Shown: piece after piece, positions 1 through 64,000 of the stretch
Layout: each line of letters starts with the position of its first letter
How positions within the stretch are numbered: the stretch's first letter is position 1
Assembly: GCA_023229115.1 (NCBI GenBank)
Contig: JALNZW010000005.1
Coordinates: 23,050-87,049 of the forward strand
DNA: 64,000 nt
Reading direction: 5' to 3'
DNA from: Patescibacteria group bacterium
Lineage (GTDB): Bacteria; Patescibacteriota; Patescibacteriia; Patescibacteriales; UBA12465
Position numbers and translations under genes: made by a program
The notes under the pieces: generated by a model
Databases searched by the model: none
What the model was told of the DNA's origin: nothing
The model's input: the letters and a program-made list of their open reading frames with translations, nothing else

Positions 1-1
1 A

Positions 2-331
2 AAATCTTTGTTTTCTTTGTCGATATTACAAAAAGCTGAAAGGAGGTGTAAAATAATAATAGGAATAAGCTTAAAGCAGACAGCAGGAAGAAGTTCTGAG
101 CAGTGCTTCGGTATTAGTATAAAACAAGAAGCTCAAACTAATTGTCGCTTTTGGTTCGGAATAGTATTCAAACAAAGAGCCAAAGAAAATGCTGCAATCT
201 TAATAGGCCTGGGCTTTAAACAAAAAGCCGAAAAAAGAGCTTATATCGGCTTTGGTGGAGTTATTAAGCAAGAAGCTGACAAAACAGCCATGACTTGGAA
301 TGGAGCTAAAAGAATACTTAAAAAAAATTAA
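2..331 (+). CDS. 3' end of a gene entering from upstream of the window; encodes six tandem 16-residue repeats (x-h-K-Q-x-A-x7-h-G-h); function unknown
   Basis: Frame is open from the window edge to TAA at 329-331. A 48-nt periodicity is visible in the DNA and as SLKQTAGRSSEQCFGI / SIKQEAQTNCRFWFGI / VFKQRAKENAAILIGL etc. A hairpin terminator follows. Confidence 0.4.
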   Translation, partial: KSLFSLSILQKAERRCKIIIGISLKQTAGRSSEQCFGISIKQEAQTNCRFWFGIVFKQRAKENAAILIGLGFKQKAEKRAYIGFGGVIKQEADKTAMTWNGAKRILKKN

Positions 332-336
332 AAACC

Positions 337-364
337 ACGGATCAAAATTGATCCGTTTTTTATT
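337..364 (+). terminator. Rho-independent terminator
   Basis: acggatc-aaaatt-gatccgt stem-loop followed by a T-run. Confidence 0.7.
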
Positions 365-416
365 TTGGATTTTTATTTCAAAAAATGTTAGAATAAAAAT
401 AAAATAATAAATAAAT

Positions 417-3218
417 ATGTCTGAAAAATTAATTATAATTGATGGCAATGCTTTAATTCATCGTAGTTTTCACGCCCTGCCGACAACTCTTCAAACTAAA
501 GATGGGCTTATAACCAATGCTGCCTATGGCTTTGCCTCCTTTTTAATTAAAGCTTTAAACGAAATTAAACCCAAATATGCTATTTTAACTTTAGATAAAA
601 AAGGACCAACCTTCAGACATGAAAGATATAAGGAATATAAAGCCACTCGAATCAAGGCTCCCCAAGAACTATACGATCAAATTCCACTAAGTAAAAAAAT
701 AGCGGAAGCTTTCAATATTCCTATCTTTGAACTAGACGGTTATGAAGCCGATGATTTAATTGGTACAATTAGTCAAAAAATATCTCAAGAAAAAAATAAA
801 ATAGAGACAATAATTATTACTGGCGACATGGATACTCTGCAGCTAGTCAATAAAAAAACTAAAGTTTATACCATGAGTCGAGGTTTATCAGATTCCGTTT
901 TATATGATGAAAATAAAATTTTAGAAAAATACCAATTAAGACCTGAACAAATTATTGATTTTAAAGCTATTAAAGGTGATGCCAGCGACAACATCCCCGG
1001 AGTACCTGGTATTGGAGAAAAGGGAGCAACTGATTTACTTTTAGAATTTAATAACCTAGATAATATCTACAAAAACATCAAAAGCCCAAAAATAAAAGAA
1101 AGAACAAGGGATTTGTTAATAAAAAATAAAGACCTAGCCTATTTAAGTCAAGAATTAGCTACCATCAACAAACAAGCACCAATAGAAATAGAACTAGAAA
1201 AAAGTAGAATAAAAAATTTTGATAAAAACAAAATAAATAAAGTTTTTAGTGAACTAGAATTTAAATCACTTCTAAGCCGAGTCTTAAGCCTAGATTTCAT
1301 AAAATCTTCGCCAGAAAATATAGAAGATAAATTCATCAGAAATCAAGAAAAGTTTAAATATGAATTAATAAACAATGAAAAATCTTTTACAAATTTTATA
1401 AAAAAAATTGAAAAAGTAAAATCCTTCTCAGTTGACACTGAAACTGATTCGCTTGATCCACTGAAGGCAAACTTACTTGGAATAAGTTTTTGTTGGAAAG
1501 AAAATGAAGCATATTTTATAGAATTAAAGTTAAAAAATAAAAATAATCTGAAAGAAAAAGAAAACAAAACACCCAATCTTTTTGAGACCATTGGAGTAGA
1601 AAAAGAAAAAATAGAACATCCTTGGTTAAAAAAATTAAAAATAATAATTGAAAATGAAGATACTGAAAAAATTGCTCATAACTTAAAATATGATTTACAA
1701 ATTTTATTAAATCACAAAATAGAAGTTAAAGGAAAAGTCTTTGATACCATGCTAGCTTCTTACTTATTAAACCCAGAAAATAGACAACACAACCTAGATG
1801 CTTTAAGTTTTTCTGAATTGAATTGGGAAAAAATTAGTTCTAAAGAACTACTAAACAAATCACTTAATTTTAGAGATGTTAATGTCGAAAAACTGTCACT
1901 CTATTCCTGCGAAGATGCTGACTGTACTTTTAAGTTAAAAACTATATTTGAAAAAAAATTAAAAGAAAACAAGCTAGAAAAAATATTCAAAGAAATAGAA
2001 ATACCTTTAATCGAAATATTGGCTCATATGGAAAAGAATGGAATTGTTTTAGATGTGGATTTTTTAAATAATCTAGGTTCTTACGTAAACGGAAAAATTA
2101 AAAAAATTGAAAAAGAAATTTTTAAAGAAGCTAAAACAGAATTCAACATCAACTCCACTAAACAATTAAAAGAAATTCTTTTTGAAAAATTAAAACTAAA
2201 CACCAAGGGAATCAAAAAAACCAAGACTGGATTTTCCACCTCAAGCGAAGAATTGGAAAAATTAAAAGACTTACATCCTATAATAGTTTTTATACAACAA
2301 TACCGAGAGCTTAGTAAGCTAAAATCAACTTATATTGACTCCCTACCCAAATTAATCAATCAAAACACAGAAAGAATTCACACCAGTTTTAACCAAACCA
2401 TAACTACTACTGGCCGATTATCATCTTCTGATCCCAATTTACAAAATATACCAACCAGAACTGAGTTAGGTCAAAAAATAAGACAAGCCTTTGTTGCTCC
2501 AAGCGACTGGGAACTTTTAAGCATTGATTATTCTCAAATAGAACTTAGAGTTATGGCTCATCTTTCTGGAGATAAAAAACTAATTGAAGCCTTTAAAAAA
2601 GGCCAGGATATACATAATTTTACTGCGGCCTCTATTAATAATTTAAAAATAGATGAAGTAAGTGAAAAATTAAGATACCAAGCCAAAGCTACAAATTTTG
2701 GCATACTATACGGGCAAGGACCCCATGGCTTGAGTCAAACAGCTGGAATACAATATCAAGATGCTAGAAATTTTATAGAAAAATATTTTCAAGTTTACTC
2801 TGGCGTAAAAAAATATACTCAAAATTTGATTAAAGAAGCTGAAAAAAATGGCTACGTCGAAACCCTTTTTGGCCGCAAGAGACATTTGCCAGAAATAAAC
2901 TCCAGCGAAATAATGAAAAAAAAATCAGCCGAAAGAATGGCCGTTAACACGCCAATACAAGGAACTGCTGCTGATATCTTAAAATTAGCTATGATTAAAA
3001 TTTATCAGGAAATTAAAAATGAAAATGACATCAAAATGCTTTTGCAAGTTCACGATGAATTAATATTCGAAATAAAACAAGATAAAATTGAATATTATTA
3101 TCAGAAAATAAAAAATATAATGGAAAATATTGTAAAATTAAAAATTCCATTAATCGCCGAGGGAAAGGTTGGCAAAAATTGGAGAGAAATGAAAAAAATA
3201 AAAAAGGACTCTAAATAA
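417..3218 (+). CDS. polA: DNA polymerase I (5'-3' exonuclease, 3'-5' exonuclease and polymerase domains)
   Basis: 933 aa. N-terminal FEN-like region (LIIIDGNALIHRSFHAL, GDASDNIPGVPGIGEKGA). Exo motif SVDTETDSLDP. Pol A-family motifs DYSQIELRVMAHLS, RYQAKATNFGILYG, QVHDELIFE. Confidence 0.97.
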   Translation: MSEKLIIIDGNALIHRSFHALPTTLQTKDGLITNAAYGFASFLIKALNEIKPKYAILTLDKKGPTFRHERYKEYKATRIKAPQELYDQIPLSKKIAEAFNIPIFELDGYEADDLIGTISQKISQEKNKIETIIITGDMDTLQLVNKKTKVYTMSRGLSDSVLYDENKILEKYQLRPEQIIDFKAIKGDASDNIPGVPGIGEKGATDLLLEFNNLDNIYKNIKSPKIKERTRDLLIKNKDLAYLSQELATINKQAPIEIELEKSRIKNFDKNKINKVFSELEFKSLLSRVLSLDFIKSSPENIEDKFIRNQEKFKYELINNEKSFTNFIKKIEKVKSFSVDTETDSLDPLKANLLGISFCWKENEAYFIELKLKNKNNLKEKENKTPNLFETIGVEKEKIEHPWLKKLKIIIENEDTEKIAHNLKYDLQILLNHKIEVKGKVFDTMLASYLLNPENRQHNLDALSFSELNWEKISSKELLNKSLNFRDVNVEKLSLYSCEDADCTFKLKTIFEKKLKENKLEKIFKEIEIPLIEILAHMEKNGIVLDVDFLNNLGSYVNGKIKKIEKEIFKEAKTEFNINSTKQLKEILFEKLKLNTKGIKKTKTGFSTSSEELEKLKDLHPIIVFIQQYRELSKLKSTYIDSLPKLINQNTERIHTSFNQTITTTGRLSSSDPNLQNIPTRTELGQKIRQAFVAPSDWELLSIDYSQIELRVMAHLSGDKKLIEAFKKGQDIHNFTAASINNLKIDEVSEKLRYQAKATNFGILYGQGPHGLSQTAGIQYQDARNFIEKYFQVYSGVKKYTQNLIKEAEKNGYVETLFGRKRHLPEINSSEIMKKKSAERMAVNTPIQGTAADILKLAMIKIYQEIKNENDIKMLLQVHDELIFEIKQDKIEYYYQKIKNIMENIVKLKIPLIAEGKVGKNWREMKKIKKDSK

Positions 3219-3233
3219 AGTCCTTAAAAATCT

Positions 3234-3788
3234 TCATAAATCTTTAATGGGCGACCTCTTTGAATAAATAAACCAAACAAAAGCAAAATAAATCAATAAG
3301 GTAGCAACAAAAAGAATCAAAATGTATATTGGCCCACATAAAAAAAGGATAGAGAAGAAAATAAAAATAATTCCTAATAATAAAAAATTAATATTTTCAA
3401 AGGACCTATACCAAGAAGACACCTCCATCGTTCCCACTAAAAATAAAAGCATAATCAACCAAAGGGCTTGATCCCACCAACGAGAAATTCCATATTTTTC
3501 TAAATCAACCCCAAACAAATAAGATAAATCATCAATCCCCATTATTGGAACCTGACCAAATTGTTGATAATACCAAAACCAAAAAACTAAAGGCCAAAAA
3601 ACAATTAAAAAACAAGAAAATATTCTTATAAAAGCTAAAAAATATTTTTTTAAGAAAAATGCCACTTTTGGCAAAGAGTTTTTAAGCCTTAATAAAAAAA
3701 GATAAAAAACACCATTTCTTTTTTTGCTAATTTTCTCCAGAACAAATAATAGCAAGCAAACAACTGATAGTATGGTAATGCTTATCAT
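3234..3788 (-). CDS. Hypothetical polytopic membrane protein
   Basis: 184-aa ORF with several long hydrophobic segments; no recognisable family. Confidence 0.55.
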   Translation of the reverse strand: MISITILSVVCLLLFVLEKISKKRNGVFYLFLLRLKNSLPKVAFFLKKYFLAFIRIFSCFLIVFWPLVFWFWYYQQFGQVPIMGIDDLSYLFGVDLEKYGISRWWDQALWLIMLLFLVGTMEVSSWYRSFENINFLLLGIIFIFFSILFLCGPIYILILFVATLLIYFAFVWFIYSKRSPIKDL

Positions 3789-3865
3789 GGCGAAGCCCTC
3801 CTTTTTATAGGTTTGTTTTCAAATAACTAATTTTACTATATACTAATATCAGAAAAAATCAATAT

Positions 3866-5188
3866 ATGAAAAAAACAACAAGAAAAAAAGAAGAAAAAGT
3901 AGCTCTTTTAGGTTTAGGACTAGAAAACCAGTCCTTGCTTAAATTTTTAATAAAAAAATATCCAAAACTTGATCTAACAATCTGTGATTTAAGGAATGAA
4001 AATGAAATAAATAAAATATTAAAAAAAATAAAGATAAATAAAAAAATAAAACTTCAAACCGAAAGAAGTTTTAATATTAATCTTGATAAATTTTCTTTAT
4101 TGTTTAGATCTCCTGGTTGGCCGATTTCTTGTCCAGGCATACAACAAGCCTTACAAGCTGGGAGCAAACTTTCCAGTCCCATGAATCTTTTTTTTCAACT
4201 TTGTCCAAGTAAAAACATAATAGGAGTTTCAGGAAGTAAAGGTAAAGGGACAACTTCTTCCTTGATTTTTGAAATTATAAAAAATAATGGAAAAAAATGT
4301 TTTTTAGGTGGAAATATAGGGATAGCACCATTTGAATTCATAAATAAAATAAAAAAAGAAGATTTTATAGTTTTGGAGTTATCTAGCTTTCAATTAGAAG
4401 ATTTAAATTACAGCCCTCAAATAGCTGTTTTAACTAATATTTTTAAAGAGCACCTTTCTTCGGCCGACCCCTTTAATCCCAACTTTCACAAAAATTTTAA
4501 ATTTTATTTGGATGCCAAAGTAAACATTACTGCCTATCAAAATAAAAAAAATTATTTAGTAGCTAACAAAAAATTAGAAAAATATTTAAAAAAATACAAA
4601 GTAGAAAGTCAGATTATTTATTTTCAAAAATCGAAAACTAAAAGCAAGCTAGTTGGAGATTTCAATCAAGAAAATATTGCCGCTGCCGAATCAGTTGCTA
4701 AAATATTAAAAATAAAAAAAGAAATAGTTCAAAAAACAATAAACAAATTCACAAACCTAGAACATCGACTAGAATTTGTCAGATCTTTAAGTAATGTTAA
4801 TTATTTTGACAACAGCTTTTCAACTACGCCAGAAAGCACTATAGCTGATTTAAAATCCTTTAAACAAAACATAATACTTCTGGCTGGGGGATCAGATAAG
4901 GGAGCTAATTTTACAAATCTAGCCAAAGAAATTAAAAAAAGAGTTAAATTAATAATATTTTTCCCAGGCAAAGGCTCTGAAAGAATTATTAAAAGTTTAA
5001 ATTTAATAGATTTCCCTAGCAAAAAAATTAAATTAAGCCCAAGCATGAAAACAGCTGTAAATTTAGCTTTTAAAAACTCTAAGGGGGGTGACACTGTGTT
5101 GCTATCAACCGCTTGTGCTAGTTTCGGAATTTTTAAAAATTACAAAGAAAGAGGCAGCCTTTTTCAAGAAGAAATTAAAAAATTATGA
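3866..5188 (+). CDS. murD: UDP-N-acetylmuramoylalanine--D-glutamate ligase
   Basis: 440 aa. Mur-ligase P-loop GVSGSKGKGTTSS. MurD-type C-terminus GGDTVLLSTACASFGIFKNYKERGSLF. Confidence 0.88.
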   Translation: MKKTTRKKEEKVALLGLGLENQSLLKFLIKKYPKLDLTICDLRNENEINKILKKIKINKKIKLQTERSFNINLDKFSLLFRSPGWPISCPGIQQALQAGSKLSSPMNLFFQLCPSKNIIGVSGSKGKGTTSSLIFEIIKNNGKKCFLGGNIGIAPFEFINKIKKEDFIVLELSSFQLEDLNYSPQIAVLTNIFKEHLSSADPFNPNFHKNFKFYLDAKVNITAYQNKKNYLVANKKLEKYLKKYKVESQIIYFQKSKTKSKLVGDFNQENIAAAESVAKILKIKKEIVQKTINKFTNLEHRLEFVRSLSNVNYFDNSFSTTPESTIADLKSFKQNIILLAGGSDKGANFTNLAKEIKKRVKLIIFFPGKGSERIIKSLNLIDFPSKKIKLSPSMKTAVNLAFKNSKGGDTVLLSTACASFGIFKNYKERGSLFQEEIKKL

Positions 5189-6204
5189 TTATTTTTTTAT
5201 ACGGCGACAACGATTTTAAAATTCACCAAAAAATAAAAGAACTCCAGGATAAATTTATCAAAGAGATAGACCAGGGCGGACAAAATATCTGGAAACTTGA
5301 AGGTGAAAAAATTAAAGCAGAAGATTTAAGCTCAAAACTAGGATCTTCTTCTCTTTTTGTTAACAAAAAAATGCTTATAATTTCCAATCTAATAAAAAAC
5401 AAACAAAAAGATTTTTTGAAAACAATTCTAGAGTATATTAAAAAAAATAAAATAAGCGAGTCTCCTGATATTCTTATTTTTAGCGAACAATATCTTAAAA
5501 ACAAGAACAACAAAGGCCTAGTAAAAATAAATAATGAGAAAGAAAGCCCTCTAAACGCAAGTGAAAAATCTTTTTTCGAATTTCTTCTTCAGGAAAAATA
5601 TGCTCAAGAAATAAAAAAATTCAACAACCAAGAATTAATAAATTTTATTCAAAAAGAATTTAATAATTATTCTCTGCAAATTGAAAATCGTGAAGCACAA
5701 GAAATAATCAACCTAACATCAGCTGACCCTTGGATGATAAAAAATGAAATTAAAAAATTGAGTCATTTAAAATTATCGGATCCAAATAATAAAAATATAG
5801 AAAAAAAAGATATTGAAGAAAATATATTTGAAAAACACCAAGAAAATATATTTGCCTTTACTGACAGCATTAGCTCTAGAAACATCAAACAATCCTTGGA
5901 CATATTAGAAAAGCAATATTTGGCCGATCTAGAGCCAGACTACATATTAAATATGTTAGTTAGACAATTTAAAATTCTATTACAAATAAAAGAGGCTCTA
6001 GAATTAAATTTTAATACCAATAAAATAATAAGTAAGTTAAAATTACATCCTTTTATAATAAACAAAGGAATAAATCAGGCTAGAAATTTTGATAAAAAAA
6101 CACTTAAAAGCATAATTAATCAATTAGTAGATCTTGATAAAAAAAATCGCAGTGAGTTTTGTGATTTAAAGTCAGAAATCAATTTAATTATCAATAAGTT
6201 ATAA
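5185..6204 (+). CDS. holA: DNA polymerase III delta subunit
   Basis: 339 aa. Typical holA N-terminus (IIFLYGDNDFKIHQKIKEL) and length. ATGA overlap with the murD stop suggests translational coupling. Confidence 0.8.
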   Translation: MIIFLYGDNDFKIHQKIKELQDKFIKEIDQGGQNIWKLEGEKIKAEDLSSKLGSSSLFVNKKMLIISNLIKNKQKDFLKTILEYIKKNKISESPDILIFSEQYLKNKNNKGLVKINNEKESPLNASEKSFFEFLLQEKYAQEIKKFNNQELINFIQKEFNNYSLQIENREAQEIINLTSADPWMIKNEIKKLSHLKLSDPNNKNIEKKDIEENIFEKHQENIFAFTDSISSRNIKQSLDILEKQYLADLEPDYILNMLVRQFKILLQIKEALELNFNTNKIISKLKLHPFIINKGINQARNFDKKTLKSIINQLVDLDKKNRSEFCDLKSEINLIINKL

Positions 6205-6287
6205 GCACTTGCCTTTTGTTTTTTTATTTGTTATATTCATTATCGAATGGACAAAAGTCTATTATTATTTTTGTTGAATTCCATTTT

Positions 6288-6361
6288 GGGCAATTAGCTC
6301 AGTTGGTTAGAGCGCTACACTGATAATGTAGAGGTCGGAGGTTCAAATCCTCCATTGCCCA
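6288..6361 (+). tRNA. tRNA-Ile (anticodon GAU)
   Basis: Hand-folded cloverleaf: acceptor gggcaat/attgccc, D arm gctc..gagc, anticodon loop ctGATaa, T arm ggagg-ttcaaat-cctcc. No encoded CCA. Confidence 0.9.
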
Positions 6362-6373
6362 CCGAAAAAATAT

Positions 6374-6446
6374 AGCGGGGTAGAGCAGCTGGCAGCTCGC
6401 CAGGCCCATAACCTGGAGGCCGTGGGTTCGAGTCCCACCCCCGCAA
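6374..6446 (+). tRNA. tRNA-Met (anticodon CAU), probably the initiator
   Basis: Cloverleaf with anticodon loop ccCATaa and T arm gtggg-ttcgagt-cccac. Position 1 (A) is unpaired with position 72 (A), and the D stem gagc/gctc gives A11:U24; both are initiator hallmarks. Only two of the three G:C pairs are present at the base of the anticodon stem. Ends +/-1 nt. Confidence 0.85.
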
Positions 6447-6451
6447 CAAGA

Positions 6452-6523
6452 GCCTCGGTAGCTCAGTGGTAGAGCAAAGGACTGAAAATCCTTGTGTCGT
6501 CAGTTCAATTCTGACCCGGGGCA
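6452..6523 (+). tRNA. tRNA-Phe (anticodon GAA)
   Basis: Acceptor gcctcgg/ccggggc (one G-U pair), anticodon loop ctGAAaa, T arm gtcag-ttcaatt-ctgac. Confidence 0.9.
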
Positions 6524-6533
6524 CAAAGGCCCT

Positions 6534-6607
6534 CGGGGTGTGGCCCAGTTGGCTAGGGCGTCTGGTTTGGGACCAGAAGATCGTGGGTTCGAGTCCCGCC
6601 ACCCCGA
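6534..6607 (+). tRNA. tRNA-Pro (anticodon UGG)
   Basis: Acceptor cggggtg/caccccg, anticodon loop ttTGGga, T arm gtggg-ttcgagt-cccgc. Confidence 0.9.
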
Positions 6608-6720
6608 CATTAAAATTAAAAATTAAGAAATTTAAGAGGCTTAACAATCGATTATTGCTAAACCCCCTAAAGATCTTAATAAAATTATTAAGTTATTAAA
6701 AAGAGTAATTATTAAATAAT

Positions 6721-6978
6721 ATGCCTAATAAAAAAAATGCTAAAAAAGAGCTAAGAAAAAGCGCTAAAAGGAACAAGCAAAACAATGAAGTTAAGTCAAA
6801 AACAAAAAATTTAATTAAAAAGACTAAAAAAGAAATAGAATCCAAGGACGCTAAAGTAAAAGAAAATTTTAGTCAAGTTGCTAAAGCTATTGATAAAATG
6901 GCTAAAAAAGGAATTATCAAGAAAAATACTGCTGCCAGAAAGAAATCAAGATTACAAAAAAAAATAAATAAAATTTAA
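6721..6978 (+). CDS. rpsT: 30S ribosomal protein S20
   Basis: 85 aa, very basic. The N-terminus NKKNAKKELRKSAKRNKQN is typical of S20. Confidence 0.88.
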   Translation: MPNKKNAKKELRKSAKRNKQNNEVKSKTKNLIKKTKKEIESKDAKVKENFSQVAKAIDKMAKKGIIKKNTAARKKSRLQKKINKI

Positions 6979-6996
6979 TATAATTTATTTTAAAAA

Positions 6997-7040
6997 CCTA
7001 ATCTTGGTTCTTGGAATTTATCCATTTCTCGGATTAGGAG
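6997..7040 (+). promoter_or_regulatory. Leader hairpin that sequesters the rpsO Shine-Dalgarno sequence (candidate S15 autoregulatory element)
   Basis: cctaatc (6997-7003) pairs with gattagg (7032-7038), which overlaps the aggag SD located 8 nt before the ATG. Confidence 0.3.
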
Positions 7041-7047
7041 TAAAAAA

Positions 7048-7413
7048 ATGTTAGACAAAAAAGCTAAAGAAAAAATTATTAAAAAATTTCAGACTCATAC
7101 TAACGACACTGGATCTTCTCAGGTTCAAATTGCCATTTTAAGCGCTGAAATTCAGGAATTAACAGAACACCTTAAAAAACACAAACATGACTTCTCTTCT
7201 CGTCGTGGGTTACTTAGAAAAGTTTCTGAAAGAAGAAGGTTATTAAAATACTTACAAAAAGAAGATCAAAAAGCATTTCAAGATTTAGCTATAAAGCTAA
7301 AACTAAAAATTGCTAATAAAATGGTAGAAGAAGAACAAGAAAAAGCTCTTAAAGAACAAGAATTAGAAAAAATGATTAAAGGAGAAGATAACGATACAGA
7401 AAAAGCTGATTAA
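7048..7413 (+). CDS. rpsO: 30S ribosomal protein S15 with a ~30-aa Glu/Lys-rich C-terminal extension
   Basis: GSSQVQIAILSAEIQELTEHLKKHKHDFSSRRGLLRKVSERRRLLKYL is the canonical S15 core. The 121-aa length exceeds the usual ~89 aa. Confidence 0.93.
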   Translation: MLDKKAKEKIIKKFQTHTNDTGSSQVQIAILSAEIQELTEHLKKHKHDFSSRRGLLRKVSERRRLLKYLQKEDQKAFQDLAIKLKLKIANKMVEEEQEKALKEQELEKMIKGEDNDTEKAD

Positions 7414-7441
7414 AACTATCTAATAATTTTCGAACAAACAT

Positions 7442-7942
7442 ATGGTTAAACACAAAGAACAAAGGGTGGGAGTTTTGATTGACGTTTCTAACATGTATCA
7501 TTCGGCCAAAAATTTGTTCGGAAAAAAAGTAAACTTTCAAGAAATACTAAAACAAGCAGTCGCTGAACGAAAACTTATTCGGGCGACTGTTTATGTTATA
7601 AAGACCGAGAAAGAAGAAGAGTTCCCCTTTTTCGAAGCTCTTAGCCAACAAGGATTTGAGGTTAAAATGAAAGATCTTCAAATATTTGCTGGTGGCGCTA
7701 AAAAAGCTAATTGGGACATTGGAATTGCTATTGATGCTATCAAATTAGCTGATAAATTAGACGTAATAGTCTTAGTTTCTGGAGATGGTGATTTCCTTCC
7801 TTTGATGTCCTATTTACAAAACAACAAAGGATGTTTAGTGGAAGTAATGGCTTTCGGTAAAACAACTTCCAATAAATTAATAGAAGAATCTGATGATTTT
7901 ATAGACATGGGAAAGGATAAAAAGTTTTTAATTGGAAAATAA
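7442..7942 (+). CDS. NYN-domain (LabA/DUF88-like) putative ribonuclease
   Basis: 166 aa. RVGVLIDVSNMYHSAK ... VLVSGDGDFLPL are the acidic PIN-like motifs of LabA-type NYN proteins. Confidence 0.8.
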   Translation: MVKHKEQRVGVLIDVSNMYHSAKNLFGKKVNFQEILKQAVAERKLIRATVYVIKTEKEEEFPFFEALSQQGFEVKMKDLQIFAGGAKKANWDIGIAIDAIKLADKLDVIVLVSGDGDFLPLMSYLQNNKGCLVEVMAFGKTTSNKLIEESDDFIDMGKDKKFLIGK

Positions 7943-7974
7943 AAAATAAAACAGAAGTGGGTAAGATTTTAAAC

Positions 7975-8004
7975 TTCAAGCTTCAAATCTCTTTGAAGCT
8001 TGAA
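7975..8004 (+). promoter_or_regulatory. Perfect 13-bp stem-loop between the NYN gene and pnp (terminator/attenuator or RNase III-type processing site)
   Basis: ttcaagcttcaaa-tctc-tttgaagcttgaa, followed by tttt. Confidence 0.5.
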
Positions 8005-8019
8005 TTTTAAAATTAGTTT

Positions 8020-8071
8020 GGCCATTAAATACAGAGGGCTGTATCAAATACAGTACTTAAATTTAATGGTC
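8020..8071 (+). promoter_or_regulatory. Second structured element in the pnp leader
   Basis: The outer stem pairs ccattaaat (8022-8030) with atttaatgg (8061-8069), with an additional pair from g8020 to c8071. It encloses an inner hairpin acag-aggg-ctgt and ends 15 nt before the pnp ATG. Confidence 0.4.
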
Positions 8072-8085
8072 AAAAAAAGAAAACT

Positions 8086-10311
8086 ATGTTAGAAGAAAAA
8101 AAATTTTCAGGAGAATGGCTTGGTCGAGAACTAAGCTTTAGAACTGGCAAAATGGCCAGACAGGCTGACGCCTCTGTTTTGGTCCAATATGGAGAAACAG
8201 TTGTTATGGCCACAGTTGTTCAATCAAAAAACGAAAGAGAAGGTATTGATTTCTTTCCTTTAATGGTTGAATTTGAAGAAAAACTATACGCAGCTGGAAT
8301 AATTAAAGGTTCTCGCTGGGTTAAACGAGAGGGCAGGCCTAGTGATCAATCTGTTTTAACTGGCAGAATGGTTGATAGATCAATTAGGCCTCTTTTCAAT
8401 GATGAAGAAAGAAGAGATGTTCAATTAATACTAACTGTTTTATCAGTTGATGGAGAAAATGATTATGACATCGTTTCCCTAGTAGCTGCCTCAGCCGCCT
8501 TGAGAATCTCAGGAATAGATTGGGATGGGCCAATTGGTGGCGTAAGAGTTGGTTTGATTGAGAATCAAATGATTTTTAACCCAAGTTACGAACAACAAGC
8601 CATCAGCAAACTAGATTTAATTGTAGCTGGTACAAAAGAAAAAGTAATCATGATTGAAGCCGGCGGACAGGAAATAGCAGAAGATGTTATGTTAGAAGCT
8701 ATAAATGCTGGACAAGAAAAATTACAAGGAGCTATTGATTTAATTGAAAGATTCAAAGAAAAAGTTGGGGTAAAAGAAATAGAAGAAAAGAAAAAAATGC
8801 TTAGTGAAGAAGAATCTAAAGAAAAAAACAGAAAAGAAGATTTACTAAAAATAGGAGAAAAATGGTTATCAGAAAACATAAAAAATATTTTATTTGAAAA
8901 AGTATATTACACCAAGGGAGAAAGAAAGATGGCTGTTCGAAAAATAAAAGAAGGTTTAGACGAATATCTTTTTACTCAAGGAATAAGTAAGTCAGATCGA
9001 GATTTCAGTGTGAAAAAATTAGCCGAAAAAATGATTGAAGCTGAAGTAACTAGGGCAATTTTAGAAGAAAAAAGAAGAGTTGACGGAAGGGCTTTAGACG
9101 AAATAAGATCTTTATCTTCTGAAGTTTCTATTTTACCAAGAAGTCATGGAACCGGTCTTTTTACTCGTGGAGAAACCCAAGTTATGTCAATTGTGACATT
9201 AGGTTCACCAGGAATGGAACAATCTTTAGAAGGAATTGAAGGACAAAGCAAAAAAAGATATATGCATCATTATAACTTCCCTCCTTACAGTGTAGGAGAG
9301 GCTAGTCCTCTTCGTGGTACTGGTCGCAGAGAAATTGGACATGGCGCTTTAGCTGAAAAAGCCTTAATTCCTGTTTTACCAAATAAAGAAGACTTTGCTT
9401 ATACTGTTCGTGTTGTTAGTGAAACTTTAGGTTCAAATGGCTCTTCTTCAATGGCTTCAACTTGTGGATCAAGTTTGGCTTTAATGGATGCTGGTGTTCC
9501 AATTAAAAGCCCCGTTGGCGGAATAGCTATGGGCTTAGCCTCTAACGAAGATATGAGCAAATGGGAAGTTTTAACAGACATTCAAGACTTAGAAGACGGT
9601 AAAGGTGGAATGGACTTTAAAATAACTGGTACCAGAGAAGGATTAACAGCTATTCAATTGGATACAAAAACAAACGGTTTAAGTGAGGAAATTATTAAAA
9701 AAACCTTAACAGAAGGTCGAAAAGCTTTAAATAAAGTTATAGATTCACTTCAAACTGCCCTACCAGAATCAAGAAAAGAGTTATCACCTTATGCTCCTAG
9801 AATTATTAGCTTCCATGTTAATCCAGAAAAAATTGGCTCAATTATTGGTCCTGGAGGAAAGATAATTAATAAAATAATTGAAGAAACAGAGGTAACAATT
9901 GACATTGAAGATGATGGCTTAGTTATTATCTGTTCACTCAATCAAGAAAACGGCAAAAAGGCAGAAAAAATGGTAAAAGATATTGTCAGAGAATTCGAAG
10001 CTGGAGAAATTTTCACAGGAAAGGTTGTTAGATTAATGGATTTTGGTGCTTTTGTAGAATTACCGGGAGGGCAAGATGGCATGGTTCATGTCAGCGAATT
10101 AGCTCCTTACAGAATTGGTAAACCAGCTGATTTTGTCAAAATTGGAGATATGGTTACTGTAAAAATAAAAGAAATTGACTCTCAAGGAAGAATTAACTTA
10201 AGCATGAAAGGTCTAAATGAAAATGAACCATTGTGGAAAGATAAAAAAGGTGAATCAAAAGGAGAATCAAATGGTTTTCACAAAAAACCAAATTTTAATA
10301 AAAAATACTAA
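8086..10311 (+). CDS. pnp: Polyribonucleotide nucleotidyltransferase (PNPase)
   Basis: 741 aa. Two RNase PH-like domains, then KH (IGPGGKIINKIIEET) and S1 (GKVVRLMDFGAFVEL) domains. Confidence 0.97.
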   Translation: MLEEKKFSGEWLGRELSFRTGKMARQADASVLVQYGETVVMATVVQSKNEREGIDFFPLMVEFEEKLYAAGIIKGSRWVKREGRPSDQSVLTGRMVDRSIRPLFNDEERRDVQLILTVLSVDGENDYDIVSLVAASAALRISGIDWDGPIGGVRVGLIENQMIFNPSYEQQAISKLDLIVAGTKEKVIMIEAGGQEIAEDVMLEAINAGQEKLQGAIDLIERFKEKVGVKEIEEKKKMLSEEESKEKNRKEDLLKIGEKWLSENIKNILFEKVYYTKGERKMAVRKIKEGLDEYLFTQGISKSDRDFSVKKLAEKMIEAEVTRAILEEKRRVDGRALDEIRSLSSEVSILPRSHGTGLFTRGETQVMSIVTLGSPGMEQSLEGIEGQSKKRYMHHYNFPPYSVGEASPLRGTGRREIGHGALAEKALIPVLPNKEDFAYTVRVVSETLGSNGSSSMASTCGSSLALMDAGVPIKSPVGGIAMGLASNEDMSKWEVLTDIQDLEDGKGGMDFKITGTREGLTAIQLDTKTNGLSEEIIKKTLTEGRKALNKVIDSLQTALPESRKELSPYAPRIISFHVNPEKIGSIIGPGGKIINKIIEETEVTIDIEDDGLVIICSLNQENGKKAEKMVKDIVREFEAGEIFTGKVVRLMDFGAFVELPGGQDGMVHVSELAPYRIGKPADFVKIGDMVTVKIKEIDSQGRINLSMKGLNENEPLWKDKKGESKGESNGFHKKPNFNKKY

Positions 10312-10422
10312 ATATTGACTTTTATCTATAATTAAGATAATATAACAGAAGCTATAGGTAAATAATTGTAATAATCTATCATTTTCGTAATTACGCAAAA
10401 TGGTTGACAAGAAAATATGTTA

Positions 10423-10839
10423 ATGATTAAAATGGCCAAAGTTGGTAAAACAAACAAAAAAGTTTTTCGAATTATCATTTCGGAAAAAGCTAGAGATCCT
10501 TATGGTAGAGCCCTAGAGATTCTTGGTTCTTATGATCCTTATGACAAAAAGCTAGACGTAAAAACTGATAGAGTTAAATATTGGATTTCTCAAGGAGCTC
10601 AAATGACTGCTTCTATCAACAACTTGTTTGTTGACAACAAGATTGTCGACGGAGGAAAAATCAAGAACTCTAAACCAGGAACACCAAACAAAAGAAAAAC
10701 CGAAAAAGTACAAAAAGAAAAAGACAAAGAATTAGCCAAAGCCAAAGAAGTTGAAGATGCTAAAAAAGCTACAGAAGAAACTAAAAATAAAGAAAACGAA
10801 GTTCCAGCTGAAAACAACGAAGAAGGCAAGACAGAATAA
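10423..10839 (+). CDS. rpsP: 30S ribosomal protein S16 with a ~55-aa Lys/Glu-rich C-terminal extension
   Basis: MIKMAKVGKTNKKVFRIIISEKARDPYGRALEILGSYDP aligns by eye with the S16 N-terminus. The ORF track starts 2 codons earlier, at 10417. Confidence 0.9.
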   Translation: MIKMAKVGKTNKKVFRIIISEKARDPYGRALEILGSYDPYDKKLDVKTDRVKYWISQGAQMTASINNLFVDNKIVDGGKIKNSKPGTPNKRKTEKVQKEKDKELAKAKEVEDAKKATEETKNKENEVPAENNEEGKTE

Positions 10840-10962
10840 TTTAGTTTGACTTTTTGTTAAAATACCTTTAAAATTTAAACAGCACCGTTTAGGTGGTTAA
10901 AAATTAAGAAAATTCTTATAAACTTGTGTGATGAAACAATTTATAGGGATAGATCGACGATT

Positions 10963-11286
10963 ATGTCGGAAAATCAAGACAAGAAATTCTTAGAAACGAT
11001 CATCGCTTCTATTGTCAGCCAACCAGAAGCTGTATCAGTAGAGAGAACAGTTGATGAAAGAGGGGTTCTTTTGACTTTAAAAATTGATCCAAGCGATATG
11101 GGATTTGTTATCGGTCGCCGTGGACAAACAGCTCAAGCTATCAGAACTTTATTAAAAGTTGTTGGTGCTAGAAATAACTCTAGAGTAAATTTAAAGATTT
11201 ACGATCCAAATAACGGAGTTAGACCAGAAAGAACAGAAAGAAGAGACGAAATTGACACATCAGCTATTGATGATTTAAAAATCTAG
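10963..11286 (+). CDS. KH-domain RNA-binding protein (YlqC/UPF0109 type)
   Basis: VLLTLKIDPSDMGFVIGRRGQTAQAIRTLLKVV contains the GxxG KH motif. The rpsP-KH-trmD synteny is conserved. ATG at 10963 is preferred over the upstream TTG at 10924. Confidence 0.85.
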   Translation: MSENQDKKFLETIIASIVSQPEAVSVERTVDERGVLLTLKIDPSDMGFVIGRRGQTAQAIRTLLKVVGARNNSRVNLKIYDPNNGVRPERTERRDEIDTSAIDDLKI

Positions 11287-11310
11287 TTATTAAAAACTTA
11301 GATATAAAAC

Positions 11311-11337
11311 AAAAAACCACTTATGTGGTTTTTTGTT
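11311..11337 (+). terminator. Rho-independent terminator
   Basis: aaccac-ttat-gtggtt followed by a T-run. Confidence 0.6.
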
Positions 11338-11348
11338 TATAAAAATAT

Positions 11349-12011
11349 ATGAAATTTAATATCATCACTATCTTCCCTGAAATTTTTTCATCTTATTTTA
11401 ATGAAGGAGTTTTAAAAAAAGCAATTGATAAAAAAATAATAAAAATAAAAACTCATAACTTGCGTAATTTTACTAACGACAAAAGAAAAACTGTTGATGA
11501 CACTGTTTATGGAGGTGGCGCTGGAATGCTTTTAAAAATAGAACCATTATATAAAGCTATAAAGAAAATTGCCCAAAAAAAGAAAACATCTGGACAAAAA
11601 ATAATATTATTATCAGCTAAAGGCAAAGAATGGAACCAACAAATGGCTCAAAAATATTCTAAATTAAAATCATTAACTTTGATTTGCGGGAGATACGAAG
11701 GTGTTGATGAAAGAATAAAAAACTTTATTGATGAAGAAATTTCAATCGGTGATTATGTTTTAACTGGCGGAGAAATTGGAGCGATGGCTATTATTGATTC
11801 TGTCTCTAGATTATTACCTAAAGTCTTAGGCAATAAAGAAAGTATTAAAGACGAATCTCATCAAAAAAAAGATATATTAGAATATCCTCAATATACCAAA
11901 CCAGCTGTTTTTAAAGTCAGCAAAAAAGAATACAAAGTGCCCAAGGAATTAATTTCCGGCAACCACCAATTAATAGAAAAATGGAAACTTGACAATAAAT
12001 CAAAAAAATAG
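11349..12011 (+). CDS. trmD: tRNA (guanine37-N1)-methyltransferase
   Basis: 220 aa. FNIITIFPEIFSSY, TVDDTVYGGGAGMLLK and GRYEGVDERI are TrmD signatures. Confidence 0.95.
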   Translation: MKFNIITIFPEIFSSYFNEGVLKKAIDKKIIKIKTHNLRNFTNDKRKTVDDTVYGGGAGMLLKIEPLYKAIKKIAQKKKTSGQKIILLSAKGKEWNQQMAQKYSKLKSLTLICGRYEGVDERIKNFIDEEISIGDYVLTGGEIGAMAIIDSVSRLLPKVLGNKESIKDESHQKKDILEYPQYTKPAVFKVSKKEYKVPKELISGNHQLIEKWKLDNKSKK

Positions 12012-12065
12012 CAAAAAACAAATTATAAACAAAAAACACCTTTATTTTATTGGTGTTTTTTTGTA

Positions 12066-12094
12066 TTGACATTTTTATAGTTATATGATATAAT
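12066..12094 (+). promoter_or_regulatory. Consensus sigma-70-type promoter (TTGACA-17 nt-TATAAT)
   Basis: TTGACA at 12066-12071, exact 17-nt spacer, TATAAT at 12089-12094, 45 nt upstream of the lipoprotein ATG. Confidence 0.55.
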
Positions 12095-12138
12095 AGTCTG
12101 TTGTTCTTTAAAATTGTTAAACTAAAAAATCTGAAATC

Positions 12139-13353
12139 ATGAGAAGAAAAGTCGTTTTTCTGTTTCTGGCTGTGATCGGCCTAATGTTTTCCTCCTGCGA
12201 AAAAGAGGATTATTTCATTGTTAACCCAATTTCTGAAGAAGAAACCCAAATTTCTAAAGTTTTTTACACTTATTCACCAATCTCCACTAAAAGCACAAAA
12301 GATGGTCAAGATGGAGAAAAAACTGGCGAAGTTATTGATGGTGATAGTTTAAACTTTGAAACACCGGGCACTCTTGTTTTTCACACGATGCCACAAGACA
12401 CAACTTGTACCTGGAATATGGGAGGAAGCTCCTATGTCCAAAAGGATCAAATTCTTCACGGATTTAGTAATTACGGTAACTATAATTGTTCTGTGGTCGG
12501 TGAAAACACCAATCTTCGTAATTTCACTGTTGTTATTAAAGAAGACGAAGGAGATGGTGATGACGATGATAATCCAAGCGATACAACAAGCTATAATATA
12601 GCTTTGGTATCAAAAACTGATCGAGGAAATTACTGGGAATTAATCTTTAATGTTAAAAATCAATTCCCCGGTTACGACATTAGTGGCTATGGACACGTTG
12701 GTAACGGTTATACAGGAGCATCTTGGACACCGCAAAATTCAAACATTACCAATCATCCAACCTTAACCAATGTACTGGTTTTTTCCATGAGTATCCCAAA
12801 GACCTACAACGGAAAAGTTAAATTCTGTTTAACTTTTGGATCAAATTGGTTTAATCCCAACCTTGATAGTTTAGGAGGAGTATTTTGGAACACTTCTACC
12901 GCCAATGACCCCAATGAACAAATATGGCAATTTAATGTCATTGGTAATTCCTGCGCTATGACATCTTGGGATGGGGTAACAATTTCTCCCGCTGGAGAAA
13001 ATACTATGCCCGGCAAAATGAATGATGGCCTAATTGGATTCACTATCAACAATCAAGTTGGAGGTGATGAAAGCTTGACCATTTATGTCAAATCGCCAAA
13101 CTCAAATGAACTTCGCTATGCGTCGGACTCCACCTCACACTCAACTATCCCTGTTCAGCTAACAACTTTACAACTAGAAGGAGTTGTTGGATATGACGAT
13201 TGGAAAAAGTGTACAATTCCCAGAAACCAAATCAAAAAATATCTTTGGTTTCATTTCGGAACAAACACTTCTAATACTTACACACGCAGTATTGCTTGTG
13301 ACGAATCCGACTTGTTCGTTGAAAGCCAATTAGCTTTCCGGATAATGGGATAA
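12139..13353 (+). CDS. Secreted lipoprotein with a PKD-like N-terminal module and an acidic linker; function unknown
   Basis: Signal peptide plus lipobox (LMFSS-C) followed by EKED. Poly-acidic stretch EDEGDGDDDDNPSD. Visibly GC-richer than its neighbours. Confidence 0.75.
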   Translation: MRRKVVFLFLAVIGLMFSSCEKEDYFIVNPISEEETQISKVFYTYSPISTKSTKDGQDGEKTGEVIDGDSLNFETPGTLVFHTMPQDTTCTWNMGGSSYVQKDQILHGFSNYGNYNCSVVGENTNLRNFTVVIKEDEGDGDDDDNPSDTTSYNIALVSKTDRGNYWELIFNVKNQFPGYDISGYGHVGNGYTGASWTPQNSNITNHPTLTNVLVFSMSIPKTYNGKVKFCLTFGSNWFNPNLDSLGGVFWNTSTANDPNEQIWQFNVIGNSCAMTSWDGVTISPAGENTMPGKMNDGLIGFTINNQVGGDESLTIYVKSPNSNELRYASDSTSHSTIPVQLTTLQLEGVVGYDDWKKCTIPRNQIKKYLWFHFGTNTSNTYTRSIACDESDLFVESQLAFRIMG

Positions 13354-13375
13354 AAATTTCAAAACAAAAACAAAA

Positions 13376-13406
13376 AGCCCTCAAATTATCGAGGGCTTCT
13401 TTTTTT
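13376..13406. terminator. Bidirectional terminator between convergent genes
   Basis: agccctc-aaattatc-gagggct flanked by an A-run and a T-run. Confidence 0.65.
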
Positions 13407-13416
13407 ATAAAATACT

Positions 13417-14475
13417 TTATTTAATAATATACAAATCTTTATCTTTAATAATACTGCCATTAACCATAAAACCAGCTGCTTTTTTATGACCACCCCCACC
13501 TAAAAAAGAAGCTAAATAAGCAACGTCAATTTTTTCAACATTTTCCCCTGAACCAACTCTCAAACTCCCCTTTATCTTTCCTCTTTCTTCTTCTCTTAAA
13601 AGTAAGAATGTCTTAGCATCAGACAAACTACTTATAAAACCAACAATATCACCAAAAACATCACTACCCAAAGCGTTAGTTGACTCTTTAAAAAAACGTA
13701 AATTATCATAAGTCAAAACAGAAAAAGCAATATTATATTTTTTATTTACCTTTAAATTAGCCAAAGCCATGCCCCACAACTTCATTTCCCAAAAATTTTT
13801 ATTACGCCAAGTATTCTGAAGCAGTTTGGGAAACTGAGCCCCCAGACTCATCATCTCTGAGGCTATTTTTAAAGTTTTGTCACTAACAGATGAATATAAA
13901 AAATTACCAGTATCAGTCAACATTCCAGCTAAAATACAATTAGCTACATTACGATCTATTTCAATTTTATTTTCTTTCAAAAAATAATATAAAAGTTCGG
14001 TATTAGATGATAATTGAATTTTAATTTCAATATCAGCATAGCTGCCAACTTTTACATGATGATCTATTTCAATAACTTGAGTATCTAACATTAAATCTTT
14101 AATATTTTTAATATCTTCAACCAAAAAAGTTCTATCCAAAGAGCCACAATCTAAAGTAACAACAATGTCAAAAAAATTTAACCAATCCTTGTCAAGTTCT
14201 TGACCTTTGTTATATTTAGATTTAACAACTTTCAATAACTCTTCTTTACTAGAAATAATATTTTCAAATCCAGGTAAAAAATAATAATCATCAGTCTTTT
14301 TTTCGGCCAAAGCTAGAAATTCCTTGCCCATGCGTTTAAAGATTTCAATAAAAACACCCAGAGAAGAAAGAGCGTCAACATCTGGATTAATGTGAGAAAC
14401 TAAAAGAACCCTATCAGCCGAAAGGATTCTTTGCCAAGCTTTAATAAAATTTTGTCGATCAATGTCGGAGATCAT
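13417..14475 (-). CDS. DHH/DHHA1 phosphoesterase (NrnA-like oligoribonuclease/pAp phosphatase)
   Basis: 352 aa. HINPDVDALSS, EIDHH and GGGGHKKAAG motifs. Confidence 0.85.
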   Translation of the reverse strand: MISDIDRQNFIKAWQRILSADRVLLVSHINPDVDALSSLGVFIEIFKRMGKEFLALAEKKTDDYYFLPGFENIISSKEELLKVVKSKYNKGQELDKDWLNFFDIVVTLDCGSLDRTFLVEDIKNIKDLMLDTQVIEIDHHVKVGSYADIEIKIQLSSNTELLYYFLKENKIEIDRNVANCILAGMLTDTGNFLYSSVSDKTLKIASEMMSLGAQFPKLLQNTWRNKNFWEMKLWGMALANLKVNKKYNIAFSVLTYDNLRFFKESTNALGSDVFGDIVGFISSLSDAKTFLLLREEERGKIKGSLRVGSGENVEKIDVAYLASFLGGGGHKKAAGFMVNGSIIKDKDLYIIK

Positions 14476-14481
14476 ATTTTT

Positions 14482-14820
14482 CTAATTTCTTTCTTCTTCT
14501 ATTTGTTTAAAAGCATCATCCAGCTTACTAGCCACCTTAAAACCATCATCAATCGCCCAAAAAATTTTTGGGACTCTAACCAGGCGAGCTCTTTCTTTTA
14601 AGACTCTAGACAAATGACCAGTTTTAGATCGAAGTCTTTTAAGGGCTGTGCCCGAAAAATTATCTGGTAAAATCGAAACAAAAACCTTAGCCGTGGACAT
14701 ATCAGAAGAGCACCTTACTTCTGAAATAGTAATTAAAAAATTGGGAGCCTCGACTTCACTGCCTATTATCTCAGCTAGATAATGTTTTATTATTTCGTTT
14801 AATTGTTGTGATTTAGACAT
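14482..14820 (-). CDS. rbfA: Ribosome-binding factor A
   Basis: 112 aa. ITISEVRCSSDMSTAKVFVS is typical of RbfA, and it follows infB in the conserved order. Confidence 0.88.
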   Translation of the reverse strand: MSKSQQLNEIIKHYLAEIIGSEVEAPNFLITISEVRCSSDMSTAKVFVSILPDNFSGTALKRLRSKTGHLSRVLKERARLVRVPKIFWAIDDGFKVASKLDDAFKQIEEERN

Positions 14821-14930
14821 ATTATTTGTTAAATATTGTATAATTATAACACTTTATGTTGTTTTATTCAAGATAAAATAAAAAAGATCATAATTGACCT
14901 TTTTTAAAAAACAAACAGAGAAATAATTAA

Positions 14931-16922
14931 TTAAGCTGGCAAATCATCAACTGATTCTTCCTCCTCTTTATAAAAATGCAAAGCATCTCCTATTTGAATC
15001 AATGGCTTTCCTTCATATCTCAAACCACACTCTTGCCCTTTATCAACAAAATTTACGTCTTGCTTTCCTGACTGCAATTTATCTATTTTACCTTTATCAA
15101 TAAATTCCTCTTCACGCCAAATTTCTAATAAAGAATTTGACTCCACTTGACCATCAATAATTTTGCCTCCAACAATTTGAGAATCATTTTCAGTTCTAAA
15201 AATAGCTAAGACTTTTAATTTTCCAATATCTCTTCTAATTATCTGAGGTTTATAAATATTTTTCATTTCCAACTTAACATATTTTATTAAATCATAAATA
15301 ATACTGAAAATATTTATTTTAATATTTTTTTCTCTAACCAAATCCTCTGTTTGTGGTTGAAGCTTAACATTAAAACCAATTATCTGAGCATTAGAATCTT
15401 CAGCTCTTTTAATATCTCCTTCGGCAATATTTCCCAAGCCTTTATGTAATATTTTAACCTTTATTTTCTTGGTATTAACTTTCATTAATGATTCTTCTAT
15501 AGCCTCGGCTGATCCCAAAAAATCAGCTTTAATTATCAAGTTTAATTTCAAGGATCCATCATCGACTCCCTCTGTTGTTGCAATGGTCTGTCTATCGGCT
15601 TTTGATTTAGCGGCCATTTTTTTCATTTTTACTTTTTCACCCTCACCGACTTCCAAAATATCCCCAACCTCTGGCAAGGTTTTTAAACCCAAAACTCTAG
15701 CAGGAGTAGATGGTCCAGCACTTTCAATAGTTTCTCCTTTATAATTTTTCAAAGCCTTAACTTTGCCATAAATAACACCATTATAACAAAGTTGATCTCC
15801 CACATTTAAAGTTCCATTTTGAACTAAAACGGTGGCTACTGGACCAGCACCCTTGTCAACATTAGATTCAATAACAGTTCCAACAGCGTCGGATTCGGGA
15901 TTGGCTTTTAAATTAGATGTTTCCATTTCAGCTGACAAAAGAACCATATCCAAAATATCATCTATTCCTTGTTTTTCTAGAGCTGAGACAGGAACGCAAA
16001 CCGTTTTACCTCCCCAATCCTCTGGAATTATATTTAATTTTGAAGATAAATCTTGCTTAGTACGATTAATATCAGCTTCTGGTTTGTCAATTTTATTAAT
16101 AGCAACGATAAAAGGAATTTTTGAAGCTTCAATAATTCTGAAAGCTTCAACTGTTTGTAGTTTAACGCCATCATCAGCAGCGACCACTAAAATAGCTATA
16201 TCAGCTACCTTAGCTCCACGACTACGCATGGCAGTAAAAGCTTCGTGACCAGGCGTGTCAATAAAAGTAATTTTTTGATCTTTTCTAACAACCTGATAAG
16301 CACCAATATGTTGAGTAATTCCACCTGATTCTCCAGCTACAACATTAGCCTCTCTAATAGCATCTAATAATTTTGTTTTTCCATGATCAACATGACCCAT
16401 TACCACCACAATAGGGGCTCTTTCTAATAACTCTTCTTTACTTTCTTTAGCAATGGACTCAGCCAAAACTTCTCGACCGCCAATATTTTCATTTTTTTCA
16501 CCACTCTCCTCTTTTAAAGAAACTTCTAAGTTTAAACCAGCTCCAATAATCACGGCTGTATCAAAATCAATTTTTTCATTCATAGAAACAAAAACACCAT
16601 TTTTCATCAATTCTTTTAAAACAACATTTATTGGTAAATCAGCGATTGAAGATAGTTCTTTGACGGTAATAAATTTATTTATTTCTACTTTTTTTATTTC
16701 TTTTTCAACTGAACCCTCCTGTTCTTTTTTCAAAGCTTCTTCGGCTTCTCTTTTTTTCTCAATTTGAGCTACGAAAATCGGCCAATTTTTAATAATTTTT
16801 TTAGCAATCATTTTATCAACCTTAATTGCTTTTTGACCAATATTAAAACCCATTTGAGGAAGCAAATGGCGTAATTCATAAGGAGAAATCTTTAAAATAC
16901 GAGCTAATTCAGTTACATTCAT
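14931..16922 (-). CDS. infB: Translation initiation factor IF-2
   Basis: 663 aa. GTPase motifs VVVMGHVDHGKTKLLD, DTPGHEAF and NKID, plus the IF-2 C-terminal domains. Confidence 0.97.
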   Translation of the reverse strand: MNVTELARILKISPYELRHLLPQMGFNIGQKAIKVDKMIAKKIIKNWPIFVAQIEKKREAEEALKKEQEGSVEKEIKKVEINKFITVKELSSIADLPINVVLKELMKNGVFVSMNEKIDFDTAVIIGAGLNLEVSLKEESGEKNENIGGREVLAESIAKESKEELLERAPIVVVMGHVDHGKTKLLDAIREANVVAGESGGITQHIGAYQVVRKDQKITFIDTPGHEAFTAMRSRGAKVADIAILVVAADDGVKLQTVEAFRIIEASKIPFIVAINKIDKPEADINRTKQDLSSKLNIIPEDWGGKTVCVPVSALEKQGIDDILDMVLLSAEMETSNLKANPESDAVGTVIESNVDKGAGPVATVLVQNGTLNVGDQLCYNGVIYGKVKALKNYKGETIESAGPSTPARVLGLKTLPEVGDILEVGEGEKVKMKKMAAKSKADRQTIATTEGVDDGSLKLNLIIKADFLGSAEAIEESLMKVNTKKIKVKILHKGLGNIAEGDIKRAEDSNAQIIGFNVKLQPQTEDLVREKNIKINIFSIIYDLIKYVKLEMKNIYKPQIIRRDIGKLKVLAIFRTENDSQIVGGKIIDGQVESNSLLEIWREEEFIDKGKIDKLQSGKQDVNFVDKGQECGLRYEGKPLIQIGDALHFYKEEEESVDDLPA

Positions 16923-17043
16923 TTATTTATACTTAAATTATTTATAAACCAAAGAGAAAAAAAACTAATTTTACCTAATTTACAGTTATTTTATAACATT
17001 TTATGCTTTTAGTCAATTTAAAAACAAAAAAATAATTAACTTT

Positions 17044-18597
17044 TTATTTTTTAGCAAACTCACAGCCACAATATTTCTGACAATAAAAACCCTTTTCTTT
17101 AGCTAATTTATTTGATTTCTTTGATAAATCAGCTTGATTAAAATCTAATTTAATAAATTTCAATTTTTTTTCTAAAGAAATTTTATTAGCCAAGACCTTA
17201 ATTCTTTCGGCGTCTTTATAAGGACTAACCAAAAGGGTGGAGTAAAAATTATTAATACCCAATTTCTTTGCTTTTAAAGCAGTTTTAAATAAACGATCTT
17301 GGTAACAAATAGTACAGCGCTTTCCCTTCTCTGGCTCTAATTCTAAGCCTTTAATTTTTCTTAACCAATCACCATGTTGGTAAGGCTCAACTTCTAACTT
17401 CAAACCAAACTCTTTACTCATTATTTTTACATAATTTAACCTTCTATTAAATTCTTCCAAACTATCAATATTAGGATTATAAAAATATAAAATTATATCA
17501 AACTTCTTTAACAAAATATCAGAAATAAGACTAAGCCCACAAGGCGCACAACAGATATGAAGTAATAATCTCTCTCTTTTATTTTTTTTATTTTCCAAAT
17601 AATAAAGAAAAATAATTAAAAAAAACATTAAAAAAAGCAAAAAGGCTAGGGCTAAAAATTTACCCTTGCTTTGCAGAAACAATCCAGACAAACCAAAAAT
17701 TACCGAAACAAAATAAAAGAAAAAAACTGCCTGTTTTTGACTTAAGCCTAAATCAATTAAGCGATGATGCAAATGTTTTCTATCCGAGGCTTTAAAGGGA
17801 TTTTTACCAGAAATAGTTCTTCTAATAATTGTCCACAAAACATCCAAAGCTGGAAGACCAATAACCAAAAGAGCTATAGCGATTTTTCCACCAGAAATAA
17901 TAGCTAAGACTCCCAGAACATAACCTAAAAGAAGAGAGCCACTTTCTCCTAAAAATATTTTAGCTGGATTAAAATTGAAAACTAAAAAACCACAAAGAAC
18001 AGTAAAAAACAAGAAAGAAGCTAAAGCAATGTCTGGTTGATAATACTTATCACTGATAGTAAATAAAAATATAACCAAAGCACCAATAGCTGAAACACCC
18101 GAGGCTAAACCATCTAAACCATCAAGTAACTTAGTAGTATAAGTCATTCCTAATAACCATAAAAAAATAATAGCCGAACTCAGAAAAGTTGAAAAATAAA
18201 GAAAACCTCCAAAGGGATTACTTATTTTTTCAATATTAACACCACCTAAAATAACAGCGATTGAAGCTAAAATCGGCCAAATAATTTGCCATTTAGCTGA
18301 TAAATTATATTTATCATCTAAAACACCGCCCATTACAATAAAAACAGCTCCAATAAAAAATCCCAACCAATGAGAAAGCTCTAAATTGCCAGATAAAAGA
18401 TCTTCTTTAAATATAAATAAACTTAAAAAATAAGCCAAAAAAACAGCTACCCCGCCTAAAAGAGGGACTGGTTTTTTGTGAATTTTACGATTTTCACCTG
18501 GTTTATCTACTATTTTAAAATAAATAGCTATCTTTTTTATAAAAAAAGTAAAAAAAATAGAAATTAAAAAAAATATTGTAAAATATAATAAAAACAT
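17044..18597 (-). CDS. Fusion protein: polyprenyl-phosphate HexNAc-1-phosphate transferase (GT4, WecA/TagO-like) joined to epoxyqueuosine reductase QueH (DUF208)
   Basis: N-terminal ~330 aa is polytopic, with LDDKYNLSAKWQ, LLDGLDGLASG and DRKHLHHRLIDLG. C-terminal ~180 aa carries LLLHICCAPCG, YFYNPNI, CTICYQDR and YCGCEF. One uninterrupted ORF. Confidence 0.85.
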   Translation of the reverse strand: MFLLYFTIFFLISIFFTFFIKKIAIYFKIVDKPGENRKIHKKPVPLLGGVAVFLAYFLSLFIFKEDLLSGNLELSHWLGFFIGAVFIVMGGVLDDKYNLSAKWQIIWPILASIAVILGGVNIEKISNPFGGFLYFSTFLSSAIIFLWLLGMTYTTKLLDGLDGLASGVSAIGALVIFLFTISDKYYQPDIALASFLFFTVLCGFLVFNFNPAKIFLGESGSLLLGYVLGVLAIISGGKIAIALLVIGLPALDVLWTIIRRTISGKNPFKASDRKHLHHRLIDLGLSQKQAVFFFYFVSVIFGLSGLFLQSKGKFLALAFLLFLMFFLIIFLYYLENKKNKRERLLLHICCAPCGLSLISDILLKKFDIILYFYNPNIDSLEEFNRRLNYVKIMSKEFGLKLEVEPYQHGDWLRKIKGLELEPEKGKRCTICYQDRLFKTALKAKKLGINNFYSTLLVSPYKDAERIKVLANKISLEKKLKFIKLDFNQADLSKKSNKLAKEKGFYCQKYCGCEFAKK

Positions 18598-18626
18598 TTC
18601 TTTGTTTAAGATTAAGATAATTAATA

Positions 18627-18655
18627 TTGACTATTTAACAAATACCTGATATAAT
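18627..18655 (+). promoter_or_regulatory. Near-consensus promoter (TTGACT-17 nt-TATAAT)
   Basis: TTGACT at 18627-18632, 17-nt spacer, TATAAT at 18650-18655, upstream of the ORF at 18688. Confidence 0.5.
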
Positions 18656-18687
18656 TTAAAAAGGTTCATTTAAAATAAAAATATATT

Positions 18688-18975
18688 ATGGTGGTAGAAA
18701 CACAACAAACATGTTTTGTTGACGACAAAATCGCAAGCAAAATGGAAGAAGTTCAAAAAAAATTGACCAAAAAAATCCAATCGGCCAAAAAAGCTATTAA
18801 ACTTTTTGAGTCAGGCACAGTTGAAGAAGCTTATAAAAAAGCCATGGAAGAGGCCAAAAACATCTCCGACGAAATGGAGAGGAACTTCAAAGTTTCAATT
18901 ATAGAAAACGAACAGCAAAGAAATATTGCAATTTACAAAGCTGCTCAGAATTTTTTAAAAAACCACAGTCAATAG
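18688..18975 (+). CDS. Hypothetical small helical Lys/Glu-rich protein
   Basis: 95-aa ORF bracketed by a near-consensus promoter and a strong terminator. Confidence 0.5.
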   Translation: MVVETQQTCFVDDKIASKMEEVQKKLTKKIQSAKKAIKLFESGTVEEAYKKAMEEAKNISDEMERNFKVSIIENEQQRNIAIYKAAQNFLKNHSQ

Positions 18976-18992
18976 TTGACAAGACATCCACC

Positions 18993-19023
18993 GCCCTCAC
19001 ATTATCAGTGAGGGCTTTTTTTA
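18993..19023 (+). terminator. Rho-independent terminator
   Basis: gccctcac-attatca-gtgagggc followed by a T-run. Confidence 0.75.
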
Positions 19024-21729
19024 TATAGATCTCCCTCTCTCAATTTTGACATCACCATTTTCATCTATAAAAACAGTGTCTCTTCTCTTTAAACTGCCAG
19101 CTAAAATTAAATTAGCAATTTCGTTTTCTATTTTATCTTGCAATAAACGACGAAGTGGTCTGGCGCCAAACTTAGGATCATAACCGGCCTCAGCTAATTT
19201 CAATAAACCATCATCATCATACAGCAAAGAAACCCCCTTAACCTCCAAGCTTTTAGCTATCTTTTTTACCATTATTTTAGCAATAGCCAAAATATTTTCA
19301 ATAGTTAATGGCTTAAAAACAATAATACCATCAAAACGATTTATCAATTCTGGTCTCATTATTTTGTTTAAATGATTATCAATTAACTCCTGTTTAATAA
19401 TCGCCGATTCTATTTGATTTTTTACTGCTTCTTGAATAAATAAAGAACCAGCATTGGAGGTAGCAATAATTATAGAGTTGGTAAAATTAATCGTTCTTCC
19501 CTGCCCATCAGTCAAGCGACCATCATCTAAAATTTGTAAAAATAAATTTAAAATATCTGGATGAGCTTTTTCAACTTCATCAAACAAAATCAAAGAAAAA
19601 GGTTTTTTTCTAACTGCTTCCGTTAAATAACCTAGCGTTCCGTCAACATCACCAATCATCTTTTTAACACTATCAAAAAGCTGATACTCACTCATATCAA
19701 GACGAATCATGTAATCTTCGGCTCCAAAATAAATTTCCGAGACAGACTTAGCTAGTTCGGTTTTTCCTACACCAGTTGGACCCAAGAAAAGAAAGCTAGC
19801 GATTGGTCGACTACCCTCTCTTATTTGAGCCCTAGAACGCCTTAAACTGCCCGATACAGCTATAACTGCCTCTTCCTGGCCAATCATCCTCTCGTGAATT
19901 TTTTCCTCCAAACTAAGCAATTTTTCGCTCTCAGAGACTGAAACTTGAGAAACCGGAATACCGCTTATATCGCTAATTATTTCGGCAATATCCTCCTTAG
20001 TACATATTTTTTTACTAGGATCTTTTTGAGATAATTTGGAATTTCTGACAGCCACTGACTTAATAATATTAACAGCCTTGTCTGGCAAAAACTTATCATT
20101 AATATATCTGCTAGAAAGATTAACAGTCTCTTCCAAAGAATTATAATCAAAATAAATTCCGTACTTACTTTCAATCCAAGAAATTTTACTCTCAAGCATA
20201 AAAATAACATCATCAATTTCTGGTTCATTTATTTTGATGGGTGCCATAACATTAGAAATAGCTCTGCCTTCTAAATATTTAGAATAATCCTCAGTAGAGA
20301 CGGAAGCTAGACAATAAAAATTTTGTCTACTCAATGTTTCAGCTAAAACCTCTGAGAGTTCCAAACTCTCTTCTGAGCCAGCGGTAATTCCCATCATGTT
20401 TTGAATATTTTCAATATATAAAATAACATTTTTTGACCTAAGTATTTCGTTAATAATAATCATCATTCTTTCCTCGGCCACAGAAGGAGAGGCGCCACTA
20501 ATTAAACGAGACAAATCAAGCTCTACCAATCTTTTATCTTTTAAAAATTTAGGGACTTCCTCTTTAACCATTAGTTGAGCCAAGCCTTCAATCATGGATC
20601 GTTTTCCAGTCCCAGTTGAACCAATTAGTAAAACTCCATTTTGTTCACTCTCAAAAGCCTCAAAAATCTGTTTCATTTCCTTATCTCTAGCTACACAAGC
20701 TTCAAAATAGCCATATTTAGCCATTACAGTTAAATCTCGAGAAAAATAATCTAAAGTTGGAGTAGCGATGGCTGTATAAGCCTTATTCATACCACTTCCT
20801 GGCTTTAAACGAGCCATTCTTCGAAAGGTCTTGTAGTCGCGATACATTTGATCATTAATCCTAAACCATTTAACTGCATTTTTAATTTTGTTTTGAGAAA
20901 TATCTAGTTCATATAATATCTCCTGTAAAAGCTCATTTTTTTCATAACAAAAAGAAACAACATTTAAAACACCAATACTTTCATGTTTATTTATATAAGC
21001 ATCATAAAAAGCTGAAAGCAATATTTCTTGAACATTGTCGGATAAAATAATTTTTTCATTATTTGTCCTCTGTAAATCAGGGTTGTCCAAATATTTTTTT
21101 AAAATTTCTAAAAGTCTATTAATATCAACATTCAACCTAACTAATAAATTTTTAATAACATTAGATTCACATAGTAGCCAAAAAAGATGCAATGTCCCTA
21201 GCTCTTTTTGATTAAATTTTCTAGCTAATAAATAAGAATTTTCTAAAATTAGTAACATCTCTTCGCTCAAAGCTAGAGAAATGTCGATTTTAGGGAGTTT
21301 ATTATAGTCACCAAGATTGCTTACTTTTTTTTCTTTAATTTTTTTTATTTTTTTTAAAGAGAATTTTTTTTCACTTATTCGATAAACAATAAAAGCATCA
21401 AAGATTATTGAAACTAGAAAAAAAGAAATAAAAATTGAATCACTTTTCCAAAAATAAAATAAATCTGAAAAACCAAAAGTAGACAAACTAAAATTGAGGT
21501 AAAACCAATAACAAAAAGAAAGCAGTCCTGCCACCCCTAATAAATAACTTAAAAAATTAACCACAGCATCAACTCTTTTTTTTAATCTTCTTAAGGTTAT
21601 TAAAGATAATTTTAAATCTTGTCCAAAAAATAAAAGATGATTCAAAAACAAAACAGCAGTTCGGCCATCACTTTTTTTAAAAAAATCTTCTTTTTGAAAA
21701 AATTCTAAATTGTTTTTATCATCATTCAT
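19021..21729 (-). CDS. Membrane-anchored Clp/Hsp100-family AAA+ ATPase paralog with a degenerate first nucleotide-binding domain
   Basis: 902 aa. Two N-terminal hydrophobic helices (VVNFLSYLLGVAGLLSFCYWFYL, IFISFFLVSIIFDAFIVY). In NBD1 the Walker A is GSTGTGKRS and ILYIENIQNMMG stands where clpB has [15 protein letters not shown]2 is canonical ([33 protein letters not shown]). Confidence 0.85.
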   Translation of the reverse strand: MNDDKNNLEFFQKEDFFKKSDGRTAVLFLNHLLFFGQDLKLSLITLRRLKKRVDAVVNFLSYLLGVAGLLSFCYWFYLNFSLSTFGFSDLFYFWKSDSIFISFFLVSIIFDAFIVYRISEKKFSLKKIKKIKEKKVSNLGDYNKLPKIDISLALSEEMLLILENSYLLARKFNQKELGTLHLFWLLCESNVIKNLLVRLNVDINRLLEILKKYLDNPDLQRTNNEKIILSDNVQEILLSAFYDAYINKHESIGVLNVVSFCYEKNELLQEILYELDISQNKIKNAVKWFRINDQMYRDYKTFRRMARLKPGSGMNKAYTAIATPTLDYFSRDLTVMAKYGYFEACVARDKEMKQIFEAFESEQNGVLLIGSTGTGKRSMIEGLAQLMVKEEVPKFLKDKRLVELDLSRLISGASPSVAEERMMIIINEILRSKNVILYIENIQNMMGITAGSEESLELSEVLAETLSRQNFYCLASVSTEDYSKYLEGRAISNVMAPIKINEPEIDDVIFMLESKISWIESKYGIYFDYNSLEETVNLSSRYINDKFLPDKAVNIIKSVAVRNSKLSQKDPSKKICTKEDIAEIISDISGIPVSQVSVSESEKLLSLEEKIHERMIGQEEAVIAVSGSLRRSRAQIREGSRPIASFLFLGPTGVGKTELAKSVSEIYFGAEDYMIRLDMSEYQLFDSVKKMIGDVDGTLGYLTEAVRKKPFSLILFDEVEKAHPDILNLFLQILDDGRLTDGQGRTINFTNSIIIATSNAGSLFIQEAVKNQIESAIIKQELIDNHLNKIMRPELINRFDGIIVFKPLTIENILAIAKIMVKKIAKSLEVKGVSLLYDDDGLLKLAEAGYDPKFGARPLRRLLQDKIENEIANLILAGSLKRRDTVFIDENGDVKIERGRSI

Positions 21730-21732
21730 ATT

Positions 21733-22116
21733 TTAATTAAAAATTCTGACAAAAATTAAATAAACAACAACTGGCAATATGGCTAACCAAAAAACAATTG
21801 CCACAACAGACAAAACCACAAAGAAAATAAAGGCAATAAAACGGAAAATTATTTGAAATATTCTAACAACAAAACTAATAGCCCTTCCCGTAAAATCACT
21901 CTGTCCGTACATCGGAGTAAAAAGATTTTTGATCCAAGTCCCAGCTCCAATTATTATCCATTGTTCACCCAAAAAAGAAGCGACATTTTTTAGAAAACGC
22001 ACAAAACCAACTGTATACCACCATAAAGGAAAGTAAGCAAAATCCCAAAGGATTTGTATTGATATTTTACTTAAATAAAAGAAAAAATTGTTGTTCATAT
22101 GAAATAATATTAACAA
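21733..22116 (-). CDS. Hypothetical membrane protein, 3-nt gap to the Clp-like gene
   Basis: 127 aa with several hydrophobic segments; its stop codon lies 3 nt from the downstream start codon. Confidence 0.55.
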   Translation of the reverse strand: MLILFHMNNNFFFYLSKISIQILWDFAYFPLWWYTVGFVRFLKNVASFLGEQWIIIGAGTWIKNLFTPMYGQSDFTGRAISFVVRIFQIIFRFIAFIFFVVLSVVAIVFWLAILPVVVYLIFVRIFN

Positions 22117-22224
22117 ATTATTAATAAATTAGCAAAATATTACCACTTCTCGTTGTTTAGGACATGATTTTCACCTAACTCACAAATAATTAGGTTTACG
22201 ACATTGTTTTTATCATATTCTTAT

Positions 22225-22252
22225 TGTCATCCCAACTAAAATTGGGTTCAGG
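22225..22252 (+). repeat. Solitary degenerate copy of the gtcatccc hairpin repeat
   Basis: tgtcatcccaactaaaattgggttcagg resembles the unit tgtcatcccagcgaaagctgggatccag found at 43.3-44.1 kb. Confidence 0.45.
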
Positions 22253-22477
22253 CTTAACACCATTTCCCTCGCCACCCCAGCAAAACGTTAATAATATATC
22301 ATTATAAATATCTATCTAGATAGTATAGCAAAAATAAATTAATATTATTAAATTTAAACAACTTTTATAAAAATTAATATTTTTTAGCATTTATAATTGA
22401 CTTTTTAAAAAAATTTTGCTATTTTTAAAAACTGTTTTTATAGTTCTTTTAAAAAATAAACCAAAAAAACAAGGAAA

Positions 22478-23032
22478 ATGAACATTAATCAAGTTATTGA
22501 CCTGTCCAGATTAGCAGAAGAAAAAAATCTTTCCCTCAAGAAGATAATTGAAATTATTGATTTCAGTCAAAAAACTGGCCCAATATTCGATTCTTTTGCT
22601 CAATTTTCATTACCAATAAACAAAGAAAAGTCATTATCGGACTTACTGCGAGACGGAAAATACAATCTGATTGGAAACCGAATTGATTCAATGAATCTAG
22701 AAAAAACAAAAAAGAAAATTGTAGAATTAAAAATTTTTGATCTTAGACAACTAAAGCCAAGAGACTCTTCCAGCGAAACCATTTGCTTAACAATGAAAGA
22801 CCAGGGCTTTAAAGCTTCTAACTTTCTAGAACTTCTTCACTTGGGCGCAATATATCCCGACCTGCAAAGAAGATTTCCAATAGTAGCCTTGGGCTCTATC
22901 TGTATAGCAGCTCAGGGTCGAATAGGGGTTCCTTACTTAACAATTAGAGACTACCAAAGAATGATTAGTCTTAACTTTTTTAATTATTCCTGGAAGCCTC
23001 AATACAAATTTCTAGGAACAAAAATTGATTAA
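22478..23032 (+). CDS. Hypothetical protein
   Basis: 184-aa ORF followed by a terminator; no recognisable motif. Confidence 0.5.
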   Translation: MNINQVIDLSRLAEEKNLSLKKIIEIIDFSQKTGPIFDSFAQFSLPINKEKSLSDLLRDGKYNLIGNRIDSMNLEKTKKKIVELKIFDLRQLKPRDSSSETICLTMKDQGFKASNFLELLHLGAIYPDLQRRFPIVALGSICIAAQGRIGVPYLTIRDYQRMISLNFFNYSWKPQYKFLGTKID

Positions 23033-23040
23033 AAACTAAA

Positions 23041-23075
23041 AGCCACCAGTTAAAAACCGGTGGCTTTTCTATTTT
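23041..23075. terminator. Terminator between convergent genes
   Basis: agccacc-agttaaaaacc-ggtggct followed by a T-rich tail. Confidence 0.6.
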
Positions 23076-23141
23076 AAGAACTAACAAATATTATGTTTCA
23101 ATATCTCAAAAATTTCATATTTAAACCAAAAAGACAAGAAT

Positions 23142-25802
23142 TTATTTAACCGAAACCAAAATATTATCTTTTGTGCCAACGTCTATAGTAATTTTGTCAC
23201 CATTCTTAACCCGTCCTTCAACAATATTTAAAGCCAACTCATCTAATATCATGTTTTGAATTACTCTTTTAAGCGGTCTAGCGCCAAAACTAGGATCATA
23301 ACCTTTTTCAGTTAAATACCTTTTAACTTTAGGGGCAATTTTAATACTAATATTTTTATTTTTCAATCTAATCTCAACCTTATCTAACTCTAAATCAATT
23401 ATTTTCTCCAACGATTTTTTGTCCAAATTTTTAAAAACAACAATTTCATCAATTCTATTTAAAAATTCCAATTTAAAATAATCTTTTAAAATTCCATCTA
23501 TTTTTTCTTTAATCTCCTCCTGCCTCAACTTAGTATTTTGTTCTTCATTTTCTCCTCCACCAAAACCAATAGAATATTGTTTAATAACTTCATTACCTAA
23601 ATTAGAAGTCATTATAATAATAGTATTTTTAAAATTAACTTTTCTTCCTTTAGAGTCAGTTAAAACTCCATCATCTAATATTTGAAGTAAGATGTTAAAT
23701 GTTTCCGGGTGTGCTTTTTCTATTTCATCAAATAAAATAACGCTGTAAGGACGACGACGAATTTTGTCAGTTAGCTGTCCGCCTTCATCATGGCCGATAT
23801 AACCAGGAGGCGAACCAATAAGTTTAGCCACACTGTGTTTTTCCATAAATTCACTCATGTCCAAGCGAACCAAAGCATTTTCATCATTAAAAATAAAAGA
23901 AGCTAGAGTTTTAGCTAATTCAGTTTTACCAACACCAGTTGGGCCAACAAATAAAAATGAGCCAATCGGTTTTTTCTCTTCACTAATCCCAGCTCTACTA
24001 CGACGAATAGCATTAGAAACCGCTTTAATGGCTTCATCTTGCCCAACGACTCTTTGGTTCAATTCTTCTTCTGAACGAACAAGCTTTTGTGTTTCACTTT
24101 CTAACATTTTATTAACTGGGATTCCTGTCCAACGAGCTACAACTTTAGCAATATCCTCCTCATCGACCTCTTCTTTTAAAATATGCTGTCCCTTTTTTTG
24201 TATTTTTAACAAGTCATCTTGCTGTTTTTTAACTTCTTTTTCTAATTGAGGAATCAGAGAATACCTAATTTCAGCCACCTTAGTTAAATCATCTCCACGA
24301 CGCTCAATAATATCAGCTTCCATTCTAAATTCATCAATTTTCCTTTTTGACTCTCTAATTTTAGATATAATATCTTTTTCATTATTCCAATGAATCTCTA
24401 ATTGATTAGCCCTTTCTTTTAATTCCTCTAAATCTTTATTTAATTTTGTTTTTTTAACATTCGAATTTTCTTTTTCTCCTGCCGCCAAACCAGCCTTTAC
24501 AATTTCCATTCTTTTAATTTCTCTTTTCATGTTATCCAATTCTTCTGGCATAGAATCTATTTCCATTCTTAAAGCCGAAGTAGCTTCATCAACTAAATCA
24601 ACTGCCTTGTCTGGTAAAAAACGATCAGTAATATAGCGACTGGAAAGCTTAGCCGCTGATACTAAAGCTTCATCAGTAATTCTAACTCCATGATGAACTT
24701 CATATTTTTCTTTAATACCCCTCAAAATAGAAATTGTATCTTCAATGCTTGGTTCGGCTACATAAATAGGCTGAAATCTTCTCTCTAAAGCAGCATCTTT
24801 TTCTATATACTTTTGATATTCTTTGGTAGTAGTTGCCCCAATTGTTCTAATTTCACCCCTAGCTAAAGCTGGTTTTAACATATTAGAAGCATCCATTGAA
24901 CCTTCCGAAGCTCCCGTACCAACTAAAGTATGAAGCTCATCAATAAATAAAATTATCTTTCCGCCTTGAGATTTAATAGTTTTTAAAACTGATTTTAAGC
25001 GATCTTCAAACTCACCTCTAAATTTAGCCCCAGCAACTAGTGATCCTAAATCAAGAGAAACCACTTCTTTATCTTTCAACATCTCCGGAACGTCTCCACT
25101 AACAATTCTTTGAGCCAATCCTTCAACAATAGCCGTTTTACCAGTTCCGGCCTCACCAATTAAAACTGGATTATTTTTTGTACGACGAAGTAAAACTTGC
25201 ATAATACGACGAATTTCTGTGTCACGTCCAACAACCGGGTCAAGCTTTTCTTGACGAGCCATTTCAGTTAAATTTACTGTATATTTTTCTAAAGTTCTAA
25301 ATTTATTTTCTGGATCTGGATCACTTATTTTTTGATTACCACGAAGCTCCTTTAAAATTTCCAAAACCTGGTTATAATCAATTTTAAAACCAAATAAAAC
25401 ATTTTGTGCCGGAGATTTAATCCCAATTAAAGCTAAAAAAATATGCTCAGTGGAGATAAATTCATCTCCCATGCGATCAGCTTCTTTTTTAGCTCTATCA
25501 AAAATAGCAGCTACCTCACCCGTTCCTTGAACGGATTGGACTCCTTCAAAATTATTTTTAGGAGTATCATTTTGATAGCCCTTAAATTTAGGTAGCTTTT
25601 TTATTTCAATAACAGTATAATTTTCAATTAGTTCTGGATCTATTTTTAATCTCTCCAAAATAACCCTAACCAAGCTCTCAGTCTGTTGATTTAAAGCCAA
25701 AAGAAGGTGAAGTCCCTCAATATATTGCTGGCCAAAATCAGTAGCAATCATTTGAGCATTAATTATCATCTCCTGAGATTTATTGGTAAATTTATTAAAC
25801 AT
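23142..25802 (-). CDS. clpB: Chaperone disaggregase ClpB
   Basis: 886 aa. Clp-N repeats, NBD1 ([27 protein letters not shown]), a long coiled-coil middle domain, NBD2 ([23 protein letters not shown]). Confidence 0.95.
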
Positions 25803-25827
25803 TTTATTTAAAATTAATTTTTATATT

Positions 25828-25854
25828 TTAGCAGTCTAACTATTTGACTGCTAA
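25828..25854. promoter_or_regulatory. CIRCE-like inverted repeat (candidate HrcA operator)
   Basis: TTAGCAGTC-N9-GACTGCTAA compared with the CIRCE consensus TTAGCACTC-N9-GAGTGCTAA. The single deviation is symmetric in both arms. It lies 26 nt upstream of the clpB ATG. Confidence 0.6.
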
Positions 25855-25855
25855 G

Positions 25856-25884
25856 ATTATAAATAAAATAGACACCACTGTCAA
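25856..25884 (-). promoter_or_regulatory. Consensus promoter for clpB (TTGACA-17 nt-TATAAT on the minus strand)
   Basis: The minus strand reads TTGACA gtggtgtctattttatt TATAAT c TTAGCAGTC..., so the -10 box ends 1 nt before the CIRCE-like repeat. Confidence 0.6.
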
Positions 25885-25887
25885 GGC

Positions 25888-25916
25888 TTGACTTTTTTAA
25901 TTATAAATGATATAAA
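25888..25916 (+). promoter_or_regulatory. Divergent promoter (TTGACT-17 nt-TATAAA)
   Basis: TTGACT at 25888-25893, 17-nt spacer, TATAAA at 25911-25916, upstream of the ATG at 25942. Confidence 0.4.
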
Positions 25917-25941
25917 TATCAAGCACATTAAAATAAATGGG

Positions 25942-26211
25942 ATGGATAAAAAAATTTTTTCTCAAGAAATTGAAAGAAAAGAAGAACTTGAACTAATAAC
26001 TAAAGCTCAATCTCTAATTAATTCTCACTATGAAATTCAACAAGAAAAACTCATAGGAGAAAAAAGCGAAAAGGAGTTAGAAGGATTAGAAGAGTTTAAG
26101 AAAGAACTGTCCAGACACATAAAGATAGACAAAATGAGTAATGCCGATATTTATAAAATGGCACGAAAACTTGTCATCGAAACAGCCAAAGAATTAAAAA
26201 GAACCTACTAA
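25942..26211 (+). CDS. Hypothetical small Glu/Lys-rich protein
   Basis: An internal ATG is preferred because the TTG at 25888 coincides with the -35 box. A terminator follows. Confidence 0.45.
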   Translation: MDKKIFSQEIERKEELELITKAQSLINSHYEIQQEKLIGEKSEKELEGLEEFKKELSRHIKIDKMSNADIYKMARKLVIETAKELKRTY

Positions 26212-26216
26212 CAAAA

Positions 26217-26245
26217 CCCCCTCAAACATTTGAGGGGATTTTTTT
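26217..26245. terminator. Bidirectional terminator
   Basis: cccctcaaa-cat-tttgagggg flanked by an A-run and a T-run. Confidence 0.7.
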
Positions 26246-26969
26246 ATTTAGCTTCTTTGATTATTTTTTCAGACAAACTAGTCAAATCATTGTAAATATT
26301 AAAAGCCCAAGAGGCTATATATTCCCTTTCTCCTTGAGGATCTTTTGGCATCCTATTCATGTCTATAAAAACACCTTGTTTATAAGGAAATTCAAAATAC
26401 TCTCTTTGAGACATTACATCTTTTAGTTGTTCAAAAGAAAAACTTTTTCTATCTTGTGCTTTAGCCTCTGCTCGTAGTCTAATTTCTTCCGGAAAATCTT
26501 TATTAAAATTAATATTAATTAAACGAACCAATATTTTTAAATCAGAAATCAAAGTATTATGATAAGACCGACGCAGACCATCAGAGCTAGAAATAGCTGC
26601 TTGATATTTTTCTAAATCATCATAGCTATCTTTTTTTTGTAATTCCAATCTAGTAACCTGAGTTAAATAATTTTTAACATCTTCTAATACTTTAGAAAAA
26701 TAATTTAAAATAATCTTTTTGCGAGATTCAATTATCTCCCTTTCTGCTTGGTTGTCAATTTCGGACTTTAAATCAGCTGATTTAATTAATTCAACTGATT
26801 CATAATATTTTTGAGCTGTTGGACCAAACTTTTTTTCTGACAAATCCCTCTCTCTTTGAGGTTTGTTTTTATTATATTCTTCAATTTCTTCTTTTTCTTC
26901 TCGACTTAATTTTTGACCATAAACATCTGGATGTTTATATAAATCACGAAAGAATTTAATATCACTCAT
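26244..26969 (-). CDS. Hypothetical protein
   Basis: 241-aa ORF, charged and helical; no recognisable family. Confidence 0.55.
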   Translation of the reverse strand: MSDIKFFRDLYKHPDVYGQKLSREEKEEIEEYNKNKPQRERDLSEKKFGPTAQKYYESVELIKSADLKSEIDNQAEREIIESRKKIILNYFSKVLEDVKNYLTQVTRLELQKKDSYDDLEKYQAAISSSDGLRRSYHNTLISDLKILVRLININFNKDFPEEIRLRAEAKAQDRKSFSFEQLKDVMSQREYFEFPYKQGVFIDMNRMPKDPQGEREYIASWAFNIYNDLTSLSEKIIKEAK

Positions 26970-27021
26970 ATTTTATATTATTAATTATTTTAGGCAATAA
27001 TAACATATTTAGAATAATTTG

Positions 27022-27966
27022 TCAAAGAATGTGGCATTGCAGCGAAACGTTTACACTCGCCAGCTCACTCAATCTTTCCATTGGTGTTTTTCCGTCCATT
27101 CCCAATCCTCGATGTTTTTTCTGATAATTATAGTAATGCATAAAAAGATTAAGTCTGTATTGCATTTCTTCTAAAGATTGTCTGGGCGGGAAACCGTATT
27201 TCAAAGCTTTCTGATTCAAAGTACCATGAAATCTTTCTATCTTGCCATTTTCTTCTGGACAATAAAGTGTGTTCAAGCGATGGACTATGTTATATTTTTT
27301 TAATAACTCTTTTAATTTTAAATTGGTAAATTCTCTTCCTTGATCTGTTCGTATTTTTAAAATAGTAAATGGAGCTCTTTCAATTACTTTTTTAACAAAA
27401 TCTATAGTATTATTAGCATTAGCTACTTCATAACTCCAAACAAATGCCCACCTAGAGGCATCATCAATTATGGTATATATTACCTTGCCCTGTTTATACC
27501 CATGCGGATATTTGGTGTCCATCTGCAATTCTTGTCCTGGCACTTGGTGAGAATACAACTGCTTCTTCCATTGTTTTTTGGTATCTATATAATATTTAGT
27601 ATAGCGGATGTTGTTTCTTTTTAAAATACGATAGATAGTAGTAGGGTGAATATTAATATTATGTTCAAACTTAACTCTATCCGAGAGGGTTTCTACTCCA
27701 TCAAAACGATGACTTCTGGCTAATTCGATAATACACCTCTCTATTGGCTCTGAAGTTTTATTGTGAGCCAAAGAACCGCTACTTCTGCTTCTTTTTTGAA
27801 CAATTCCATTTAAGCCAAATCTTTTATATCGACATAACCATTTATGGATAACTTGTCTAGACACAGATAATTCTTTAGCTACAGCAATCACTGTTTGTTT
27901 CTTATCAATAATGTTATTTAACTTCTCTTGTTGTAGTTGCATATATCTTACATCATATAAATTCAT
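27022..27966 (-). CDS. DDE (rve/integrase-core) transposase with an N-terminal HTH
   Basis: 314 aa. HTH region VAKELSVSRQVIHKWLCRY. Catalytic-triad context LQMDTKY, IRTDQGREF and PEENGKIERFHGTL. The ORF runs into the left inverted repeat. Confidence 0.9.
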   Translation of the reverse strand: MNLYDVRYMQLQQEKLNNIIDKKQTVIAVAKELSVSRQVIHKWLCRYKRFGLNGIVQKRSRSSGSLAHNKTSEPIERCIIELARSHRFDGVETLSDRVKFEHNINIHPTTIYRILKRNNIRYTKYYIDTKKQWKKQLYSHQVPGQELQMDTKYPHGYKQGKVIYTIIDDASRWAFVWSYEVANANNTIDFVKKVIERAPFTILKIRTDQGREFTNLKLKELLKKYNIVHRLNTLYCPEENGKIERFHGTLNQKALKYGFPPRQSLEEMQYRLNLFMHYYNYQKKHRGLGMDGKTPMERLSELASVNVSLQCHIL

Positions 27967-28048
27967 AGCTTTATATACTTAATGATTACATTATTAAGTA
28001 TATAATTTGTCATTCAAATGTGTAAACCTTTTTGCAGCAATGTTAACA
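27029..28048 (-). mobile_element. IS481-family-like insertion sequence (~1.0 kb)
   Basis: Imperfect terminal inverted repeats tgtggcattgcagcgaaacgtttacac (left) and the reverse complement tgttaacattgctgcaaaaaggtttacac (right). AAGAA on both flanks is a possible 5-bp target duplication. Ends +/-5 nt. Confidence 0.65.
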
Positions 28049-28079
28049 AAGAAAATATTATCTTTTATTTTTATAGGCA

Positions 28080-28108
28080 TTGACATTTTATTTCAAATAT
28101 GATATAGT
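28080..28108 (+). promoter_or_regulatory. Near-consensus promoter (TTGACA-17 nt-TATAGT)
   Basis: TTGACA at 28080-28085, TATAGT at 28103-28108, about 40 nt upstream of the ATG at 28149, which has an aaaagga RBS. Confidence 0.45.
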
Positions 28109-28148
28109 ACATTCATTGCACATTAAGTTTAACCTAAAAATTAAAAGG

Positions 28149-28496
28149 ATGGATTTAGTAATCATTAAAACTCCAGACCCAATTTTTGGGCAGGAAGCTG
28201 TATGTTATTTTAACCTACGACCCATAAAGGGTGTTTGGCATGCCGATGTTGTATTTACTGAAAGTCGAATTGGTGATCAGGGGCTAAAAACAGTCCCCTG
28301 GAAAGAAATTAAATTTCTCAATGATCCCAACGACGAAAGAAAAAATGGTTATATGAGGGACCACTTGCAAGAAAGAGCAAGTCACATCGAAAAAGCTACC
28401 AAGTCTTTCAAAAAAGTTACCAAAAAAATTTCAAGAATTAAAAATTTGTTAACTAAGGAAATTTTGTTTAAAAATCTCCTATGGGGGATGAATTAG
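28149..28496 (+). CDS. Hypothetical protein
   Basis: ATG at 28149 is preferred over the TTG at 28080, which lies inside the promoter. A terminator follows. Confidence 0.5.
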   Translation: MDLVIIKTPDPIFGQEAVCYFNLRPIKGVWHADVVFTESRIGDQGLKTVPWKEIKFLNDPNDERKNGYMRDHLQERASHIEKATKSFKKVTKKISRIKNLLTKEILFKNLLWGMN

Positions 28497-28509
28497 CAAT
28501 TTTTGAAAC

Positions 28510-28543
28510 AAAAAAAGCGGAAAAATATTCCGCTTCTTTTTTT
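28510..28543. terminator. Bidirectional terminator
   Basis: gcggaa-aaata-ttccgc flanked by an A-run and a T-run, between convergent genes. Confidence 0.65.
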
Positions 28544-28555
28544 GTCTAAAAATTT

Positions 28556-29965
28556 TTATTTTTCTTTGATATTAAAAACACTCTTGATAGCTTCACTTAA
28601 ATTTCTACTGAAAATAAATTCTAATTTTTTAAAATTATTTTTCATTCTCTCTTTTTCTGATTCTGATAAAGAGTTCGGCAATAAAACATCAGTAAAGCCC
28701 ATTTTTTCAATTTCTCTCAGGCGCATATCAAGATAAGACACCGGACGAAGTTCGCCTCCTAAACCCAACTCTCCTAAAACAGCAGTTTTGCCTAAAATTT
28801 CTTGATTTAAAAAAGAAGATATAATTGATAAACAAACTGCCAAATCTAAGGCTGGATCACTAGCTCTTAAACCGCCAACAATATTTAAAATGATATCTTG
28901 GTTCATTAAATCTAGTTTTTGCTTCTTAGATATAACTGCCGCTAAAACTTGCAAACGATTTAAGTCAAAACCAGACGATTTTCTCTGTGGGTAACCAAAA
29001 ACAGTTCTACTTACTAAAGCTTGAACATTAATTAAAAAAGGACGATTACCTTCAACTACACAGGAAAAAATAGAGCCAGGAAATGAATGCGACAAATCAT
29101 TATCTAAAAAAACAGAGCTGGTATTTTTAACTTCTTCAAACCCAAAACTAGTCATCTCTAAAACACCAATTTCATTAACACTACCAAAACGATTTTTACT
29201 AGAGCGAAGAACAGAATAAGCTCCACGACCATCATTTTCTAAAGACAAAACAACATCCACTATATGCTCTAGTGACTTTGGCCCAGCCACTTGTCCATCT
29301 TTAGTAATATGACCAATTAAAAAAACAGGGATGTTATATTTTTTAGCCAATTCCATGAACTTAACAGCAATAGCCCTGATTTGACTAACACCACCAGCTT
29401 CGCTAGGAAGTAAGGCCGAATAAATAGTTTGAATAGAGTCAGCTATTAAAAGATCCGGCTTATTTTTAATGGCCGTGGCAATTATTTTTTCCAAATTAGT
29501 TTCACTAACAAAATCAAAAGACTTTAAATTGCATTTTAATCTTTCTAATCTTAATTTCACTTGACCAGCTGATTCCTCTCCAGAAACATATAGCACCTTA
29601 GAAAAAGTTTTATTGTGTTTAACTATAGAATCAGAAATTTGAGCTAGCAATGTTGATTTTCCAACTCCTGGCTCACCACTAAGCAAAATTAATGACCCTT
29701 GAATAAGGCCACCACCCAAAACACGATCCAACTCCGAAACTCCAGTTTTAAATCTATCAGATACTAACCCAGAAATATTTTCTAAATTAACAACTTCAAC
29801 TGAAGCTATTTTATCTATAATGTTTTTTTCATTATTTTTTTTCTCATCAGACAAACTTTCCACCAAAGTTCCCCAACCACCACATTCTAAACAGCGCCCA
29901 CTCCATTTAGGAAATTGAGCACCGCAATTTTGACATTCAAAAATTGTTTTTATTTTAGAAGACAT
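28556..29965 (-). CDS. radA: DNA repair protein RadA/Sms
   Basis: 469 aa. Zinc finger CQNCGAQFPKWSGRCLECGGWG, Walker A GEPGVGKSTLL, KNRFG motif, Lon-like C-terminal domain. Confidence 0.95.
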   Translation of the reverse strand: MSSKIKTIFECQNCGAQFPKWSGRCLECGGWGTLVESLSDEKKNNEKNIIDKIASVEVVNLENISGLVSDRFKTGVSELDRVLGGGLIQGSLILLSGEPGVGKSTLLAQISDSIVKHNKTFSKVLYVSGEESAGQVKLRLERLKCNLKSFDFVSETNLEKIIATAIKNKPDLLIADSIQTIYSALLPSEAGGVSQIRAIAVKFMELAKKYNIPVFLIGHITKDGQVAGPKSLEHIVDVVLSLENDGRGAYSVLRSSKNRFGSVNEIGVLEMTSFGFEEVKNTSSVFLDNDLSHSFPGSIFSCVVEGNRPFLINVQALVSRTVFGYPQRKSSGFDLNRLQVLAAVISKKQKLDLMNQDIILNIVGGLRASDPALDLAVCLSIISSFLNQEILGKTAVLGELGLGGELRPVSYLDMRLREIEKMGFTDVLLPNSLSESEKERMKNNFKKLEFIFSRNLSEAIKSVFNIKEK

Positions 29966-29970
29966 AAATA

Positions 29971-30840
29971 CTATTCATTTTTTCTCAATTCATTTTCAAC
30001 TATCTCTTCTAGTTCGTCTTGATCAAGATTCCCTAAAAAATCTCTATCATTAATATAAATATAGGGAATACCTAGAACGCCTAGATTCTCCGCCTCGATA
30101 ATATTATTTAAGATCAAATTATCAACATTATTTTCATTCATACATGACAAAAAACTGTCTAAATTTAATCCAGCTTTTCCGGCTAAAACTAAAAATAAAT
30201 CACTATTTAAAGTAGAAAATTTTTCTCCTTCTTTATAAAGCAAATCACTATAAGCCCAAAAATTATTTTGCTCTTGAGCGCAACGAGCAGCTCGAGCAGC
30301 TTGATAAGAAAATCCTTTTTTATCTTTTGTGTCTGGATAATCCTTCCAGGTAACCGCAATTTTATCTTGATACTTATTAAAAACGTTCTTAATAATTTGA
30401 ACTTGCTCAAAACAAAAAGAACAATTAAAATCAGCAAAATAAAAAATTTTTATTTTTTTAGAAGAATTCTCTCCTAAAAACGGATCCAAATTACTAGTAA
30501 TAGGACTACCAAGGTCTTCATTGTTTTGATTCTGCATATTCAAAAAAGGATCACTCGCTTGACTTATTTTTGAACCATTTTCGATTTTTTCAATTTCAAT
30601 CATGTCCTTCGCTAGAAAAAGAGAATTTTTAAACCAAGCTAAAGAAAAAACTAAAACTAAAAACATTAAAACAGAAACTGAAACAAAAATAACACCAAAA
30701 TAATCTTTTTTATTTTTAATAATTTCTTTTTTACTTTCAACAACTTCTTTTTTAACTATTTTTTTTGTAGTTTTATTTTTTGCAATATTCTTAGTTTTTT
30801 TTGTTTCTTTAATGCCTTCTTTCTGTTTAGATTTATTCAT
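29971..30840 (-). CDS. Membrane-anchored DsbA-family thiol:disulfide oxidoreductase
   Basis: 289 aa. N-terminal basic segment plus a TM helix. Thioredoxin-fold active site FADFNCSFCFEQ (CxxC). Confidence 0.8.
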   Translation of the reverse strand: MNKSKQKEGIKETKKTKNIAKNKTTKKIVKKEVVESKKEIIKNKKDYFGVIFVSVSVLMFLVLVFSLAWFKNSLFLAKDMIEIEKIENGSKISQASDPFLNMQNQNNEDLGSPITSNLDPFLGENSSKKIKIFYFADFNCSFCFEQVQIIKNVFNKYQDKIAVTWKDYPDTKDKKGFSYQAARAARCAQEQNNFWAYSDLLYKEGEKFSTLNSDLFLVLAGKAGLNLDSFLSCMNENNVDNLILNNIIEAENLGVLGIPYIYINDRDFLGNLDQDELEEIVENELRKNE

Positions 30841-30860
30841 ATCTTTGTTTAAATTAATAA

Positions 30861-31469
30861 TTATTGCCAGGAAGCACTATCCACTAACCACTCCCCCCCT
30901 TCCTTAATATAGTTTATTTTTATATTTTGATTAAAAACACTTTCTCCTCCAGCATCTTTAGTCTCAAATCTTTGAGTAGATACAAGAACTTCAACTTGAC
31001 CACTTTCTGGATTAAAATTTTCTATCTCCGGAGAAACAAAAACCTTAGATGTCATTCCATAAAACTCACCTGAATATTCTGAGTTATTTTTTAAATCAAC
31101 AACATAAGAATCAGCCCAAGACTTCATCTCTTTGGTCATCAAATATTTAGATTCAACTATGTTTCCATAATTACCATGACTAGAATAAGATCCAAATCTT
31201 TCAGCAAAATTAGCCGCCATCTTTTTAAAATCCTCTTCGCTCCACTCTCTATCTCTTTCCAGCTCCTCATCAAAGGTATAAATTACCTCGCTCTTTGCTT
31301 TCATTTCTTCATATTTTTGCTGTTCAGTTTTTTCCTCTATCTTTTCTTCTGGTTTAGAAAAATGATTTTTCTTATCACCACCTAAAAAAGCAAAATAAAT
31401 AAACAGTAAAATTAAAATAAAAAGGATTGCTATTAAAATTTTACCTATTTTTTTCTTGTTATTTTCCAT
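30861..31469 (-). CDS. Membrane-anchored protein of the T4SS-like cluster (possible VirB8/TcpC-like NTF2-fold component; speculative)
   Basis: 202 aa. A single N-terminal TM helix, then a soluble domain ending in beta-rich sequence (VEVLVSTQRFETKD...INYIKEGGEWLVDSASW). Assigned by position only. Confidence 0.5.
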   Translation of the reverse strand: MENNKKKIGKILIAILFILILLFIYFAFLGGDKKNHFSKPEEKIEEKTEQQKYEEMKAKSEVIYTFDEELERDREWSEEDFKKMAANFAERFGSYSSHGNYGNIVESKYLMTKEMKSWADSYVVDLKNNSEYSGEFYGMTSKVFVSPEIENFNPESGQVEVLVSTQRFETKDAGGESVFNQNIKINYIKEGGEWLVDSASWQ

Positions 31470-31494
31470 AATTTTATAAAATTATTTTATATTT

Positions 31495-33396
31495 TTAATT
31501 ATTTCCTTCTTGTTCTCTTTGTTTGCGAGCAAACTCTTTTTTAGCCTCTTCTTGCTCTAATAATTGACGAGGGTCAGAGGTTATTAATTGATCTTCGCTA
31601 TAAGAAGCAACTATTTTAATGGCCACATGCTTATTGCCAGCAAAGAAAATACCTTCACCAACGCCACATTCTAAAAGTAAAAATTTTTCACCCTCAGTCA
31701 ACATAAAGGTTTTCTGCACCAAATCAATAGCGGCTGGAGATTGTTTCAATAAAATCTGCAAAGATGAATTAGTAACAATAGCTTTGCCATAAGGAGAAGT
31801 CAAAAAGTCATTAACATCCTGAGTGATAGTAGTTACTCCCAAATAATACTTACGGCATCTTTTAACTAAAGCAAAAATAAATTTAGCACTATCTTCGTTT
31901 TGCATCATCCACCAAGCTTCATCAATAATCAGAACTCTTTTCTTGGTTTCACTTCTAACTACATTCCAAATATAATTAACAATTGTATAAATAGCCATCG
32001 GTCGAAGTTCGTCCTCCAAATCTCTAACGGAGAAACAAACCATTTGATTATTCATCTCCACGTTGGTCGGATTATTTAAAAAGCCAGAAAAAGTTCCTTC
32101 GGTATATTTTTTAAGTCTTTGGGCTAAATCAGATCCACCCTCCATACCATCCAAAACTTGTTGAAAATCAGATAAAATTGGTGGCTCTATCTGTGATAAA
32201 TTAGAATCGGGAGTAATATCTTTTTTGGCATAAGTTTCAAGTAAAGCTCTATCAACCACAGAGTCTTCATCATAATTTAAAGCTCCAGTCATTAAGCGAA
32301 CCAAGCCCTTTAAGGTAATAACAGCACTTCTAATTATATCTTTTGGTTTAGCCTCGCCACCAATAGCTCTCGGCAAATCAAAAGGATTAATTTTACTTTC
32401 ACTAGCCAAAGAAATATTTATATAAGTACCGCCAACAGCATCTGATAAATGTTTATATTCATATTCAGGATCAATAACGATTACATCTGAACCCATCATT
32501 AATGATCTTAAAACTTCCAATTTAATACAATAACTTTTACCCGCTCCAGAAGTAGCAAAAACAACTGAATTAGCATTTTGTAAACTAAAGCGATCAAATA
32601 AAATCAAGCTATTATTATGACGATTTATTCCATAAAGAACCCCCCTGTCGCTGGTCAATTCGCTAGAAATAAAAGGGAAAGAAGAAGCGATAGGAGACGA
32701 ATTCATGTTAAAAGTAATATAAAGGTCGTCATTTCCTATAGGCAGACAGGAATTAAAACCTTGTTCTGCTTGATAAAAAGCTCTTTTAGAATAAACTAAT
32801 CTAGACCCAAAAACATCTTCAACTTGGTCTGATAAACGATCCAGTTGCTCTAAATCATCGGCATAAATAGTTATATACAGGCCAAATTGAAAAAATCTTT
32901 CAGTTCCTTGAGTTAAAGAGTCTCTTAAAGATTCAATATCACGTAAAGCTGTTTCTCTAATTGGATCTCTTGGGGCTCCTTTTTCAGAGTCAGACATAAT
33001 TTGAGCCTCCAAATTACCCACCCTAGACTTTAATTGCTTTAAAATAATAGCACTCTTAACTGGATAAAAAAACATGGAAACATCAAAACATTCATTTAAA
33101 TTAATAATAGGAGCAAACCAGCCAACACTGATATATCTAGGATAGGTTATAACAAAAATTGTTCTTAAAAATTTTTGTCCCAACATTAAATAAGTCGGAT
33201 TAACTTTAAAGCTAGCAGGAGAAATTAAATCCCTAACAGACAAAGCACCACGAAGCAAGGCTTTTTCTTCTTCAATTAATTCCCTGGTAATATTGATATC
33301 CTCTTCCTTGGCGCTAAAACGTTGTAGCTCCTCTTCAACAATACCTTTCTTTTTTTTCTTTTCTAAATCTTGTCTTTGACTTTTTAAATCTATCAT
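31495..33396 (-). CDS. VirB4/TrsE-type T4SS ATPase (C-terminal ~3/4 of a full-length homolog)
   Basis: 633 aa. Walker A FATSGAGKSY, Walker B VLIIDEAWWMM, and the TrsE-like segment FVITYPRYISVGWFAPIINL. Confidence 0.88.
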   Translation of the reverse strand: MIDLKSQRQDLEKKKKKGIVEEELQRFSAKEEDINITRELIEEEKALLRGALSVRDLISPASFKVNPTYLMLGQKFLRTIFVITYPRYISVGWFAPIINLNECFDVSMFFYPVKSAIILKQLKSRVGNLEAQIMSDSEKGAPRDPIRETALRDIESLRDSLTQGTERFFQFGLYITIYADDLEQLDRLSDQVEDVFGSRLVYSKRAFYQAEQGFNSCLPIGNDDLYITFNMNSSPIASSFPFISSELTSDRGVLYGINRHNNSLILFDRFSLQNANSVVFATSGAGKSYCIKLEVLRSLMMGSDVIVIDPEYEYKHLSDAVGGTYINISLASESKINPFDLPRAIGGEAKPKDIIRSAVITLKGLVRLMTGALNYDEDSVVDRALLETYAKKDITPDSNLSQIEPPILSDFQQVLDGMEGGSDLAQRLKKYTEGTFSGFLNNPTNVEMNNQMVCFSVRDLEDELRPMAIYTIVNYIWNVVRSETKKRVLIIDEAWWMMQNEDSAKFIFALVKRCRKYYLGVTTITQDVNDFLTSPYGKAIVTNSSLQILLKQSPAAIDLVQKTFMLTEGEKFLLLECGVGEGIFFAGNKHVAIKIVASYSEDQLITSDPRQLLEQEEAKKEFARKQREQEGNN

Positions 33397-33405
33397 AAAA
33401 ATATT

Positions 33406-34080
33406 TTATAATTCTACTTGCAAATTACCAATATCAGTTAAAACTTGATTTTTAACTGTCTCCGGATTATAAAAACCATAATAAAGTTCAATCAACTCTT
33501 GCGTATTTAATTGATTGACATCAACCCCCAAAGACATTAAAGCTGAAATAACGCTATCAACCCTTCTAGATAAAGATTCTTTATATCGTAAAAACTTAAC
33601 CTCCTTCAATCTAAAAATACTAGCTGGTTTTAAAGCCTCGGATAGAAGAGAAAAAAAACCTTTACGCTTGTCTCCAGCCGGATTATAAGAAACAACTACA
33701 AAAAATTTTTTATTCATAATTTTACCAATAGAAACAAGCTCTTTAATATATTCCATGTATTCAGCCGTCTGAATCTTTAATAAACGATTAGTCTGTTCTC
33801 TTTCTTGCTTTTTTAAATAATCAAGATAATTTTGAACATTTAAATCCCTAGACTGAATTACAATCTGTAAAGGAGTATTTAAATTATTTAAAAAACTAAC
33901 ATAAGCAGAAATAATAGCATTTTGTTCATCTTCACTTTTCAGGGCAAAATTAATACTAGAAACACCCAAAACAGCCCTTAAACTACCGTCTTTCATTACT
34001 ACTGTATCATACTTAATCTCAGCAATGTCCAAATATTGCTGAGTTGATGCTGCCTGCATTTTTGATTTTTTCTCGGCCAT
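33406..34080 (-). CDS. Probable detached N-terminal domain of VirB4
   Basis: 224 aa. The pattern IAEIKYDTVVMKDGSLRAVLGVSSINFALKSEDEQ...LNTPLQIVIQSR resembles the N-terminus of Gram-positive VirB4 proteins. It is in the same reading frame as the ATPase ORF, separated by one TAA and three codons. Confidence 0.55.
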   Translation of the reverse strand: MAEKKSKMQAASTQQYLDIAEIKYDTVVMKDGSLRAVLGVSSINFALKSEDEQNAIISAYVSFLNNLNTPLQIVIQSRDLNVQNYLDYLKKQEREQTNRLLKIQTAEYMEYIKELVSIGKIMNKKFFVVVSYNPAGDKRKGFFSLLSEALKPASIFRLKEVKFLRYKESLSRRVDSVISALMSLGVDVNQLNTQELIELYYGFYNPETVKNQVLTDIGNLQVEL

Positions 34081-34093
34081 ATTCTAAATAATC

Positions 34094-34552
34094 TTATGAA
34101 TTAAAATCAGTCTCACTAGCTAAAATTTTGTCACTATCATCCCCCTTATATCTTCCTTTAGTATCAACTACTAAAGAAACCTTAGCCAACTTAGTTTTAT
34201 CTAAATATTTTTGTCTAGTAACAATATTCTCGTACTTAAAATCTTTTTCCTCTTTCTTTTCGATGGTTGCTGATTTATGATTCCAAACTCTCAAACTTGG
34301 TTTTTTCATTGTTTGTACAAAATTCAAAACAAAATAATGAAATGGACGACCATTAACCTTTAAAAAAGCAACTGTTCCAAAAATACCAAAAATAAGAACG
34401 CTAGCGATAACAAAGCCCATAAAATCCAAGGTTTTGTAGGCAATAAACATCAAGAAAGCAGCGACTAGCAAAATTATAAATTGTCTAGCGGTTATCGGTC
34501 CAATAATTTTTGGTTCAACATCAATAAATTGTGGAACAGTAAATTGTTGCAT
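34094..34552 (-). CDS. PrgI-family (VirB3-like) T4SS membrane protein
   Basis: 152 aa. VPQFIDVEPKIIGPITARQFIILLVAAFLMF followed by a second TM helix matches the PrgI family pattern. It sits immediately upstream of VirB4. Confidence 0.72.
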   Translation of the reverse strand: MQQFTVPQFIDVEPKIIGPITARQFIILLVAAFLMFIAYKTLDFMGFVIASVLIFGIFGTVAFLKVNGRPFHYFVLNFVQTMKKPSLRVWNHKSATIEKKEEKDFKYENIVTRQKYLDKTKLAKVSLVVDTKGRYKGDDSDKILASETDFNS

Positions 34553-34555
34553 AAA

Positions 34556-36181
34556 CTAAAATCTTAAAGTCTTATTAAATTCAATAATAGCATCTATTTC
34601 TTCTTTGCTCAAAAAATCCTTACCATAACTTCGAAGTTCAGAAATAACCTGGTCCAAACTTAAACCACGATTACCAGCATCTAAAAATATTTTTAGATAC
34701 AATTTGTGAACTGGACTCTGCCTCCAAGCCTTAATACCCTCAATCATTTTAGTATAATCAAGACCTTCTAAAACTTTTATTTTTTCTCTAATTTTTTCTA
34801 AAGCCTCTTTGGGGTCCTTAGAAAAGCGACGAAAATTAGTTAAATCAAGATAACGAATCTCATCAACCGGACTCATTATCTTCACCTTTTTAACATCAGT
34901 CATTTTTATTTTATTACCACTTAAAACTTCATTAGCTTTATTAGAGGCATTAAAACTAGAATTATTACTTGCGGTAGGGGCTTCTTTGACTTCTGCTTTA
35001 GACAAATTCTTATTTTTTTCGTCAAGCATTTTAATCTCGTTTTCTATCTGCTTATTAATTTCAGACAAAATCTCTTCTTCAAATTTTGAAAAATCAGAAT
35101 CTTGTTTTGATAAAAATTCTTTATTCGAAATATTATCTTCACTTTTTTTATTATTTTTACTTTCTATTTTTTCTAATAACTCCCTTTGCTTCTTAACTAT
35201 TTTCGATAATTCAAGACTAGAAAGTCCCTCTTTTTTTTCATTTATCACTTTATTTTCCCCTGAATTGTTTGGCTCTGACAATAAATGAGAAGAATCAGAA
35301 ACTGGCAATAAATGAGAAGAATCAGGAGCTTCTAGCATTTGTGAATAATTATTAAATAAAGATTTACCCATGCCAAGTTTGCCTATTTTATCCAAAACAC
35401 CCTGATCAACCTTGGTTTTACTTTTAACCTCTTGATATTCTTCATCTTTTAAACTATCAGCTATCATAAAAATATTGTCGATCATTTTGTCGGCCAAGCC
35501 AAGGCCGCCCATTTCAATAGGTTTAACAAAAAATTGTCTTATTTCTATCTTACTTTTAATACCTTTAAAATATTTTTCTAAATAAGAAATAAACTTATTC
35601 CTATTTTCTTCCGAAAAATTTAAATTTAAAATATCAAAAATTTTATCAACCTGATTTTTTATTTTATTTAAATAATCTGATTTCAAATAACCACCAATAA
35701 AATCCTGATCACTTAAATCTTCATTTAAATCATCAAATTCTTCGCCCAATAATTTTAAATCCTCTACCAAAATATCATTTTTGCTTTGTTCATTATTATT
35801 TATCCCCGAAGAAATATTTACTACTTTAGTTTTTTCTTTTTCGACCCCGGCTTTAACTTCTGTTTTAGACTCTTTTTTAGGCTCTGTCTCAATTTTCTTT
35901 TTTTCTAAACCTAGGTAATCAGCTATTTTATAAAAAATTTTTTCTTCCAACTCTTTCGCTAAGCTTTCAGCTTGACTTTGTCCCAAGTTAAGTTCCGTAA
36001 AAAAAATCAAAGGCAAATTATCAATATTGATGTCCTTAGTGGCCACCCGCATTATAATTGAAGCCAAATCAACTTTATACTTTTTTTCAATTTCCTCAAT
36101 AAGCCTAACTGCTTCATCGCTATCAACAGCTCCTTTAATATCGTCACTTAAATTGTTGAACTTGTTTAAATAATCAAACAT
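34556..36181 (-). CDS. Hypothetical acidic/Lys-rich protein of the T4SS-like cluster
   Basis: 541-aa ORF with a 3-nt gap to the PrgI-like gene; no recognisable domain. Confidence 0.6.
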   Translation of the reverse strand: MFDYLNKFNNLSDDIKGAVDSDEAVRLIEEIEKKYKVDLASIIMRVATKDINIDNLPLIFFTELNLGQSQAESLAKELEEKIFYKIADYLGLEKKKIETEPKKESKTEVKAGVEKEKTKVVNISSGINNNEQSKNDILVEDLKLLGEEFDDLNEDLSDQDFIGGYLKSDYLNKIKNQVDKIFDILNLNFSEENRNKFISYLEKYFKGIKSKIEIRQFFVKPIEMGGLGLADKMIDNIFMIADSLKDEEYQEVKSKTKVDQGVLDKIGKLGMGKSLFNNYSQMLEAPDSSHLLPVSDSSHLLSEPNNSGENKVINEKKEGLSSLELSKIVKKQRELLEKIESKNNKKSEDNISNKEFLSKQDSDFSKFEEEILSEINKQIENEIKMLDEKNKNLSKAEVKEAPTASNNSSFNASNKANEVLSGNKIKMTDVKKVKIMSPVDEIRYLDLTNFRRFSKDPKEALEKIREKIKVLEGLDYTKMIEGIKAWRQSPVHKLYLKIFLDAGNRGLSLDQVISELRSYGKDFLSKEEIDAIIEFNKTLRF

Positions 36182-36205
36182 ATTTAAATTTTATTATTCA
36201 GAAAA

Positions 36206-37303
36206 TTATTTTTTTATTTTTTTCAATTCATTCTCAATTGCCTTTCTCTCCAGACTTTTATTGGGATATTTTTCCAACATTAATTCTAATTCTTTTATTT
36301 TTTGTTCATCTTCAGATAAAACCTTTTCTATCTCCAACTCTTTATTTTCCAAAACAACAGTCTCTTTTTTCAAACTGTCCGTATCTTTTTTTAATAAATC
36401 ATTGGGCGCTAAACTATTTTTATCCACTGGTATTATTTCCCATTCTTCAATAGGAACATTGGACATTGAATCCGGAAAAAAAGAAAGATTTCTGTAAAGT
36501 CTAATGATCTTCCTGACCAATCTTCTCTCGCCCTCATCAAGAGACAAACAATTAACCGAACTAGTTAAAAATTTAGCCAAAGCTATATTGCTAAAATTAT
36601 CACTACCATTTTCTTTTATAAAACTACTTATCCAGTTAGCAATAGTCGGCTCTTCTTTTTTGTTGTTTATTATAAGCAAATTTGTAGTTAATTTCTCTTG
36701 ATTGGCCAAAAAAGCTCTGGAAAATTTAGCTGCCAATTCTGGATTTTTTGATAAAATATACAAAATTGATCCATTGATTTTTTTGGCAGAAAAAGAGTCA
36801 TTGCTTTTTAACACCTGAACTAAATCTTTCTCCAAAAAGTAAAGTGATACTCGTTCTTCTTCTTTGACGTCAGTAATTTTATCTAAGCTACTAGAAACTT
36901 CTAATAAATTTTCAAAATTTTTATCATTTATTACTTCATTAAAAATTTCTATACTTAATAAATATTTATTTAAATCACCATTTCTATTTTTTATTTCTTT
37001 TTCCACATCAACCTTAATAAAAGGAGCTAGTGGCAAAATAATATTTCCCAAAAAATCACAATACAATTCATTAAAAAAATTCTGATTACTAATTTGTGAT
37101 TTTATAAGCTCTTCTATCTTCAAAAAATTAAAATCATTTATAAAAAATTCCAATAAAAAATCATTAACAACTTCTATGTTCAGACCAAACTTCTTAGAAA
37201 TATCGCTCATGTAATTTTCTAATTCCTTAGAATACAAAAAAGCAGACACTTCTTCTGGAAGAACCTCTAGCTTTTGTAAAAATTGTAAATTTTTGCTTTC
37301 CAT
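36206..37303 (-). CDS. Hypothetical protein of the T4SS-like cluster
   Basis: 365-aa ORF; no recognisable domain. Confidence 0.6.
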   Translation of the reverse strand: MESKNLQFLQKLEVLPEEVSAFLYSKELENYMSDISKKFGLNIEVVNDFLLEFFINDFNFLKIEELIKSQISNQNFFNELYCDFLGNIILPLAPFIKVDVEKEIKNRNGDLNKYLLSIEIFNEVINDKNFENLLEVSSSLDKITDVKEEERVSLYFLEKDLVQVLKSNDSFSAKKINGSILYILSKNPELAAKFSRAFLANQEKLTTNLLIINNKKEEPTIANWISSFIKENGSDNFSNIALAKFLTSSVNCLSLDEGERRLVRKIIRLYRNLSFFPDSMSNVPIEEWEIIPVDKNSLAPNDLLKKDTDSLKKETVVLENKELEIEKVLSEDEQKIKELELMLEKYPNKSLERKAIENELKKIKK

Positions 37304-37319
37304 AATTTATAAATAAACT

Positions 37320-40184
37320 TTAACCAAGTACAGCGGCTGCATTAGAAATCATTTCTTCGTCTTTATCACTTAGTTGTTCTGAATTATTTTTCTGATTAGA
37401 AATGCTTTCTGTCGGTCTTGGCTTGCTAAATGACAATCCCATTAACTCTTCAATTCTTTTTATTATAGCTCTCTCTGGAGCAGAGTCTAGACTTAATTTT
37501 GAATTTTTTAATATTTCATTCAATTTATTAGTAAATTCTTTTTCATTACCAGAAGTGCCAGCCCTTCTTAAGTCATCAGCCAAAGGAGATTCTGTTAAAA
37601 ACTTTTTTAAACTTTCAGAGCTCTCTTCTTTGGTTACCATTTTTCTAACCTCGTCAACTTCAATCTCGGCCATAAACTTAGCCTTGTCGCTCTCCTTGTC
37701 CAGGTGACTCATATCAGCGTCATTTATTATGGCCAGTTTTTTCAAAGAATCATATTCACCCGAAGATCTTAAACTTTCTTTAACTTCTTTTTGTTTTTGT
37801 TTTGGTAAATCATCATAATGAGATTTAAATCTCTTATTAGACATTGTTTTTACTAATGCAGGAATTACAAGCTCCATTGATCCTTTGTCAATATTTTCTA
37901 TTTTTATTGAACCACTAACCACACCTTTAACGATTTTATCACGAGCCTCGTCTTGTCTTTTTTTGAACTTACCATCATCTTCATCTGGTTTTTGAGGAGC
38001 GTTTAAATCAGAAAAATCTCTAGTTAAATGTTGATACTCATTATTTAAAGATCCGTCCAAAGCGTTCATTACTTTATTATCATAACCATAAGAACTTTTA
38101 ATTTTATCACGATGGACAACAGCTTCATTTTGATCAAGCTTACCTCTTTCCATTAAAACCATAGCAGCAGCTGTTCTTTCGTGACCGCTACGAGAATAAT
38201 CATTCATAACGTCTCTAATTTCATTTTCTTTTGAATCTTTAAATCCTTCCTTGGCCTTACTGATTTGACTGTTGTTATGATTAGAAGCTAGGTCAGCATC
38301 AGACTCACCAGCCCTCATTATTTTTTTTCTACCACCAACACCAGCCACACCACCAGTCAAAGCACCGGCTGCTACAGCACCCAGGCCGCCAATAGCCGCT
38401 CCGCCAGTCATAACCGCCAATGTAGTTCCTAGAGCAGCACCTCCAACCCCAGCCAATGCCTTACTTCCAATTTCAGCTCTTCTTTTATTCCTATTCAAGA
38501 TAATTTCTCGTTGTTGAATTTCTGAATCTTTAGCACTGATTTGGCTATTAACATCTTCTAATGGTTTTACTGCAGCCTTGCCATCATCTCTTAATTGTTT
38601 CACTTTAACAGCAACAGCCGTTTCATCGGCATTAACAGCTAAGCCAGCATTTTTCTTCATCATACTTAAATCTGCGCCTACCATTTTTAACTCTTCTTTA
38701 GCTTCTAAATTTCCTGGATTCTTCTGAGTTTCTGCCTGTAACTGATTAAACCTAGTTTGAGTTTGTTCTAAATTATTAGCTTGAGATATCATGGCATCAC
38801 CCTTACCAATACTATCTTTAAACTCAACCTCAATTTTTTTCTTTTTTTCTTCTAAAGCCTTTCTTTGTTCTTTAGCTTCGTTAATTTTTGTTTGAGTTGA
38901 ATTAACACCAAAGGCTCTTTGCATTCCTCTATCAACTAACTGTCTACCCTTGTCAGGAACAGAAGCAATAGCTTTTTTTGCTTTAGACTCAGCCCTCAAC
39001 AAGGCGCCAGCATCTTTTTGAGCCCTCTCCTGTCTAACACCCTCCTTCATTGACTGACGAACCTTCAAAGCATTCTGAGCTCTTTCAATTCCAGTAACTC
39101 TTTTAGTTCCTTTAGAAACAGAATTCATAGCACCACTTCCCATGGCCTGTAATTTGGCCATTCCCTTTCCAGCTACACTTCCTGCCATACCACCCATTTC
39201 CTGAGCAATCATAAGACCACCCAAAAGCATGCCGATAGAAATTATAAATTTAGTAACATTATCTTGACTACCAGCTTCAGTAACAGAAATAGAAAAATTT
39301 TCAGCTCCAATATCACCATTGTCTGGGTTTGAATCTCTTTTCATTTTGTTTATATCTCGACTTCCCTCTACGCCACCCAGAGATGCAAAAGATAACCAAA
39401 TAAAAAAAGCTAAAACTGGTCCAACTATTAAATTTTTAGAAAAATCAGTCCACCATCTTTGTGAGTAAGATTGACCTTGAGGAAAAGAAGCTAGTAAATA
39501 AGCCAAAGGAGATAAAACAACATAAATCCAAATCATGATAATTCTCATGGCTAACATAACTAGCATCGTTAAAATAACCACAACCGATACTATAGAAAAT
39601 ATTAAAGCCAAAATAATTGAGCCTAAAATTGTCCAGCCAGTAACATCCTTGGAATTACTTTGACTAAAACTTAATATCTCAGTAACATTTAACATCGAGG
39701 TAAGATTACCAGCGGCCAAATTTTTAAAACCATTAACAAAGGTCAACATAATCACCTGGGTAACATCAATAAAAACACCGCAGATAAGCTTAGAAAAATT
39801 TATCAAGACAGCCATCAAAACAAGTTTTGGTAACCATGTTTTTAGGTTATACTGTTCAACTCTTAAAATAGTAGCAAAAGCTATTATTAAAAGAATTAAA
39901 ATAAAAAACATATTACAAAGATCTCTCACTAAAGTCCAGCCAAATTTAACAGCATTAGAATCTATAAAATCGTTATACTGAGCGATGCCAATTAAAACAT
40001 AAACTAACATCACCAAGATTTGCCCCAAAACCCAAATGATTGGATATAAAATCCAACCCAAAACAGTAGCCACTGTTTCTCCAACACCAGCATGAACAAT
40101 ATTAGGAAATAAAAAAAAGACACCTAAAAAAAGAAGTAGGGATAAACCAGCAAATATTTTTTTGTTTTTTATTTTTAATTTCAT
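37320..40184 (-). CDS. Large polytopic membrane protein, VirB6/TrbL-like candidate with a long coiled and Gly/Ala-zipper C-terminal half
   Basis: 954 aa. Signal peptide (..NIVHA), about 6-7 TM segments in the first ~330 aa, a glycine-zipper segment (GVGGAALGTTLAVMTGGAAIGGLGAVAAGALTGGVAGVGG), and a charged C-terminus. Confidence 0.62.
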   Translation of the reverse strand: MKLKIKNKKIFAGLSLLLFLGVFFLFPNIVHAGVGETVATVLGWILYPIIWVLGQILVMLVYVLIGIAQYNDFIDSNAVKFGWTLVRDLCNMFFILILLIIAFATILRVEQYNLKTWLPKLVLMAVLINFSKLICGVFIDVTQVIMLTFVNGFKNLAAGNLTSMLNVTEILSFSQSNSKDVTGWTILGSIILALIFSIVSVVVILTMLVMLAMRIIMIWIYVVLSPLAYLLASFPQGQSYSQRWWTDFSKNLIVGPVLAFFIWLSFASLGGVEGSRDINKMKRDSNPDNGDIGAENFSISVTEAGSQDNVTKFIISIGMLLGGLMIAQEMGGMAGSVAGKGMAKLQAMGSGAMNSVSKGTKRVTGIERAQNALKVRQSMKEGVRQERAQKDAGALLRAESKAKKAIASVPDKGRQLVDRGMQRAFGVNSTQTKINEAKEQRKALEEKKKKIEVEFKDSIGKGDAMISQANNLEQTQTRFNQLQAETQKNPGNLEAKEELKMVGADLSMMKKNAGLAVNADETAVAVKVKQLRDDGKAAVKPLEDVNSQISAKDSEIQQREIILNRNKRRAEIGSKALAGVGGAALGTTLAVMTGGAAIGGLGAVAAGALTGGVAGVGGRKKIMRAGESDADLASNHNNSQISKAKEGFKDSKENEIRDVMNDYSRSGHERTAAAMVLMERGKLDQNEAVVHRDKIKSSYGYDNKVMNALDGSLNNEYQHLTRDFSDLNAPQKPDEDDGKFKKRQDEARDKIVKGVVSGSIKIENIDKGSMELVIPALVKTMSNKRFKSHYDDLPKQKQKEVKESLRSSGEYDSLKKLAIINDADMSHLDKESDKAKFMAEIEVDEVRKMVTKEESSESLKKFLTESPLADDLRRAGTSGNEKEFTNKLNEILKNSKLSLDSAPERAIIKRIEELMGLSFSKPRPTESISNQKNNSEQLSDKDEEMISNAAAVLG

Positions 40185-40188
40185 TTAT

Positions 40189-41406
40189 TTATTGAAAAAA
40201 TTGAGATATCCATTCCCAAGCAATATAAGGTGCTAGAAAAAAAGAAATCGGTGGAGTAAGTAACATCATCAAGAAAGCTATTATTATTATAAAAAGATGA
40301 AGAAAGCAGCAACAACCAGTCGCACCTTTTTCAATTACCCCTATTTTATTGCCCATCTCCTTAGCTATTTTAGGAGAAACTTTTTTAATATTGGTCGGAA
40401 CCCATTCTTGCCCTAATTTACAAAACATTTTAGGAGAAACCATTGACAGAAAAGCATGAATATAAACCCAAAAAACAGAAAAAGTTAAGGTAGGAACAGC
40501 ATCCAACCAGGCATTTTTTAAAAGAGTGTCAAAAAAAAGACTCATATCATTTCTTTGCGGTCCTTCGGAAGACTTACTTGAAATCTTAGCTTTGTCTGTT
40601 TTTTCTTTTTTTGATTTATCTTTTCTTTTATCTTCTTCCAGTCTTTGAGAATTGTCCATCTCCTTACCACCCTGTGACTCACTTTTTCCACCCGAAGCTT
40701 GTTCAGTTTCAGATTTTTCTGCATTGCCATCACTTTCTTTCGGCAAGGAATCTGGCATTCTTGATCCCTGTAAACTTTTTGGATCAAAACTTTGAGCGGA
40801 AGAATTACTCTTATCAGGCAAAGAACTATTTGATTTTCCTTTTTCTAAATCTTTTCCTTTTTCGTCTAACTCTTTTTTTAAACTATCATCACCTCTATTT
40901 TCTGATGGTTTAATTTCATTATCAAGTCCTTTCTTATTTTCATCATTTTTATCGGCAGTATCTTTATTTTCAGAGTTTTCATTTTTATCCTTAAGTCCAT
41001 CTAAATTCTCTTGAGCATTGGGATTCTCTGGATTTTCTGGATTCTCTGGATTTTCTGGATTTTCTGGATTTTCTGGATTTTCTGGATTTTCTGGATTTTC
41101 TGGATTTTCTGGATTTTCTGGATTTTTAGAGTCATTCTGATTTTTGTCATTTTTTTTTGCATCCAAACCTCCTTGATTATCTTGAAAGGCTTGCTCTTCA
41201 TTTCCCCCTTTTTTACTATTAGAATTTTCACCAAAGCTTCTGCTTGCGTCTTGGTCTCCAAGGCTTTTATTTTTAGATTCCTGAGCCAAAGAATTGTTGG
41301 AATCTCCAACACTTTTACTAATAGAATCCTTTTCATCTTTTTTAACTTCCGATTCAATTTCTGATTTAATTTTGTCCTCAATTTCTTTATTTATTCCATT
41401 AGCCAT
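40189..41406 (-). CDS. Bipartite protein: low-complexity charged N-terminal region with an (NPE)n repeat, plus a hydrophobic C-terminal membrane domain
   Basis: 405 aa, first gene of the cluster. C-terminus has TM helices and a CCC motif (GATGCCCFLHLFIIIIAFLMMLL). Confidence 0.62.
   Translation of the reverse strand: MANGINKEIEDKIKSEIESEVKKDEKDSISKSVGDSNNSLAQESKNKSLGDQDASRSFGENSNSKKGGNEEQAFQDNQGGLDAKKNDKNQNDSKNPENPENPENPENPENPENPENPENPENPENPENPNAQENLDGLKDKNENSENKDTADKNDENKKGLDNEIKPSENRGDDSLKKELDEKGKDLEKGKSNSSLPDKSNSSAQSFDPKSLQGSRMPDSLPKESDGNAEKSETEQASGGKSESQGGKEMDNSQRLEEDKRKDKSKKEKTDKAKISSKSSEGPQRNDMSLFFDTLLKNAWLDAVPTLTFSVFWVYIHAFLSMVSPKMFCKLGQEWVPTNIKKVSPKIAKEMGNKIGVIEKGATGCCCFLHLFIIIIAFLMMLLTPPISFFLAPYIAWEWISQFFQ
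41021..41119 (-). repeat. In-frame 9-nt tandem repeat, 11 copies (ggattYtct; encodes Asn-Pro-Glu)
   Basis: Eight consecutive perfect ggattttct units, plus three flanking units of which two are the variant ggattctct, counted directly in the sequence. Confidence 0.9.
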
Positions 41407-41513
41407 AAAACCAAAAATAATAATAAAAGGAAGAAAATTTACAGCTATTTCTCAACTATATTATACAATAAAAAAAATAAATTGCCAAATATTAATTTAA
41501 AATATTAAAACAA

Positions 41514-43166
41514 TTAATTTTGGCTCAACTTATTCAATTGTTTGTCTATTTTTTCTGTTTCTATTTTCTGATATAAAACCTCTAAATCACCTACAATAAA
41601 CTTGTCTTTGGCAGGAAATTGCCATTTCAAATCTTCCATTAATAAACTTTTTTTAATCTTAATAGAGGTCTGAGGCAAAAATGGTTCAATCAAAATAGCC
41701 AAAGATTTAATTACAAGCACAAAAGCGGCTAAATTATTAGCTGCCTTTTCTTTGTCGGTTTTAATCATTGTCCAAGGAGCTAGTTCATTAAGAAGACGAT
41801 TACCATCTTCAATTATTTTAAAAACAGAACGAATGGCTTTTTTAAAATTGCCTAGCTCAATTTCCTCTCCTGCTTCAGTAAAGGTATTTTTAGTTAAATC
41901 TAAAAAATTATTTAAACGCTCGTCAATATTTTCAGAAAAATCTAAACCTTCAGGAAAATTTTTCTTAACAAATGACAAAGTCCTAAAAACAAAATTACCA
42001 AAATTACCAATCAACTCATTATTGGTCTTGGCCATATAGTCGGCCCAAGAAAAATTAGCATCAGATGATTCGGGTCCATTTGATACTAGATAATACCTCA
42101 AAGTATCAGAATCAAATTCGGCTAAAAAATCTTTCAACCAAACAGCATGACCTCGACTTTTAGAAAACTGCTTTCCTTCTAAATTTAAATACTCACTAGA
42201 AATAATTCTGTCTGGCAAATGAAGATTGCCATAAGACATTAAAATTGTCGGCAAAATTATAGCATGAAAAGGAATATTATCTTTACCATGAACATAATAA
42301 TGTAAAGCTTCATTGTTTTGCCAAAAATCTTGCCATAAATTCTCGTCTCCTTTATCTTTAGCCCACTCTTTACTAGCTGACAGATAACCTAAAACCGCCT
42401 CAAACCAAACATAAATTCTTTTACTTTCATAGCCGTCGAGCGGAATTGGAACACCCCACTCTGTATCTCTAGTTATGGCCCTATCTAAAAGACCCTGAGC
42501 TACAAATTCACGAGAAAAATTCTTAGCATTTTGTCGCCAAGCAAAACTATCTTCAATAAATTTTAAAATTTTATCTTGCCAAGCTGATAACTTTAGAAAA
42601 AAATGTTCTGTTGTTTTCCACTCTGGAGTGCTACCACAAGTTTTACATTTAGGATTTTTTAATTTTTTAGTTTCCATTAAGTTTCCACAATTATCACACT
42701 GATCACCACGAGCTGAAGAAAAACCACAGATATAACACTCACCCTCAACATATCTATCCGGTAGAAATCTTTGACAATGAGAACAATAAGGAAGCTCCTC
42801 TTCTTTAATATAAATATCGCCCGATTGATAAAGTTTTAAAAACATTTCTTGAACCACTTGTCGATGATTATCAGTTGTTGTTTTAGTATAATTATCATAA
42901 GAAAAAGACAAGCCATTTAAAAAATTATCACTAAATTCAGCGTGATATTTATTAGCTATTTCTGAAGGATGAACGCCTTGCTTATCAGCTTCAACTGCAA
43001 TTGGCGTTCCATGACAATCGCTACCAGAAACAAATAAAACATCATCGCCTTTCAAGCGATAATACCGAGCTAAAACATCACCACCAATTAAACCAGCTAC
43101 ATGCCCCAAATGAAGAGAGCCATTAGCATAAGGCCAAGCAGCTGCCACTAAAACTTTTTTACCCAT
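41514..43166 (-). CDS. metG: Methionyl-tRNA synthetase
   Basis: 550 aa. HIGH-type motif PYANGSLHLGHV, KMSKS-type motif KFSKSRGH, Zn knuckles CSHC...CYICG...CDNCG...CKTCG. Confidence 0.95.
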   Translation of the reverse strand: MGKKVLVAAAWPYANGSLHLGHVAGLIGGDVLARYYRLKGDDVLFVSGSDCHGTPIAVEADKQGVHPSEIANKYHAEFSDNFLNGLSFSYDNYTKTTTDNHRQVVQEMFLKLYQSGDIYIKEEELPYCSHCQRFLPDRYVEGECYICGFSSARGDQCDNCGNLMETKKLKNPKCKTCGSTPEWKTTEHFFLKLSAWQDKILKFIEDSFAWRQNAKNFSREFVAQGLLDRAITRDTEWGVPIPLDGYESKRIYVWFEAVLGYLSASKEWAKDKGDENLWQDFWQNNEALHYYVHGKDNIPFHAIILPTILMSYGNLHLPDRIISSEYLNLEGKQFSKSRGHAVWLKDFLAEFDSDTLRYYLVSNGPESSDANFSWADYMAKTNNELIGNFGNFVFRTLSFVKKNFPEGLDFSENIDERLNNFLDLTKNTFTEAGEEIELGNFKKAIRSVFKIIEDGNRLLNELAPWTMIKTDKEKAANNLAAFVLVIKSLAILIEPFLPQTSIKIKKSLLMEDLKWQFPAKDKFIVGDLEVLYQKIETEKIDKQLNKLSQN

Positions 43167-43323
43167 ATTTAAAGGTTTTTAATACTTATTTATAAGTTAA
43201 TTTTAGCATTTTAAAAAGCTAAAAGCAAGAAAAATATTATATTTTATTTAATTTATTTTTATGCTTTTTAAATTAAAATATAAACAACATTTCTGTTATA
43301 CCTATAAAAAACTTAAGCCCTCA

Positions 43324-43478
43324 CCCCTGTCATCCCAGCGAAAGCTGGGATCCAAATTGTCGCCCTCCTGTCATCCCAGCGAAAACCGGGATCCAAATTG
43401 TCACCCTCCTGTCATCCCAGCGAAAGCTGGGATCCAAATTGTCACCCTCCTGTCATCCCAGCGAAAGCTGGGATCCAG
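43324..43478 (+). repeat. Four tandem 41-nt repeats, each carrying a 7-bp hairpin with a GAAA loop
   Basis: The unit cctgtcatcccagcgaaagctgggatccaaattgtcaccctc recurs at 43326, 43367, 43408 and 43449. One copy has the loop/stem variant gaaaaccggg. Confidence 0.9.
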
Positions 43479-43501
43479 AATTAATAAGTAAAATCAATAC
43501 A

Positions 43502-43801
43502 ATGAACAAAGAACATAATTACTATGTATACATTTTATGTAATAAAAGAAATGGAACTCTATACACAGGAGTAACTAACGGATTATTCAAGAGAACAATT
43601 CAACACAAAATAAATAAAAATAAAAATAGTTTTACTAACAAATACAAAGTTAACAAGCTAGTATACTACGAAAAACATCAATATATATTAGAGGCTATAA
43701 ATAGAGAAAAAAATATAAAAGCTTGGAAAAGAAAATGGAAATTAGAATTAATAGAAAAACATAATCCAACTTGGTTGGACTTATTTTCTGAGATGGAATA
43801 A
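43502..43801 (+). CDS. GIY-YIG nuclease superfamily protein (UPF0213 type)
   Basis: YYVYILCNKRNGTLYTGVTNGLFKRTIQHK ... NREKNIKAWKRKWKLELIE. Start taken at ATG 43502; the upstream part of the tracked ORF is read-through of the repeats. Confidence 0.85.
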   Translation: MNKEHNYYVYILCNKRNGTLYTGVTNGLFKRTIQHKINKNKNSFTNKYKVNKLVYYEKHQYILEAINREKNIKAWKRKWKLELIEKHNPTWLDLFSEME

Positions 43802-43813
43802 TTATTGTTCAAA

Positions 43814-44088
43814 GGTGTCAACCCTGGATTCCAGCTTTCGCTGGAATGACAGTACGATTCAATTTTCAGGAGAGCAACCTGGATTCCAGCTTTCGCTGGA
43901 ATGACAGAAGGCTCAAGTTTAGCTGGGATGACAGAGGGTTCTAAATACCAACTTTCACTATAATAAAGGTGATCTAGACTCCAGCTTTCGCCACGTAAAA
44001 CGTGACTCGCTGGGATGACAGAATTAAAAAACCAATCCCAGGATCCAGTTTACTTACCCGCCCTAAACATGGCACCAGGATGACAGGG
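43814..44088 (-). repeat. Inverted-orientation array of the same hairpin repeat (two good copies and three degenerate or interrupted ones)
   Basis: ctggattccagctttcgctggaatgacag occurs at 43824-43852 and 43879-43907. A half copy sits at 43921-43939, a copy with an inserted mini-hairpin at 43975-44021, and a degenerate copy at 44034-44088. Confidence 0.8.
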
Positions 44089-44120
44089 AAAAAGAAAAAA
44101 CCCGCACTTGATTGTGCGGG
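44086..44120 (-). terminator. Rho-independent terminator of the T9SS-CTD gene
   Basis: On the minus strand: cccgcac-aatcaag-tgcggg followed by ttttttcttttt. Confidence 0.7.
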
Positions 44121-44139
44121 TTCGGCTTTTGTGAGGAGT

Positions 44140-45387
44140 TTATTTTTTAATAAACTTTTTAACTCCTCGGCCATCGGAGGTTTGAATTTTTAGCATATAC
44201 ATCCCCGTGGGTAAAGACGAAATGTCTAAATTTTCGGTGTTACTGTTAAAATTAAAATCCATTACCTGAGCTCCAATAACATTATAAACAGCCCCTTTGG
44301 CAGAATTAATTGGACTGTTTGGGAGTTGTAAATAAATGTTATCAGTAGCGGGATTGGGGTAAAGCTTAACTTCTGATGAAATATCATTAATGCCATCAAC
44401 TGAATTGGTAGAATCTGGTTTTATTTCATACATAATTCCTCCATAACAGGAAAGAAACAAGCGACCAGTTTCTTTTTCAAAAAAACCATCCATAACGCTT
44501 GTCACAGGATACTCTCCATAACCAGGATAAGAATCCATTAAATCAGTCGCTACACCCGTGCTAACTTTCAAATGTTTAATCCCCAGGTTACTGTAAATAA
44601 AAACATTATCATTGTCCTTGACAACAATATTCATGCCACCACAACCATCAAGGGTATAAATTTTATCCAATTGGGAGTCAGTATCGTTCCAACGATACAA
44701 ATAACCCTCGTCAGTTGGAATAAAAAAGGTTTCCAAATCAACGGAATGAATTTCTTTAGCCCATCCTTTATCTAGATCAAAAGATGCTATCTCCTGAATT
44801 GAGCTTCCATTATAACGAAAAAGTTTGTTTATAGCCATGTAATTACCTTCACCCCCCATGGAACCAAGAATTAAAACATTGTTTTCATTAATAACAAAGC
44901 AATGCTGGAAACCAACCTCATTGTTTATAGCCAGTTCTGTAAAATTACTTGAACCATCCCATAAATAAAGAGCGGAATTATCGTAAGTGCAAATATAAAT
45001 CTTATTTTCTGAATAAACAAATGTAGCACTAGGAGATTGTATTGGAGATGAATAAAAATCCCAAGCTTTATCATTATCATCCCAAAGATAAGATTTATAA
45101 GCAGTGCTAAAGCTGGCAAAAATTTCTCCACCAGTTTTAGTAAAAGCATGCATCTGACCCCACTGATTAGAGTTAGGAATTTGAACCCCGCCCCATTGAC
45201 TGCCATTGTAGTAAAGTCCTTCACCGGTGGTAAAAGCTAAAATTTCTTCACCGGAAACAAAAATGTTAGTAAATACACTTATCCCAGTTTCATGAATTTT
45301 ATCTAAATAAAATTCCTGGGAAAAAACAGTAAAGCTTAAGCTCATCAGCCCAAAAGCTAACAACAAAGTAATCATCAATTTTTTCAT
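44140..45387 (-). CDS. Secreted repeat (probable beta-propeller) protein with a T9SS/Por C-terminal sorting domain
   Basis: Signal peptide MKKLMITLLLAFGLMSLSFTVFSQ. Recurring L-[YF]-x-[WY]-[ND]-G blades. C-terminus VKLYPNPATDNIYLQL...LPTGMYMLKIQTSDGRGVKKFIKK matches the TIGR04183-type CTD pattern. GGAGGA SD 7 nt upstream. Confidence 0.8.
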   Translation of the reverse strand: MKKLMITLLLAFGLMSLSFTVFSQEFYLDKIHETGISVFTNIFVSGEEILAFTTGEGLYYNGSQWGGVQIPNSNQWGQMHAFTKTGGEIFASFSTAYKSYLWDDNDKAWDFYSSPIQSPSATFVYSENKIYICTYDNSALYLWDGSSNFTELAINNEVGFQHCFVINENNVLILGSMGGEGNYMAINKLFRYNGSSIQEIASFDLDKGWAKEIHSVDLETFFIPTDEGYLYRWNDTDSQLDKIYTLDGCGGMNIVVKDNDNVFIYSNLGIKHLKVSTGVATDLMDSYPGYGEYPVTSVMDGFFEKETGRLFLSCYGGIMYEIKPDSTNSVDGINDISSEVKLYPNPATDNIYLQLPNSPINSAKGAVYNVIGAQVMDFNFNSNTENLDISSLPTGMYMLKIQTSDGRGVKKFIKK

Positions 45388-45474
45388 TGTAGTTCCTCCT
45401 ATTTAGTTTAATTATTTTAAAGTTCAAAAATCTAATTATTATAACAAAAAAATCAAATAATGTCAATACTAAAT

Positions 45475-48400
45475 TTAATTACAAGTCGGCAAAGCACCTT
45501 TGATGTCGTCTTCATTGCATTTTCCCGGATTCAAATTATCACAAGCAACTGAAAAAGGATTTTCAAAATAAGCGGTAGTCTCTGGAGAAAACAAAGAACC
45601 ACAACAATATCTATAACAAGAATCGGAAATATTAGCAAAGACACCCATACCCGCACATTTAAAGAAATTCCAATTATCAATAACTTTAATAAGCACCATA
45701 TATTGTCCGGGAGACAAGAATTTAACCAAACGATGAGGGTTTGATTGATCCGGACGATGGTCAATATTACTTAAAACAATGCTGTTTTGACTCCAATCTT
45801 CATCTACTTTTTTTATTTTAATATACAACTTCTTGATTGGTCCTTGCTCACCATCAACAAAGGTATTGAAAGATAAAGTATAAAAACCACCAGCAACTAT
45901 ATTATAAACATTAGAAGGAACACCATCACCGTTATCAATTTGATTTATCGGTCCATTAGGCCCACTCATTTTAACATTTTCAATTTGAGGATAAATAGCA
46001 CAAAGAGCTTTATCATTTTCACGTGGAGGACAACCATCACCACAAGGATCAGCTGCATCCTTGAAAGGCGGAGAATTGCCGGCATCAGCTAGGTGTGAGT
46101 AATTAACATAATCAAACTTTGCAAAAATATTCTTTAAAGCCGTCACAACAGTCATTCCAGTGCCATAATTATCAGAATATCTTTGATTTGTGTGTACAGA
46201 AAAATCATTACTAAATTTAATTTTTCCGGTGTCAGTATCATAATAAAGAGACTCACAGGAATTTTTATAAGCAGCCCCTGAATTAGTATAAATAGCGTTA
46301 CCTAGACCAGAACAAGAATAAGGCAGACCATAAAGGGAGTCATCTCCTAGCTTATTAACATAAACATTAACATTATCTCCCGGTCTAACAGTTGAATTAA
46401 TAGCACCAAAAGGAGCATTCTTTGAACCTAAGGTATAGTAAGTAAAATAAAAAGGTAAAGAAGTGGCGTATTCTTTCAAATTATAAGATGAGGACTTTAA
46501 TCTCTCTACCCAAGGAACCTCACCTTGGATAATAACATTACACTTAGGAGTGTAATTTTCTGGATCCATCAAACAAGCACCGTTTCGAAGATCGCCTTCT
46601 CCACCAAAACCTGCTGTACATTTACTTAAAGGACAAGAATCATTTCCACTGCCTGTTGGAAAAAATTCTGTGTTATCACCATAAATGCCACTATCACACT
46701 CTCTTTCGGTTAAATTGTAAGCCAAAATTTTAAGACCATTTTTTATTTCTGGACTTTCCGGATTGCTAGAATTCATACTATGTATACCATCTGATTTATA
46801 CCAACCAGCACCAACACTTGGAACCAAGTGCTTGCTAGTATTAGAACACTCAAAATGATCATTACACCTAGCACCATTAGGAGTATAAGGGTCTAATGTC
46901 ACTGGATAAGAGCCATAAGCTGGGCCATCACAAGTGCCTCTGTTAGCATTTCGATTGGAAATTAAACTTTGACTATGAATAGAATTTCCAACCACAGATA
47001 TTATTCTATTATTTAAAAGATCACTCCTTGGTTCCATCCACTGAAAAGAAACCCAAGCACATCGTTCCCAGGAACAAGCTATATTACCACCATCAGGATA
47101 ATCAAAATCATCTATACAATCTCTAACATCACTCCTAGTAACACCGCTAGTTGTGCTACTATATTTGCCTTTACTTTCATAAACATTATAGTTTATATCG
47201 GGATAATTAACTACACTACTATTAGCTATAGAAATAAATTTTCTATTATAAGTTGAATTATCACAACTGTCATTGCAAGAATACCAATGCCTTGAGTGAT
47301 AACCAATATCATCATCCTCTTGATCAGCAAAAAACACATCTCTATACTCAACTAAATCAAATTTAGCATTCATGCTAGCACAATAAGAAGGACTGCTTCC
47401 AGTTGAGGGATAACCAGAAAAATTAGTAGACAAAGTGTCATTACTACTACCAACAACCGAATCAACTGGATACCACATCAAACAAACATTTTCATTTAAA
47501 GGATCTTTCTCTAAACAATAACCCTCCCAACCCTGCTCAACAAAACTATAACCTTTAGTATCACTAGAACAAGAAATACTATCTTGCTTAGGGTATAGCC
47601 TACAAGAAGCTGGGATATAATTTTCTTCACCTGCTTCTAAGACAGGCTCAATGTTAATATCATCTACATACATCCAACCATTGACACCGCTGTCTGATGG
47701 CCCTAAAACTATTTTTGACCCACCGACCCAAGAAGAATCAGTTCTAAATTTAAAGGTAACTCTCTGCCAATCTTTTTTACTAACATCAACCATCAAATCT
47801 ACAGAATTCAAATCTGTCTCTTCATCATTTAAATCAAGTCCTACAATCTTTCCTAAAGATATCTTGTCTGTATCTTGTTGAGGATAACTTAAATTAGCTG
47901 TATTTATTAAAAAATTAATAAAATAATCTGTTTGAATTGAAGTTGGAATTTCATTAGACTTAAAATTCCATTCACAAGAATTACCACCAATTCTAATAAA
48001 ACCAAAATTAGAAGGGGAAGGATAAACGGGACGACCTGGCGTAGCCTCTTCACTAAGAGTGTCAGCAGACTTTAAAATAAGACAGCTATTATTAATACTA
48101 GATCCAGAGCTTTCCCAAGAAATTAAATCTGGTGAATTTTCAAAATCATTTTCAAACACAGAAGAATTCCCCCTTTGAATCATGGCATCAAAATAATAAT
48201 GGTTAAGAAGTGAATAACCGCTGACATTAGCATCCTTTGCAGAATCAAAACCTCTATTACCAGGAATTGATTTTGAAAAATTCAAACAATTACCACTAGA
48301 ATCCATGGAAGTACATTGACCTATTTGTAAACAAACATTTTTATCGTTTCCTTTTTCATCTTTTTCAGTAGTGTAAGAATAACAAGACAACCATTTACCA

Positions 48401-51400
48401 CAAACCCTGTCTGGGCTAACTTTAATAATTTTATTAGCATCTTTATAGTCACTATCCTTAGAAGGATTATATTTATCATAATTACTAGAGTCATAAGTCA
48501 ATCCACTATAGTTAGGGTAATCACCAAGAACAGTCCTTTCGTTAAACAAAATACAACCCCTATTAAACTCTGGGAAGTTACAAGTAGAAAAGTCTAGGTT
48601 ATTTTTTATCTTATAGTCAACAATCAACTCTCTCCACTCTAAAGAAATGTCATTAATTCTAGTTGTTGGACTTATTTCAATTACCAACTCACAGTCATTT
48701 GACAAATTGTTAGCTGAGTAAAAAATAAACTTAGAAGCATAAATAGGAGAATATTGCGCTAATGGCTGAATGTTATAAAAAGAAGAGCCTGGAATAAAAT
48801 TTAAAATATTAGCTGAATTTAACTCATAAAAAGGATTCTCACATTTAACTCTTAGACTTCTTATGTTCTTATACTCCACAGAATAAAGCTTATTTGGCTC
48901 TAGGAAATAATTTGATTGTTTAAAATAATAAGACGAACTTGTTTGAGTGCAAGATATTTGATCATTATTATTAACTGAACATTGCTGACCAGGTACATTG
49001 GTTTTACCATTAGCTGCTACTGGTGACCAACCATCAAAATAAACACCATCGTCATCAATATCAGAAAAATTAGAATTAGAAATTAAATTAGGATTAAAAG
49101 AACTTTCTGGATCTATATATTCAGTACAACTAGAATCTTTTAAAGGACAAAGACCAGACCAATTAACACTACCAGTTTGGTGATTAGGCAGACCGACAGT
49201 TTGGTAATAAGGTTGACTAACCAATGCTCCTTCGTTTCCAATAGTTTTTATAATACCATAATTAGAATCAACCGAGCACAGATAATTAGTTTCGTCCAAC
49301 TTACAAACCCTTCCATTTAAACAATCAGAATCAGAATTACAAGGATCTGGCAAAGAACTAATTGGCATATCAGCCTCAAAAATTTGATTAGGCAGCAAAC
49401 ATCTTTTTACTTTTTTAACATACCATTTATTATCTACAAGCTGACAAACGTTATCCATTGGATCTTTAAAATAGCTATCTCCAGCTGAAGATGACCAAGA
49501 ATCACAGCCAATAGCCTCTTCAGCGCAAAGTATACCCTGGTCGTATTTATCAGGATTATTTTTAAGATAAATATTTTGATAAACATAACTGGAAGAAAGA
49601 GAGTAAACATTGGAAACGGCCTTCCCCAAAAGAGAACATCCCTTATCAGCTGCATTACAAATTTTGGCATTATCATAAACAACCAAAGAAAAATTATCTC
49701 TCGGAATTTGAACACAATCTTTAGAATCAACAGGACAAGACTTTAAATCATTTCCCAAGTTTCCTGACAAGAAAAGATTACTTTCTTTAGGGGTGGAATT
49801 GTGAGTATCAATCATCAGTTCACAGCCAACGGCCGATTCATCACACAATTTGGTAAACTGCCTTAAATAATGTTTGTTATTAGAACGATCTAAATAAGCC
49901 GAGCAACCCAAATTGTAATTTGCACCCTGATATTTGGAAGTTTGATCGTAGTAACAAATATTAGGAGTTTTCCAAGAGTTTTTAATTAAATAATACCTGT
50001 TGGCTGACTCAGATAAAATTAAATCATCAATATAAACAATGTTAGTGCTAGTATTTTTGATAACAATTTTTTCACCAGAATCGATATCATGATTTAATTC
50101 GTCTAAGGAAATTCTGTAAACCTGCCAAGCAGAACCTTTTATAGAAATATTATTAACACTCTCTCCATTTACAGGACTTATAGTTTTAAAGTTAGATATA
50201 TCACCCTTTGAATTTATAAAATAAATTTCCAAATCAGAACTAATGTCAATATTCTTGTCAGTATTCTTGCCATGATTTCTGGCCAAGAAACTTAACAAGT
50301 ACGGCCTTCCTTTTACTAATCCAGAAATAGACCTATTAGACTCAGATGATGGATTTATTCTCATTGATCTTCCATTGTTGCTTAGGGAGGTTTCAGAGCT
50401 TACTCCACCTTGCCAGCCGGAGACATCTTGTTCAAAATCATATGAAGTAACAATCCTAACATTGCTAGCTGTATTTCCTCCATATTCACGACAATAATTT
50501 TCAGAAGAGGAACAGGATTTTCCCTCGCCAGGAATAGCTTTATAGACACAAGCTTGCTGTCCTTCATCCCAAATTCCACCATTTAAACAATGAAAACAAA
50601 CAAAGCCATCAACAGAGTCACTAATCTCATAATCATCTACGGTAGCAGTCGCCCACTTAGCAACAACCTTGCCACTAGCATTTAGATTAGAGCATTCAGT
50701 GGCTTCAGTAATATCTTTGTTTATATTTCTCTCCGTCATTCTATAAAGCGTACATTTATCAGAACAAGTTATAGTTTTTGAATATAAAACATAAAAAATA
50801 TCACCTGCCTGATTATACATTTCTCTACAATCTGAACTGTATCTAGGATTAGAGGGGTTTAATTTTATTATTTCACTACTACAAACATCGACTCCGCCAA
50901 TTATATGCTTATAAGAACCACCATCAGAAAATAAATTTCCTTCAGTTAAAGAGGGTTGGGAATTCTTAATTGACAAATTAAACGATCTTAATTGATATCC
51001 GCTTTCATCATTTCCCTCCCAAGAATAAAAACTAGAACAAGTTCCTTCATTTGGTTTTATACATTGTCTTAGATAAGAATAATATTCGACTCTCTCTCCT
51101 CCACTAGATAAGTCTTCTAAGTTTGTAAACTCTGTACAACCAGCACTATTGGCTGAACATTTTTTAGCTGTAGTTGGTATAAGTCTGTGCGGCGAATCAC
51201 TTTCAAATATGGTAGATTTTTGGATATAAACATTGTAACCATCACACTCAGCTGGACAATAATCTTTGTCCATAGCTTTGGCTGGAATATTTCTACCATC
51301 AGCCATCTTAAATAAATCACAACCAAGTTCATTAAAATTACAAAGTCGAGCATAACGATAACATTCGGCTGGAGCATTAGATTTTAAAGTAAAATTAGGG

Positions 51401-53916
51401 TTAGTGGTAGAATAAGGATCTGTATAACAAGCTTCTTTTAAATAATCTGGAATTGTTTTAATATAAACCAAGCCATCACCTCTATAATCAGAATAAAAAG
51501 TACCAACAGCACCTTTCTCTAATTTTAGTTGATCAAAAGAACACTGAGCATTGGAGCCAACATTTATTTTGAAAACAACATCAGAACCAATTTGACTATC
51601 AGAATAAGAATAGGAAACACTTTGATAAGAAAAATCATTAGAAGGAGGAATTGTTTTATAATCAGCGACAGACATATCAGCTATAGAAGCGGTTGAAGTG
51701 GCTGTACACTTAGCATAAAAAGAAAGAGTAAAGGTCTCTCCTTTTAAAAAGTTATTATCTGGACCAATTGAGGCTAGTCCACTTAAAACATCACCACTTT
51801 CCAATACCAAACCACGACTACCATCATAACCAACACTATCTTTAATTTTCCCCTCACTAAAATAAGACTCCCAACCTTCATCAGATTCAAAATTTCCATT
51901 TGTTATAAAATTATGACCAAAACCAGATTTAGTTCTAATAAATTCATTACATCCCTCAGAACCAGATGAACAATTTTCTGCCTTTCTGTTTAAGTTTATT
52001 AGATTGTCAGAATTCCAAAAAACCTTAGCATTCTTAATATCATAAGAACCAAAGGTAGAGTATATACTACAACCAGCATTACTAGCATCACAAGGACTAT
52101 ATTGAATAGTATTTTTAAGTAAAGCTAATTTTTTACCAGAATAATTTTTAAAAGACTCACAAGTATTAAAAACAGCTGGACAAGAATCACTATTAAAATT
52201 CCAAGTTCTTTTTTCCTCAGTACAGTATCCATAAAATTGACAAGACCCGTCTCCAGCCTCTTTAACGCAAGATCTCTCATCGGCACAATAAGAATCACTT
52301 CTAACCACAAGTATTTCTTCACTGCCTTCACTTATAATATTACCATCACCATCTTTGGTTTCTGGTGTAGAAATAGTCTGAGTTGATAAAATATGTCCAC
52401 CATAACCCTGACGAGCACAATAATTCATTGGAGCTTTTAATACCCAGTGAGGGTCAACCAAGCCACGGCACCAAGTCATTTCACTTGCATTATTTGGATC
52501 ATGCGGAAAGTTTTTACTGAATTGATTATATTCATCATCATCACTAAAACAAGAAAGCATATCCATAATAGTGTATTGACCAGAATTAGATTTTTGAAGA
52601 GGTGTAATTCTATTTAAAGCCTCTTCCCAAGCTATAGGCACTATGCGAAATTTTCTTAAAATCATTAAGGACCTCCTGTTTAAGGTTCTTTGATAATCAC
52701 CTTTTTCTGAAAAAAGTAAACCAGCTGAAATCGAACCACCTTCAATAGCTTCTATTAAGGTGTTTTTATTTTCAATTGCCCTACCAAAAGACTGACCAAT
52801 AACACAATTATTTGGACCACTGTAATTATTTTCACTATTACAAATCATTAACTCTGCTAAAATACTATAATCAGTTTTTTCCGTAAATTTTGGAGTTAAA
52901 ACTTTCTTTAAAGTTTCTGACAACCCTGCTCTTGTATATAAGGAAGATGGGTCAACTTCAGAAGAAGCTACATCAGAATAACCAAATGGACTAGTTACCT
53001 CATCTTCACCAAACCAACTATAAGAACCTTCAGAATAAGATTTCAAAAGCGAATTAATTGTCGACAACAAAAGTTGATTAGAAAAAATATTAACAGCATC
53101 AACAAAAATATCACCAGTGGTTTGACCAAAGGTTTTAGTGGCCAAATCTCTAGTTTGATCTACCTCCCCTTCTATAGCCCCTGGGACAGATTCTTGTTTA
53201 CCACCAATACTTCGAACATCCAACCAGCCTTTATTAAACGTTAGTTGAGTTTCCACTTTTTCTTTTTCCTCATTTCCTTTTTCTAAAATTTTATCCAACA
53301 AACTCATAGTTATGCCAATGTCACTGGCAGCTGGATCAATTGAAGCAACAATCTGGTCTAAAAATTTTTTAGGATCTTTTGCATAAGACTCCCATCTATC
53401 AAATTCACTTTTCCAACCATCTTTCATTTGTTGCCAACCACAACTAGGCTCAACTGGTCGATAATTATGAGTTAAACCAAGACCAATTTTAGTTTTAATA
53501 TTTATATTAGGCTCACAAAAATTAAAATCCCACTCTTCACCTAAAAGATCTAAAGCCTCTCCAATAGCTGCATCTCTAATATTATCACCATATTTTGTCC
53601 AATAATCAGTTTCCCAGGTTGGCTTTTGACCACCTATTCCTGTTCCTAAATAAACAGCCCCATCATAAGCCAAGGTAAATAAAGAAGATTTTAAAGCTGA
53701 CTGAAACATGTTAGCACCCATTTTAACCAAAAATTTATCTTTATTTTTTTCTACCCAATCAGTAACCTTTCTAACAACAGCCACTGGACCACCTATTATA
53801 TCAGAAAAAGCCTGAGCCTTAGTTGGAAAAAAAGAAAAACTAAACACAAAAGAAAATAATAAAAAAAACAAAACGCCTTTCTTGAACTTCGACTGAGTAG
53901 AATTATTGTTAGTCAT
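45475..53916 (-). CDS. Giant (2813 aa) secreted Cys-rich modular protein
   Basis: Single uninterrupted ORF. Signal peptide ...FFPTKAQA. At least nine C-x5-(G)C-x-[EDSL]-[FYLMW] motifs. Four N-x-x-F-E/S...W module starts (NGNFESDEGW, YDFEQDVSGW, NSNFSDIDDDGVYFDGW, FENDFENSPDLISW). Confidence 0.85.
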   Translation of the reverse strand: MTNNNSTQSKFKKGVLFFLLFSFVFSFSFFPTKAQAFSDIIGGPVAVVRKVTDWVEKNKDKFLVKMGANMFQSALKSSLFTLAYDGAVYLGTGIGGQKPTWETDYWTKYGDNIRDAAIGEALDLLGEEWDFNFCEPNINIKTKIGLGLTHNYRPVEPSCGWQQMKDGWKSEFDRWESYAKDPKKFLDQIVASIDPAASDIGITMSLLDKILEKGNEEKEKVETQLTFNKGWLDVRSIGGKQESVPGAIEGEVDQTRDLATKTFGQTTGDIFVDAVNIFSNQLLLSTINSLLKSYSEGSYSWFGEDEVTSPFGYSDVASSEVDPSSLYTRAGLSETLKKVLTPKFTEKTDYSILAELMICNSENNYSGPNNCVIGQSFGRAIENKNTLIEAIEGGSISAGLLFSEKGDYQRTLNRRSLMILRKFRIVPIAWEEALNRITPLQKSNSGQYTIMDMLSCFSDDDEYNQFSKNFPHDPNNASEMTWCRGLVDPHWVLKAPMNYCARQGYGGHILSTQTISTPETKDGDGNIISEGSEEILVVRSDSYCADERSCVKEAGDGSCQFYGYCTEEKRTWNFNSDSCPAVFNTCESFKNYSGKKLALLKNTIQYSPCDASNAGCSIYSTFGSYDIKNAKVFWNSDNLINLNRKAENCSSGSEGCNEFIRTKSGFGHNFITNGNFESDEGWESYFSEGKIKDSVGYDGSRGLVLESGDVLSGLASIGPDNNFLKGETFTLSFYAKCTATSTASIADMSVADYKTIPPSNDFSYQSVSYSYSDSQIGSDVVFKINVGSNAQCSFDQLKLEKGAVGTFYSDYRGDGLVYIKTIPDYLKEACYTDPYSTTNPNFTLKSNAPAECYRYARLCNFNELGCDLFKMADGRNIPAKAMDKDYCPAECDGYNVYIQKSTIFESDSPHRLIPTTAKKCSANSAGCTEFTNLEDLSSGGERVEYYSYLRQCIKPNEGTCSSFYSWEGNDESGYQLRSFNLSIKNSQPSLTEGNLFSDGGSYKHIIGGVDVCSSEIIKLNPSNPRYSSDCREMYNQAGDIFYVLYSKTITCSDKCTLYRMTERNINKDITEATECSNLNASGKVVAKWATATVDDYEISDSVDGFVCFHCLNGGIWDEGQQACVYKAIPGEGKSCSSSENYCREYGGNTASNVRIVTSYDFEQDVSGWQGGVSSETSLSNNGRSMRINPSSESNRSISGLVKGRPYLLSFLARNHGKNTDKNIDISSDLEIYFINSKGDISNFKTISPVNGESVNNISIKGSAWQVYRISLDELNHDIDSGEKIVIKNTSTNIVYIDDLILSESANRYYLIKNSWKTPNICYYDQTSKYQGANYNLGCSAYLDRSNNKHYLRQFTKLCDESAVGCELMIDTHNSTPKESNLFLSGNLGNDLKSCPVDSKDCVQIPRDNFSLVVYDNAKICNAADKGCSLLGKAVSNVYSLSSSYVYQNIYLKNNPDKYDQGILCAEEAIGCDSWSSSAGDSYFKDPMDNVCQLVDNKWYVKKVKRCLLPNQIFEADMPISSLPDPCNSDSDCLNGRVCKLDETNYLCSVDSNYGIIKTIGNEGALVSQPYYQTVGLPNHQTGSVNWSGLCPLKDSSCTEYIDPESSFNPNLISNSNFSDIDDDGVYFDGWSPVAANGKTNVPGQQCSVNNNDQISCTQTSSSYYFKQSNYFLEPNKLYSVEYKNIRSLRVKCENPFYELNSANILNFIPGSSFYNIQPLAQYSPIYASKFIFYSANNLSNDCELVIEISPTTRINDISLEWRELIVDYKIKNNLDFSTCNFPEFNRGCILFNERTVLGDYPNYSGLTYDSSNYDKYNPSKDSDYKDANKIIKVSPDRVCGKWLSCYSYTTEKDEKGNDKNVCLQIGQCTSMDSSGNCLNFSKSIPGNRGFDSAKDANVSGYSLLNHYYFDAMIQRGNSSVFENDFENSPDLISWESSGSSINNSCLILKSADTLSEEATPGRPVYPSPSNFGFIRIGGNSCEWNFKSNEIPTSIQTDYFINFLINTANLSYPQQDTDKISLGKIVGLDLNDEETDLNSVDLMVDVSKKDWQRVTFKFRTDSSWVGGSKIVLGPSDSGVNGWMYVDDINIEPVLEAGEENYIPASCRLYPKQDSISCSSDTKGYSFVEQGWEGYCLEKDPLNENVCLMWYPVDSVVGSSNDTLSTNFSGYPSTGSSPSYCASMNAKFDLVEYRDVFFADQEDDDIGYHSRHWYSCNDSCDNSTYNRKFISIANSSVVNYPDINYNVYESKGKYSSTTSGVTRSDVRDCIDDFDYPDGGNIACSWERCAWVSFQWMEPRSDLLNNRIISVVGNSIHSQSLISNRNANRGTCDGPAYGSYPVTLDPYTPNGARCNDHFECSNTSKHLVPSVGAGWYKSDGIHSMNSSNPESPEIKNGLKILAYNLTERECDSGIYGDNTEFFPTGSGNDSCPLSKCTAGFGGEGDLRNGACLMDPENYTPKCNVIIQGEVPWVERLKSSSYNLKEYATSLPFYFTYYTLGSKNAPFGAINSTVRPGDNVNVYVNKLGDDSLYGLPYSCSGLGNAIYTNSGAAYKNSCESLYYDTDTGKIKFSNDFSVHTNQRYSDNYGTGMTVVTALKNIFAKFDYVNYSHLADAGNSPPFKDAADPCGDGCPPRENDKALCAIYPQIENVKMSGPNGPINQIDNGDGVPSNVYNIVAGGFYTLSFNTFVDGEQGPIKKLYIKIKKVDEDWSQNSIVLSNIDHRPDQSNPHRLVKFLSPGQYMVLIKVIDNWNFFKCAGMGVFANISDSCYRYCCGSLFSPETTAYFENPFSVACDNLNPGKCNEDDIKGALPTCN

Positions 53917-53939
53917 AATAATATTTATAAACTTTTAAT

Positions 53940-54557
53940 TTATTGTTGGCTTGATTGCATGGTTTGATAAAGAGATTGTTGATAAATATTTAACAGCTCC
54001 TCATCACTAATCAAATCTATCTCCTCTTGACTAAAGCCAGCCTCGATCAATTGTTTTCTAAGTTCTGAAGGAGATATATCATAAAATTGACTTATACTTT
54101 CTGGGTCCAATACCTGACCAGACAACGAATTGTCAATATTTGGAACAAGCTCATTGCTAGTTGTTTGATTTTCACTTGAGACAGAAGAGGAACAATTTTG
54201 TCCCTGCGGACAAAGAGGATCGGTTTTATAAACAAAAAGCTCCTCATAATCAGTTAAATTATCTCCATCTGTATCTTCTAAATAAGGAGAAGTTCCATGA
54301 ATAAATAATTCATCCCAATCAGAAATAGTATCTCCATCAGTATCAACTAATTTTAAATCTAAATTATCAGAGCTCAAATTATCGCCACCAGAACAATTTC
54401 CATCAGCACAAGAAGATTCTTGTTCGCCGGAGCTTTCTATTATGGGTATAACAAAAGGTTTTTTAATATCATTTCTCAAGTTAATAAAAAAAATAATAAT
54501 AACCAATAAAGAAAAAACACCCAAAATACTTAAAGCTACTTTACGCTCTTTATCCAT
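53940..54557 (-). CDS. Membrane-anchored protein with thrombospondin type-3-like Ca-binding repeats
   Basis: 205 aa. N-terminal TM helix. DTDGDTISDWDE and DTDGDNLTDYEE repeats. 23-nt gap to the giant gene. Confidence 0.7.
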   Translation of the reverse strand: MDKERKVALSILGVFSLLVIIIFFINLRNDIKKPFVIPIIESSGEQESSCADGNCSGGDNLSSDNLDLKLVDTDGDTISDWDELFIHGTSPYLEDTDGDNLTDYEELFVYKTDPLCPQGQNCSSSVSSENQTTSNELVPNIDNSLSGQVLDPESISQFYDISPSELRKQLIEAGFSQEEIDLISDEELLNIYQQSLYQTMQSSQQ

Positions 54558-54658
54558 ATTAATTAAAAGAATTAAATCTATTATAGTTCATAGTAAATAT
54601 TATAATATTTTTAGCAAAAAAGCAAGAAAAAAAATAAATTAATTAAAAATCAAAAAAA

Positions 54659-55492
54659 TTATTTTAATTTTTCAAAAATTTCCAACCAATTAGTCAAAGA
54701 TAAATCCTCGGCTCGACACTTAGGATTAATATTCAAAGATAAAAAAACATCTTCTAAATATTTTTGTTCTAATTTTAAACCTAAAGATAAATTGTTTTTT
54801 AACATTTTTCTTTTAGCGCTAAAACCAATTTTTAATAATCGAAAAAATTTTTTCTCTACTTGATAATCATTAAAAATTTTTTCTTTTTTAGGAACTATTT
54901 TAATAATAGCACTATCAATTTTAGGAGCCGGATAAAAATTCTCTTTACCAACTTCTGATATTTTATAAACATCAGCGTAAAACTGAACAGAAATTGACAG
55001 CAAGCTCATATCTGGCGGAGTAGACACAATTCTATCAACAACCTCTTTCTGTAACAAAAGAACAAGTGTTTCTGGCTTGTTTTCCATGCTTAAAAATTTT
55101 CTCAAAAAAATAGAAGTAATATTATAAGGTAAGTTAGCTACTATCTTATATTTGCCAAGCTTAGAGATATTACTTCCTTTTATTTTCAAAACATCATTGT
55201 TAAAAATTTTTATATTTTTTCGATTTTGAGAAATAATAGAAGTCTTTAATAACTCCGCCAATTTATCATCTAATTCAACCGCTAAAACCTTTTTAATCTT
55301 TTCAGCCATTTTTAAAGTCATAATTCCCAAGCCTGGTCCAACTTCCAAAACTACATCATCTTTTTTTAAATCAGCAGTAGAAATAATTGAATTATAAATA
55401 TCTTCGTTTATTAAAAAATTTTGCCCTTTTGATTTTTCTGGCTTTATATCATACATCTTGCACAAATCTAATGTTTGCTGAAGAAAATTCAT
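54659..55492 (-). CDS. rsmA: 16S rRNA (adenine1518/1519-N6)-dimethyltransferase
   Basis: 277 aa. KSKGQNFLINEDI and VLEVGPGLGIMT SAM motif; NLPYNITS. Confidence 0.93.
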   Translation of the reverse strand: MNFLQQTLDLCKMYDIKPEKSKGQNFLINEDIYNSIISTADLKKDDVVLEVGPGLGIMTLKMAEKIKKVLAVELDDKLAELLKTSIISQNRKNIKIFNNDVLKIKGSNISKLGKYKIVANLPYNITSIFLRKFLSMENKPETLVLLLQKEVVDRIVSTPPDMSLLSISVQFYADVYKISEVGKENFYPAPKIDSAIIKIVPKKEKIFNDYQVEKKFFRLLKIGFSAKRKMLKNNLSLGLKLEQKYLEDVFLSLNINPKCRAEDLSLTNWLEIFEKLK

Positions 55493-55497
55493 AAACC

Positions 55498-57915
55498 TTA
55501 TTTAACTACTATATTTATTAATCTATTTTTTACAAAAATAATTTTTACTATCTCTTTATTTTCTAACCATTTTTGAACCAATTCTCTTTCTTTAGCTAAA
55601 GATAAAATAAAATCTTCTTCACTATCAAAATTAACTTCAAGACTATCACGAAGTTTTCCGTTAATTTGGATAGCTATCTTAACTTTTTCATCTTTAATTA
55701 AATCTAAATCATATTCTGGCCAAGAAAAGTCAAATATACTTTGATTGACATCAGAATTTAATCTTTGATACATCTCCTCAGAAAGATGGGGGGTAAAAGG
55801 AGCTAATAATTTAAGATAAACATTAAAAACTTCTTTATTTATTTTTTCCAAAGAAGATAAATAATTCAACAAAATCATTAATTGAGAAATAGCTGTATGA
55901 AAAGAAATATTTTCAATGTCCTCGCCAACCTTTTTTATTGTCTTATGTAAAATATTTAAAGTTTCTTTATCTGCTAGTTCATCACAAACTTCTTTTTCCA
56001 ATAAAGACCAAATTTTATTTACAAATCTATTAATACCATTAATAGCTGAGGTTGACCAAGCTGAAGTATCTCCATAAGGACCCATAAACATAATATAAAC
56101 ACGCATAACATCGGCCCCATAAGACTCAATCACGTCATCAGGATTAATAACATTGCCCCATCTTTTGCTCATTTTTCGACCATCTTCAGCTAAAATTAAA
56201 CCGTGCTGAACCCTCCTCTTATAAGGCTCAGAGACGGGAACTATTCCCTGGTCGTACAAAGCCTTATTCCAAAATCTGGAATACAAAAGATGAACAGTAG
56301 TATGTTCAGCTCCACCAAAATAAATATCAACTGGCATAAAATATTTTAAACTTTCTTCTGATGCCATTTTCTTTTCATTGTGCGGATCTATATATCTTAA
56401 AAAATACCAAGAAGAACCAGCCCATTGAGGCATTGTGTTGGTCTCTCTTTTAGCTAATTGACCACATTTTGGACATTTTACATTAACCCAAGAATCAATC
56501 TTGGCAAGTGGCGATTCTCCGGTACCACTTGGTTCATAGTTTTCAATTTCTGGCAAAACAAGAGGCAGCTCTTCTTCTGGAACTGGAACATTGCCACATT
56601 TAGAACATTTAACTATTGGAATTGGCTCCCCCCAATATCTTTGCCTAGAAAAAAGCCAATCTCTTAATTTGTAATTTATTTTTTTTTCAACAAAATTATT
56701 TTTTTGACCTTCAATTATCATTTTTTCCCTAGCTTGAAATGAAGTTAAACCAGAAAATTTTTCAGAATTTATCAAAAAACCATCATCGACATAACACTCT
56801 TCATTATTATCATTGCTGCTGTTTTCTTTTGCAATAACTCTTTTAATATCTAAATTATATTTTTTAGCAAACTCGAAATCACGCTCGTCATGAGCCGGCA
56901 CAGCCATCACAGCCCCAGTGCCATAAGAGGCTAAAACATAATCAGCTAAAAAAATAGACACCCTTTCTTTGTTAAAAGGATTAATTGCCCACACCCCTTC
57001 AAGGCAAACACCGCTCTTATTTTTGTTTAAATCAGTCCTCTCTAAATCTGTTTTATTTTTTATTTCATTTATATAATTTTGTACTTCTTGCCAATTCTTA
57101 ATTTTAGCTTTTAATTTTAAAACTAATTTATTTTCCGGAGCCAAAACAACATAAGAACAACCAAAAATAGTGTCTATCCTAGTTGTAAAAACTTTTATTT
57201 TTTCTGAAAAACCATCAATTTCAAAATCAATCTCAGCACCTTCTGATTTGCCAATCCAGTTTTTTTGACTAGTCTTAATATATTCTGGCCAATCCAAGTC
57301 ATCAAGATCAGCTAATAATTTTTCAGCATAATCGGTAATTTTCAAAAACCATTGCTTCATGTTTTTTTGCTCAACCACGCTTTCACATCTCTCGCATTTT
57401 CCATCAAGCACTTCTTCATTGGCCAAACCAGTTTTACAAGAAGGACACCAATTAATGGGCGCATCCTTTTCATAAGCCAATCCCATTTCAAATAATTTCA
57501 AAAATATCCATTGAGTCCATTTATAATATTTGGGATCAGTCGTATCAATTTCCCTATCCCAATCGAAAGAAGGGCCAAAACTTTTAATTTGTCTGCGAAA
57601 ATTCTCAATATTCTTTTTAGTAAAATCGCCCGGATGTTTTTTATTCTTAATAGCAAAATTTTCAGCTGGCAAACCAAAAGCATCCCAACCCATGGCATTT
57701 AAAACATTATAACCATTCATTCTTTTAAAACGAGAAAAAATATCTACAGCCGTTTGTCCTTTAACGTGACCAACATGAACCCCAGCACCTGAAGGATAAG
57801 GAAATTCAACCAAGCTATAAAATTTTTTCTTATTTTTATCAATTTCAACTTTATACGTTTTATTATCTTCCCAGTATTTTTGCCACTTTTTTTCTATATT
57901 TTTATAATCGTACAT
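55498..57915 (-). CDS. leuS: Leucyl-tRNA synthetase
   Basis: 805 aa. FPYPSGAGVHVGH (HIGH motif), KMSKRWGN (KMSKS motif), CP1 editing-domain length. Confidence 0.97.
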   Translation of the reverse strand: MYDYKNIEKKWQKYWEDNKTYKVEIDKNKKKFYSLVEFPYPSGAGVHVGHVKGQTAVDIFSRFKRMNGYNVLNAMGWDAFGLPAENFAIKNKKHPGDFTKKNIENFRRQIKSFGPSFDWDREIDTTDPKYYKWTQWIFLKLFEMGLAYEKDAPINWCPSCKTGLANEEVLDGKCERCESVVEQKNMKQWFLKITDYAEKLLADLDDLDWPEYIKTSQKNWIGKSEGAEIDFEIDGFSEKIKVFTTRIDTIFGCSYVVLAPENKLVLKLKAKIKNWQEVQNYINEIKNKTDLERTDLNKNKSGVCLEGVWAINPFNKERVSIFLADYVLASYGTGAVMAVPAHDERDFEFAKKYNLDIKRVIAKENSSNDNNEECYVDDGFLINSEKFSGLTSFQAREKMIIEGQKNNFVEKKINYKLRDWLFSRQRYWGEPIPIVKCSKCGNVPVPEEELPLVLPEIENYEPSGTGESPLAKIDSWVNVKCPKCGQLAKRETNTMPQWAGSSWYFLRYIDPHNEKKMASEESLKYFMPVDIYFGGAEHTTVHLLYSRFWNKALYDQGIVPVSEPYKRRVQHGLILAEDGRKMSKRWGNVINPDDVIESYGADVMRVYIMFMGPYGDTSAWSTSAINGINRFVNKIWSLLEKEVCDELADKETLNILHKTIKKVGEDIENISFHTAISQLMILLNYLSSLEKINKEVFNVYLKLLAPFTPHLSEEMYQRLNSDVNQSIFDFSWPEYDLDLIKDEKVKIAIQINGKLRDSLEVNFDSEEDFILSLAKERELVQKWLENKEIVKIIFVKNRLINIVVK

Positions 57916-57939
57916 ATTTTATAATTACAATATTAGAAC

Positions 57940-58191
57940 TTACTTTTTCTCTTCTTTCATAGAAATAGCCTTAACTGGACACTCCTTGGCACATAAACCA
58001 CAGCCCTTACAATAATCATAATCAATTTTAGCTTTAACCTTACCCTTAATCTTGGCTAGCCTAGCAGCCCCATCTGGACAAATCTTAGCACAAAGACCAC
58101 AAGCTATGCATTTATCAACATCTATCTCGGGACGATACGATCTCCAAGAGCCAGTTTTATTTTCTAAAGAAGAATTTGGCTTAACTATCAT
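57940..58191 (-). CDS. porD: 2-oxoacid (pyruvate):ferredoxin oxidoreductase delta subunit (2x[4Fe-4S])
   Basis: 83 aa. CIACGLCAKICP and CKGCGLCAKECP. Confidence 0.85.
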   Translation of the reverse strand: MIVKPNSSLENKTGSWRSYRPEIDVDKCIACGLCAKICPDGAARLAKIKGKVKAKIDYDYCKGCGLCAKECPVKAISMKEEKK

Positions 58192-58196
58192 AAGTT

Positions 58197-58772
58197 TTAT
58201 TTTAAATTATAAGTTTTTTTAATAGCTAAAATATTTTTTTCAATAATATTTTTATCTTTATCGGAAAATTTTTCTTCAATAGCTGAAATAATAGATTTTA
58301 AGCTTATTAAATTGGGCACCTTGGCTAAGGCTCCTAAAATAGAAGTATTAACAATATTTCTTTTAAAAATTTCTAAAGCAATTTGGCTAGCATCAACTGA
58401 AAGCAAGTTGCTTTTTTTAAAATTTTTCGGCAAAACTTCTTCTTTTTCAATTTTCAAAAAAAGTTGATCTACATTTTCTTTAGAATTAATAATGATTATA
58501 GTCTCTTTTTTAATACCAGAAAAAATATTAGCTCGACCAATCAAGCTATCGTCTTGAATTATCAATATATCGGGACTATAAACATGTTCCCTGCTTAAAA
58601 TTTCCTCATCAGATACCCTAACAAAAGATTGAATTGGAGCACCACTTCTTTCTACGCCAAAATTAGGAAAAGCTTGGGATTTTTTACCATCCTTAAAGAA
58701 GGCAATGGCTAATATTTCAGAAGCAGCTACTACTCCTTGGCCTCCTCGACCATGAATTCTTATTTCTAACAT
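58197..58772 (-). CDS. porG: 2-oxoacid (pyruvate):ferredoxin oxidoreductase gamma subunit
   Basis: 191 aa. The N-terminus IRIHGRGGQGVVAASEILA is typical of the gamma subunit. Confidence 0.85.
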   Translation of the reverse strand: MLEIRIHGRGGQGVVAASEILAIAFFKDGKKSQAFPNFGVERSGAPIQSFVRVSDEEILSREHVYSPDILIIQDDSLIGRANIFSGIKKETIIIINSKENVDQLFLKIEKEEVLPKNFKKSNLLSVDASQIALEIFKRNIVNTSILGALAKVPNLISLKSIISAIEEKFSDKDKNIIEKNILAIKKTYNLK

Positions 58773-58783
58773 ATTTTTTATAA

Positions 58784-59572
58784 TTACAAATTTTTATTTA
58801 ATATTATTTCATCTAAAAACTTTGAGAAAGGTTCAAGAGGGATTAAACCTTCATGAATTTTTTCTCCATTAATAAACCAAGCAGGCGTCCCTCTAATTTC
58901 TAAAAATTGACCATCAACTACTGCCTGAAAAATAAAATTATAGTATTTATCACTATTCAAGCAATCAGAAAAAGATTTTAAATCAGTCACACCAGCCATT
59001 CTAGCAACAGAAGCTAAGTTGTCCAAACTAAATTCTCCTTGTAATTCAAACAACTTATAATACATCGGCCAATACTTACCCTGATCACCAGCGCACAAAG
59101 CTGCTGTTGCTAAGACCAAAGAATCATCACCTAAAACAGCAAAATCTCGAGAAATTATTTTTACTTTTTGCCCATATTTAACCGACAAAGAGGTAATTAC
59201 CTCTGATGCTTTTTTACAATAAGGACAATTAAAATCAGAAAAAACAACTATGCTAATTTCAGCATCTTTATTGCCCATATATGGAGCATCATTACCCTCG
59301 ACTATTGATAACATCATTTCTCTAGTCTTTTCATCTTCCAAGCGAACATCAGAATTAATTTCCAAAGAACCTTGAGATGAAAAATAAAAATCTCTAAATT
59401 CTTGATTAGTAAGAACTCTAAAAATTAAAAACAACGAAGCCACTGAAAAAATTATAATAATATAAACAAAAAACAAAATCAAAACACCCCACCATTTTTT
59501 ATACCAACGGCGACGGGATCTTTTAAGTTGACCACGATCCCTTAAATATTTAATCTTATCTTCTAAATTCAT
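58784..59572 (-). CDS. Membrane-anchored DsbA-family thiol:disulfide oxidoreductase (second copy)
   Basis: 262 aa. TM helix, then FSDFNCPYCKKA (CxxC) in a thioredoxin-like context. Confidence 0.8.
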   Translation of the reverse strand: MNLEDKIKYLRDRGQLKRSRRRWYKKWWGVLILFFVYIIIIFSVASLFLIFRVLTNQEFRDFYFSSQGSLEINSDVRLEDEKTREMMLSIVEGNDAPYMGNKDAEISIVVFSDFNCPYCKKASEVITSLSVKYGQKVKIISRDFAVLGDDSLVLATAALCAGDQGKYWPMYYKLFELQGEFSLDNLASVARMAGVTDLKSFSDCLNSDKYYNFIFQAVVDGQFLEIRGTPAWFINGEKIHEGLIPLEPFSKFLDEIILNKNL

Positions 59573-59653
59573 TGATTATTTATTAAATATGATGTAAGAT
59601 AATAATATAATATCACAAAAAACAAGTACTGTAAATTTAATTTAGATGAAAAT

Positions 59654-60418
59654 ATGAAAATAATTTCCTGGAACGTTAATGGCTTAAGGGCTGTGCTCAA
59701 AAAAGACTTCATCAGCTTTTTAAAAAAAGAAAATCCAGATATTTTGGCCCTACAGGAAATAAAAATATCAGAAGAAAAAATAAATTTAGAAAATTTTAAT
59801 TTTCCAAATTATCAACAATTCTGGAATCCAGCCAAAAGACCAGGATATAGTGGAACTTTAATTTTATATAAAAATAATTTAAAAATATTAAACAAAAAAA
59901 ATGGCCTTGGCTTAAAAAAGTTTGATCAAGAAGGGAGACTACAAACGATTGAAACCAAAGATTTCTACTTATTAAATATTTATTTTCCAAACTCCAATGA
60001 TTTATTAAGTCGATTACCTTACAAGATTGACTTTAATCAAGAAGTTTTAAAATATTTAAAAAAATTGAATAAAAAAAAGCCGGTTATAGCCACTGGAGAT
60101 TTCAATGTAGCTCATCAAGAAATAGATATCGCCAGACCAAAGCCTAACGAAGGTAAGGCAGGCTTTACCAAGGAAGAAAGAAGTTGGATGACTGAATTAC
60201 TTCAAAATAACTTTATTGATTCTTTTAGAAGTTTAAACCCTACAAAGATACAATATTCTTGGTGGAGTTATCGAGCTGGCGCTCGGAAAAAAAATGTTGG
60301 TTGGAGAATAGATTATTTTATAAGTTCTAAAAAATTATTAAAAAAAATAAATAAAGCTTACATCCTTGACCAAGTCTTAGGATCTGATCATGCTCCGATT
60401 GGACTAGAGCTAAAATAA
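59654..60418 (+). CDS. xth: Exodeoxyribonuclease III
   Basis: 254 aa. MKIISWNVNGLRA, LQEIK, GDFNVAH and SDHAPI motifs. Confidence 0.93.
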   Translation: MKIISWNVNGLRAVLKKDFISFLKKENPDILALQEIKISEEKINLENFNFPNYQQFWNPAKRPGYSGTLILYKNNLKILNKKNGLGLKKFDQEGRLQTIETKDFYLLNIYFPNSNDLLSRLPYKIDFNQEVLKYLKKLNKKKPVIATGDFNVAHQEIDIARPKPNEGKAGFTKEERSWMTELLQNNFIDSFRSLNPTKIQYSWWSYRAGARKKNVGWRIDYFISSKKLLKKINKAYILDQVLGSDHAPIGLELK

Positions 60419-60422
60419 AAAT

Positions 60423-61580
60423 ATGAAAAAAATAAAAAAAATAAAGAAAGAAAAAACTCAAATATTAGAGGGTTCAAGAGCAATAGCCTTGACAATCAAC
60501 AATATTAGTCCCGATGTTGTATCAGCCTATCCAATAACCCCTCAAACACATATAGTTGAAGACCTAGCTAAAATAAAAGCTAATGGCGAAGCGCAATATG
60601 AATATGTTCGAGCTGAAAGTGAGTTTGCAGCTGCATCAATAGTATTAGGATCTTCAGCTGCTGGCTCTAGAGTTTATAGTGCTACTAGTTCTCAGGGCCT
60701 GCTTTTAATGACTGAGGTTATCTACAACATCTCCGGAATGAGATTACCAGTAGTAATGACGCTAGCTAATCGAGCAATTTCCGCTCCAATTAGTATTTGG
60801 AACGACCAGCAAGACGCTATGGCCATTAAAGATGCTGGCTGGATAATGTTTTTTGCTGAAAATAATCAAGAAGCAGTAGAGCAACATATTTTAGCCTATA
60901 AGATAGCTGAAAAAATAAAAATTCCAGTCATGGTTAATGTCGACGGCTTTATCTTAACCCACTGCTATGAAGAAGTAAAAATCTATGAACAAAAAATTAT
61001 TAATAAATTTTTACCAAAATACAAAGCTAAATCAGGAGAATTTTTAAATACAAAAAACCCAATTACAATGGGAGCCTTTATGAGTCCTCAACATTATCAA
61101 AAATCAAGAGAAGATCTTTATAAAGACTTTCAAAAAGCAATAAAAGAAATAGACCAAGAATATTTTTTAATGCATAAAATTTTAGGAAATAAAATCGAAA
61201 AAAATAATAACTCTTGGTTTGAATATTATGGACCAAAAAATGCTAAAACAGTAATAGTGGCCATGGGCTCAACAATTGGCACAATTAAGTCCTTAGCCAA
61301 AAAAGAAAAAGATGTGGCCGTTTTAAAAATAAAAACTTATCGTCCTTTTCCTCATCAGGAAATAAAAAAAATATTAAAAAATTGCCAAAATATAGCTGTA
61401 GTGGAAAAAGCTGTTAACTTTGGAACCTTTGGCTCGCTTTATCTGGATATTAATATTTCTAAGGAAAAACAAACAATTAAAAATTTTATTGGTGGTTTAG
61501 GCGGGAAAGATATTGGTGAAAAGGATATTAAAAAAATAATAAAAGATTTTAAAAAATATAAAAAATTAAATTTTATATAA
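60423..61580 (+). CDS. porA: 2-oxoacid (pyruvate):ferredoxin oxidoreductase alpha subunit
   Basis: 385 aa. GSRAIALTINNISPDVVSAYPITPQT and the following alpha-subunit architecture. Confidence 0.9.
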   Translation: MKKIKKIKKEKTQILEGSRAIALTINNISPDVVSAYPITPQTHIVEDLAKIKANGEAQYEYVRAESEFAAASIVLGSSAAGSRVYSATSSQGLLLMTEVIYNISGMRLPVVMTLANRAISAPISIWNDQQDAMAIKDAGWIMFFAENNQEAVEQHILAYKIAEKIKIPVMVNVDGFILTHCYEEVKIYEQKIINKFLPKYKAKSGEFLNTKNPITMGAFMSPQHYQKSREDLYKDFQKAIKEIDQEYFLMHKILGNKIEKNNNSWFEYYGPKNAKTVIVAMGSTIGTIKSLAKKEKDVAVLKIKTYRPFPHQEIKKILKNCQNIAVVEKAVNFGTFGSLYLDINISKEKQTIKNFIGGLGGKDIGEKDIKKIIKDFKKYKKLNFI

Positions 61581-61584
61581 AAAT

Positions 61585-61722
61585 ATGATTAATTCCATCA
61601 AAAAAATAATTAAAAAAGGACACGAACATAGAATTACTGGTTGGCCATACTTCTTCATCATGATGTTCTTTTTAATTTTTATGATGCAACTTATAATGTT
61701 AATTATTTTACTTAAACAATAA
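61585..61722 (+). CDS. Possible 45-aa tail-anchored micro membrane protein
   Basis: ATG..TAA ORF not in the supplied track (MINSIKKIIKKGHEHRITGWPYFFIMMFFLIFMMQLIMLIILLKQ). 4-nt gaps on both sides. Confidence 0.3.
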   Translation: MINSIKKIIKKGHEHRITGWPYFFIMMFFLIFMMQLIMLIILLKQ

Positions 61723-61726
61723 AAGT

Positions 61727-62926
61727 ATGATTAAAAAATGTTTAAAAATATTTATTGTATCTTTGTTTCTTTTTAATTTTTCTATATCATTGGTTTCTGC
61801 TGAAGATGAAACAAGAAGTTATAGCGATCCTATAATTTTTGAGCCTCAGGTCACTATTCCTGGCTCTAACTTTATAAAAGGAGAACCATATGAAATGGAG
61901 AGCAATACCACCACTTTAGCTAAATATGTTAAAGCTATCTATGATTATCTTTTATCTATTGTTGGTATAACAGCTGCTATCGTTTTAATGATTGGTGGTG
62001 TGATGTGGTTAACTGCTGGTGGAAGCAGTGAAAGAGTGGGGCAAGCTAAAAGCTGGGTTAGCGGTAGTTTGACGGGTTTAGTACTGGCCTTAACCTCATA
62101 TTTAATTATGCAAACTATTAATCCTCAATTGGTTAGTTTTACTGCCACCGAAGTTCCGGAAATAAAACCAGCGGTTTATGGCTGTTGTTCTTTTGACAAT
62201 TCTTTAGGAGTTCCTAACGCAAGACTAATATCAGACATAGAATGCTACAGAATATATACAAGTGAAACCGTCAAAGAACAAATACCAGTACCGCCAACAG
62301 TTGCTAGTGGTTCTGAAACACTGAGTCAATATATCAAAAAACAATATGCCGGTGATTTGTCATCATATTTAAACGCTGGAATGGAACGTTTTAATAAAAC
62401 AAAAAAACCAAATTACAGAACTAGAAAATGTGAAGATATGTATTATTGCCACATATTCAAAGAAGAAGACCGCTGTGACGAATTCGGATGTATCAAGGTT
62501 ATTACAACCAATATACTAGTAGAAACCACTCCTCAAATATGTGAGGATTTTGATGGTGGAATTGTGACAAAAGAACAGTTAGAAGAAAATTCAAGCCTAA
62601 AAACACTATTAGGGCAAACATGTGCCGGAAGAGAAGGATCGAGTTGTAATGAATCTTCGTCAACTTATTGCTATTGCATAAATGGCAATGCTTTCTTAGG
62701 GAAAGGCCTGGCAACTGAACCCTGCGGAAATGATGGCGGAATTTGTGTGCCAACAGGTACATACCCAGGTGGATTAAAAGATGCAAACGGTAACGGAGAT
62801 TATTGTGAGTCAACTTGGTATGGTGGTATAAAAAGAGATAGAGGTGGTAGAAGCTGTGGTGATAGTTTAAGTTGTTGTCGTCCAAATTATATTCATTTAA
62901 ATTATAAAGAGTTAATGGGCTTATAA
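61727..62926 (+). CDS. T4SS-pilin-like (TrbC/VirB2-like, CPR type) protein with a ~260-aa Cys-rich C-terminal extension
   Basis: Signal peptide ..SLVSA. The pilin-like core LAKYVKAIYDYLLSIVGITAAIVLMIGGVMWLTAGGSSERVGQAKSWVSGSLTGLVLALTSYLIMQTINPQL has two TM helices. The extracellular tail has many Cys residues. Confidence 0.72.
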   Translation: MIKKCLKIFIVSLFLFNFSISLVSAEDETRSYSDPIIFEPQVTIPGSNFIKGEPYEMESNTTTLAKYVKAIYDYLLSIVGITAAIVLMIGGVMWLTAGGSSERVGQAKSWVSGSLTGLVLALTSYLIMQTINPQLVSFTATEVPEIKPAVYGCCSFDNSLGVPNARLISDIECYRIYTSETVKEQIPVPPTVASGSETLSQYIKKQYAGDLSSYLNAGMERFNKTKKPNYRTRKCEDMYYCHIFKEEDRCDEFGCIKVITTNILVETTPQICEDFDGGIVTKEQLEENSSLKTLLGQTCAGREGSSCNESSSTYCYCINGNAFLGKGLATEPCGNDGGICVPTGTYPGGLKDANGNGDYCESTWYGGIKRDRGGRSCGDSLSCCRPNYIHLNYKELMGL

Positions 62927-62930
62927 AAAT

Positions 62931-63773
62931 ATGAAAAAAGAAATAAAAAAAATATCATCAGGTCACAATGCTTGCGCTGGTTGCGGGCAATTATCAGCGG
63001 TTCAATCTGTAATGCGAGCCTTAGATAAAGACACTATTATTGCCAATGCCACTGGTTGCTTAGAAGTTACTACAACTCCTTACCCCCAAAGTGCTTGGAG
63101 TCTTCCTTGGATACATTCTTTATTTGAAAATCCAGCTGCTGTCGCTACTGGAATTTTAGCTGCCTTAAAGAAACAAAAAAACCAAAAAACCAAGGTCGTA
63201 GTAATGGCTGGCGACGGGGGAACATTTGATATTGGCATGGGAGTTATTAGCGGTATGTGGGAAAGAAAAGAAAATATATTGTATATTTGTTATGACACAG
63301 AGTCATATTCCAATACTGGCTTTCAAGCTTCAGGTGCCACTCCATATGGAGCCTCAACTAGTACCTCGCCTAAAGGCAATCAAGAAAAATGCCAGATAAA
63401 AAAGAGCTGTGATTTAATTAACAAAACAGGCAACCACTTGCAAAAAAAAGACATGATTAGAATTGCCCTTGCTCACGACGTGCCTTATGTTGCTCAAACA
63501 ACAGCTGGTTATCCTAATGACATCTATAACAAAGTAAAAAAAGCTTTAGAAATAAAAGGGCCAGCCTATATCCAAATTTTAGCACCTTGTATTCCTGGCT
63601 GGGGAATTAAAACCGATGAAGCGGTAGAGGTCGGAAAATTAGCTAATCAAAGTAATTTTTATCCTTTACTTGAATACCTAAACGGAGAATTAATTTCTGG
63701 TGGATTAAATTCGGAAGAAACAGCTGAAAAGCATAAAGAAACATATATAAAAAAACAAGGTAGATTTAAATAA
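62931..63773 (+). CDS. porB: 2-oxoacid (pyruvate):ferredoxin oxidoreductase beta subunit (TPP-binding)
   Basis: 280 aa. GHNACAGCGQ and the TPP motif VVMAGDGGTFDIGMG. Confidence 0.9.
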   Translation: MKKEIKKISSGHNACAGCGQLSAVQSVMRALDKDTIIANATGCLEVTTTPYPQSAWSLPWIHSLFENPAAVATGILAALKKQKNQKTKVVVMAGDGGTFDIGMGVISGMWERKENILYICYDTESYSNTGFQASGATPYGASTSTSPKGNQEKCQIKKSCDLINKTGNHLQKKDMIRIALAHDVPYVAQTTAGYPNDIYNKVKKALEIKGPAYIQILAPCIPGWGIKTDEAVEVGKLANQSNFYPLLEYLNGELISGGLNSEETAEKHKETYIKKQGRFK

Positions 63774-63791
63774 TTTCTTAAACTCAAAAAT

Positions 63792-63827
63792 AAAAAAAGA
63801 ACACTAGCCATTAGTGTTCTTTTTTGT
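63792..63827 (+). terminator. Rho-independent terminator
   Basis: gaacacta-gccat-tagtgttc followed by a T-run. Confidence 0.7.
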
Positions 63828-63861
63828 TGAAAAGATATCTATAAAATTTCTATACTAAACT

Positions 63862-64000
63862 TTAAAATTTTTTATCCATAGCCAAATTAGCCAAACGATC
63901 AGCCTCTTTGTTTTTTTCTCGAGGGATATGAACGAATTTAATATCTTTAAAAGTTTGAGATAAATTATATACCTCTAAAAATAAAGGGGCTAACTCTTGA
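63862..64000 (-). CDS. 3' end of a probable RNase H-family gene (continues beyond the window)
   Basis: The minus-strand translation ends ..VHIPREKNKEADRLANLAMDKKF*. The H-x-P-R-E-x-N-x-x-A-D-x-L-A pattern is typical of RNase HI-type C-termini. Confidence 0.45.
   Translation of the reverse strand, partial: QELAPLFLEVYNLSQTFKDIKFVHIPREKNKEADRLANLAMDKKF

Follow-up and report, generated by a model that had tools for sequence, protein, structure and literature searches.

The window, i.e., the whole 64,000 nt stretch of Patescibacteria DNA analysed here, carries a gene for a 99 aa GIY-YIG protein (ssn) with hairpin repeats on both sides. The setting is chromosomal and intergenic, with metG on one side and a surface-protein gene on the other. 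Hypervariable surface-protein genes adjoin the locus. Judged from its sequence, the cassette is very probably an Ssn-SRM module, that is, an Ssn-family GIY-YIG endonuclease with arrays of the element it recognises, the Ssn-related motif (SRM), on either side of its gene. The positions of all features are given in Table 1.

Table 1. Features of the ssn locus (positions are those of the window)
Feature	Position	Strand	Remarks
Whole cassette: AT-rich leader, upstream SRM array, ssn, downstream SRM arrays	43235..44099	.	865 bp, from alignment A5
AT-rich leader	43235..43325	+	Missing from empty alleles; first ~35 nt homologous to the insert start in L003
SRM unit 1, spacer variant	43326..43366	+	Hairpin ATCCCAGC-GAAA-GCTGGGAT at 43332-43351; CTGTC before, C after
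SRM unit 2, degenerate	43367..43407	+	3′ arm ACCGGGA, stem broken; 2 mismatches to consensus
SRM unit 3	43408..43448	+	Tandem repeat and consensus match
SRM unit 4, without trailing spacer	43449..43478	+	Fits the published SRM pattern at 43451-43478
ssn, 99 aa single-domain GIY-YIG nuclease of the Ssn family	43502..43801	+	Pfam PF01541, SsnA homology
SRM d1	43823..43852	-	Perfect; minus-strand sense CTGTCATTCCAGCGAAAGCTGGAATCCAGG; fold -9.3 kcal/mol, z -4.3
SRM d2	43878..43907	-	Perfect; stem variant as d1; 55 nt from d1
Half copy, 5′ half of SRM: CCTCTGTCATCCCAGCTAAA	43918..43937	-	
Decayed copy	43941..43969	-	72% (family D3)
SRM variant, nested mini-hairpin in loop	43974..44021	-	Minus-strand sense GTCATCCCAGC-GA-GTCACGTTTTACGTGGC-GAAA-GCTGGA
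Decayed terminal copy	44037..44088	-	Outer end ...CCAGGATGACAGGG conserved with L042
Terminator of the neighbouring Por_Secre_tail gene; outer boundary, outside the cassette	44098..44123	.	In empty and filled alleles

The ssn gene and its product

A Pfam search places PF01541 (E 2.9e-13) over residues 6-81 of the 99 aa ORF and finds no second domain; no NCBIfam model fits the protein. By BLASTP it is 48% identical over 90 aa (E 7e-29) to the 94 aa SsnA orthologue of N. gonorrhoeae (L041:1525-1809), which was used as the reference in place of the N. meningitidis sequence and was recognised by its length, by Y6/Y17/E64 and by its flanking canonical NTS. The chromosome in which this orthologue was found is mislabelled as a plasmid. 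The homologue criterion for the Ssn family is E < 1e-10 (PMC11893778), and with an E value of 7e-29 the window protein lies far beyond it. In the alignment with the N. gonorrhoeae orthologue, the catalytic residues Y6, Y17 and E64 of SsnA correspond to Y10, Y21 and E69 of the window protein; in the N. meningitidis enzyme, mutation of these residues abolishes cleavage (PMC11893778). At 0.03, the pN/pS ratio between the window and a sister strain (L042) indicates strong purifying selection on ssn.

Most homologues are 94-104 aa long after discounting extensions encoded by the repeats, and the 120 aa version predicted by gene callers for the window protein (P0001) has its start inside a repeat. 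An earlier reading made from the sequence only had traced the peptides VIPAKAGIQ and WIPAFAGMT to translation of the repeats, and described them as spurious extensions on GIY-YIG genes of the UPF0213 type. Both peptides are repeat-encoded, and such extensions do occur on database homologues, e.g., P0088, which has LSFQRKLESRK at its N-terminus and AWIPAFAGMTK at its C-terminus; the UPF0213 label does not hold for this protein (see below). A literature search for the repeat-encoded peptides returned nothing.

The hairpin arrays and their association with ssn

The tandem array upstream of the gene consists of four units, as had been described. Tandem Repeats Finder reports it at 43326-43482 (41 nt period, 3.8 copies, 94% matches, score 284), by far the strongest array of its kind in the window. 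The 41 nt period holds, but the four copies are not uniform: copy 1 differs in its spacer, copy 4 stops short after its hairpin, and copy 2 has lost its hairpin through two substitutions in the 3′ arm (GCTGGGA to ACCGGGA; DNA fold -2.4 kcal/mol, z 0). As ssDNA, unit 1 folds at -8.6 kcal/mol (z -3.9). The sister strain L042 has three copies with intact stems, and is without one 41 nt unit spanning the mutated 3′ arm. A CRISPR-like array was considered and rejected, since the 13 nt spacer does not change from unit to unit and the array is no more than a tandem duplication.

Downstream of ssn the copies are inverted. The earlier tally of two good and three decayed copies is correct for the two intact ones, while the decayed or variant copies number about four. 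In L042, four intact copies stand where the window has two intact and the decayed ones. The paired change between the upstream (TCCCAGC/GCTGGGA) and downstream (TTCCAGC/GCTGGAA) stems is real. The mini-hairpin noticed in one downstream copy is also present (fold -8.4 kcal/mol, z -2.6), but it is not a random interruption: a more distant relative (L003) has the same GA-GCCACGTnnnACGTGGC-GAAA architecture on both sides of its orthologous gene (-15.8 kcal/mol, z -5.7), making this a conserved nested variant.

Allowing up to three mismatches, the repeat consensus matches six times in the 64 kb, always at the ssn locus, compared with none expected (100 shuffles). The published SRM pattern, HGTCWYN(0-2)YYVSBRHN(0-5)WNVSBRGN(0-2)RNCYNB (PMC11893778), has three matches in the 64 kb window, 43451-78 (+), 43824-51 (-) and 43879-906 (-), again only at the ssn locus, and none in 30 dinucleotide shuffles. 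By-eye comparison indicates that tandem copies 1 and 3 depart from this pattern solely at its last degenerate base, and copy 2 in its mutated 3′ arm as well. Cleavage by Neisseria SsnA depends critically on the three nucleotides that precede the palindrome, and binding on the C that follows it (PMC11893778); every intact copy of the window has both the GTC and the C in these places.

The stabilities of the intact units folded as ssDNA (ViennaRNA, DNA parameters) range from -8.6 to -9.3 kcal/mol, with z about -4. They are nearly the same for the hairpins of either strand, sense or antisense, and folding by itself therefore gives no sign of strand specificity. In a covariation set picked by anchors only, 94.3% of the stem cells are paired compared with 79.1% after shuffling, a value that 0 of 500 shuffles reach. 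Double changes are seen in six of the seven stem pairs, and slid controls are 15-48% paired. Selection on the hairpin itself, which the paired change had suggested, is supported by this family-wide covariation, which is strongest at the very pair noted earlier. An Rfam search of 42500-45000 at a permissive E-value found no family for the repeats. A weak Leu_leader match in that search is the terminator of the neighbouring gene.

Repeats and GIY-YIG genes were also found to co-localise when checked across 40 loci with relatives. The density of SRMs is 1.63/kb within 300 bp of the gene and 0.02-0.05/kb farther out, an enrichment of about 35-90 times, and is 0.0018/kb in 543 kb of unrelated loci. 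Upstream copies are mainly on the plus strand (13:5) and downstream copies on the minus strand (16:4), i.e., usually outward-facing, as in the window. Nested-hairpin and long-loop variants in the relatives escape the published search pattern. By Ssn identity, the window is closer to Gammaproteobacteria (64-67%) than to Saccharibacteria (52%) or Doudnabacteria (48%), and the SRM core is identical in betaproteobacterial and Saccharibacteria loci. Many Ssn homologues lie on very short contigs. A phage collection gave only one weak match. The exact motif occurs in five stretches only of viral contigs; none of these has an ssn gene, all have other G+C contents, and they are uninformative about the host of the window.

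Filled and empty alleles

Empty-site alleles, proposed as a check by the sequence-only reading, were found in eight related lineages. These have the same gene order and a MetRS 71-94% identical to that of the window; the entire 865 bp cassette is missing, with no ssn and no SRM remnant. About ten genomes have the giant-protein / Por_Secre_tail / metG synteny in common. In alignment A5, relatives with 86-94% MetRS identity read ...GCAAGAAATAAAAAACCCG[terminator], with nothing between. The filled alleles are those of the window, L042 and the more distant L003, all at the same junction. The sequence AAGAAAAA is present at both cassette edges (43227-43234 and 44092-44099), a low-complexity, A-rich direct repeat that shrinks to 4-5 nt when L151 is taken as the empty reference for L003; the junction lies within an A-run. 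The AT-rich leader probably holds the ssn promoter; a promoter scan gave three matches with 3.6 expected, i.e., not above chance. The SRM arrays turn over fast.

By homology with the characterised Neisseria and Wolbachia enzymes, Ssn would bind 5′-GTC-[AT-stem]-GAAA-[stem-AT]-C solely as an extruded hairpin on ssDNA, on the sense strand only, and would nick a few nt 5′ of GTCAT, leaving duplex DNA and RNA uncut. As the sense strand is plus upstream and minus downstream, the predicted cut sites lie outward at both cassette edges, on opposite strands. That Ssn acts on ssDNA only, and where it cuts, is inferred from these enzymes, as is its role in the cell, which may be to cut SRM-bearing single strands in DNA uptake, recombination or replication, so modulating recombination at the locus. 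To our knowledge, the Ssn family are the only known site-specific nucleases that cut ssDNA exclusively, each member having its own recognition hairpin. The window protein has no more than 48% identity to the closest enzyme so far characterised, specificities differ between Ssn homologues, and a transformation-modulating role is established in Neisseria only, with hundreds of genome-dispersed sites (PMC11893778). A genome-wide role is doubtful in the present case because the motif is confined to the flanks of the gene in the 64 kb.

We tentatively propose that the cassette could be a discrete unit, gained or lost whole at a defined intergenic target (the A-tract before the terminator) through nuclease-dependent events at the outward-facing hairpins or through nuclease-biased recombination. 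In small candidate-phyla genomes, where the nuclease would have no targets but the borders of its own cassette, the unit would then be a self-bounded selfish or recombination-gating element beside hypervariable surface-protein genes, and not a genome-wide transformation regulator as in Neisseria.

A reading that overlaps with the Ssn-SRM module and does not exclude it, but seems rather unlikely, is that the cassette is now, or recently was, an autonomous mobile element, either IS-like or homing-like, with the nuclease driving its own excision or insertion at the terminal hairpins as in IS200/IS605 or RAYT/REP. It would fit the remnant-free absence of the unit in eight lineages and its presence at the same junction in the window, L042 and L003, the short A-rich direct repeats at the edges and the outward-facing terminal hairpins, as well as the closer relationship to Gammaproteobacteria than to other Patescibacteria, the SRM core common to betaproteobacterial and Saccharibacteria loci, and the many homologues on very short contigs. 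Against it, the 64 kb contain only one cassette, the left breakpoint is not at the first hairpin but 91 nt outside it, and the direct repeat is of low complexity, being only 4-5 nt with the L151 reference. Identical proteins of two other family members, in 22-24 contigs of other species from many samples, always have one genomic context each. Between the window and L003, Ssn (73% identical) is not more similar than MetRS (78%), hence there has been no recent transfer, and the pN/pS of 0.03 points to selection at the host level or over the long term. GIY-YIG enzymes are DNA hydrolases that pass through no covalent intermediate, and are therefore unable to carry out strand transfer alone. The neighbourhood is, moreover, a recombination mosaic (compared with L143, MetRS is 94% but the adjacent gene 36% identical), and homologous recombination alone can therefore explain the patchy distribution; a MetRS tree, examined for the polarity of gain and loss, has short internal branches, and the flanks are such a mosaic. 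Active selfish mobility, which would go with the earlier description of the locus as looking like a small selfish element, is not supported: the gene is single-copy, the two other family members have one fixed context each, and purifying selection is strong.

The repeats might also act as RNA and not as DNA substrates, i.e., as GNRA-tetraloop hairpins in the UTRs of the nuclease mRNA (stabilisers, attenuators or terminators). The upstream copies are sense-oriented between a possible promoter region and the start codon, where their RNA would form C-GAAA-G tetraloop hairpins. Such a function is improbable, given that Neisseria SsnA neither binds nor cuts RNA of the same sequence (PMC11893778), that Rfam has no family for the repeats, and that recognition of the DNA depends on the conserved non-palindromic flanks, GTC before and C after. 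RNA from the downstream copies, which are antisense to the gene, would have a UUUC loop; the copies are without T-tracts, and a terminator scan finds none at the repeats. It is hardly credible that the gene encodes an ordinary UPF0213/YhbQ-type housekeeping GIY-YIG protein lying by chance among unrelated REP-like extragenic repeats. The sequence-only reading had named UPF0213, and a UPF0213 protein, BH0048 (PDB 1zg2), is the best match among solved structures. That match, to the sole solved UPF0213 structure, is insignificant (E 0.087, 16.8 bits) compared with 7e-29 for Neisseria SsnA, and the repeats occur nowhere else in the window and are 35-90 times enriched beside homologous genes in other phyla.

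Comparison with known systems

The Ssn/SRM system is already known (Chenal et al., Nat Commun 2025, PMC11893778), and its understanding is left unchanged by this locus. The earlier reading was aware of no formal description as a mobile unit; this is outdated, since the 2025 paper describes NTS-ssnA-NTS and likens it to insertion sequences and RAYT/REP. The suggestion of a nuclease with its own cognate DNA hairpin sites has fared better: this is experimentally established for the homologous Ssn/SRM system (PMC11893778), and all of the membership features tested are found at the window locus. What is new is a member in a candidate-phyla genome, which extends the Ssn family to Patescibacteria, an 865 bp cassette that close relatives either have or lack as a whole, and array copy number and stem type that differ between the window and its sister strain L042. 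The locus adds one pair of nuclease and site; its two naturally occurring stem variants, its broken copy and its nested-hairpin variant could be used as built-in specificity controls. Filled and empty alleles, in relatives with up to 94% MetRS identity, are sequence-level evidence that the gene and its hairpins act as a single insertion/deletion unit, which was only hypothesised previously (PMC11893778). Given filled and empty alleles, the question of whether NTS-ssn-NTS is a domesticated mobile element is addressable with read-level metagenome data.

UPF0213/YhbQ proteins such as BH0048 are likewise small, stand-alone GIY-YIG proteins of similar length, but the similarity is marginal and flanking hairpin repeats are not known for that family. 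Homing endonucleases of the GIY-YIG type (I-TevI, Seg proteins) share the catalytic domain, and their genes, too, are insertions between conserved genes that may be present or missing; they differ in having a separate DNA-binding domain, in cutting duplex DNA, and in residing in introns or phage genomes, whereas the window protein is a bare 99 aa domain. A homing endonuclease was rejected on the lack of a second domain, the chromosomal intergenic setting and the one weak phage match.

REP/RAYT systems (REPtrons) and IS200/IS605 resemble the locus in that a gene for a hairpin-specific ssDNA enzyme lies between inverted cognate extragenic palindromes whose copy number changes fast. The window enzyme is, in contrast, a GIY-YIG hydrolase and not an HUH/Y1 transposase, is without covalent strand-transfer chemistry, and its repeats are not dispersed in the 64 kb. 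No HUH/Y1 transposase (TnpA-like) is encoded between the palindromes, the GIY-YIG gene being the only gene in the cassette. Insertion sequences and MITEs are marked by several copies in a genome, terminal inverted repeats at their very ends and distinct target-site duplications; on these points the locus shows one copy in 64 kb, a left breakpoint 91 nt beyond the first hairpin and the low-complexity flanking repeat AAGAAAAA. The dRS3 element of Neisseria (ATTCCC-N8-GGGAAT) is the palindromic core of the NTS, and the equivalent core in the window is ATCCCAGC-GAAA-GCTGGGAT. The dRS3 element differs in being defined without oriented flanks and in its links to phage integration and recombination in Neisseria, whereas the window has a handful of copies at a single locus.

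The likeness to Ssn and its NTS/SRM repeats (PMC11893778; cd10448, GIY-YIG_unchar_3) extends to the single-domain GIY-YIG protein of about 95-100 aa in which both catalytic Tyr and the Glu are conserved, the hairpin likewise set between non-palindromic GTCAT...ATC flanks, the repeats on both sides of the gene as in NTS-ssnA-NTS (the SRM pattern being matched in both 5′ and 3′ flanks), and the adjoining variable surface-protein genes. The host differs, being a Falkowbacteria-like member of Patescibacteria, a group unmentioned in the main text of PMC11893778, as do the filled and empty cassette alleles, none of which are described in that main text. The stem is CCCAGC/TCCAGC instead of TCCCGC, and the repeats are arranged in tandem with exact periods of 41 and 55 nt. 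Finally, Neisseria NTS are dispersed in hundreds of copies, whereas the repeats of the window appear confined, within the 64 kb, to the flanks of the gene.

The ssn gene, its repeats and their family

The gap between metG and the gene of a Por_Secre_tail protein is 973 nt long and houses a 99-aa GIY-YIG ORF (ssn) together with its hairpin repeats. The sequence-only reading of a nuclease gene between inverted hairpin arrays was borne out, with small corrections. Each upstream unit consists of CTGTC, the hairpin ATCCCAGC-GAAA-GCTGGGAT and a final C. Two substitutions have destroyed the stem of copy 2, which gives an ssDNA fold energy of -2.4 kcal/mol (z 0) compared with -8.6 (z -3.9) for intact units. 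The repeat consensus matched six times in the 64-kb window, all at the ssn locus, with 0 expected, and a looser search (GTCWY plus a perfect stem of 6 bp or more) found no further copies in the window. The array spacer CCAAATTGTCACCCTC (43351-43366 and equivalents, 13-16 nt) contains TTGTCAC, similar to the motif lead-in CTGTCAT, and may be what is left of a second half-site after the duplication that gave rise to the array.

Features of the ssn locus and its neighbours
Feature	Position	Strand	Remarks
405-aa protein	40189-41406	minus	perfect (ENP)x12 run, hydrophobic C-terminus
Tandem repeat in 405-aa protein gene	41021-41126		9-nt unit GGATTTTCT, 11.8 copies, 96% matches; encodes the ENP run
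metG	41514-43166	minus	Pfam tRNA-synt_1g, E 2.8e-147
Upstream tandem array	43326-43482		41-nt period, 3.8 copies, 94% matches
ssn	43502-43801	plus	99-aa GIY-YIG ORF, PF01541, E 2.9e-13
Perfect downstream copy	43823-43852	minus	stem TTCCAGC/GCTGGAA
Perfect downstream copy	43878-43907	minus	stem TTCCAGC/GCTGGAA
Other downstream copies		minus	one half copy, two decayed, one with nested mini-hairpin in loop
Por_Secre_tail protein gene	44140-45387	minus	T9SS-type sorting domain; adjoins cassette, other border of the ssn intergenic region
2813-aa giant protein	45475-53916	minus	beside Por_Secre_tail gene

Although the sequence-only reading was aware of no formal description, loci of this kind have been known since 2025, when the Ssn family of single-domain GIY-YIG proteins (about 94 aa, CDD cd10448) was reported (Chenal et al. 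2025, Nat Commun 16:2388; PMC11893778). SsnA of N. meningitidis binds the repeat CGTCATTCCCGCGMAVGCGGGAATCYRG (NTS) as ssDNA only and on one strand only, cuts a few nucleotides upstream of it, and acts on neither duplex DNA nor RNA (PMC11893778). Cleavage by Neisseria SsnA is governed by three nucleotides 5′ of the palindrome and binding by a C 3′ of it; recognition needs sequence too, structure alone being insufficient (PMC11893778).

The window repeat and the NTS have a common layout of GTCAT flank, stem, 4-nt loop, stem and ATC flank: GTCAT, CCCAGC, GAAA, GCTGGG and ATCC in the window, and GTCAT, TCCCGC, GMAV, GCGGGA and ATCY in Neisseria. The published degenerate pattern of the Ssn-related motif (SRM) matches at 43451-78 (+), 43824-51 (-) and 43879-906 (-), with no other match in the 64-kb window and none in 30 dinucleotide shuffles. 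Read by eye, tandem copies 1 and 3 miss the pattern at its last degenerate base only, and copy 2 also inside its mutated arm. The cleavage (3 nt before) and binding (C after) determinants of Neisseria SsnA are kept in every intact window copy.

The SsnA reference and the canonical NTS were taken from N. gonorrhoeae (L041, a chromosome filed in a plasmid collection); PLSDB holds two 2.17-Mb N. gonorrhoeae chromosomes mislabelled as plasmids (NZ_CP119140.1 and NZ_CP119142.1). This orthologue has 94 aa, canonical NTS copies around its gene, and the residues Y6, Y17 and E64 that were mutated in the SsnA study (PMC11893778). The window protein is 48% identical to it over 90 residues (BLASTP, E 7e-29), and all three residues are conserved in the same alignment. 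Among UPF0213 proteins only 1zg2 has a solved structure, and its match to the window protein has E 0.087, so the UPF0213 label given earlier is not right. By protein homology and motif match, the window locus is classified as a member of the Ssn family with SRM repeats.

Repeat-gene association and stem covariation

A scan restricted to one genome per species gave 40 loci encoding Ssn relatives, in Patescibacteria, Gamma-, Beta- and Alphaproteobacteria, Acidobacteria and others. The repeats co-localise with the GIY-YIG genes: SRM density is 1.63 per kb up to 300 bp from the gene versus 0.04 at 0.3-1 kb, 0.047 at 1-3 kb, 0.018 at 3-10 kb, and 0.0018 in 543 kb of unrelated metG loci. As in the window, most of them face outwards: sense copies prevail upstream of the gene (13:5), antisense copies downstream (16:4). 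In the published survey, 71% of homologous genes had at least one SRM in their flanks and 42% had them in both (PMC11893778). Two TARA marine contigs (L122 and L123, 1794-2310) share the same Ssn protein and context and differ in length by 198 bp downstream, the longer allele having an extra hairpin copy inside the added sequence. With loops of 17 nt (GTCATCCCTGA-N17-TCAGGGACCC), their hairpins go undetected by the published pattern, so the published association figures are probably underestimates.

For covariation, near-gene sequences were chosen solely for their anchors (GTCAT, then 16 free bases, then A[TC]C), which avoids circularity and gave 35 distinct sequences. In the stem, 94.3% of cells were paired versus 79.1% when shuffled (0 of 500 shuffles as high), slid controls gave 15-48% pairing, and double-sided changes occurred in six of the seven stem pairs. 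The stem is thus maintained across Ssn relatives, as the sequence-only reading had argued from one paired change. That pair is the most variable of all (U-A 14, C-G 13); the difference between arrays is strain-specific and not seen in the sister strain L042 (MetRS 97% identical), where the four downstream copies are intact and every stem is of the upstream type, so that the window change is peculiar to one strain and common to two copies. L042 has three upstream units versus four in the window; it is shorter by precisely one unit of 41 nt and lacks the broken 3′ arm of copy 2. Between the two strains ssn shows 14 synonymous and 2 non-synonymous differences (pN/pS 0.03), which by codon comparison shows a functional gene under strong purifying selection. 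Array turnover is far faster than gene change.

Candidatus Falkowbacteria HGW-Falkowbacteria-1 (L003) carries ssn at the same site (Ssn 73%, full-length MetRS 78% identical to the window), with stems TTCCCGC/GCGGGAA. A nested mini-hairpin, GA-[GCCACGTnnnACGTGGC]-GAAA, occurs on both sides of its gene in the window's architecture; the downstream copy previously described as interrupted is therefore a conserved variant, not an accident.

Many Ssn-family database entries are 120-157 aa long (P0001, P0027, P0042, P0057, P0088 and others) because gene callers start or end within the hairpin repeats, and the pseudo-peptides CHPSESWDP, SVIPGLTRNPE, LSFQRKLESRK, WIPAFAGMT and GFQLSLE recur. Many members lie on contigs shorter than 2 kb, as would be expected if assemblies break at the arrays. 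A viral contig (IMGVR_UViG_3300032401_002140, loci L140 and L142; 55.8 kb, about 41% G+C) has four or more SRM copies on one and the same strand, among them three that show the exact core GTCATTCCAGCGAAAGCTGGAATCC and one with TCCGGC/GCCGGA; no ssn gene was found in the L140/L142 DNA examined. Such uniform orientation in phage DNA may be relevant to ssDNA targeting.

Filled and empty alleles

The same neighbourhood was retrieved from other genomes via MetRS relatives. By MetRS identity to the window, the site is filled in L042 (97%) and L003 (78%), and empty in L143 and L144 (94%), L145 (92%), L146 to L149 (86%), L150 (82%), L151, L152 and L045 (77%) and L153 (71%). Empty-site alleles are therefore present among relatives with 71-94% MetRS identity; their intergenic regions are only 101-141 nt long, with no ssn (tblastn) and no motif trace. 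When the window is aligned at the nucleotide level with relatives of 86-94% MetRS identity, the two states differ by 865 bp (43235-44099). In empty alleles GCAAGAAATAAAAAACCCG precedes the terminator; at the filled site the left junction is GCAAGAAAAA|TATTATATTTT... and the right one ...GATGACAGGGAAAAAGAAAAAACCCG. An AT-rich leader of 91 nt begins the insert, and its initial 35 nt or so are homologous in L003. The 8-nt AAGAAAAA occurs at both cassette ends (43227-43234 and 44092-44099), within an A-run, and because of this low complexity is not called a target-site duplication. The L003 flanks (about 9785 and 10390) have AAATAA-like direct repeats; with L151 as the empty reference for L003, the repeat is only 4-5 nt. 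Empty alleles carry just one copy of the flanking repeat, before the terminator.

Most empty lineages retain the gene order giant protein, Por_Secre_tail protein, metG (with the Por_Secre_tail gene of L150 called on the other strand), so the Por_Secre_tail and giant-protein genes are not recent imports. Window and L143 are 93.6% identical in MetRS, 36% in the Por_Secre_tail protein and 51% in the giant protein's C-terminus. Beyond metG, the ENP-repeat protein, unusually variable between relatives, matches L143 at 88% identity but the sister strain L042 at only 68%. The extreme divergence of the Por_Secre_tail and giant-protein alleles is indicative of hypervariable surface-protein genes and of a recombination breakpoint close to the ssn site. 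As these mosaic flanks show that the genomes recombine, gain and loss are not polarisable from one marker.

Whole-unit presence or absence without remnants, and outward-facing terminal hairpins, would also suit a mobile element, either instead of a resident module or overlaid on one. Gammaproteobacterial Ssn proteins are closer (64-67%) than those of other Patescibacteria (Saccharibacteria 52%, Doudnabacteria 48%), and SRM cores are identical to those of Betaproteobacteria and Saccharibacteria loci. However, there is a single cassette copy in 64 kb, the left breakpoint lies away from any hairpin, and ssn is under strong purifying selection. Identical proteins on 22-24 contigs of two other species are always in one context, only array length differing, and the similar Ssn (73%) and MetRS (78%) identities of window and L003 argue against recent transfer between those two lineages. 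GIY-YIG enzymes, moreover, are hydrolytic and perform no strand transfer by themselves. A mobile element is accordingly considered unlikely, and the cassette is regarded as a resident Ssn-SRM module whose gain or loss involves the entire unit and may come about via homologous recombination of its flanks.

Proposed action and comparison with known Ssn systems

By analogy with characterised homologues, the Ssn protein would bind the sense-strand hairpin when DNA is single-stranded, as might occur in uptake, replication, recombination or transcription bubbles, and would nick just 5′ of GTCAT. Given the orientation, cuts would fall at the outer cassette edges on opposite strands, with one cut per 41 nt in the tandem array. 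The energy model does not distinguish the two strands of the hairpin. The sequence d(GCGAAAGC), the top of the window stem-loop, is known to form an unusually stable DNA mini-hairpin, in keeping with a substrate at the DNA level.

The least secure part of this explanation is the cellular role. The Neisseria system reduces integration of transforming DNA carrying NTS, and adjoins genes for variable membrane proteins (PMC11893778). The window cassette borders hypervariable surface-protein genes but its motif is not dispersed, and a role limited to the locus (gating border recombination, or protection or propagation of the cassette) is considered more probable than control across the genome.

The NTS-ssnA-NTS layout was likened by its authors to insertion sequences and RAYT/REP (PMC11893778). 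The window locus is a new Ssn member, from a phylum unmentioned in that study, and its additions to the published picture are modest: tandem units of exact period, variants with nested or long loops to which the published pattern is blind, and filled and empty alleles.

Follow-up and report, generated by a model that had tools for sequence, protein, structure and literature searches.

The ultra-small Patescibacteria rely on host-cell contact, and in a cultivated representative VirB2-like pilins count among the small number of envelope components for which essentiality has been demonstrated. Long conserved leaders are typical of the conjugative pilins of the VirB2/TrbC/TraA type (PF04956), which are synthesised as leader-bearing precursors and consist of a small hairpin, its pair of hydrophobic helices linked by a short polar loop. 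Ca. Southlakia cannot grow epibiotically without the predicted pilin subunits encoded in its T4SS cluster (PMC10633639). VirB2-like pilins are moreover widespread, being found in 1,948 Patescibacteria assemblies that also encode VirB4; the pilin gene lies near virB4 in 1,135/1,948 of these assemblies and away from it in 813/1,948 (PMC12102498). Modular pilins are also known from another machine: PilB, a type IV pilin of Streptococcus sanguinis, joins a conserved pilin module to a functional or adhesive C-terminal module displayed at the surface (PMC8179133).

Here we describe a pilin gene from a 64 kb stretch of Patescibacteria DNA (hereafter the window) that lies between the genes for the alpha and beta subunits of a 2-oxoacid:ferredoxin oxidoreductase (POR). 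Like the essential pilin array of Ca. Southlakia epibionticum (PF18895; PMC10633639, PMC12102498), its product falls within the family above threshold and has a signal peptide and a hairpin, and the genome likewise carries a monoderm-type T4SS-like cluster (PrgI, VirB4). Unlike those pilins, it is embedded in a por operon rather than placed by virB4 or in a pilin array, and it comes with a 255-aa orphan Cys-rich C-terminal domain, a DsbA gene as partner and a leader-like micro-ORF; the survey of PMC12102498 mentions none of these features. It shares with VirB2/TrbC/TraA a leader-bearing precursor and a hairpin in which a short polar loop connects a pair of hydrophobic helices, but is three to four times longer owing to its C-terminal domain, is encoded outside a T4SS locus and has only sub-threshold similarity to that family. 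The likeness to PilB is one of analogy, not homology, since the pilin fold is unrelated and belongs to a T4P rather than a T4SS machine. Lastly, all four subunits of the canonical archaeal-type porGDAB operon are present, but porG and porD lie on the opposite strand behind dsbA, and the micro-ORF and the pilin part porA from porB, a place taken in relatives by one or two pilins and the occasional small mobile gene. The protein family itself is already known. What appears to be undescribed is a clade-wide, por-embedded orthogroup with an orphan Cys-rich domain, a conserved DsbA partner and a probably leader-related micro-protein; a search of the literature found no paper that links pilins to por operons in CPR.

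Organisation of the por locus

Two ORFs of 45 and 399 aa had been read between porA and porB from the sequence, and both are found exactly so on the + strand (Table 1), where the order is xth, porA, 45-aa ORF, 399-aa ORF and porB. The dsbA-like gene, porG and porD occupy the opposite strand and diverge from xth. The alpha, beta, gamma and delta subunits of POR are all present and intact, with their characteristic domains in Pfam and NCBIfam. The best NCBIfam models, PorA_Arch (8.2e-122, 406.8 bits, equivalog cut-off 550) and PorB, both score below their equivalog cut-offs and do not fix the substrate specificity.

Table 1. Features of the por locus, with positions in the window.
Feature	Position	Strand	Basis
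porD, delta subunit, 83 aa, 2x[4Fe-4S] ferredoxin-like	57940..58191	-	Fer4 2.7e-17, Fer4_21
porG, gamma subunit, 191 aa	58197..58772	-	Pfam POR PF01558, 4.9e-39
Membrane-anchored DsbA-like thiol:disulfide oxidoreductase, 262 aa	58784..59572	-	Thioredoxin_4 4.4e-25, DSBA 1.4e-16
xth, 254 aa, exonuclease III-like; opens the + strand unit	59654..60418	+	Pfam Exo_endo_phos 6e-27
porA, alpha subunit, 385 aa	60423..61580	+	Pfam POR_N 1.8e-70, PFOR_II 1.4e-21
45-aa micro-ORF with basic N-terminus, single TM helix (WPYFFIMMFFLIFMMQLIMLIILL) and KQ before the stop	61585..61722	+	Conserved in relatives
399-aa ORF	61727..62926	+	PF18895 T4SS_pilin
Signal peptide, residues 1-25	61727..61801	+	Hydrophobic segment 5-26; helix 2-26, low pLDDT
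N-terminal motif F.PQVTIPG and VirB2-like two-helix hairpin, residues 36-140	61832..62146	+	PF18895, AF2
Orphan Cys-rich domain, predicted extracellular, residues 145-399, 18 Cys	62159..62923	+	AF2; no outside relatives
porB, beta subunit, TPP-binding, 280 aa	62931..63773	+	TPP_enzyme_C 2.6e-18; NCBIfam PorB 6.9e-94
14-pair hairpin flanked by A-run and T-run, likely bidirectional terminator ending the unit	63793..63825	.	Terminator-like site

The four junctions of the + strand unit measure 4 nt each, as had been noted, and are written TAA-AAAT-ATG or TAA-AAGT-ATG. Across the 64 kb the corresponding string, TAAAARTATG, is found at these junctions and nowhere else, four copies against a chance expectation of 1.46; four occurrences were reached in 5/100 shuffles. 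Short junctions are normal in this compact, SD-poor genome, where 10/36 same-strand gaps are of 6 nt or less and an SD-like motif precedes 5/43 genes. Therefore, the 4-nt spacing is not exceptional, and we reject it as a special feature of the locus.

No promoter-like site was found on the + strand between 60848 and 62930, and the sole convincing terminator in the unit stands directly after porB. With the 4-nt junctions, this layout makes it plausible that the pilin and the micro-ORF are co-transcribed with the por genes, and co-transcription with translational coupling would be the simplest reading. An Rfam search of the region at E up to 1 gave no match, and a structured RNA was rejected on this basis.

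A modular pilin of the PF18895 family

The sequence-only reading had assigned the first part of the 399-aa protein to the T4SS pilins, and a profile search of the kind it proposed bears this out. The protein scores 29.4 bits against PF18895 (T4SS_pilin; E 8.6e-7), above the Pfam gathering cut-off of 26.6, with residues 65-129 matching profile positions 6-69 of 71. A precomputed PF18895 match exists in most of its homologues, and an identical protein is already held by NCBI as 'pilin [Patescibacteria group bacterium]'. The pilin motifs quoted earlier are present, GG..W.T.GG......AK at residues 90-108 and QTINPQL at 129-135. Matches to other pilin families are weak: TrbC (PF04956) gave 14.8 bits (E 0.033) against a cut-off of 27.9, and the Mycoplasma ICE pilin-like model NF045849 gave E 0.041. 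No solved pilin was matched by profile or by Foldseek, and a profile search of PDB sequences for relatives of the hairpin returned chance-level matches to FXYD transmembrane segments only, which we rejected.

Hydropathy of the protein peaks at residues 5-26 and 68-99, and cleavage of the signal peptide is predicted, as read off the sequence, after VSA. An AlphaFold2 model built from a 26-sequence alignment places an N-terminal signal helix first, then a hairpin of two helices (residues 61-96 and 101-131, loop AGGSSERVGQAK, the region ending in TINPQL), and finally a compact C-terminal domain, tethered by a short linker of low confidence. This matches the topology that had been proposed, namely a signal peptide, two helices and an external Cys-rich domain. 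A signal peptide followed by two hydrophobic helices and a short polar loop is the layout of PF18895-type proteins; adjoining virB4 or T4SS genes, a further though not obligatory mark of that family, are replaced here by the genes of the por operon.

The T4SS-like cluster of the window (PrgI, VirB4-like ATPase) spans 28556-41406 and ends 20.3 kb upstream of the pilin gene, in keeping with the earlier figure of about 20 kb. Moreover, the 399-aa ORF is, as had been claimed, the only pilin-type gene in the window: among six-frame ORFs of 40 aa or more across the 64 kb, neither the family HMM nor a broad pilin HMM of 150 sequences matches any other ORF, and Pfam searches of the ORFs of the T4SS-like cluster and of other small and large ORFs in the window gave no pilin match.

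The Cys-rich domain and its candidate oxidase

Of the 19 Cys in the 399-aa protein, one belongs to the signal peptide, and the 18 of the mature protein all fall within the C-terminal domain, at residues 153-384; the five Cys motifs quoted from the sequence are all among its residues, and nine Cys are invariant across 26 family members. A structure prediction of the C-terminal domain had been called for, and when modelled alone the domain reached pLDDT 86.4 and pTM 0.77 (AF2). It has no match in Pfam, and Foldseek found no fold like it, the best E values being 1.2 (PDB) and 0.15 (BFVD). A phmmer search against 1.84 billion cluster representatives returned just four matches, all from its own family. 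A comparison with modules of the giant protein at 45475-53916 (2813 aa, sole Pfam match CBM_4_9) had also been suggested; HMMs of the whole C-terminal domain and of its C-terminal Cys module matched no other ORF of the window, the giant protein included.

The two halves of the protein diverge at different rates. The hairpin is 54-87% identical across the family, with the exception of the most distant member (40%), whereas the C-terminal domain is 18-41% identical in all relatives but the closest. This pattern points to a fast-evolving exposed module carried on a conserved membrane or assembly module. Further matches to the hairpin only are attached to peptidoglycan-hydrolase domains (P0077, PF00959 with PF18895; P0076, PF02557; P0089, PF01551), which shows that the hairpin can act as a carrier.

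Such fusions of the same hairpin to enzymes, together with a C-terminal domain 2.5 times larger than the hairpin, the distance of 20 kb from the VirB4/PrgI cluster and the sub-threshold similarity to TrbC, would suit a protein whose hairpin is a static two-helix membrane anchor for a secreted Cys-rich domain, one that never polymerises, is independent of the T4SS-like machinery and is a pilin in name only. However, the hairpin, its loop and the motifs F.PQVTIPG, WLT.GG and TINP.L are far more conserved than an anchor needs, the T4SS-like cluster of the window is without a pilin gene of its own, and PF18895 genes lie near virB4 in 1,135/1,948 assemblies (PMC12102498). We regard a purely static anchor as possible but rather unlikely.

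The gene next to porG encodes a DsbA-like protein whose translation starts with a basic stretch, followed by a single TM segment, and contains a CPYC motif; by the positive-inside rule its catalytic domain would lie outside the membrane. Wherever the contig of a relative extends to this point, the gene adjoins porG, and porD adjoins porG in all relatives. Given this conserved adjacency, the DsbA-like protein is the probable oxidase of the Cys-rich pilin domain. The pairing is not exclusive, since in one lineage (L036) dsbA still adjoins porG although no pilin separates porA from porB. A second DsbA paralogue, 28% identical, is encoded inside the T4SS-like cluster.

Conservation of the arrangement

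The two genes had been described as inserted between porA and porB, which suggests a local event. Comparison of por loci in relatives overturns this: the arrangement is ancient and vertically inherited across the clade. Every homologue of the 399-aa protein for which a contig was retrieved sits between porA and porB, at full-length identities from 73% down to 29%. The flanks are shared too: dsbA, porG, porD and xth to one side, and for the majority rnhA, recJ and lepA to the other. Two of the hairpin-only matches (P0042 and P0064) are also por-embedded, as pilin pairs. We scanned GTDB species representatives with PorA and recovered 40 loci. Of these, 30 are from Patescibacteria and informative (PorA 53-89% identical); in 28/30, porA is directly followed by one or two genes with a pilin domain, and pilins stand ahead of porB in 19/19 loci with porB on the contig. 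The exceptions are two Patescibacteria loci (L035 and L036), in which porA adjoins porB without a pilin; outside the phylum, a Bathyarchaeia locus (L045) has a contiguous G-D-A-B order, also without a pilin. All por-embedded pilins are Cys-rich, with 10-28 Cys in general and 60 in one protein of 970 aa. Relatives carrying the same intervening genes, as an operon member of known function, had been named as the outcome that would count against the sequence-only reading. The first part of this is what we see, as the same genes do intervene; the second part fails, as those genes have no known function.

Identity of the hairpin rises with that of PorA (Spearman 0.70, n=30), and the GC content (0.33-0.39) lies within or near the ranges of porA (0.27-0.40) and porB (0.37-0.39). 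This co-divergence and unremarkable GC argue for vertical inheritance and, with the clade-wide arrangement, lead us to reject a recent horizontal insertion. In several lineages the pilin and porB are separated by insertions such as toxin-antitoxin-like genes, an AAA ATPase or further small genes, and bAvd-like genes have come between porD and porA. The porA-porB interval thus tolerates cargo while the pilin still keeps its slot by porA. Judged from these comparisons, the slot is an old, vertically inherited operon architecture of a Falkowbacteria-containing clade of Patescibacteria. An apparent porA-pilin fusion at one locus (L042) was rejected as an artefact of a masked run of N.

Apart from its unusual position, nothing suggests that the 399-aa and 45-aa ORFs are spurious, a pseudogene or an artefact of assembly. 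The identical 399-aa protein is found, in several data sources, on at least six independent contigs; full-length homologues number about 40, Cys are invariant across the family, the micro-ORF is under purifying selection (see below) and synteny is kept across dozens of assemblies. The likelihood of such an artefact is negligible, and as far as sequence conservation can refute it, these data already do so.

A micro-ORF probably related to pilin leaders

The 45-aa ORF had been listed as a micro-ORF from the letters alone, and selection confirms it as a gene. Its 29-residue core, (I/V)TGWPYFFIMMFFLIFMMQLIMLIILLKQ, is present in nine distinct lineages, and among nearer relatives pN/pS is 0.02-0.2 (pN 0.01-0.16, pS 0.5-0.99, synonymous sites being nearly saturated). 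By these measures it is a real coding gene, better conserved than the adjoining pilin. It occurs in five database clusters only, none of which has a name.

Lineages without the micro-ORF (PorA 55-63% identical) have a por-embedded pilin that starts with a leader such as MKKFPKILIITFFSIFILQMICLIILL, and leaders of this type align with the helix of the micro-ORF without a gap. An HMM of the micro-ORF matches the pilin leader at 21.8 bits (E 1e-4), compared with 13.7 bits for the best noise match. In a composition-preserving shuffle test, the micro-ORF against the Q-type leaders gave z=9-10 for one lineage (L020) and 3.4-6.7 for four others, whereas ordinary signal peptides of other por-embedded pilins, used as a control, gave z of 1.9 or less. 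From the gapless alignment, the HMM score and the shuffle test, the micro-protein and the pilin leader of sister lineages are probably homologous, and the micro-ORF is probably a leader that has been split off or, elsewhere, fused.

Leader and micro-ORF are separate in the lineage of the window, whose pilin has a conventional signal peptide, and fused in others. By Rosetta-stone logic, this pattern suggests that the micro-protein, presumably a single-pass membrane peptide, acts with the pilin hairpin in the membrane. We consider it unlikely that a frameshift or readthrough joins the micro-ORF to the pilin, as their frames differ and the pilin starts with a complete signal peptide of its own.

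Expression and possible function of the por-embedded pilin

We favour, with moderate confidence, a reading in which the 399-aa protein is a modular VirB2-like pilin, folded with the help of DsbA, displayed outside the cell, made from the por transcript and catalytically separate from POR. The pilin would be exported by Sec and lose its signal peptide, and the two-helix hairpin would stay in the membrane, either as an anchor or as a unit handed to the T4SS-like machinery encoded 20 kb away. The 255-aa C-terminal domain would then be exposed outside the cell, stabilised by up to nine disulfides that the DsbA-like protein encoded next to porG may introduce; its fast evolution would fit a surface binding or host-contact module. 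The pilin gene appears to lack a promoter of its own and would be transcribed with xth, porA, the micro-ORF and porB, its translation probably proceeding by termination-reinitiation in this SD-poor genome. The slot would thereby tie expression of the pilin to a highly expressed core operon, with no catalytic role in POR.

Some points weigh against this modular pilin. By our estimate, a VirB2-type filament may have difficulty in accommodating a 28-kDa domain on each of its subunits. The sequence link to VirB2/TrbC is weak, with TrbC below threshold. Moreover, retention of the slot directly after porA is stronger than expected from hitch-hiking.

The last point bears on whether POR works as one unit with the pilin, the micro-peptide and DsbA. 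Such a unit might consist of a membrane tether for POR, by way of the micro-peptide or the hairpin, or of a quinone-independent redox link between extracytoplasmic disulfide chemistry and ferredoxin. It would account for the retention of the slot after porA in almost all lineages of the clade, and would mean that production of a disulfide-rich surface appendage is coupled, mechanistically or by redox, to pyruvate:ferredoxin oxidoreductase. The slot is kept in 28/30 species-level lineages while dsbA stays by porG, and this retention of both slots exceeds the expectation from neutral hitch-hiking; the junctions are tight, and the 20-residue basic cytoplasmic head of the micro-peptide could contact a soluble partner. 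However, the pilin is predicted by the model to lie in or outside the membrane but for a loop of about 12 residues, the unrelated xth shares the same junctions and operon, and the C-terminal domain is too variable for a conserved enzymatic partner. Moreover, two related Patescibacteria lineages and the Bathyarchaeia genome have porA and porB without a pilin. Since other genes, such as the toxin-antitoxin-like genes and the AAA ATPase, come between the pilin and porB in several lineages, stoichiometric coupling of a subunit-like kind is not required. Taken together, we judge a working unit with POR to be improbable. Interest in the locus would rise sharply if a physical or redox link were shown.

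The locus defines a distinct orthologous group of VirB2-like pilins with lineage-specific domains, predicted to be disulfide-rich and without a fold match; its genes are always placed in the central fermentative POR operon, from which they would be expressed, with a DsbA gene always nearby. The group offers a candidate module for host contact, and its fast divergence might follow host range. With the DsbA-like protein, the pilin makes up a putative pair of substrate and oxidase through which organisms without quinones could form disulfides. The micro-protein is apparently a pilin leader living as a separate gene. Annotators should be aware that porA and porB are non-adjacent in this clade. Lastly, at nine loci one or two additional pilins come immediately after porB; most of these have their 8-16 Cys (16 in most) in an N-terminal domain of about 160-300 residues before the hairpin.

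Second pilin class and gene gain at por loci of relatives

A second class of pilin-domain proteins (~360-580 aa) lies directly after porB in 9 species-representative loci, and in one por locus of a relative (L044) a copy also stands ahead of porB. Most of these proteins carry, N-terminal to the hairpin, a domain of ~160-300 residues that contains 8-16 cysteines, usually 16. This is the inverse of the layout in the 399-aa window protein, where the hairpin precedes the Cys-rich domain. This class is absent in the window's own lineage.

Moreover, the por loci of relatives have acquired additional genes. Small toxin-antitoxin-like genes, one with a faint DUF2283 match, and an AAA ATPase occur between the pilin gene and porB, whilst the porD-porA interval holds bAvd/23S-rRNA-IVP-like genes. 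With its separated subunit genes, the por locus looks like an insertion hotspot.

In two further Patescibacteria loci (L035 and L036; PorA 53-55% identical) the pilin is missing and porA adjoins porB, with a 69-aa Cys-rich zinc-ribbon-like ORF separating the two in L036. Despite the missing pilin, L036 retains the membrane DsbA-like gene (dsbA) next to porG; therefore, the pilin alone does not explain the dsbA-por link.

Positions of features in the window and in the por loci of relatives (L-numbers; coordinates along each locus)
Feature	Sequence	Positions	Strand
ClpB-like AAA+ paralogue, first	window	19021-21729	-
ClpB-like AAA+ paralogue, second	window	23142-25802	-
IS481-type transposase	window	27022-27966	-
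T4SS-like cluster	window	28556-41406	-
RadA/Sms-like ATPase (cluster member)	window	28556-29965	-
Second membrane DsbA-like gene (cluster member)	window	29971-30840	-
VirB4-like, TraG P-loop part, 633 aa	window	31495-33396	-
VirB4-like, TraC-like part, 224 aa	window	33406-34080	-
PrgI/VirB3-like (cluster member)	window	34094-34552	-
T9SS sorting-domain protein, 415 aa	window	44140-45387	-
Giant ORF (2813 aa), then TSP3-repeat protein (205 aa)	window	45475-54557	-
Acquired genes	L020	7967-8424	
Acquired genes	L021	4976-5487 and 6629-7873	
Acquired genes	L023	3040-3429 and 4224-5128	
Acquired genes	L027	2089-3058	
Acquired genes	L039	8142-8649	
Acquired genes	L052	2498-2878	
Acquired genes	L053	3392-3775	
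Pilin-less por locus	L035	959-3290	
Pilin-less por locus	L036	505-5507	
Post-porB pilin	L007	8003-9358	
Post-porB pilin	L016	8021-9424	
Post-porB pilin	L018	8176-9480	
Post-porB pilin	L034	7817-9232	
Post-porB pilin	L038	8257-11182	
Second-class pilins	L044	7295-8383 and 9181-10923	

Other features of the window

The VirB4-like protein of the T4SS-like cluster appears to be in two pieces, TraC-like and TraG P-loop. Within the cluster no pilin gene was found, nor any Pfam match for four large ORFs (541, 365, 954 and 405 aa). An IS481-type transposase (rve integrase core and HTH) directly flanks it.

The sole domain match of the giant ORF is CBM_4_9. In the distant relatives L008 and L009 a comparable trio of giant ORF, TSP3-repeat protein and RsmA adjoins the por locus, and therefore the giant-ORF neighbourhood is conserved too. 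At the end of the 415-aa protein stands a T9SS C-terminal sorting domain (PF18962), scoring 58.4 bits where the cut-off is 27. Such a domain is unexpected here, since a Patescibacteria genome should have no type IX secretion system.

The window also encodes two ClpB-like AAA+ paralogues <4 kb apart, the first without a Clp_N domain match. Lastly, the genome is almost without Shine-Dalgarno motifs (5 of 43 genes across the whole window), gene leaders in the window are A/T-rich, and 10/36 same-strand intergenic gaps across the whole window are ≤6 nt.
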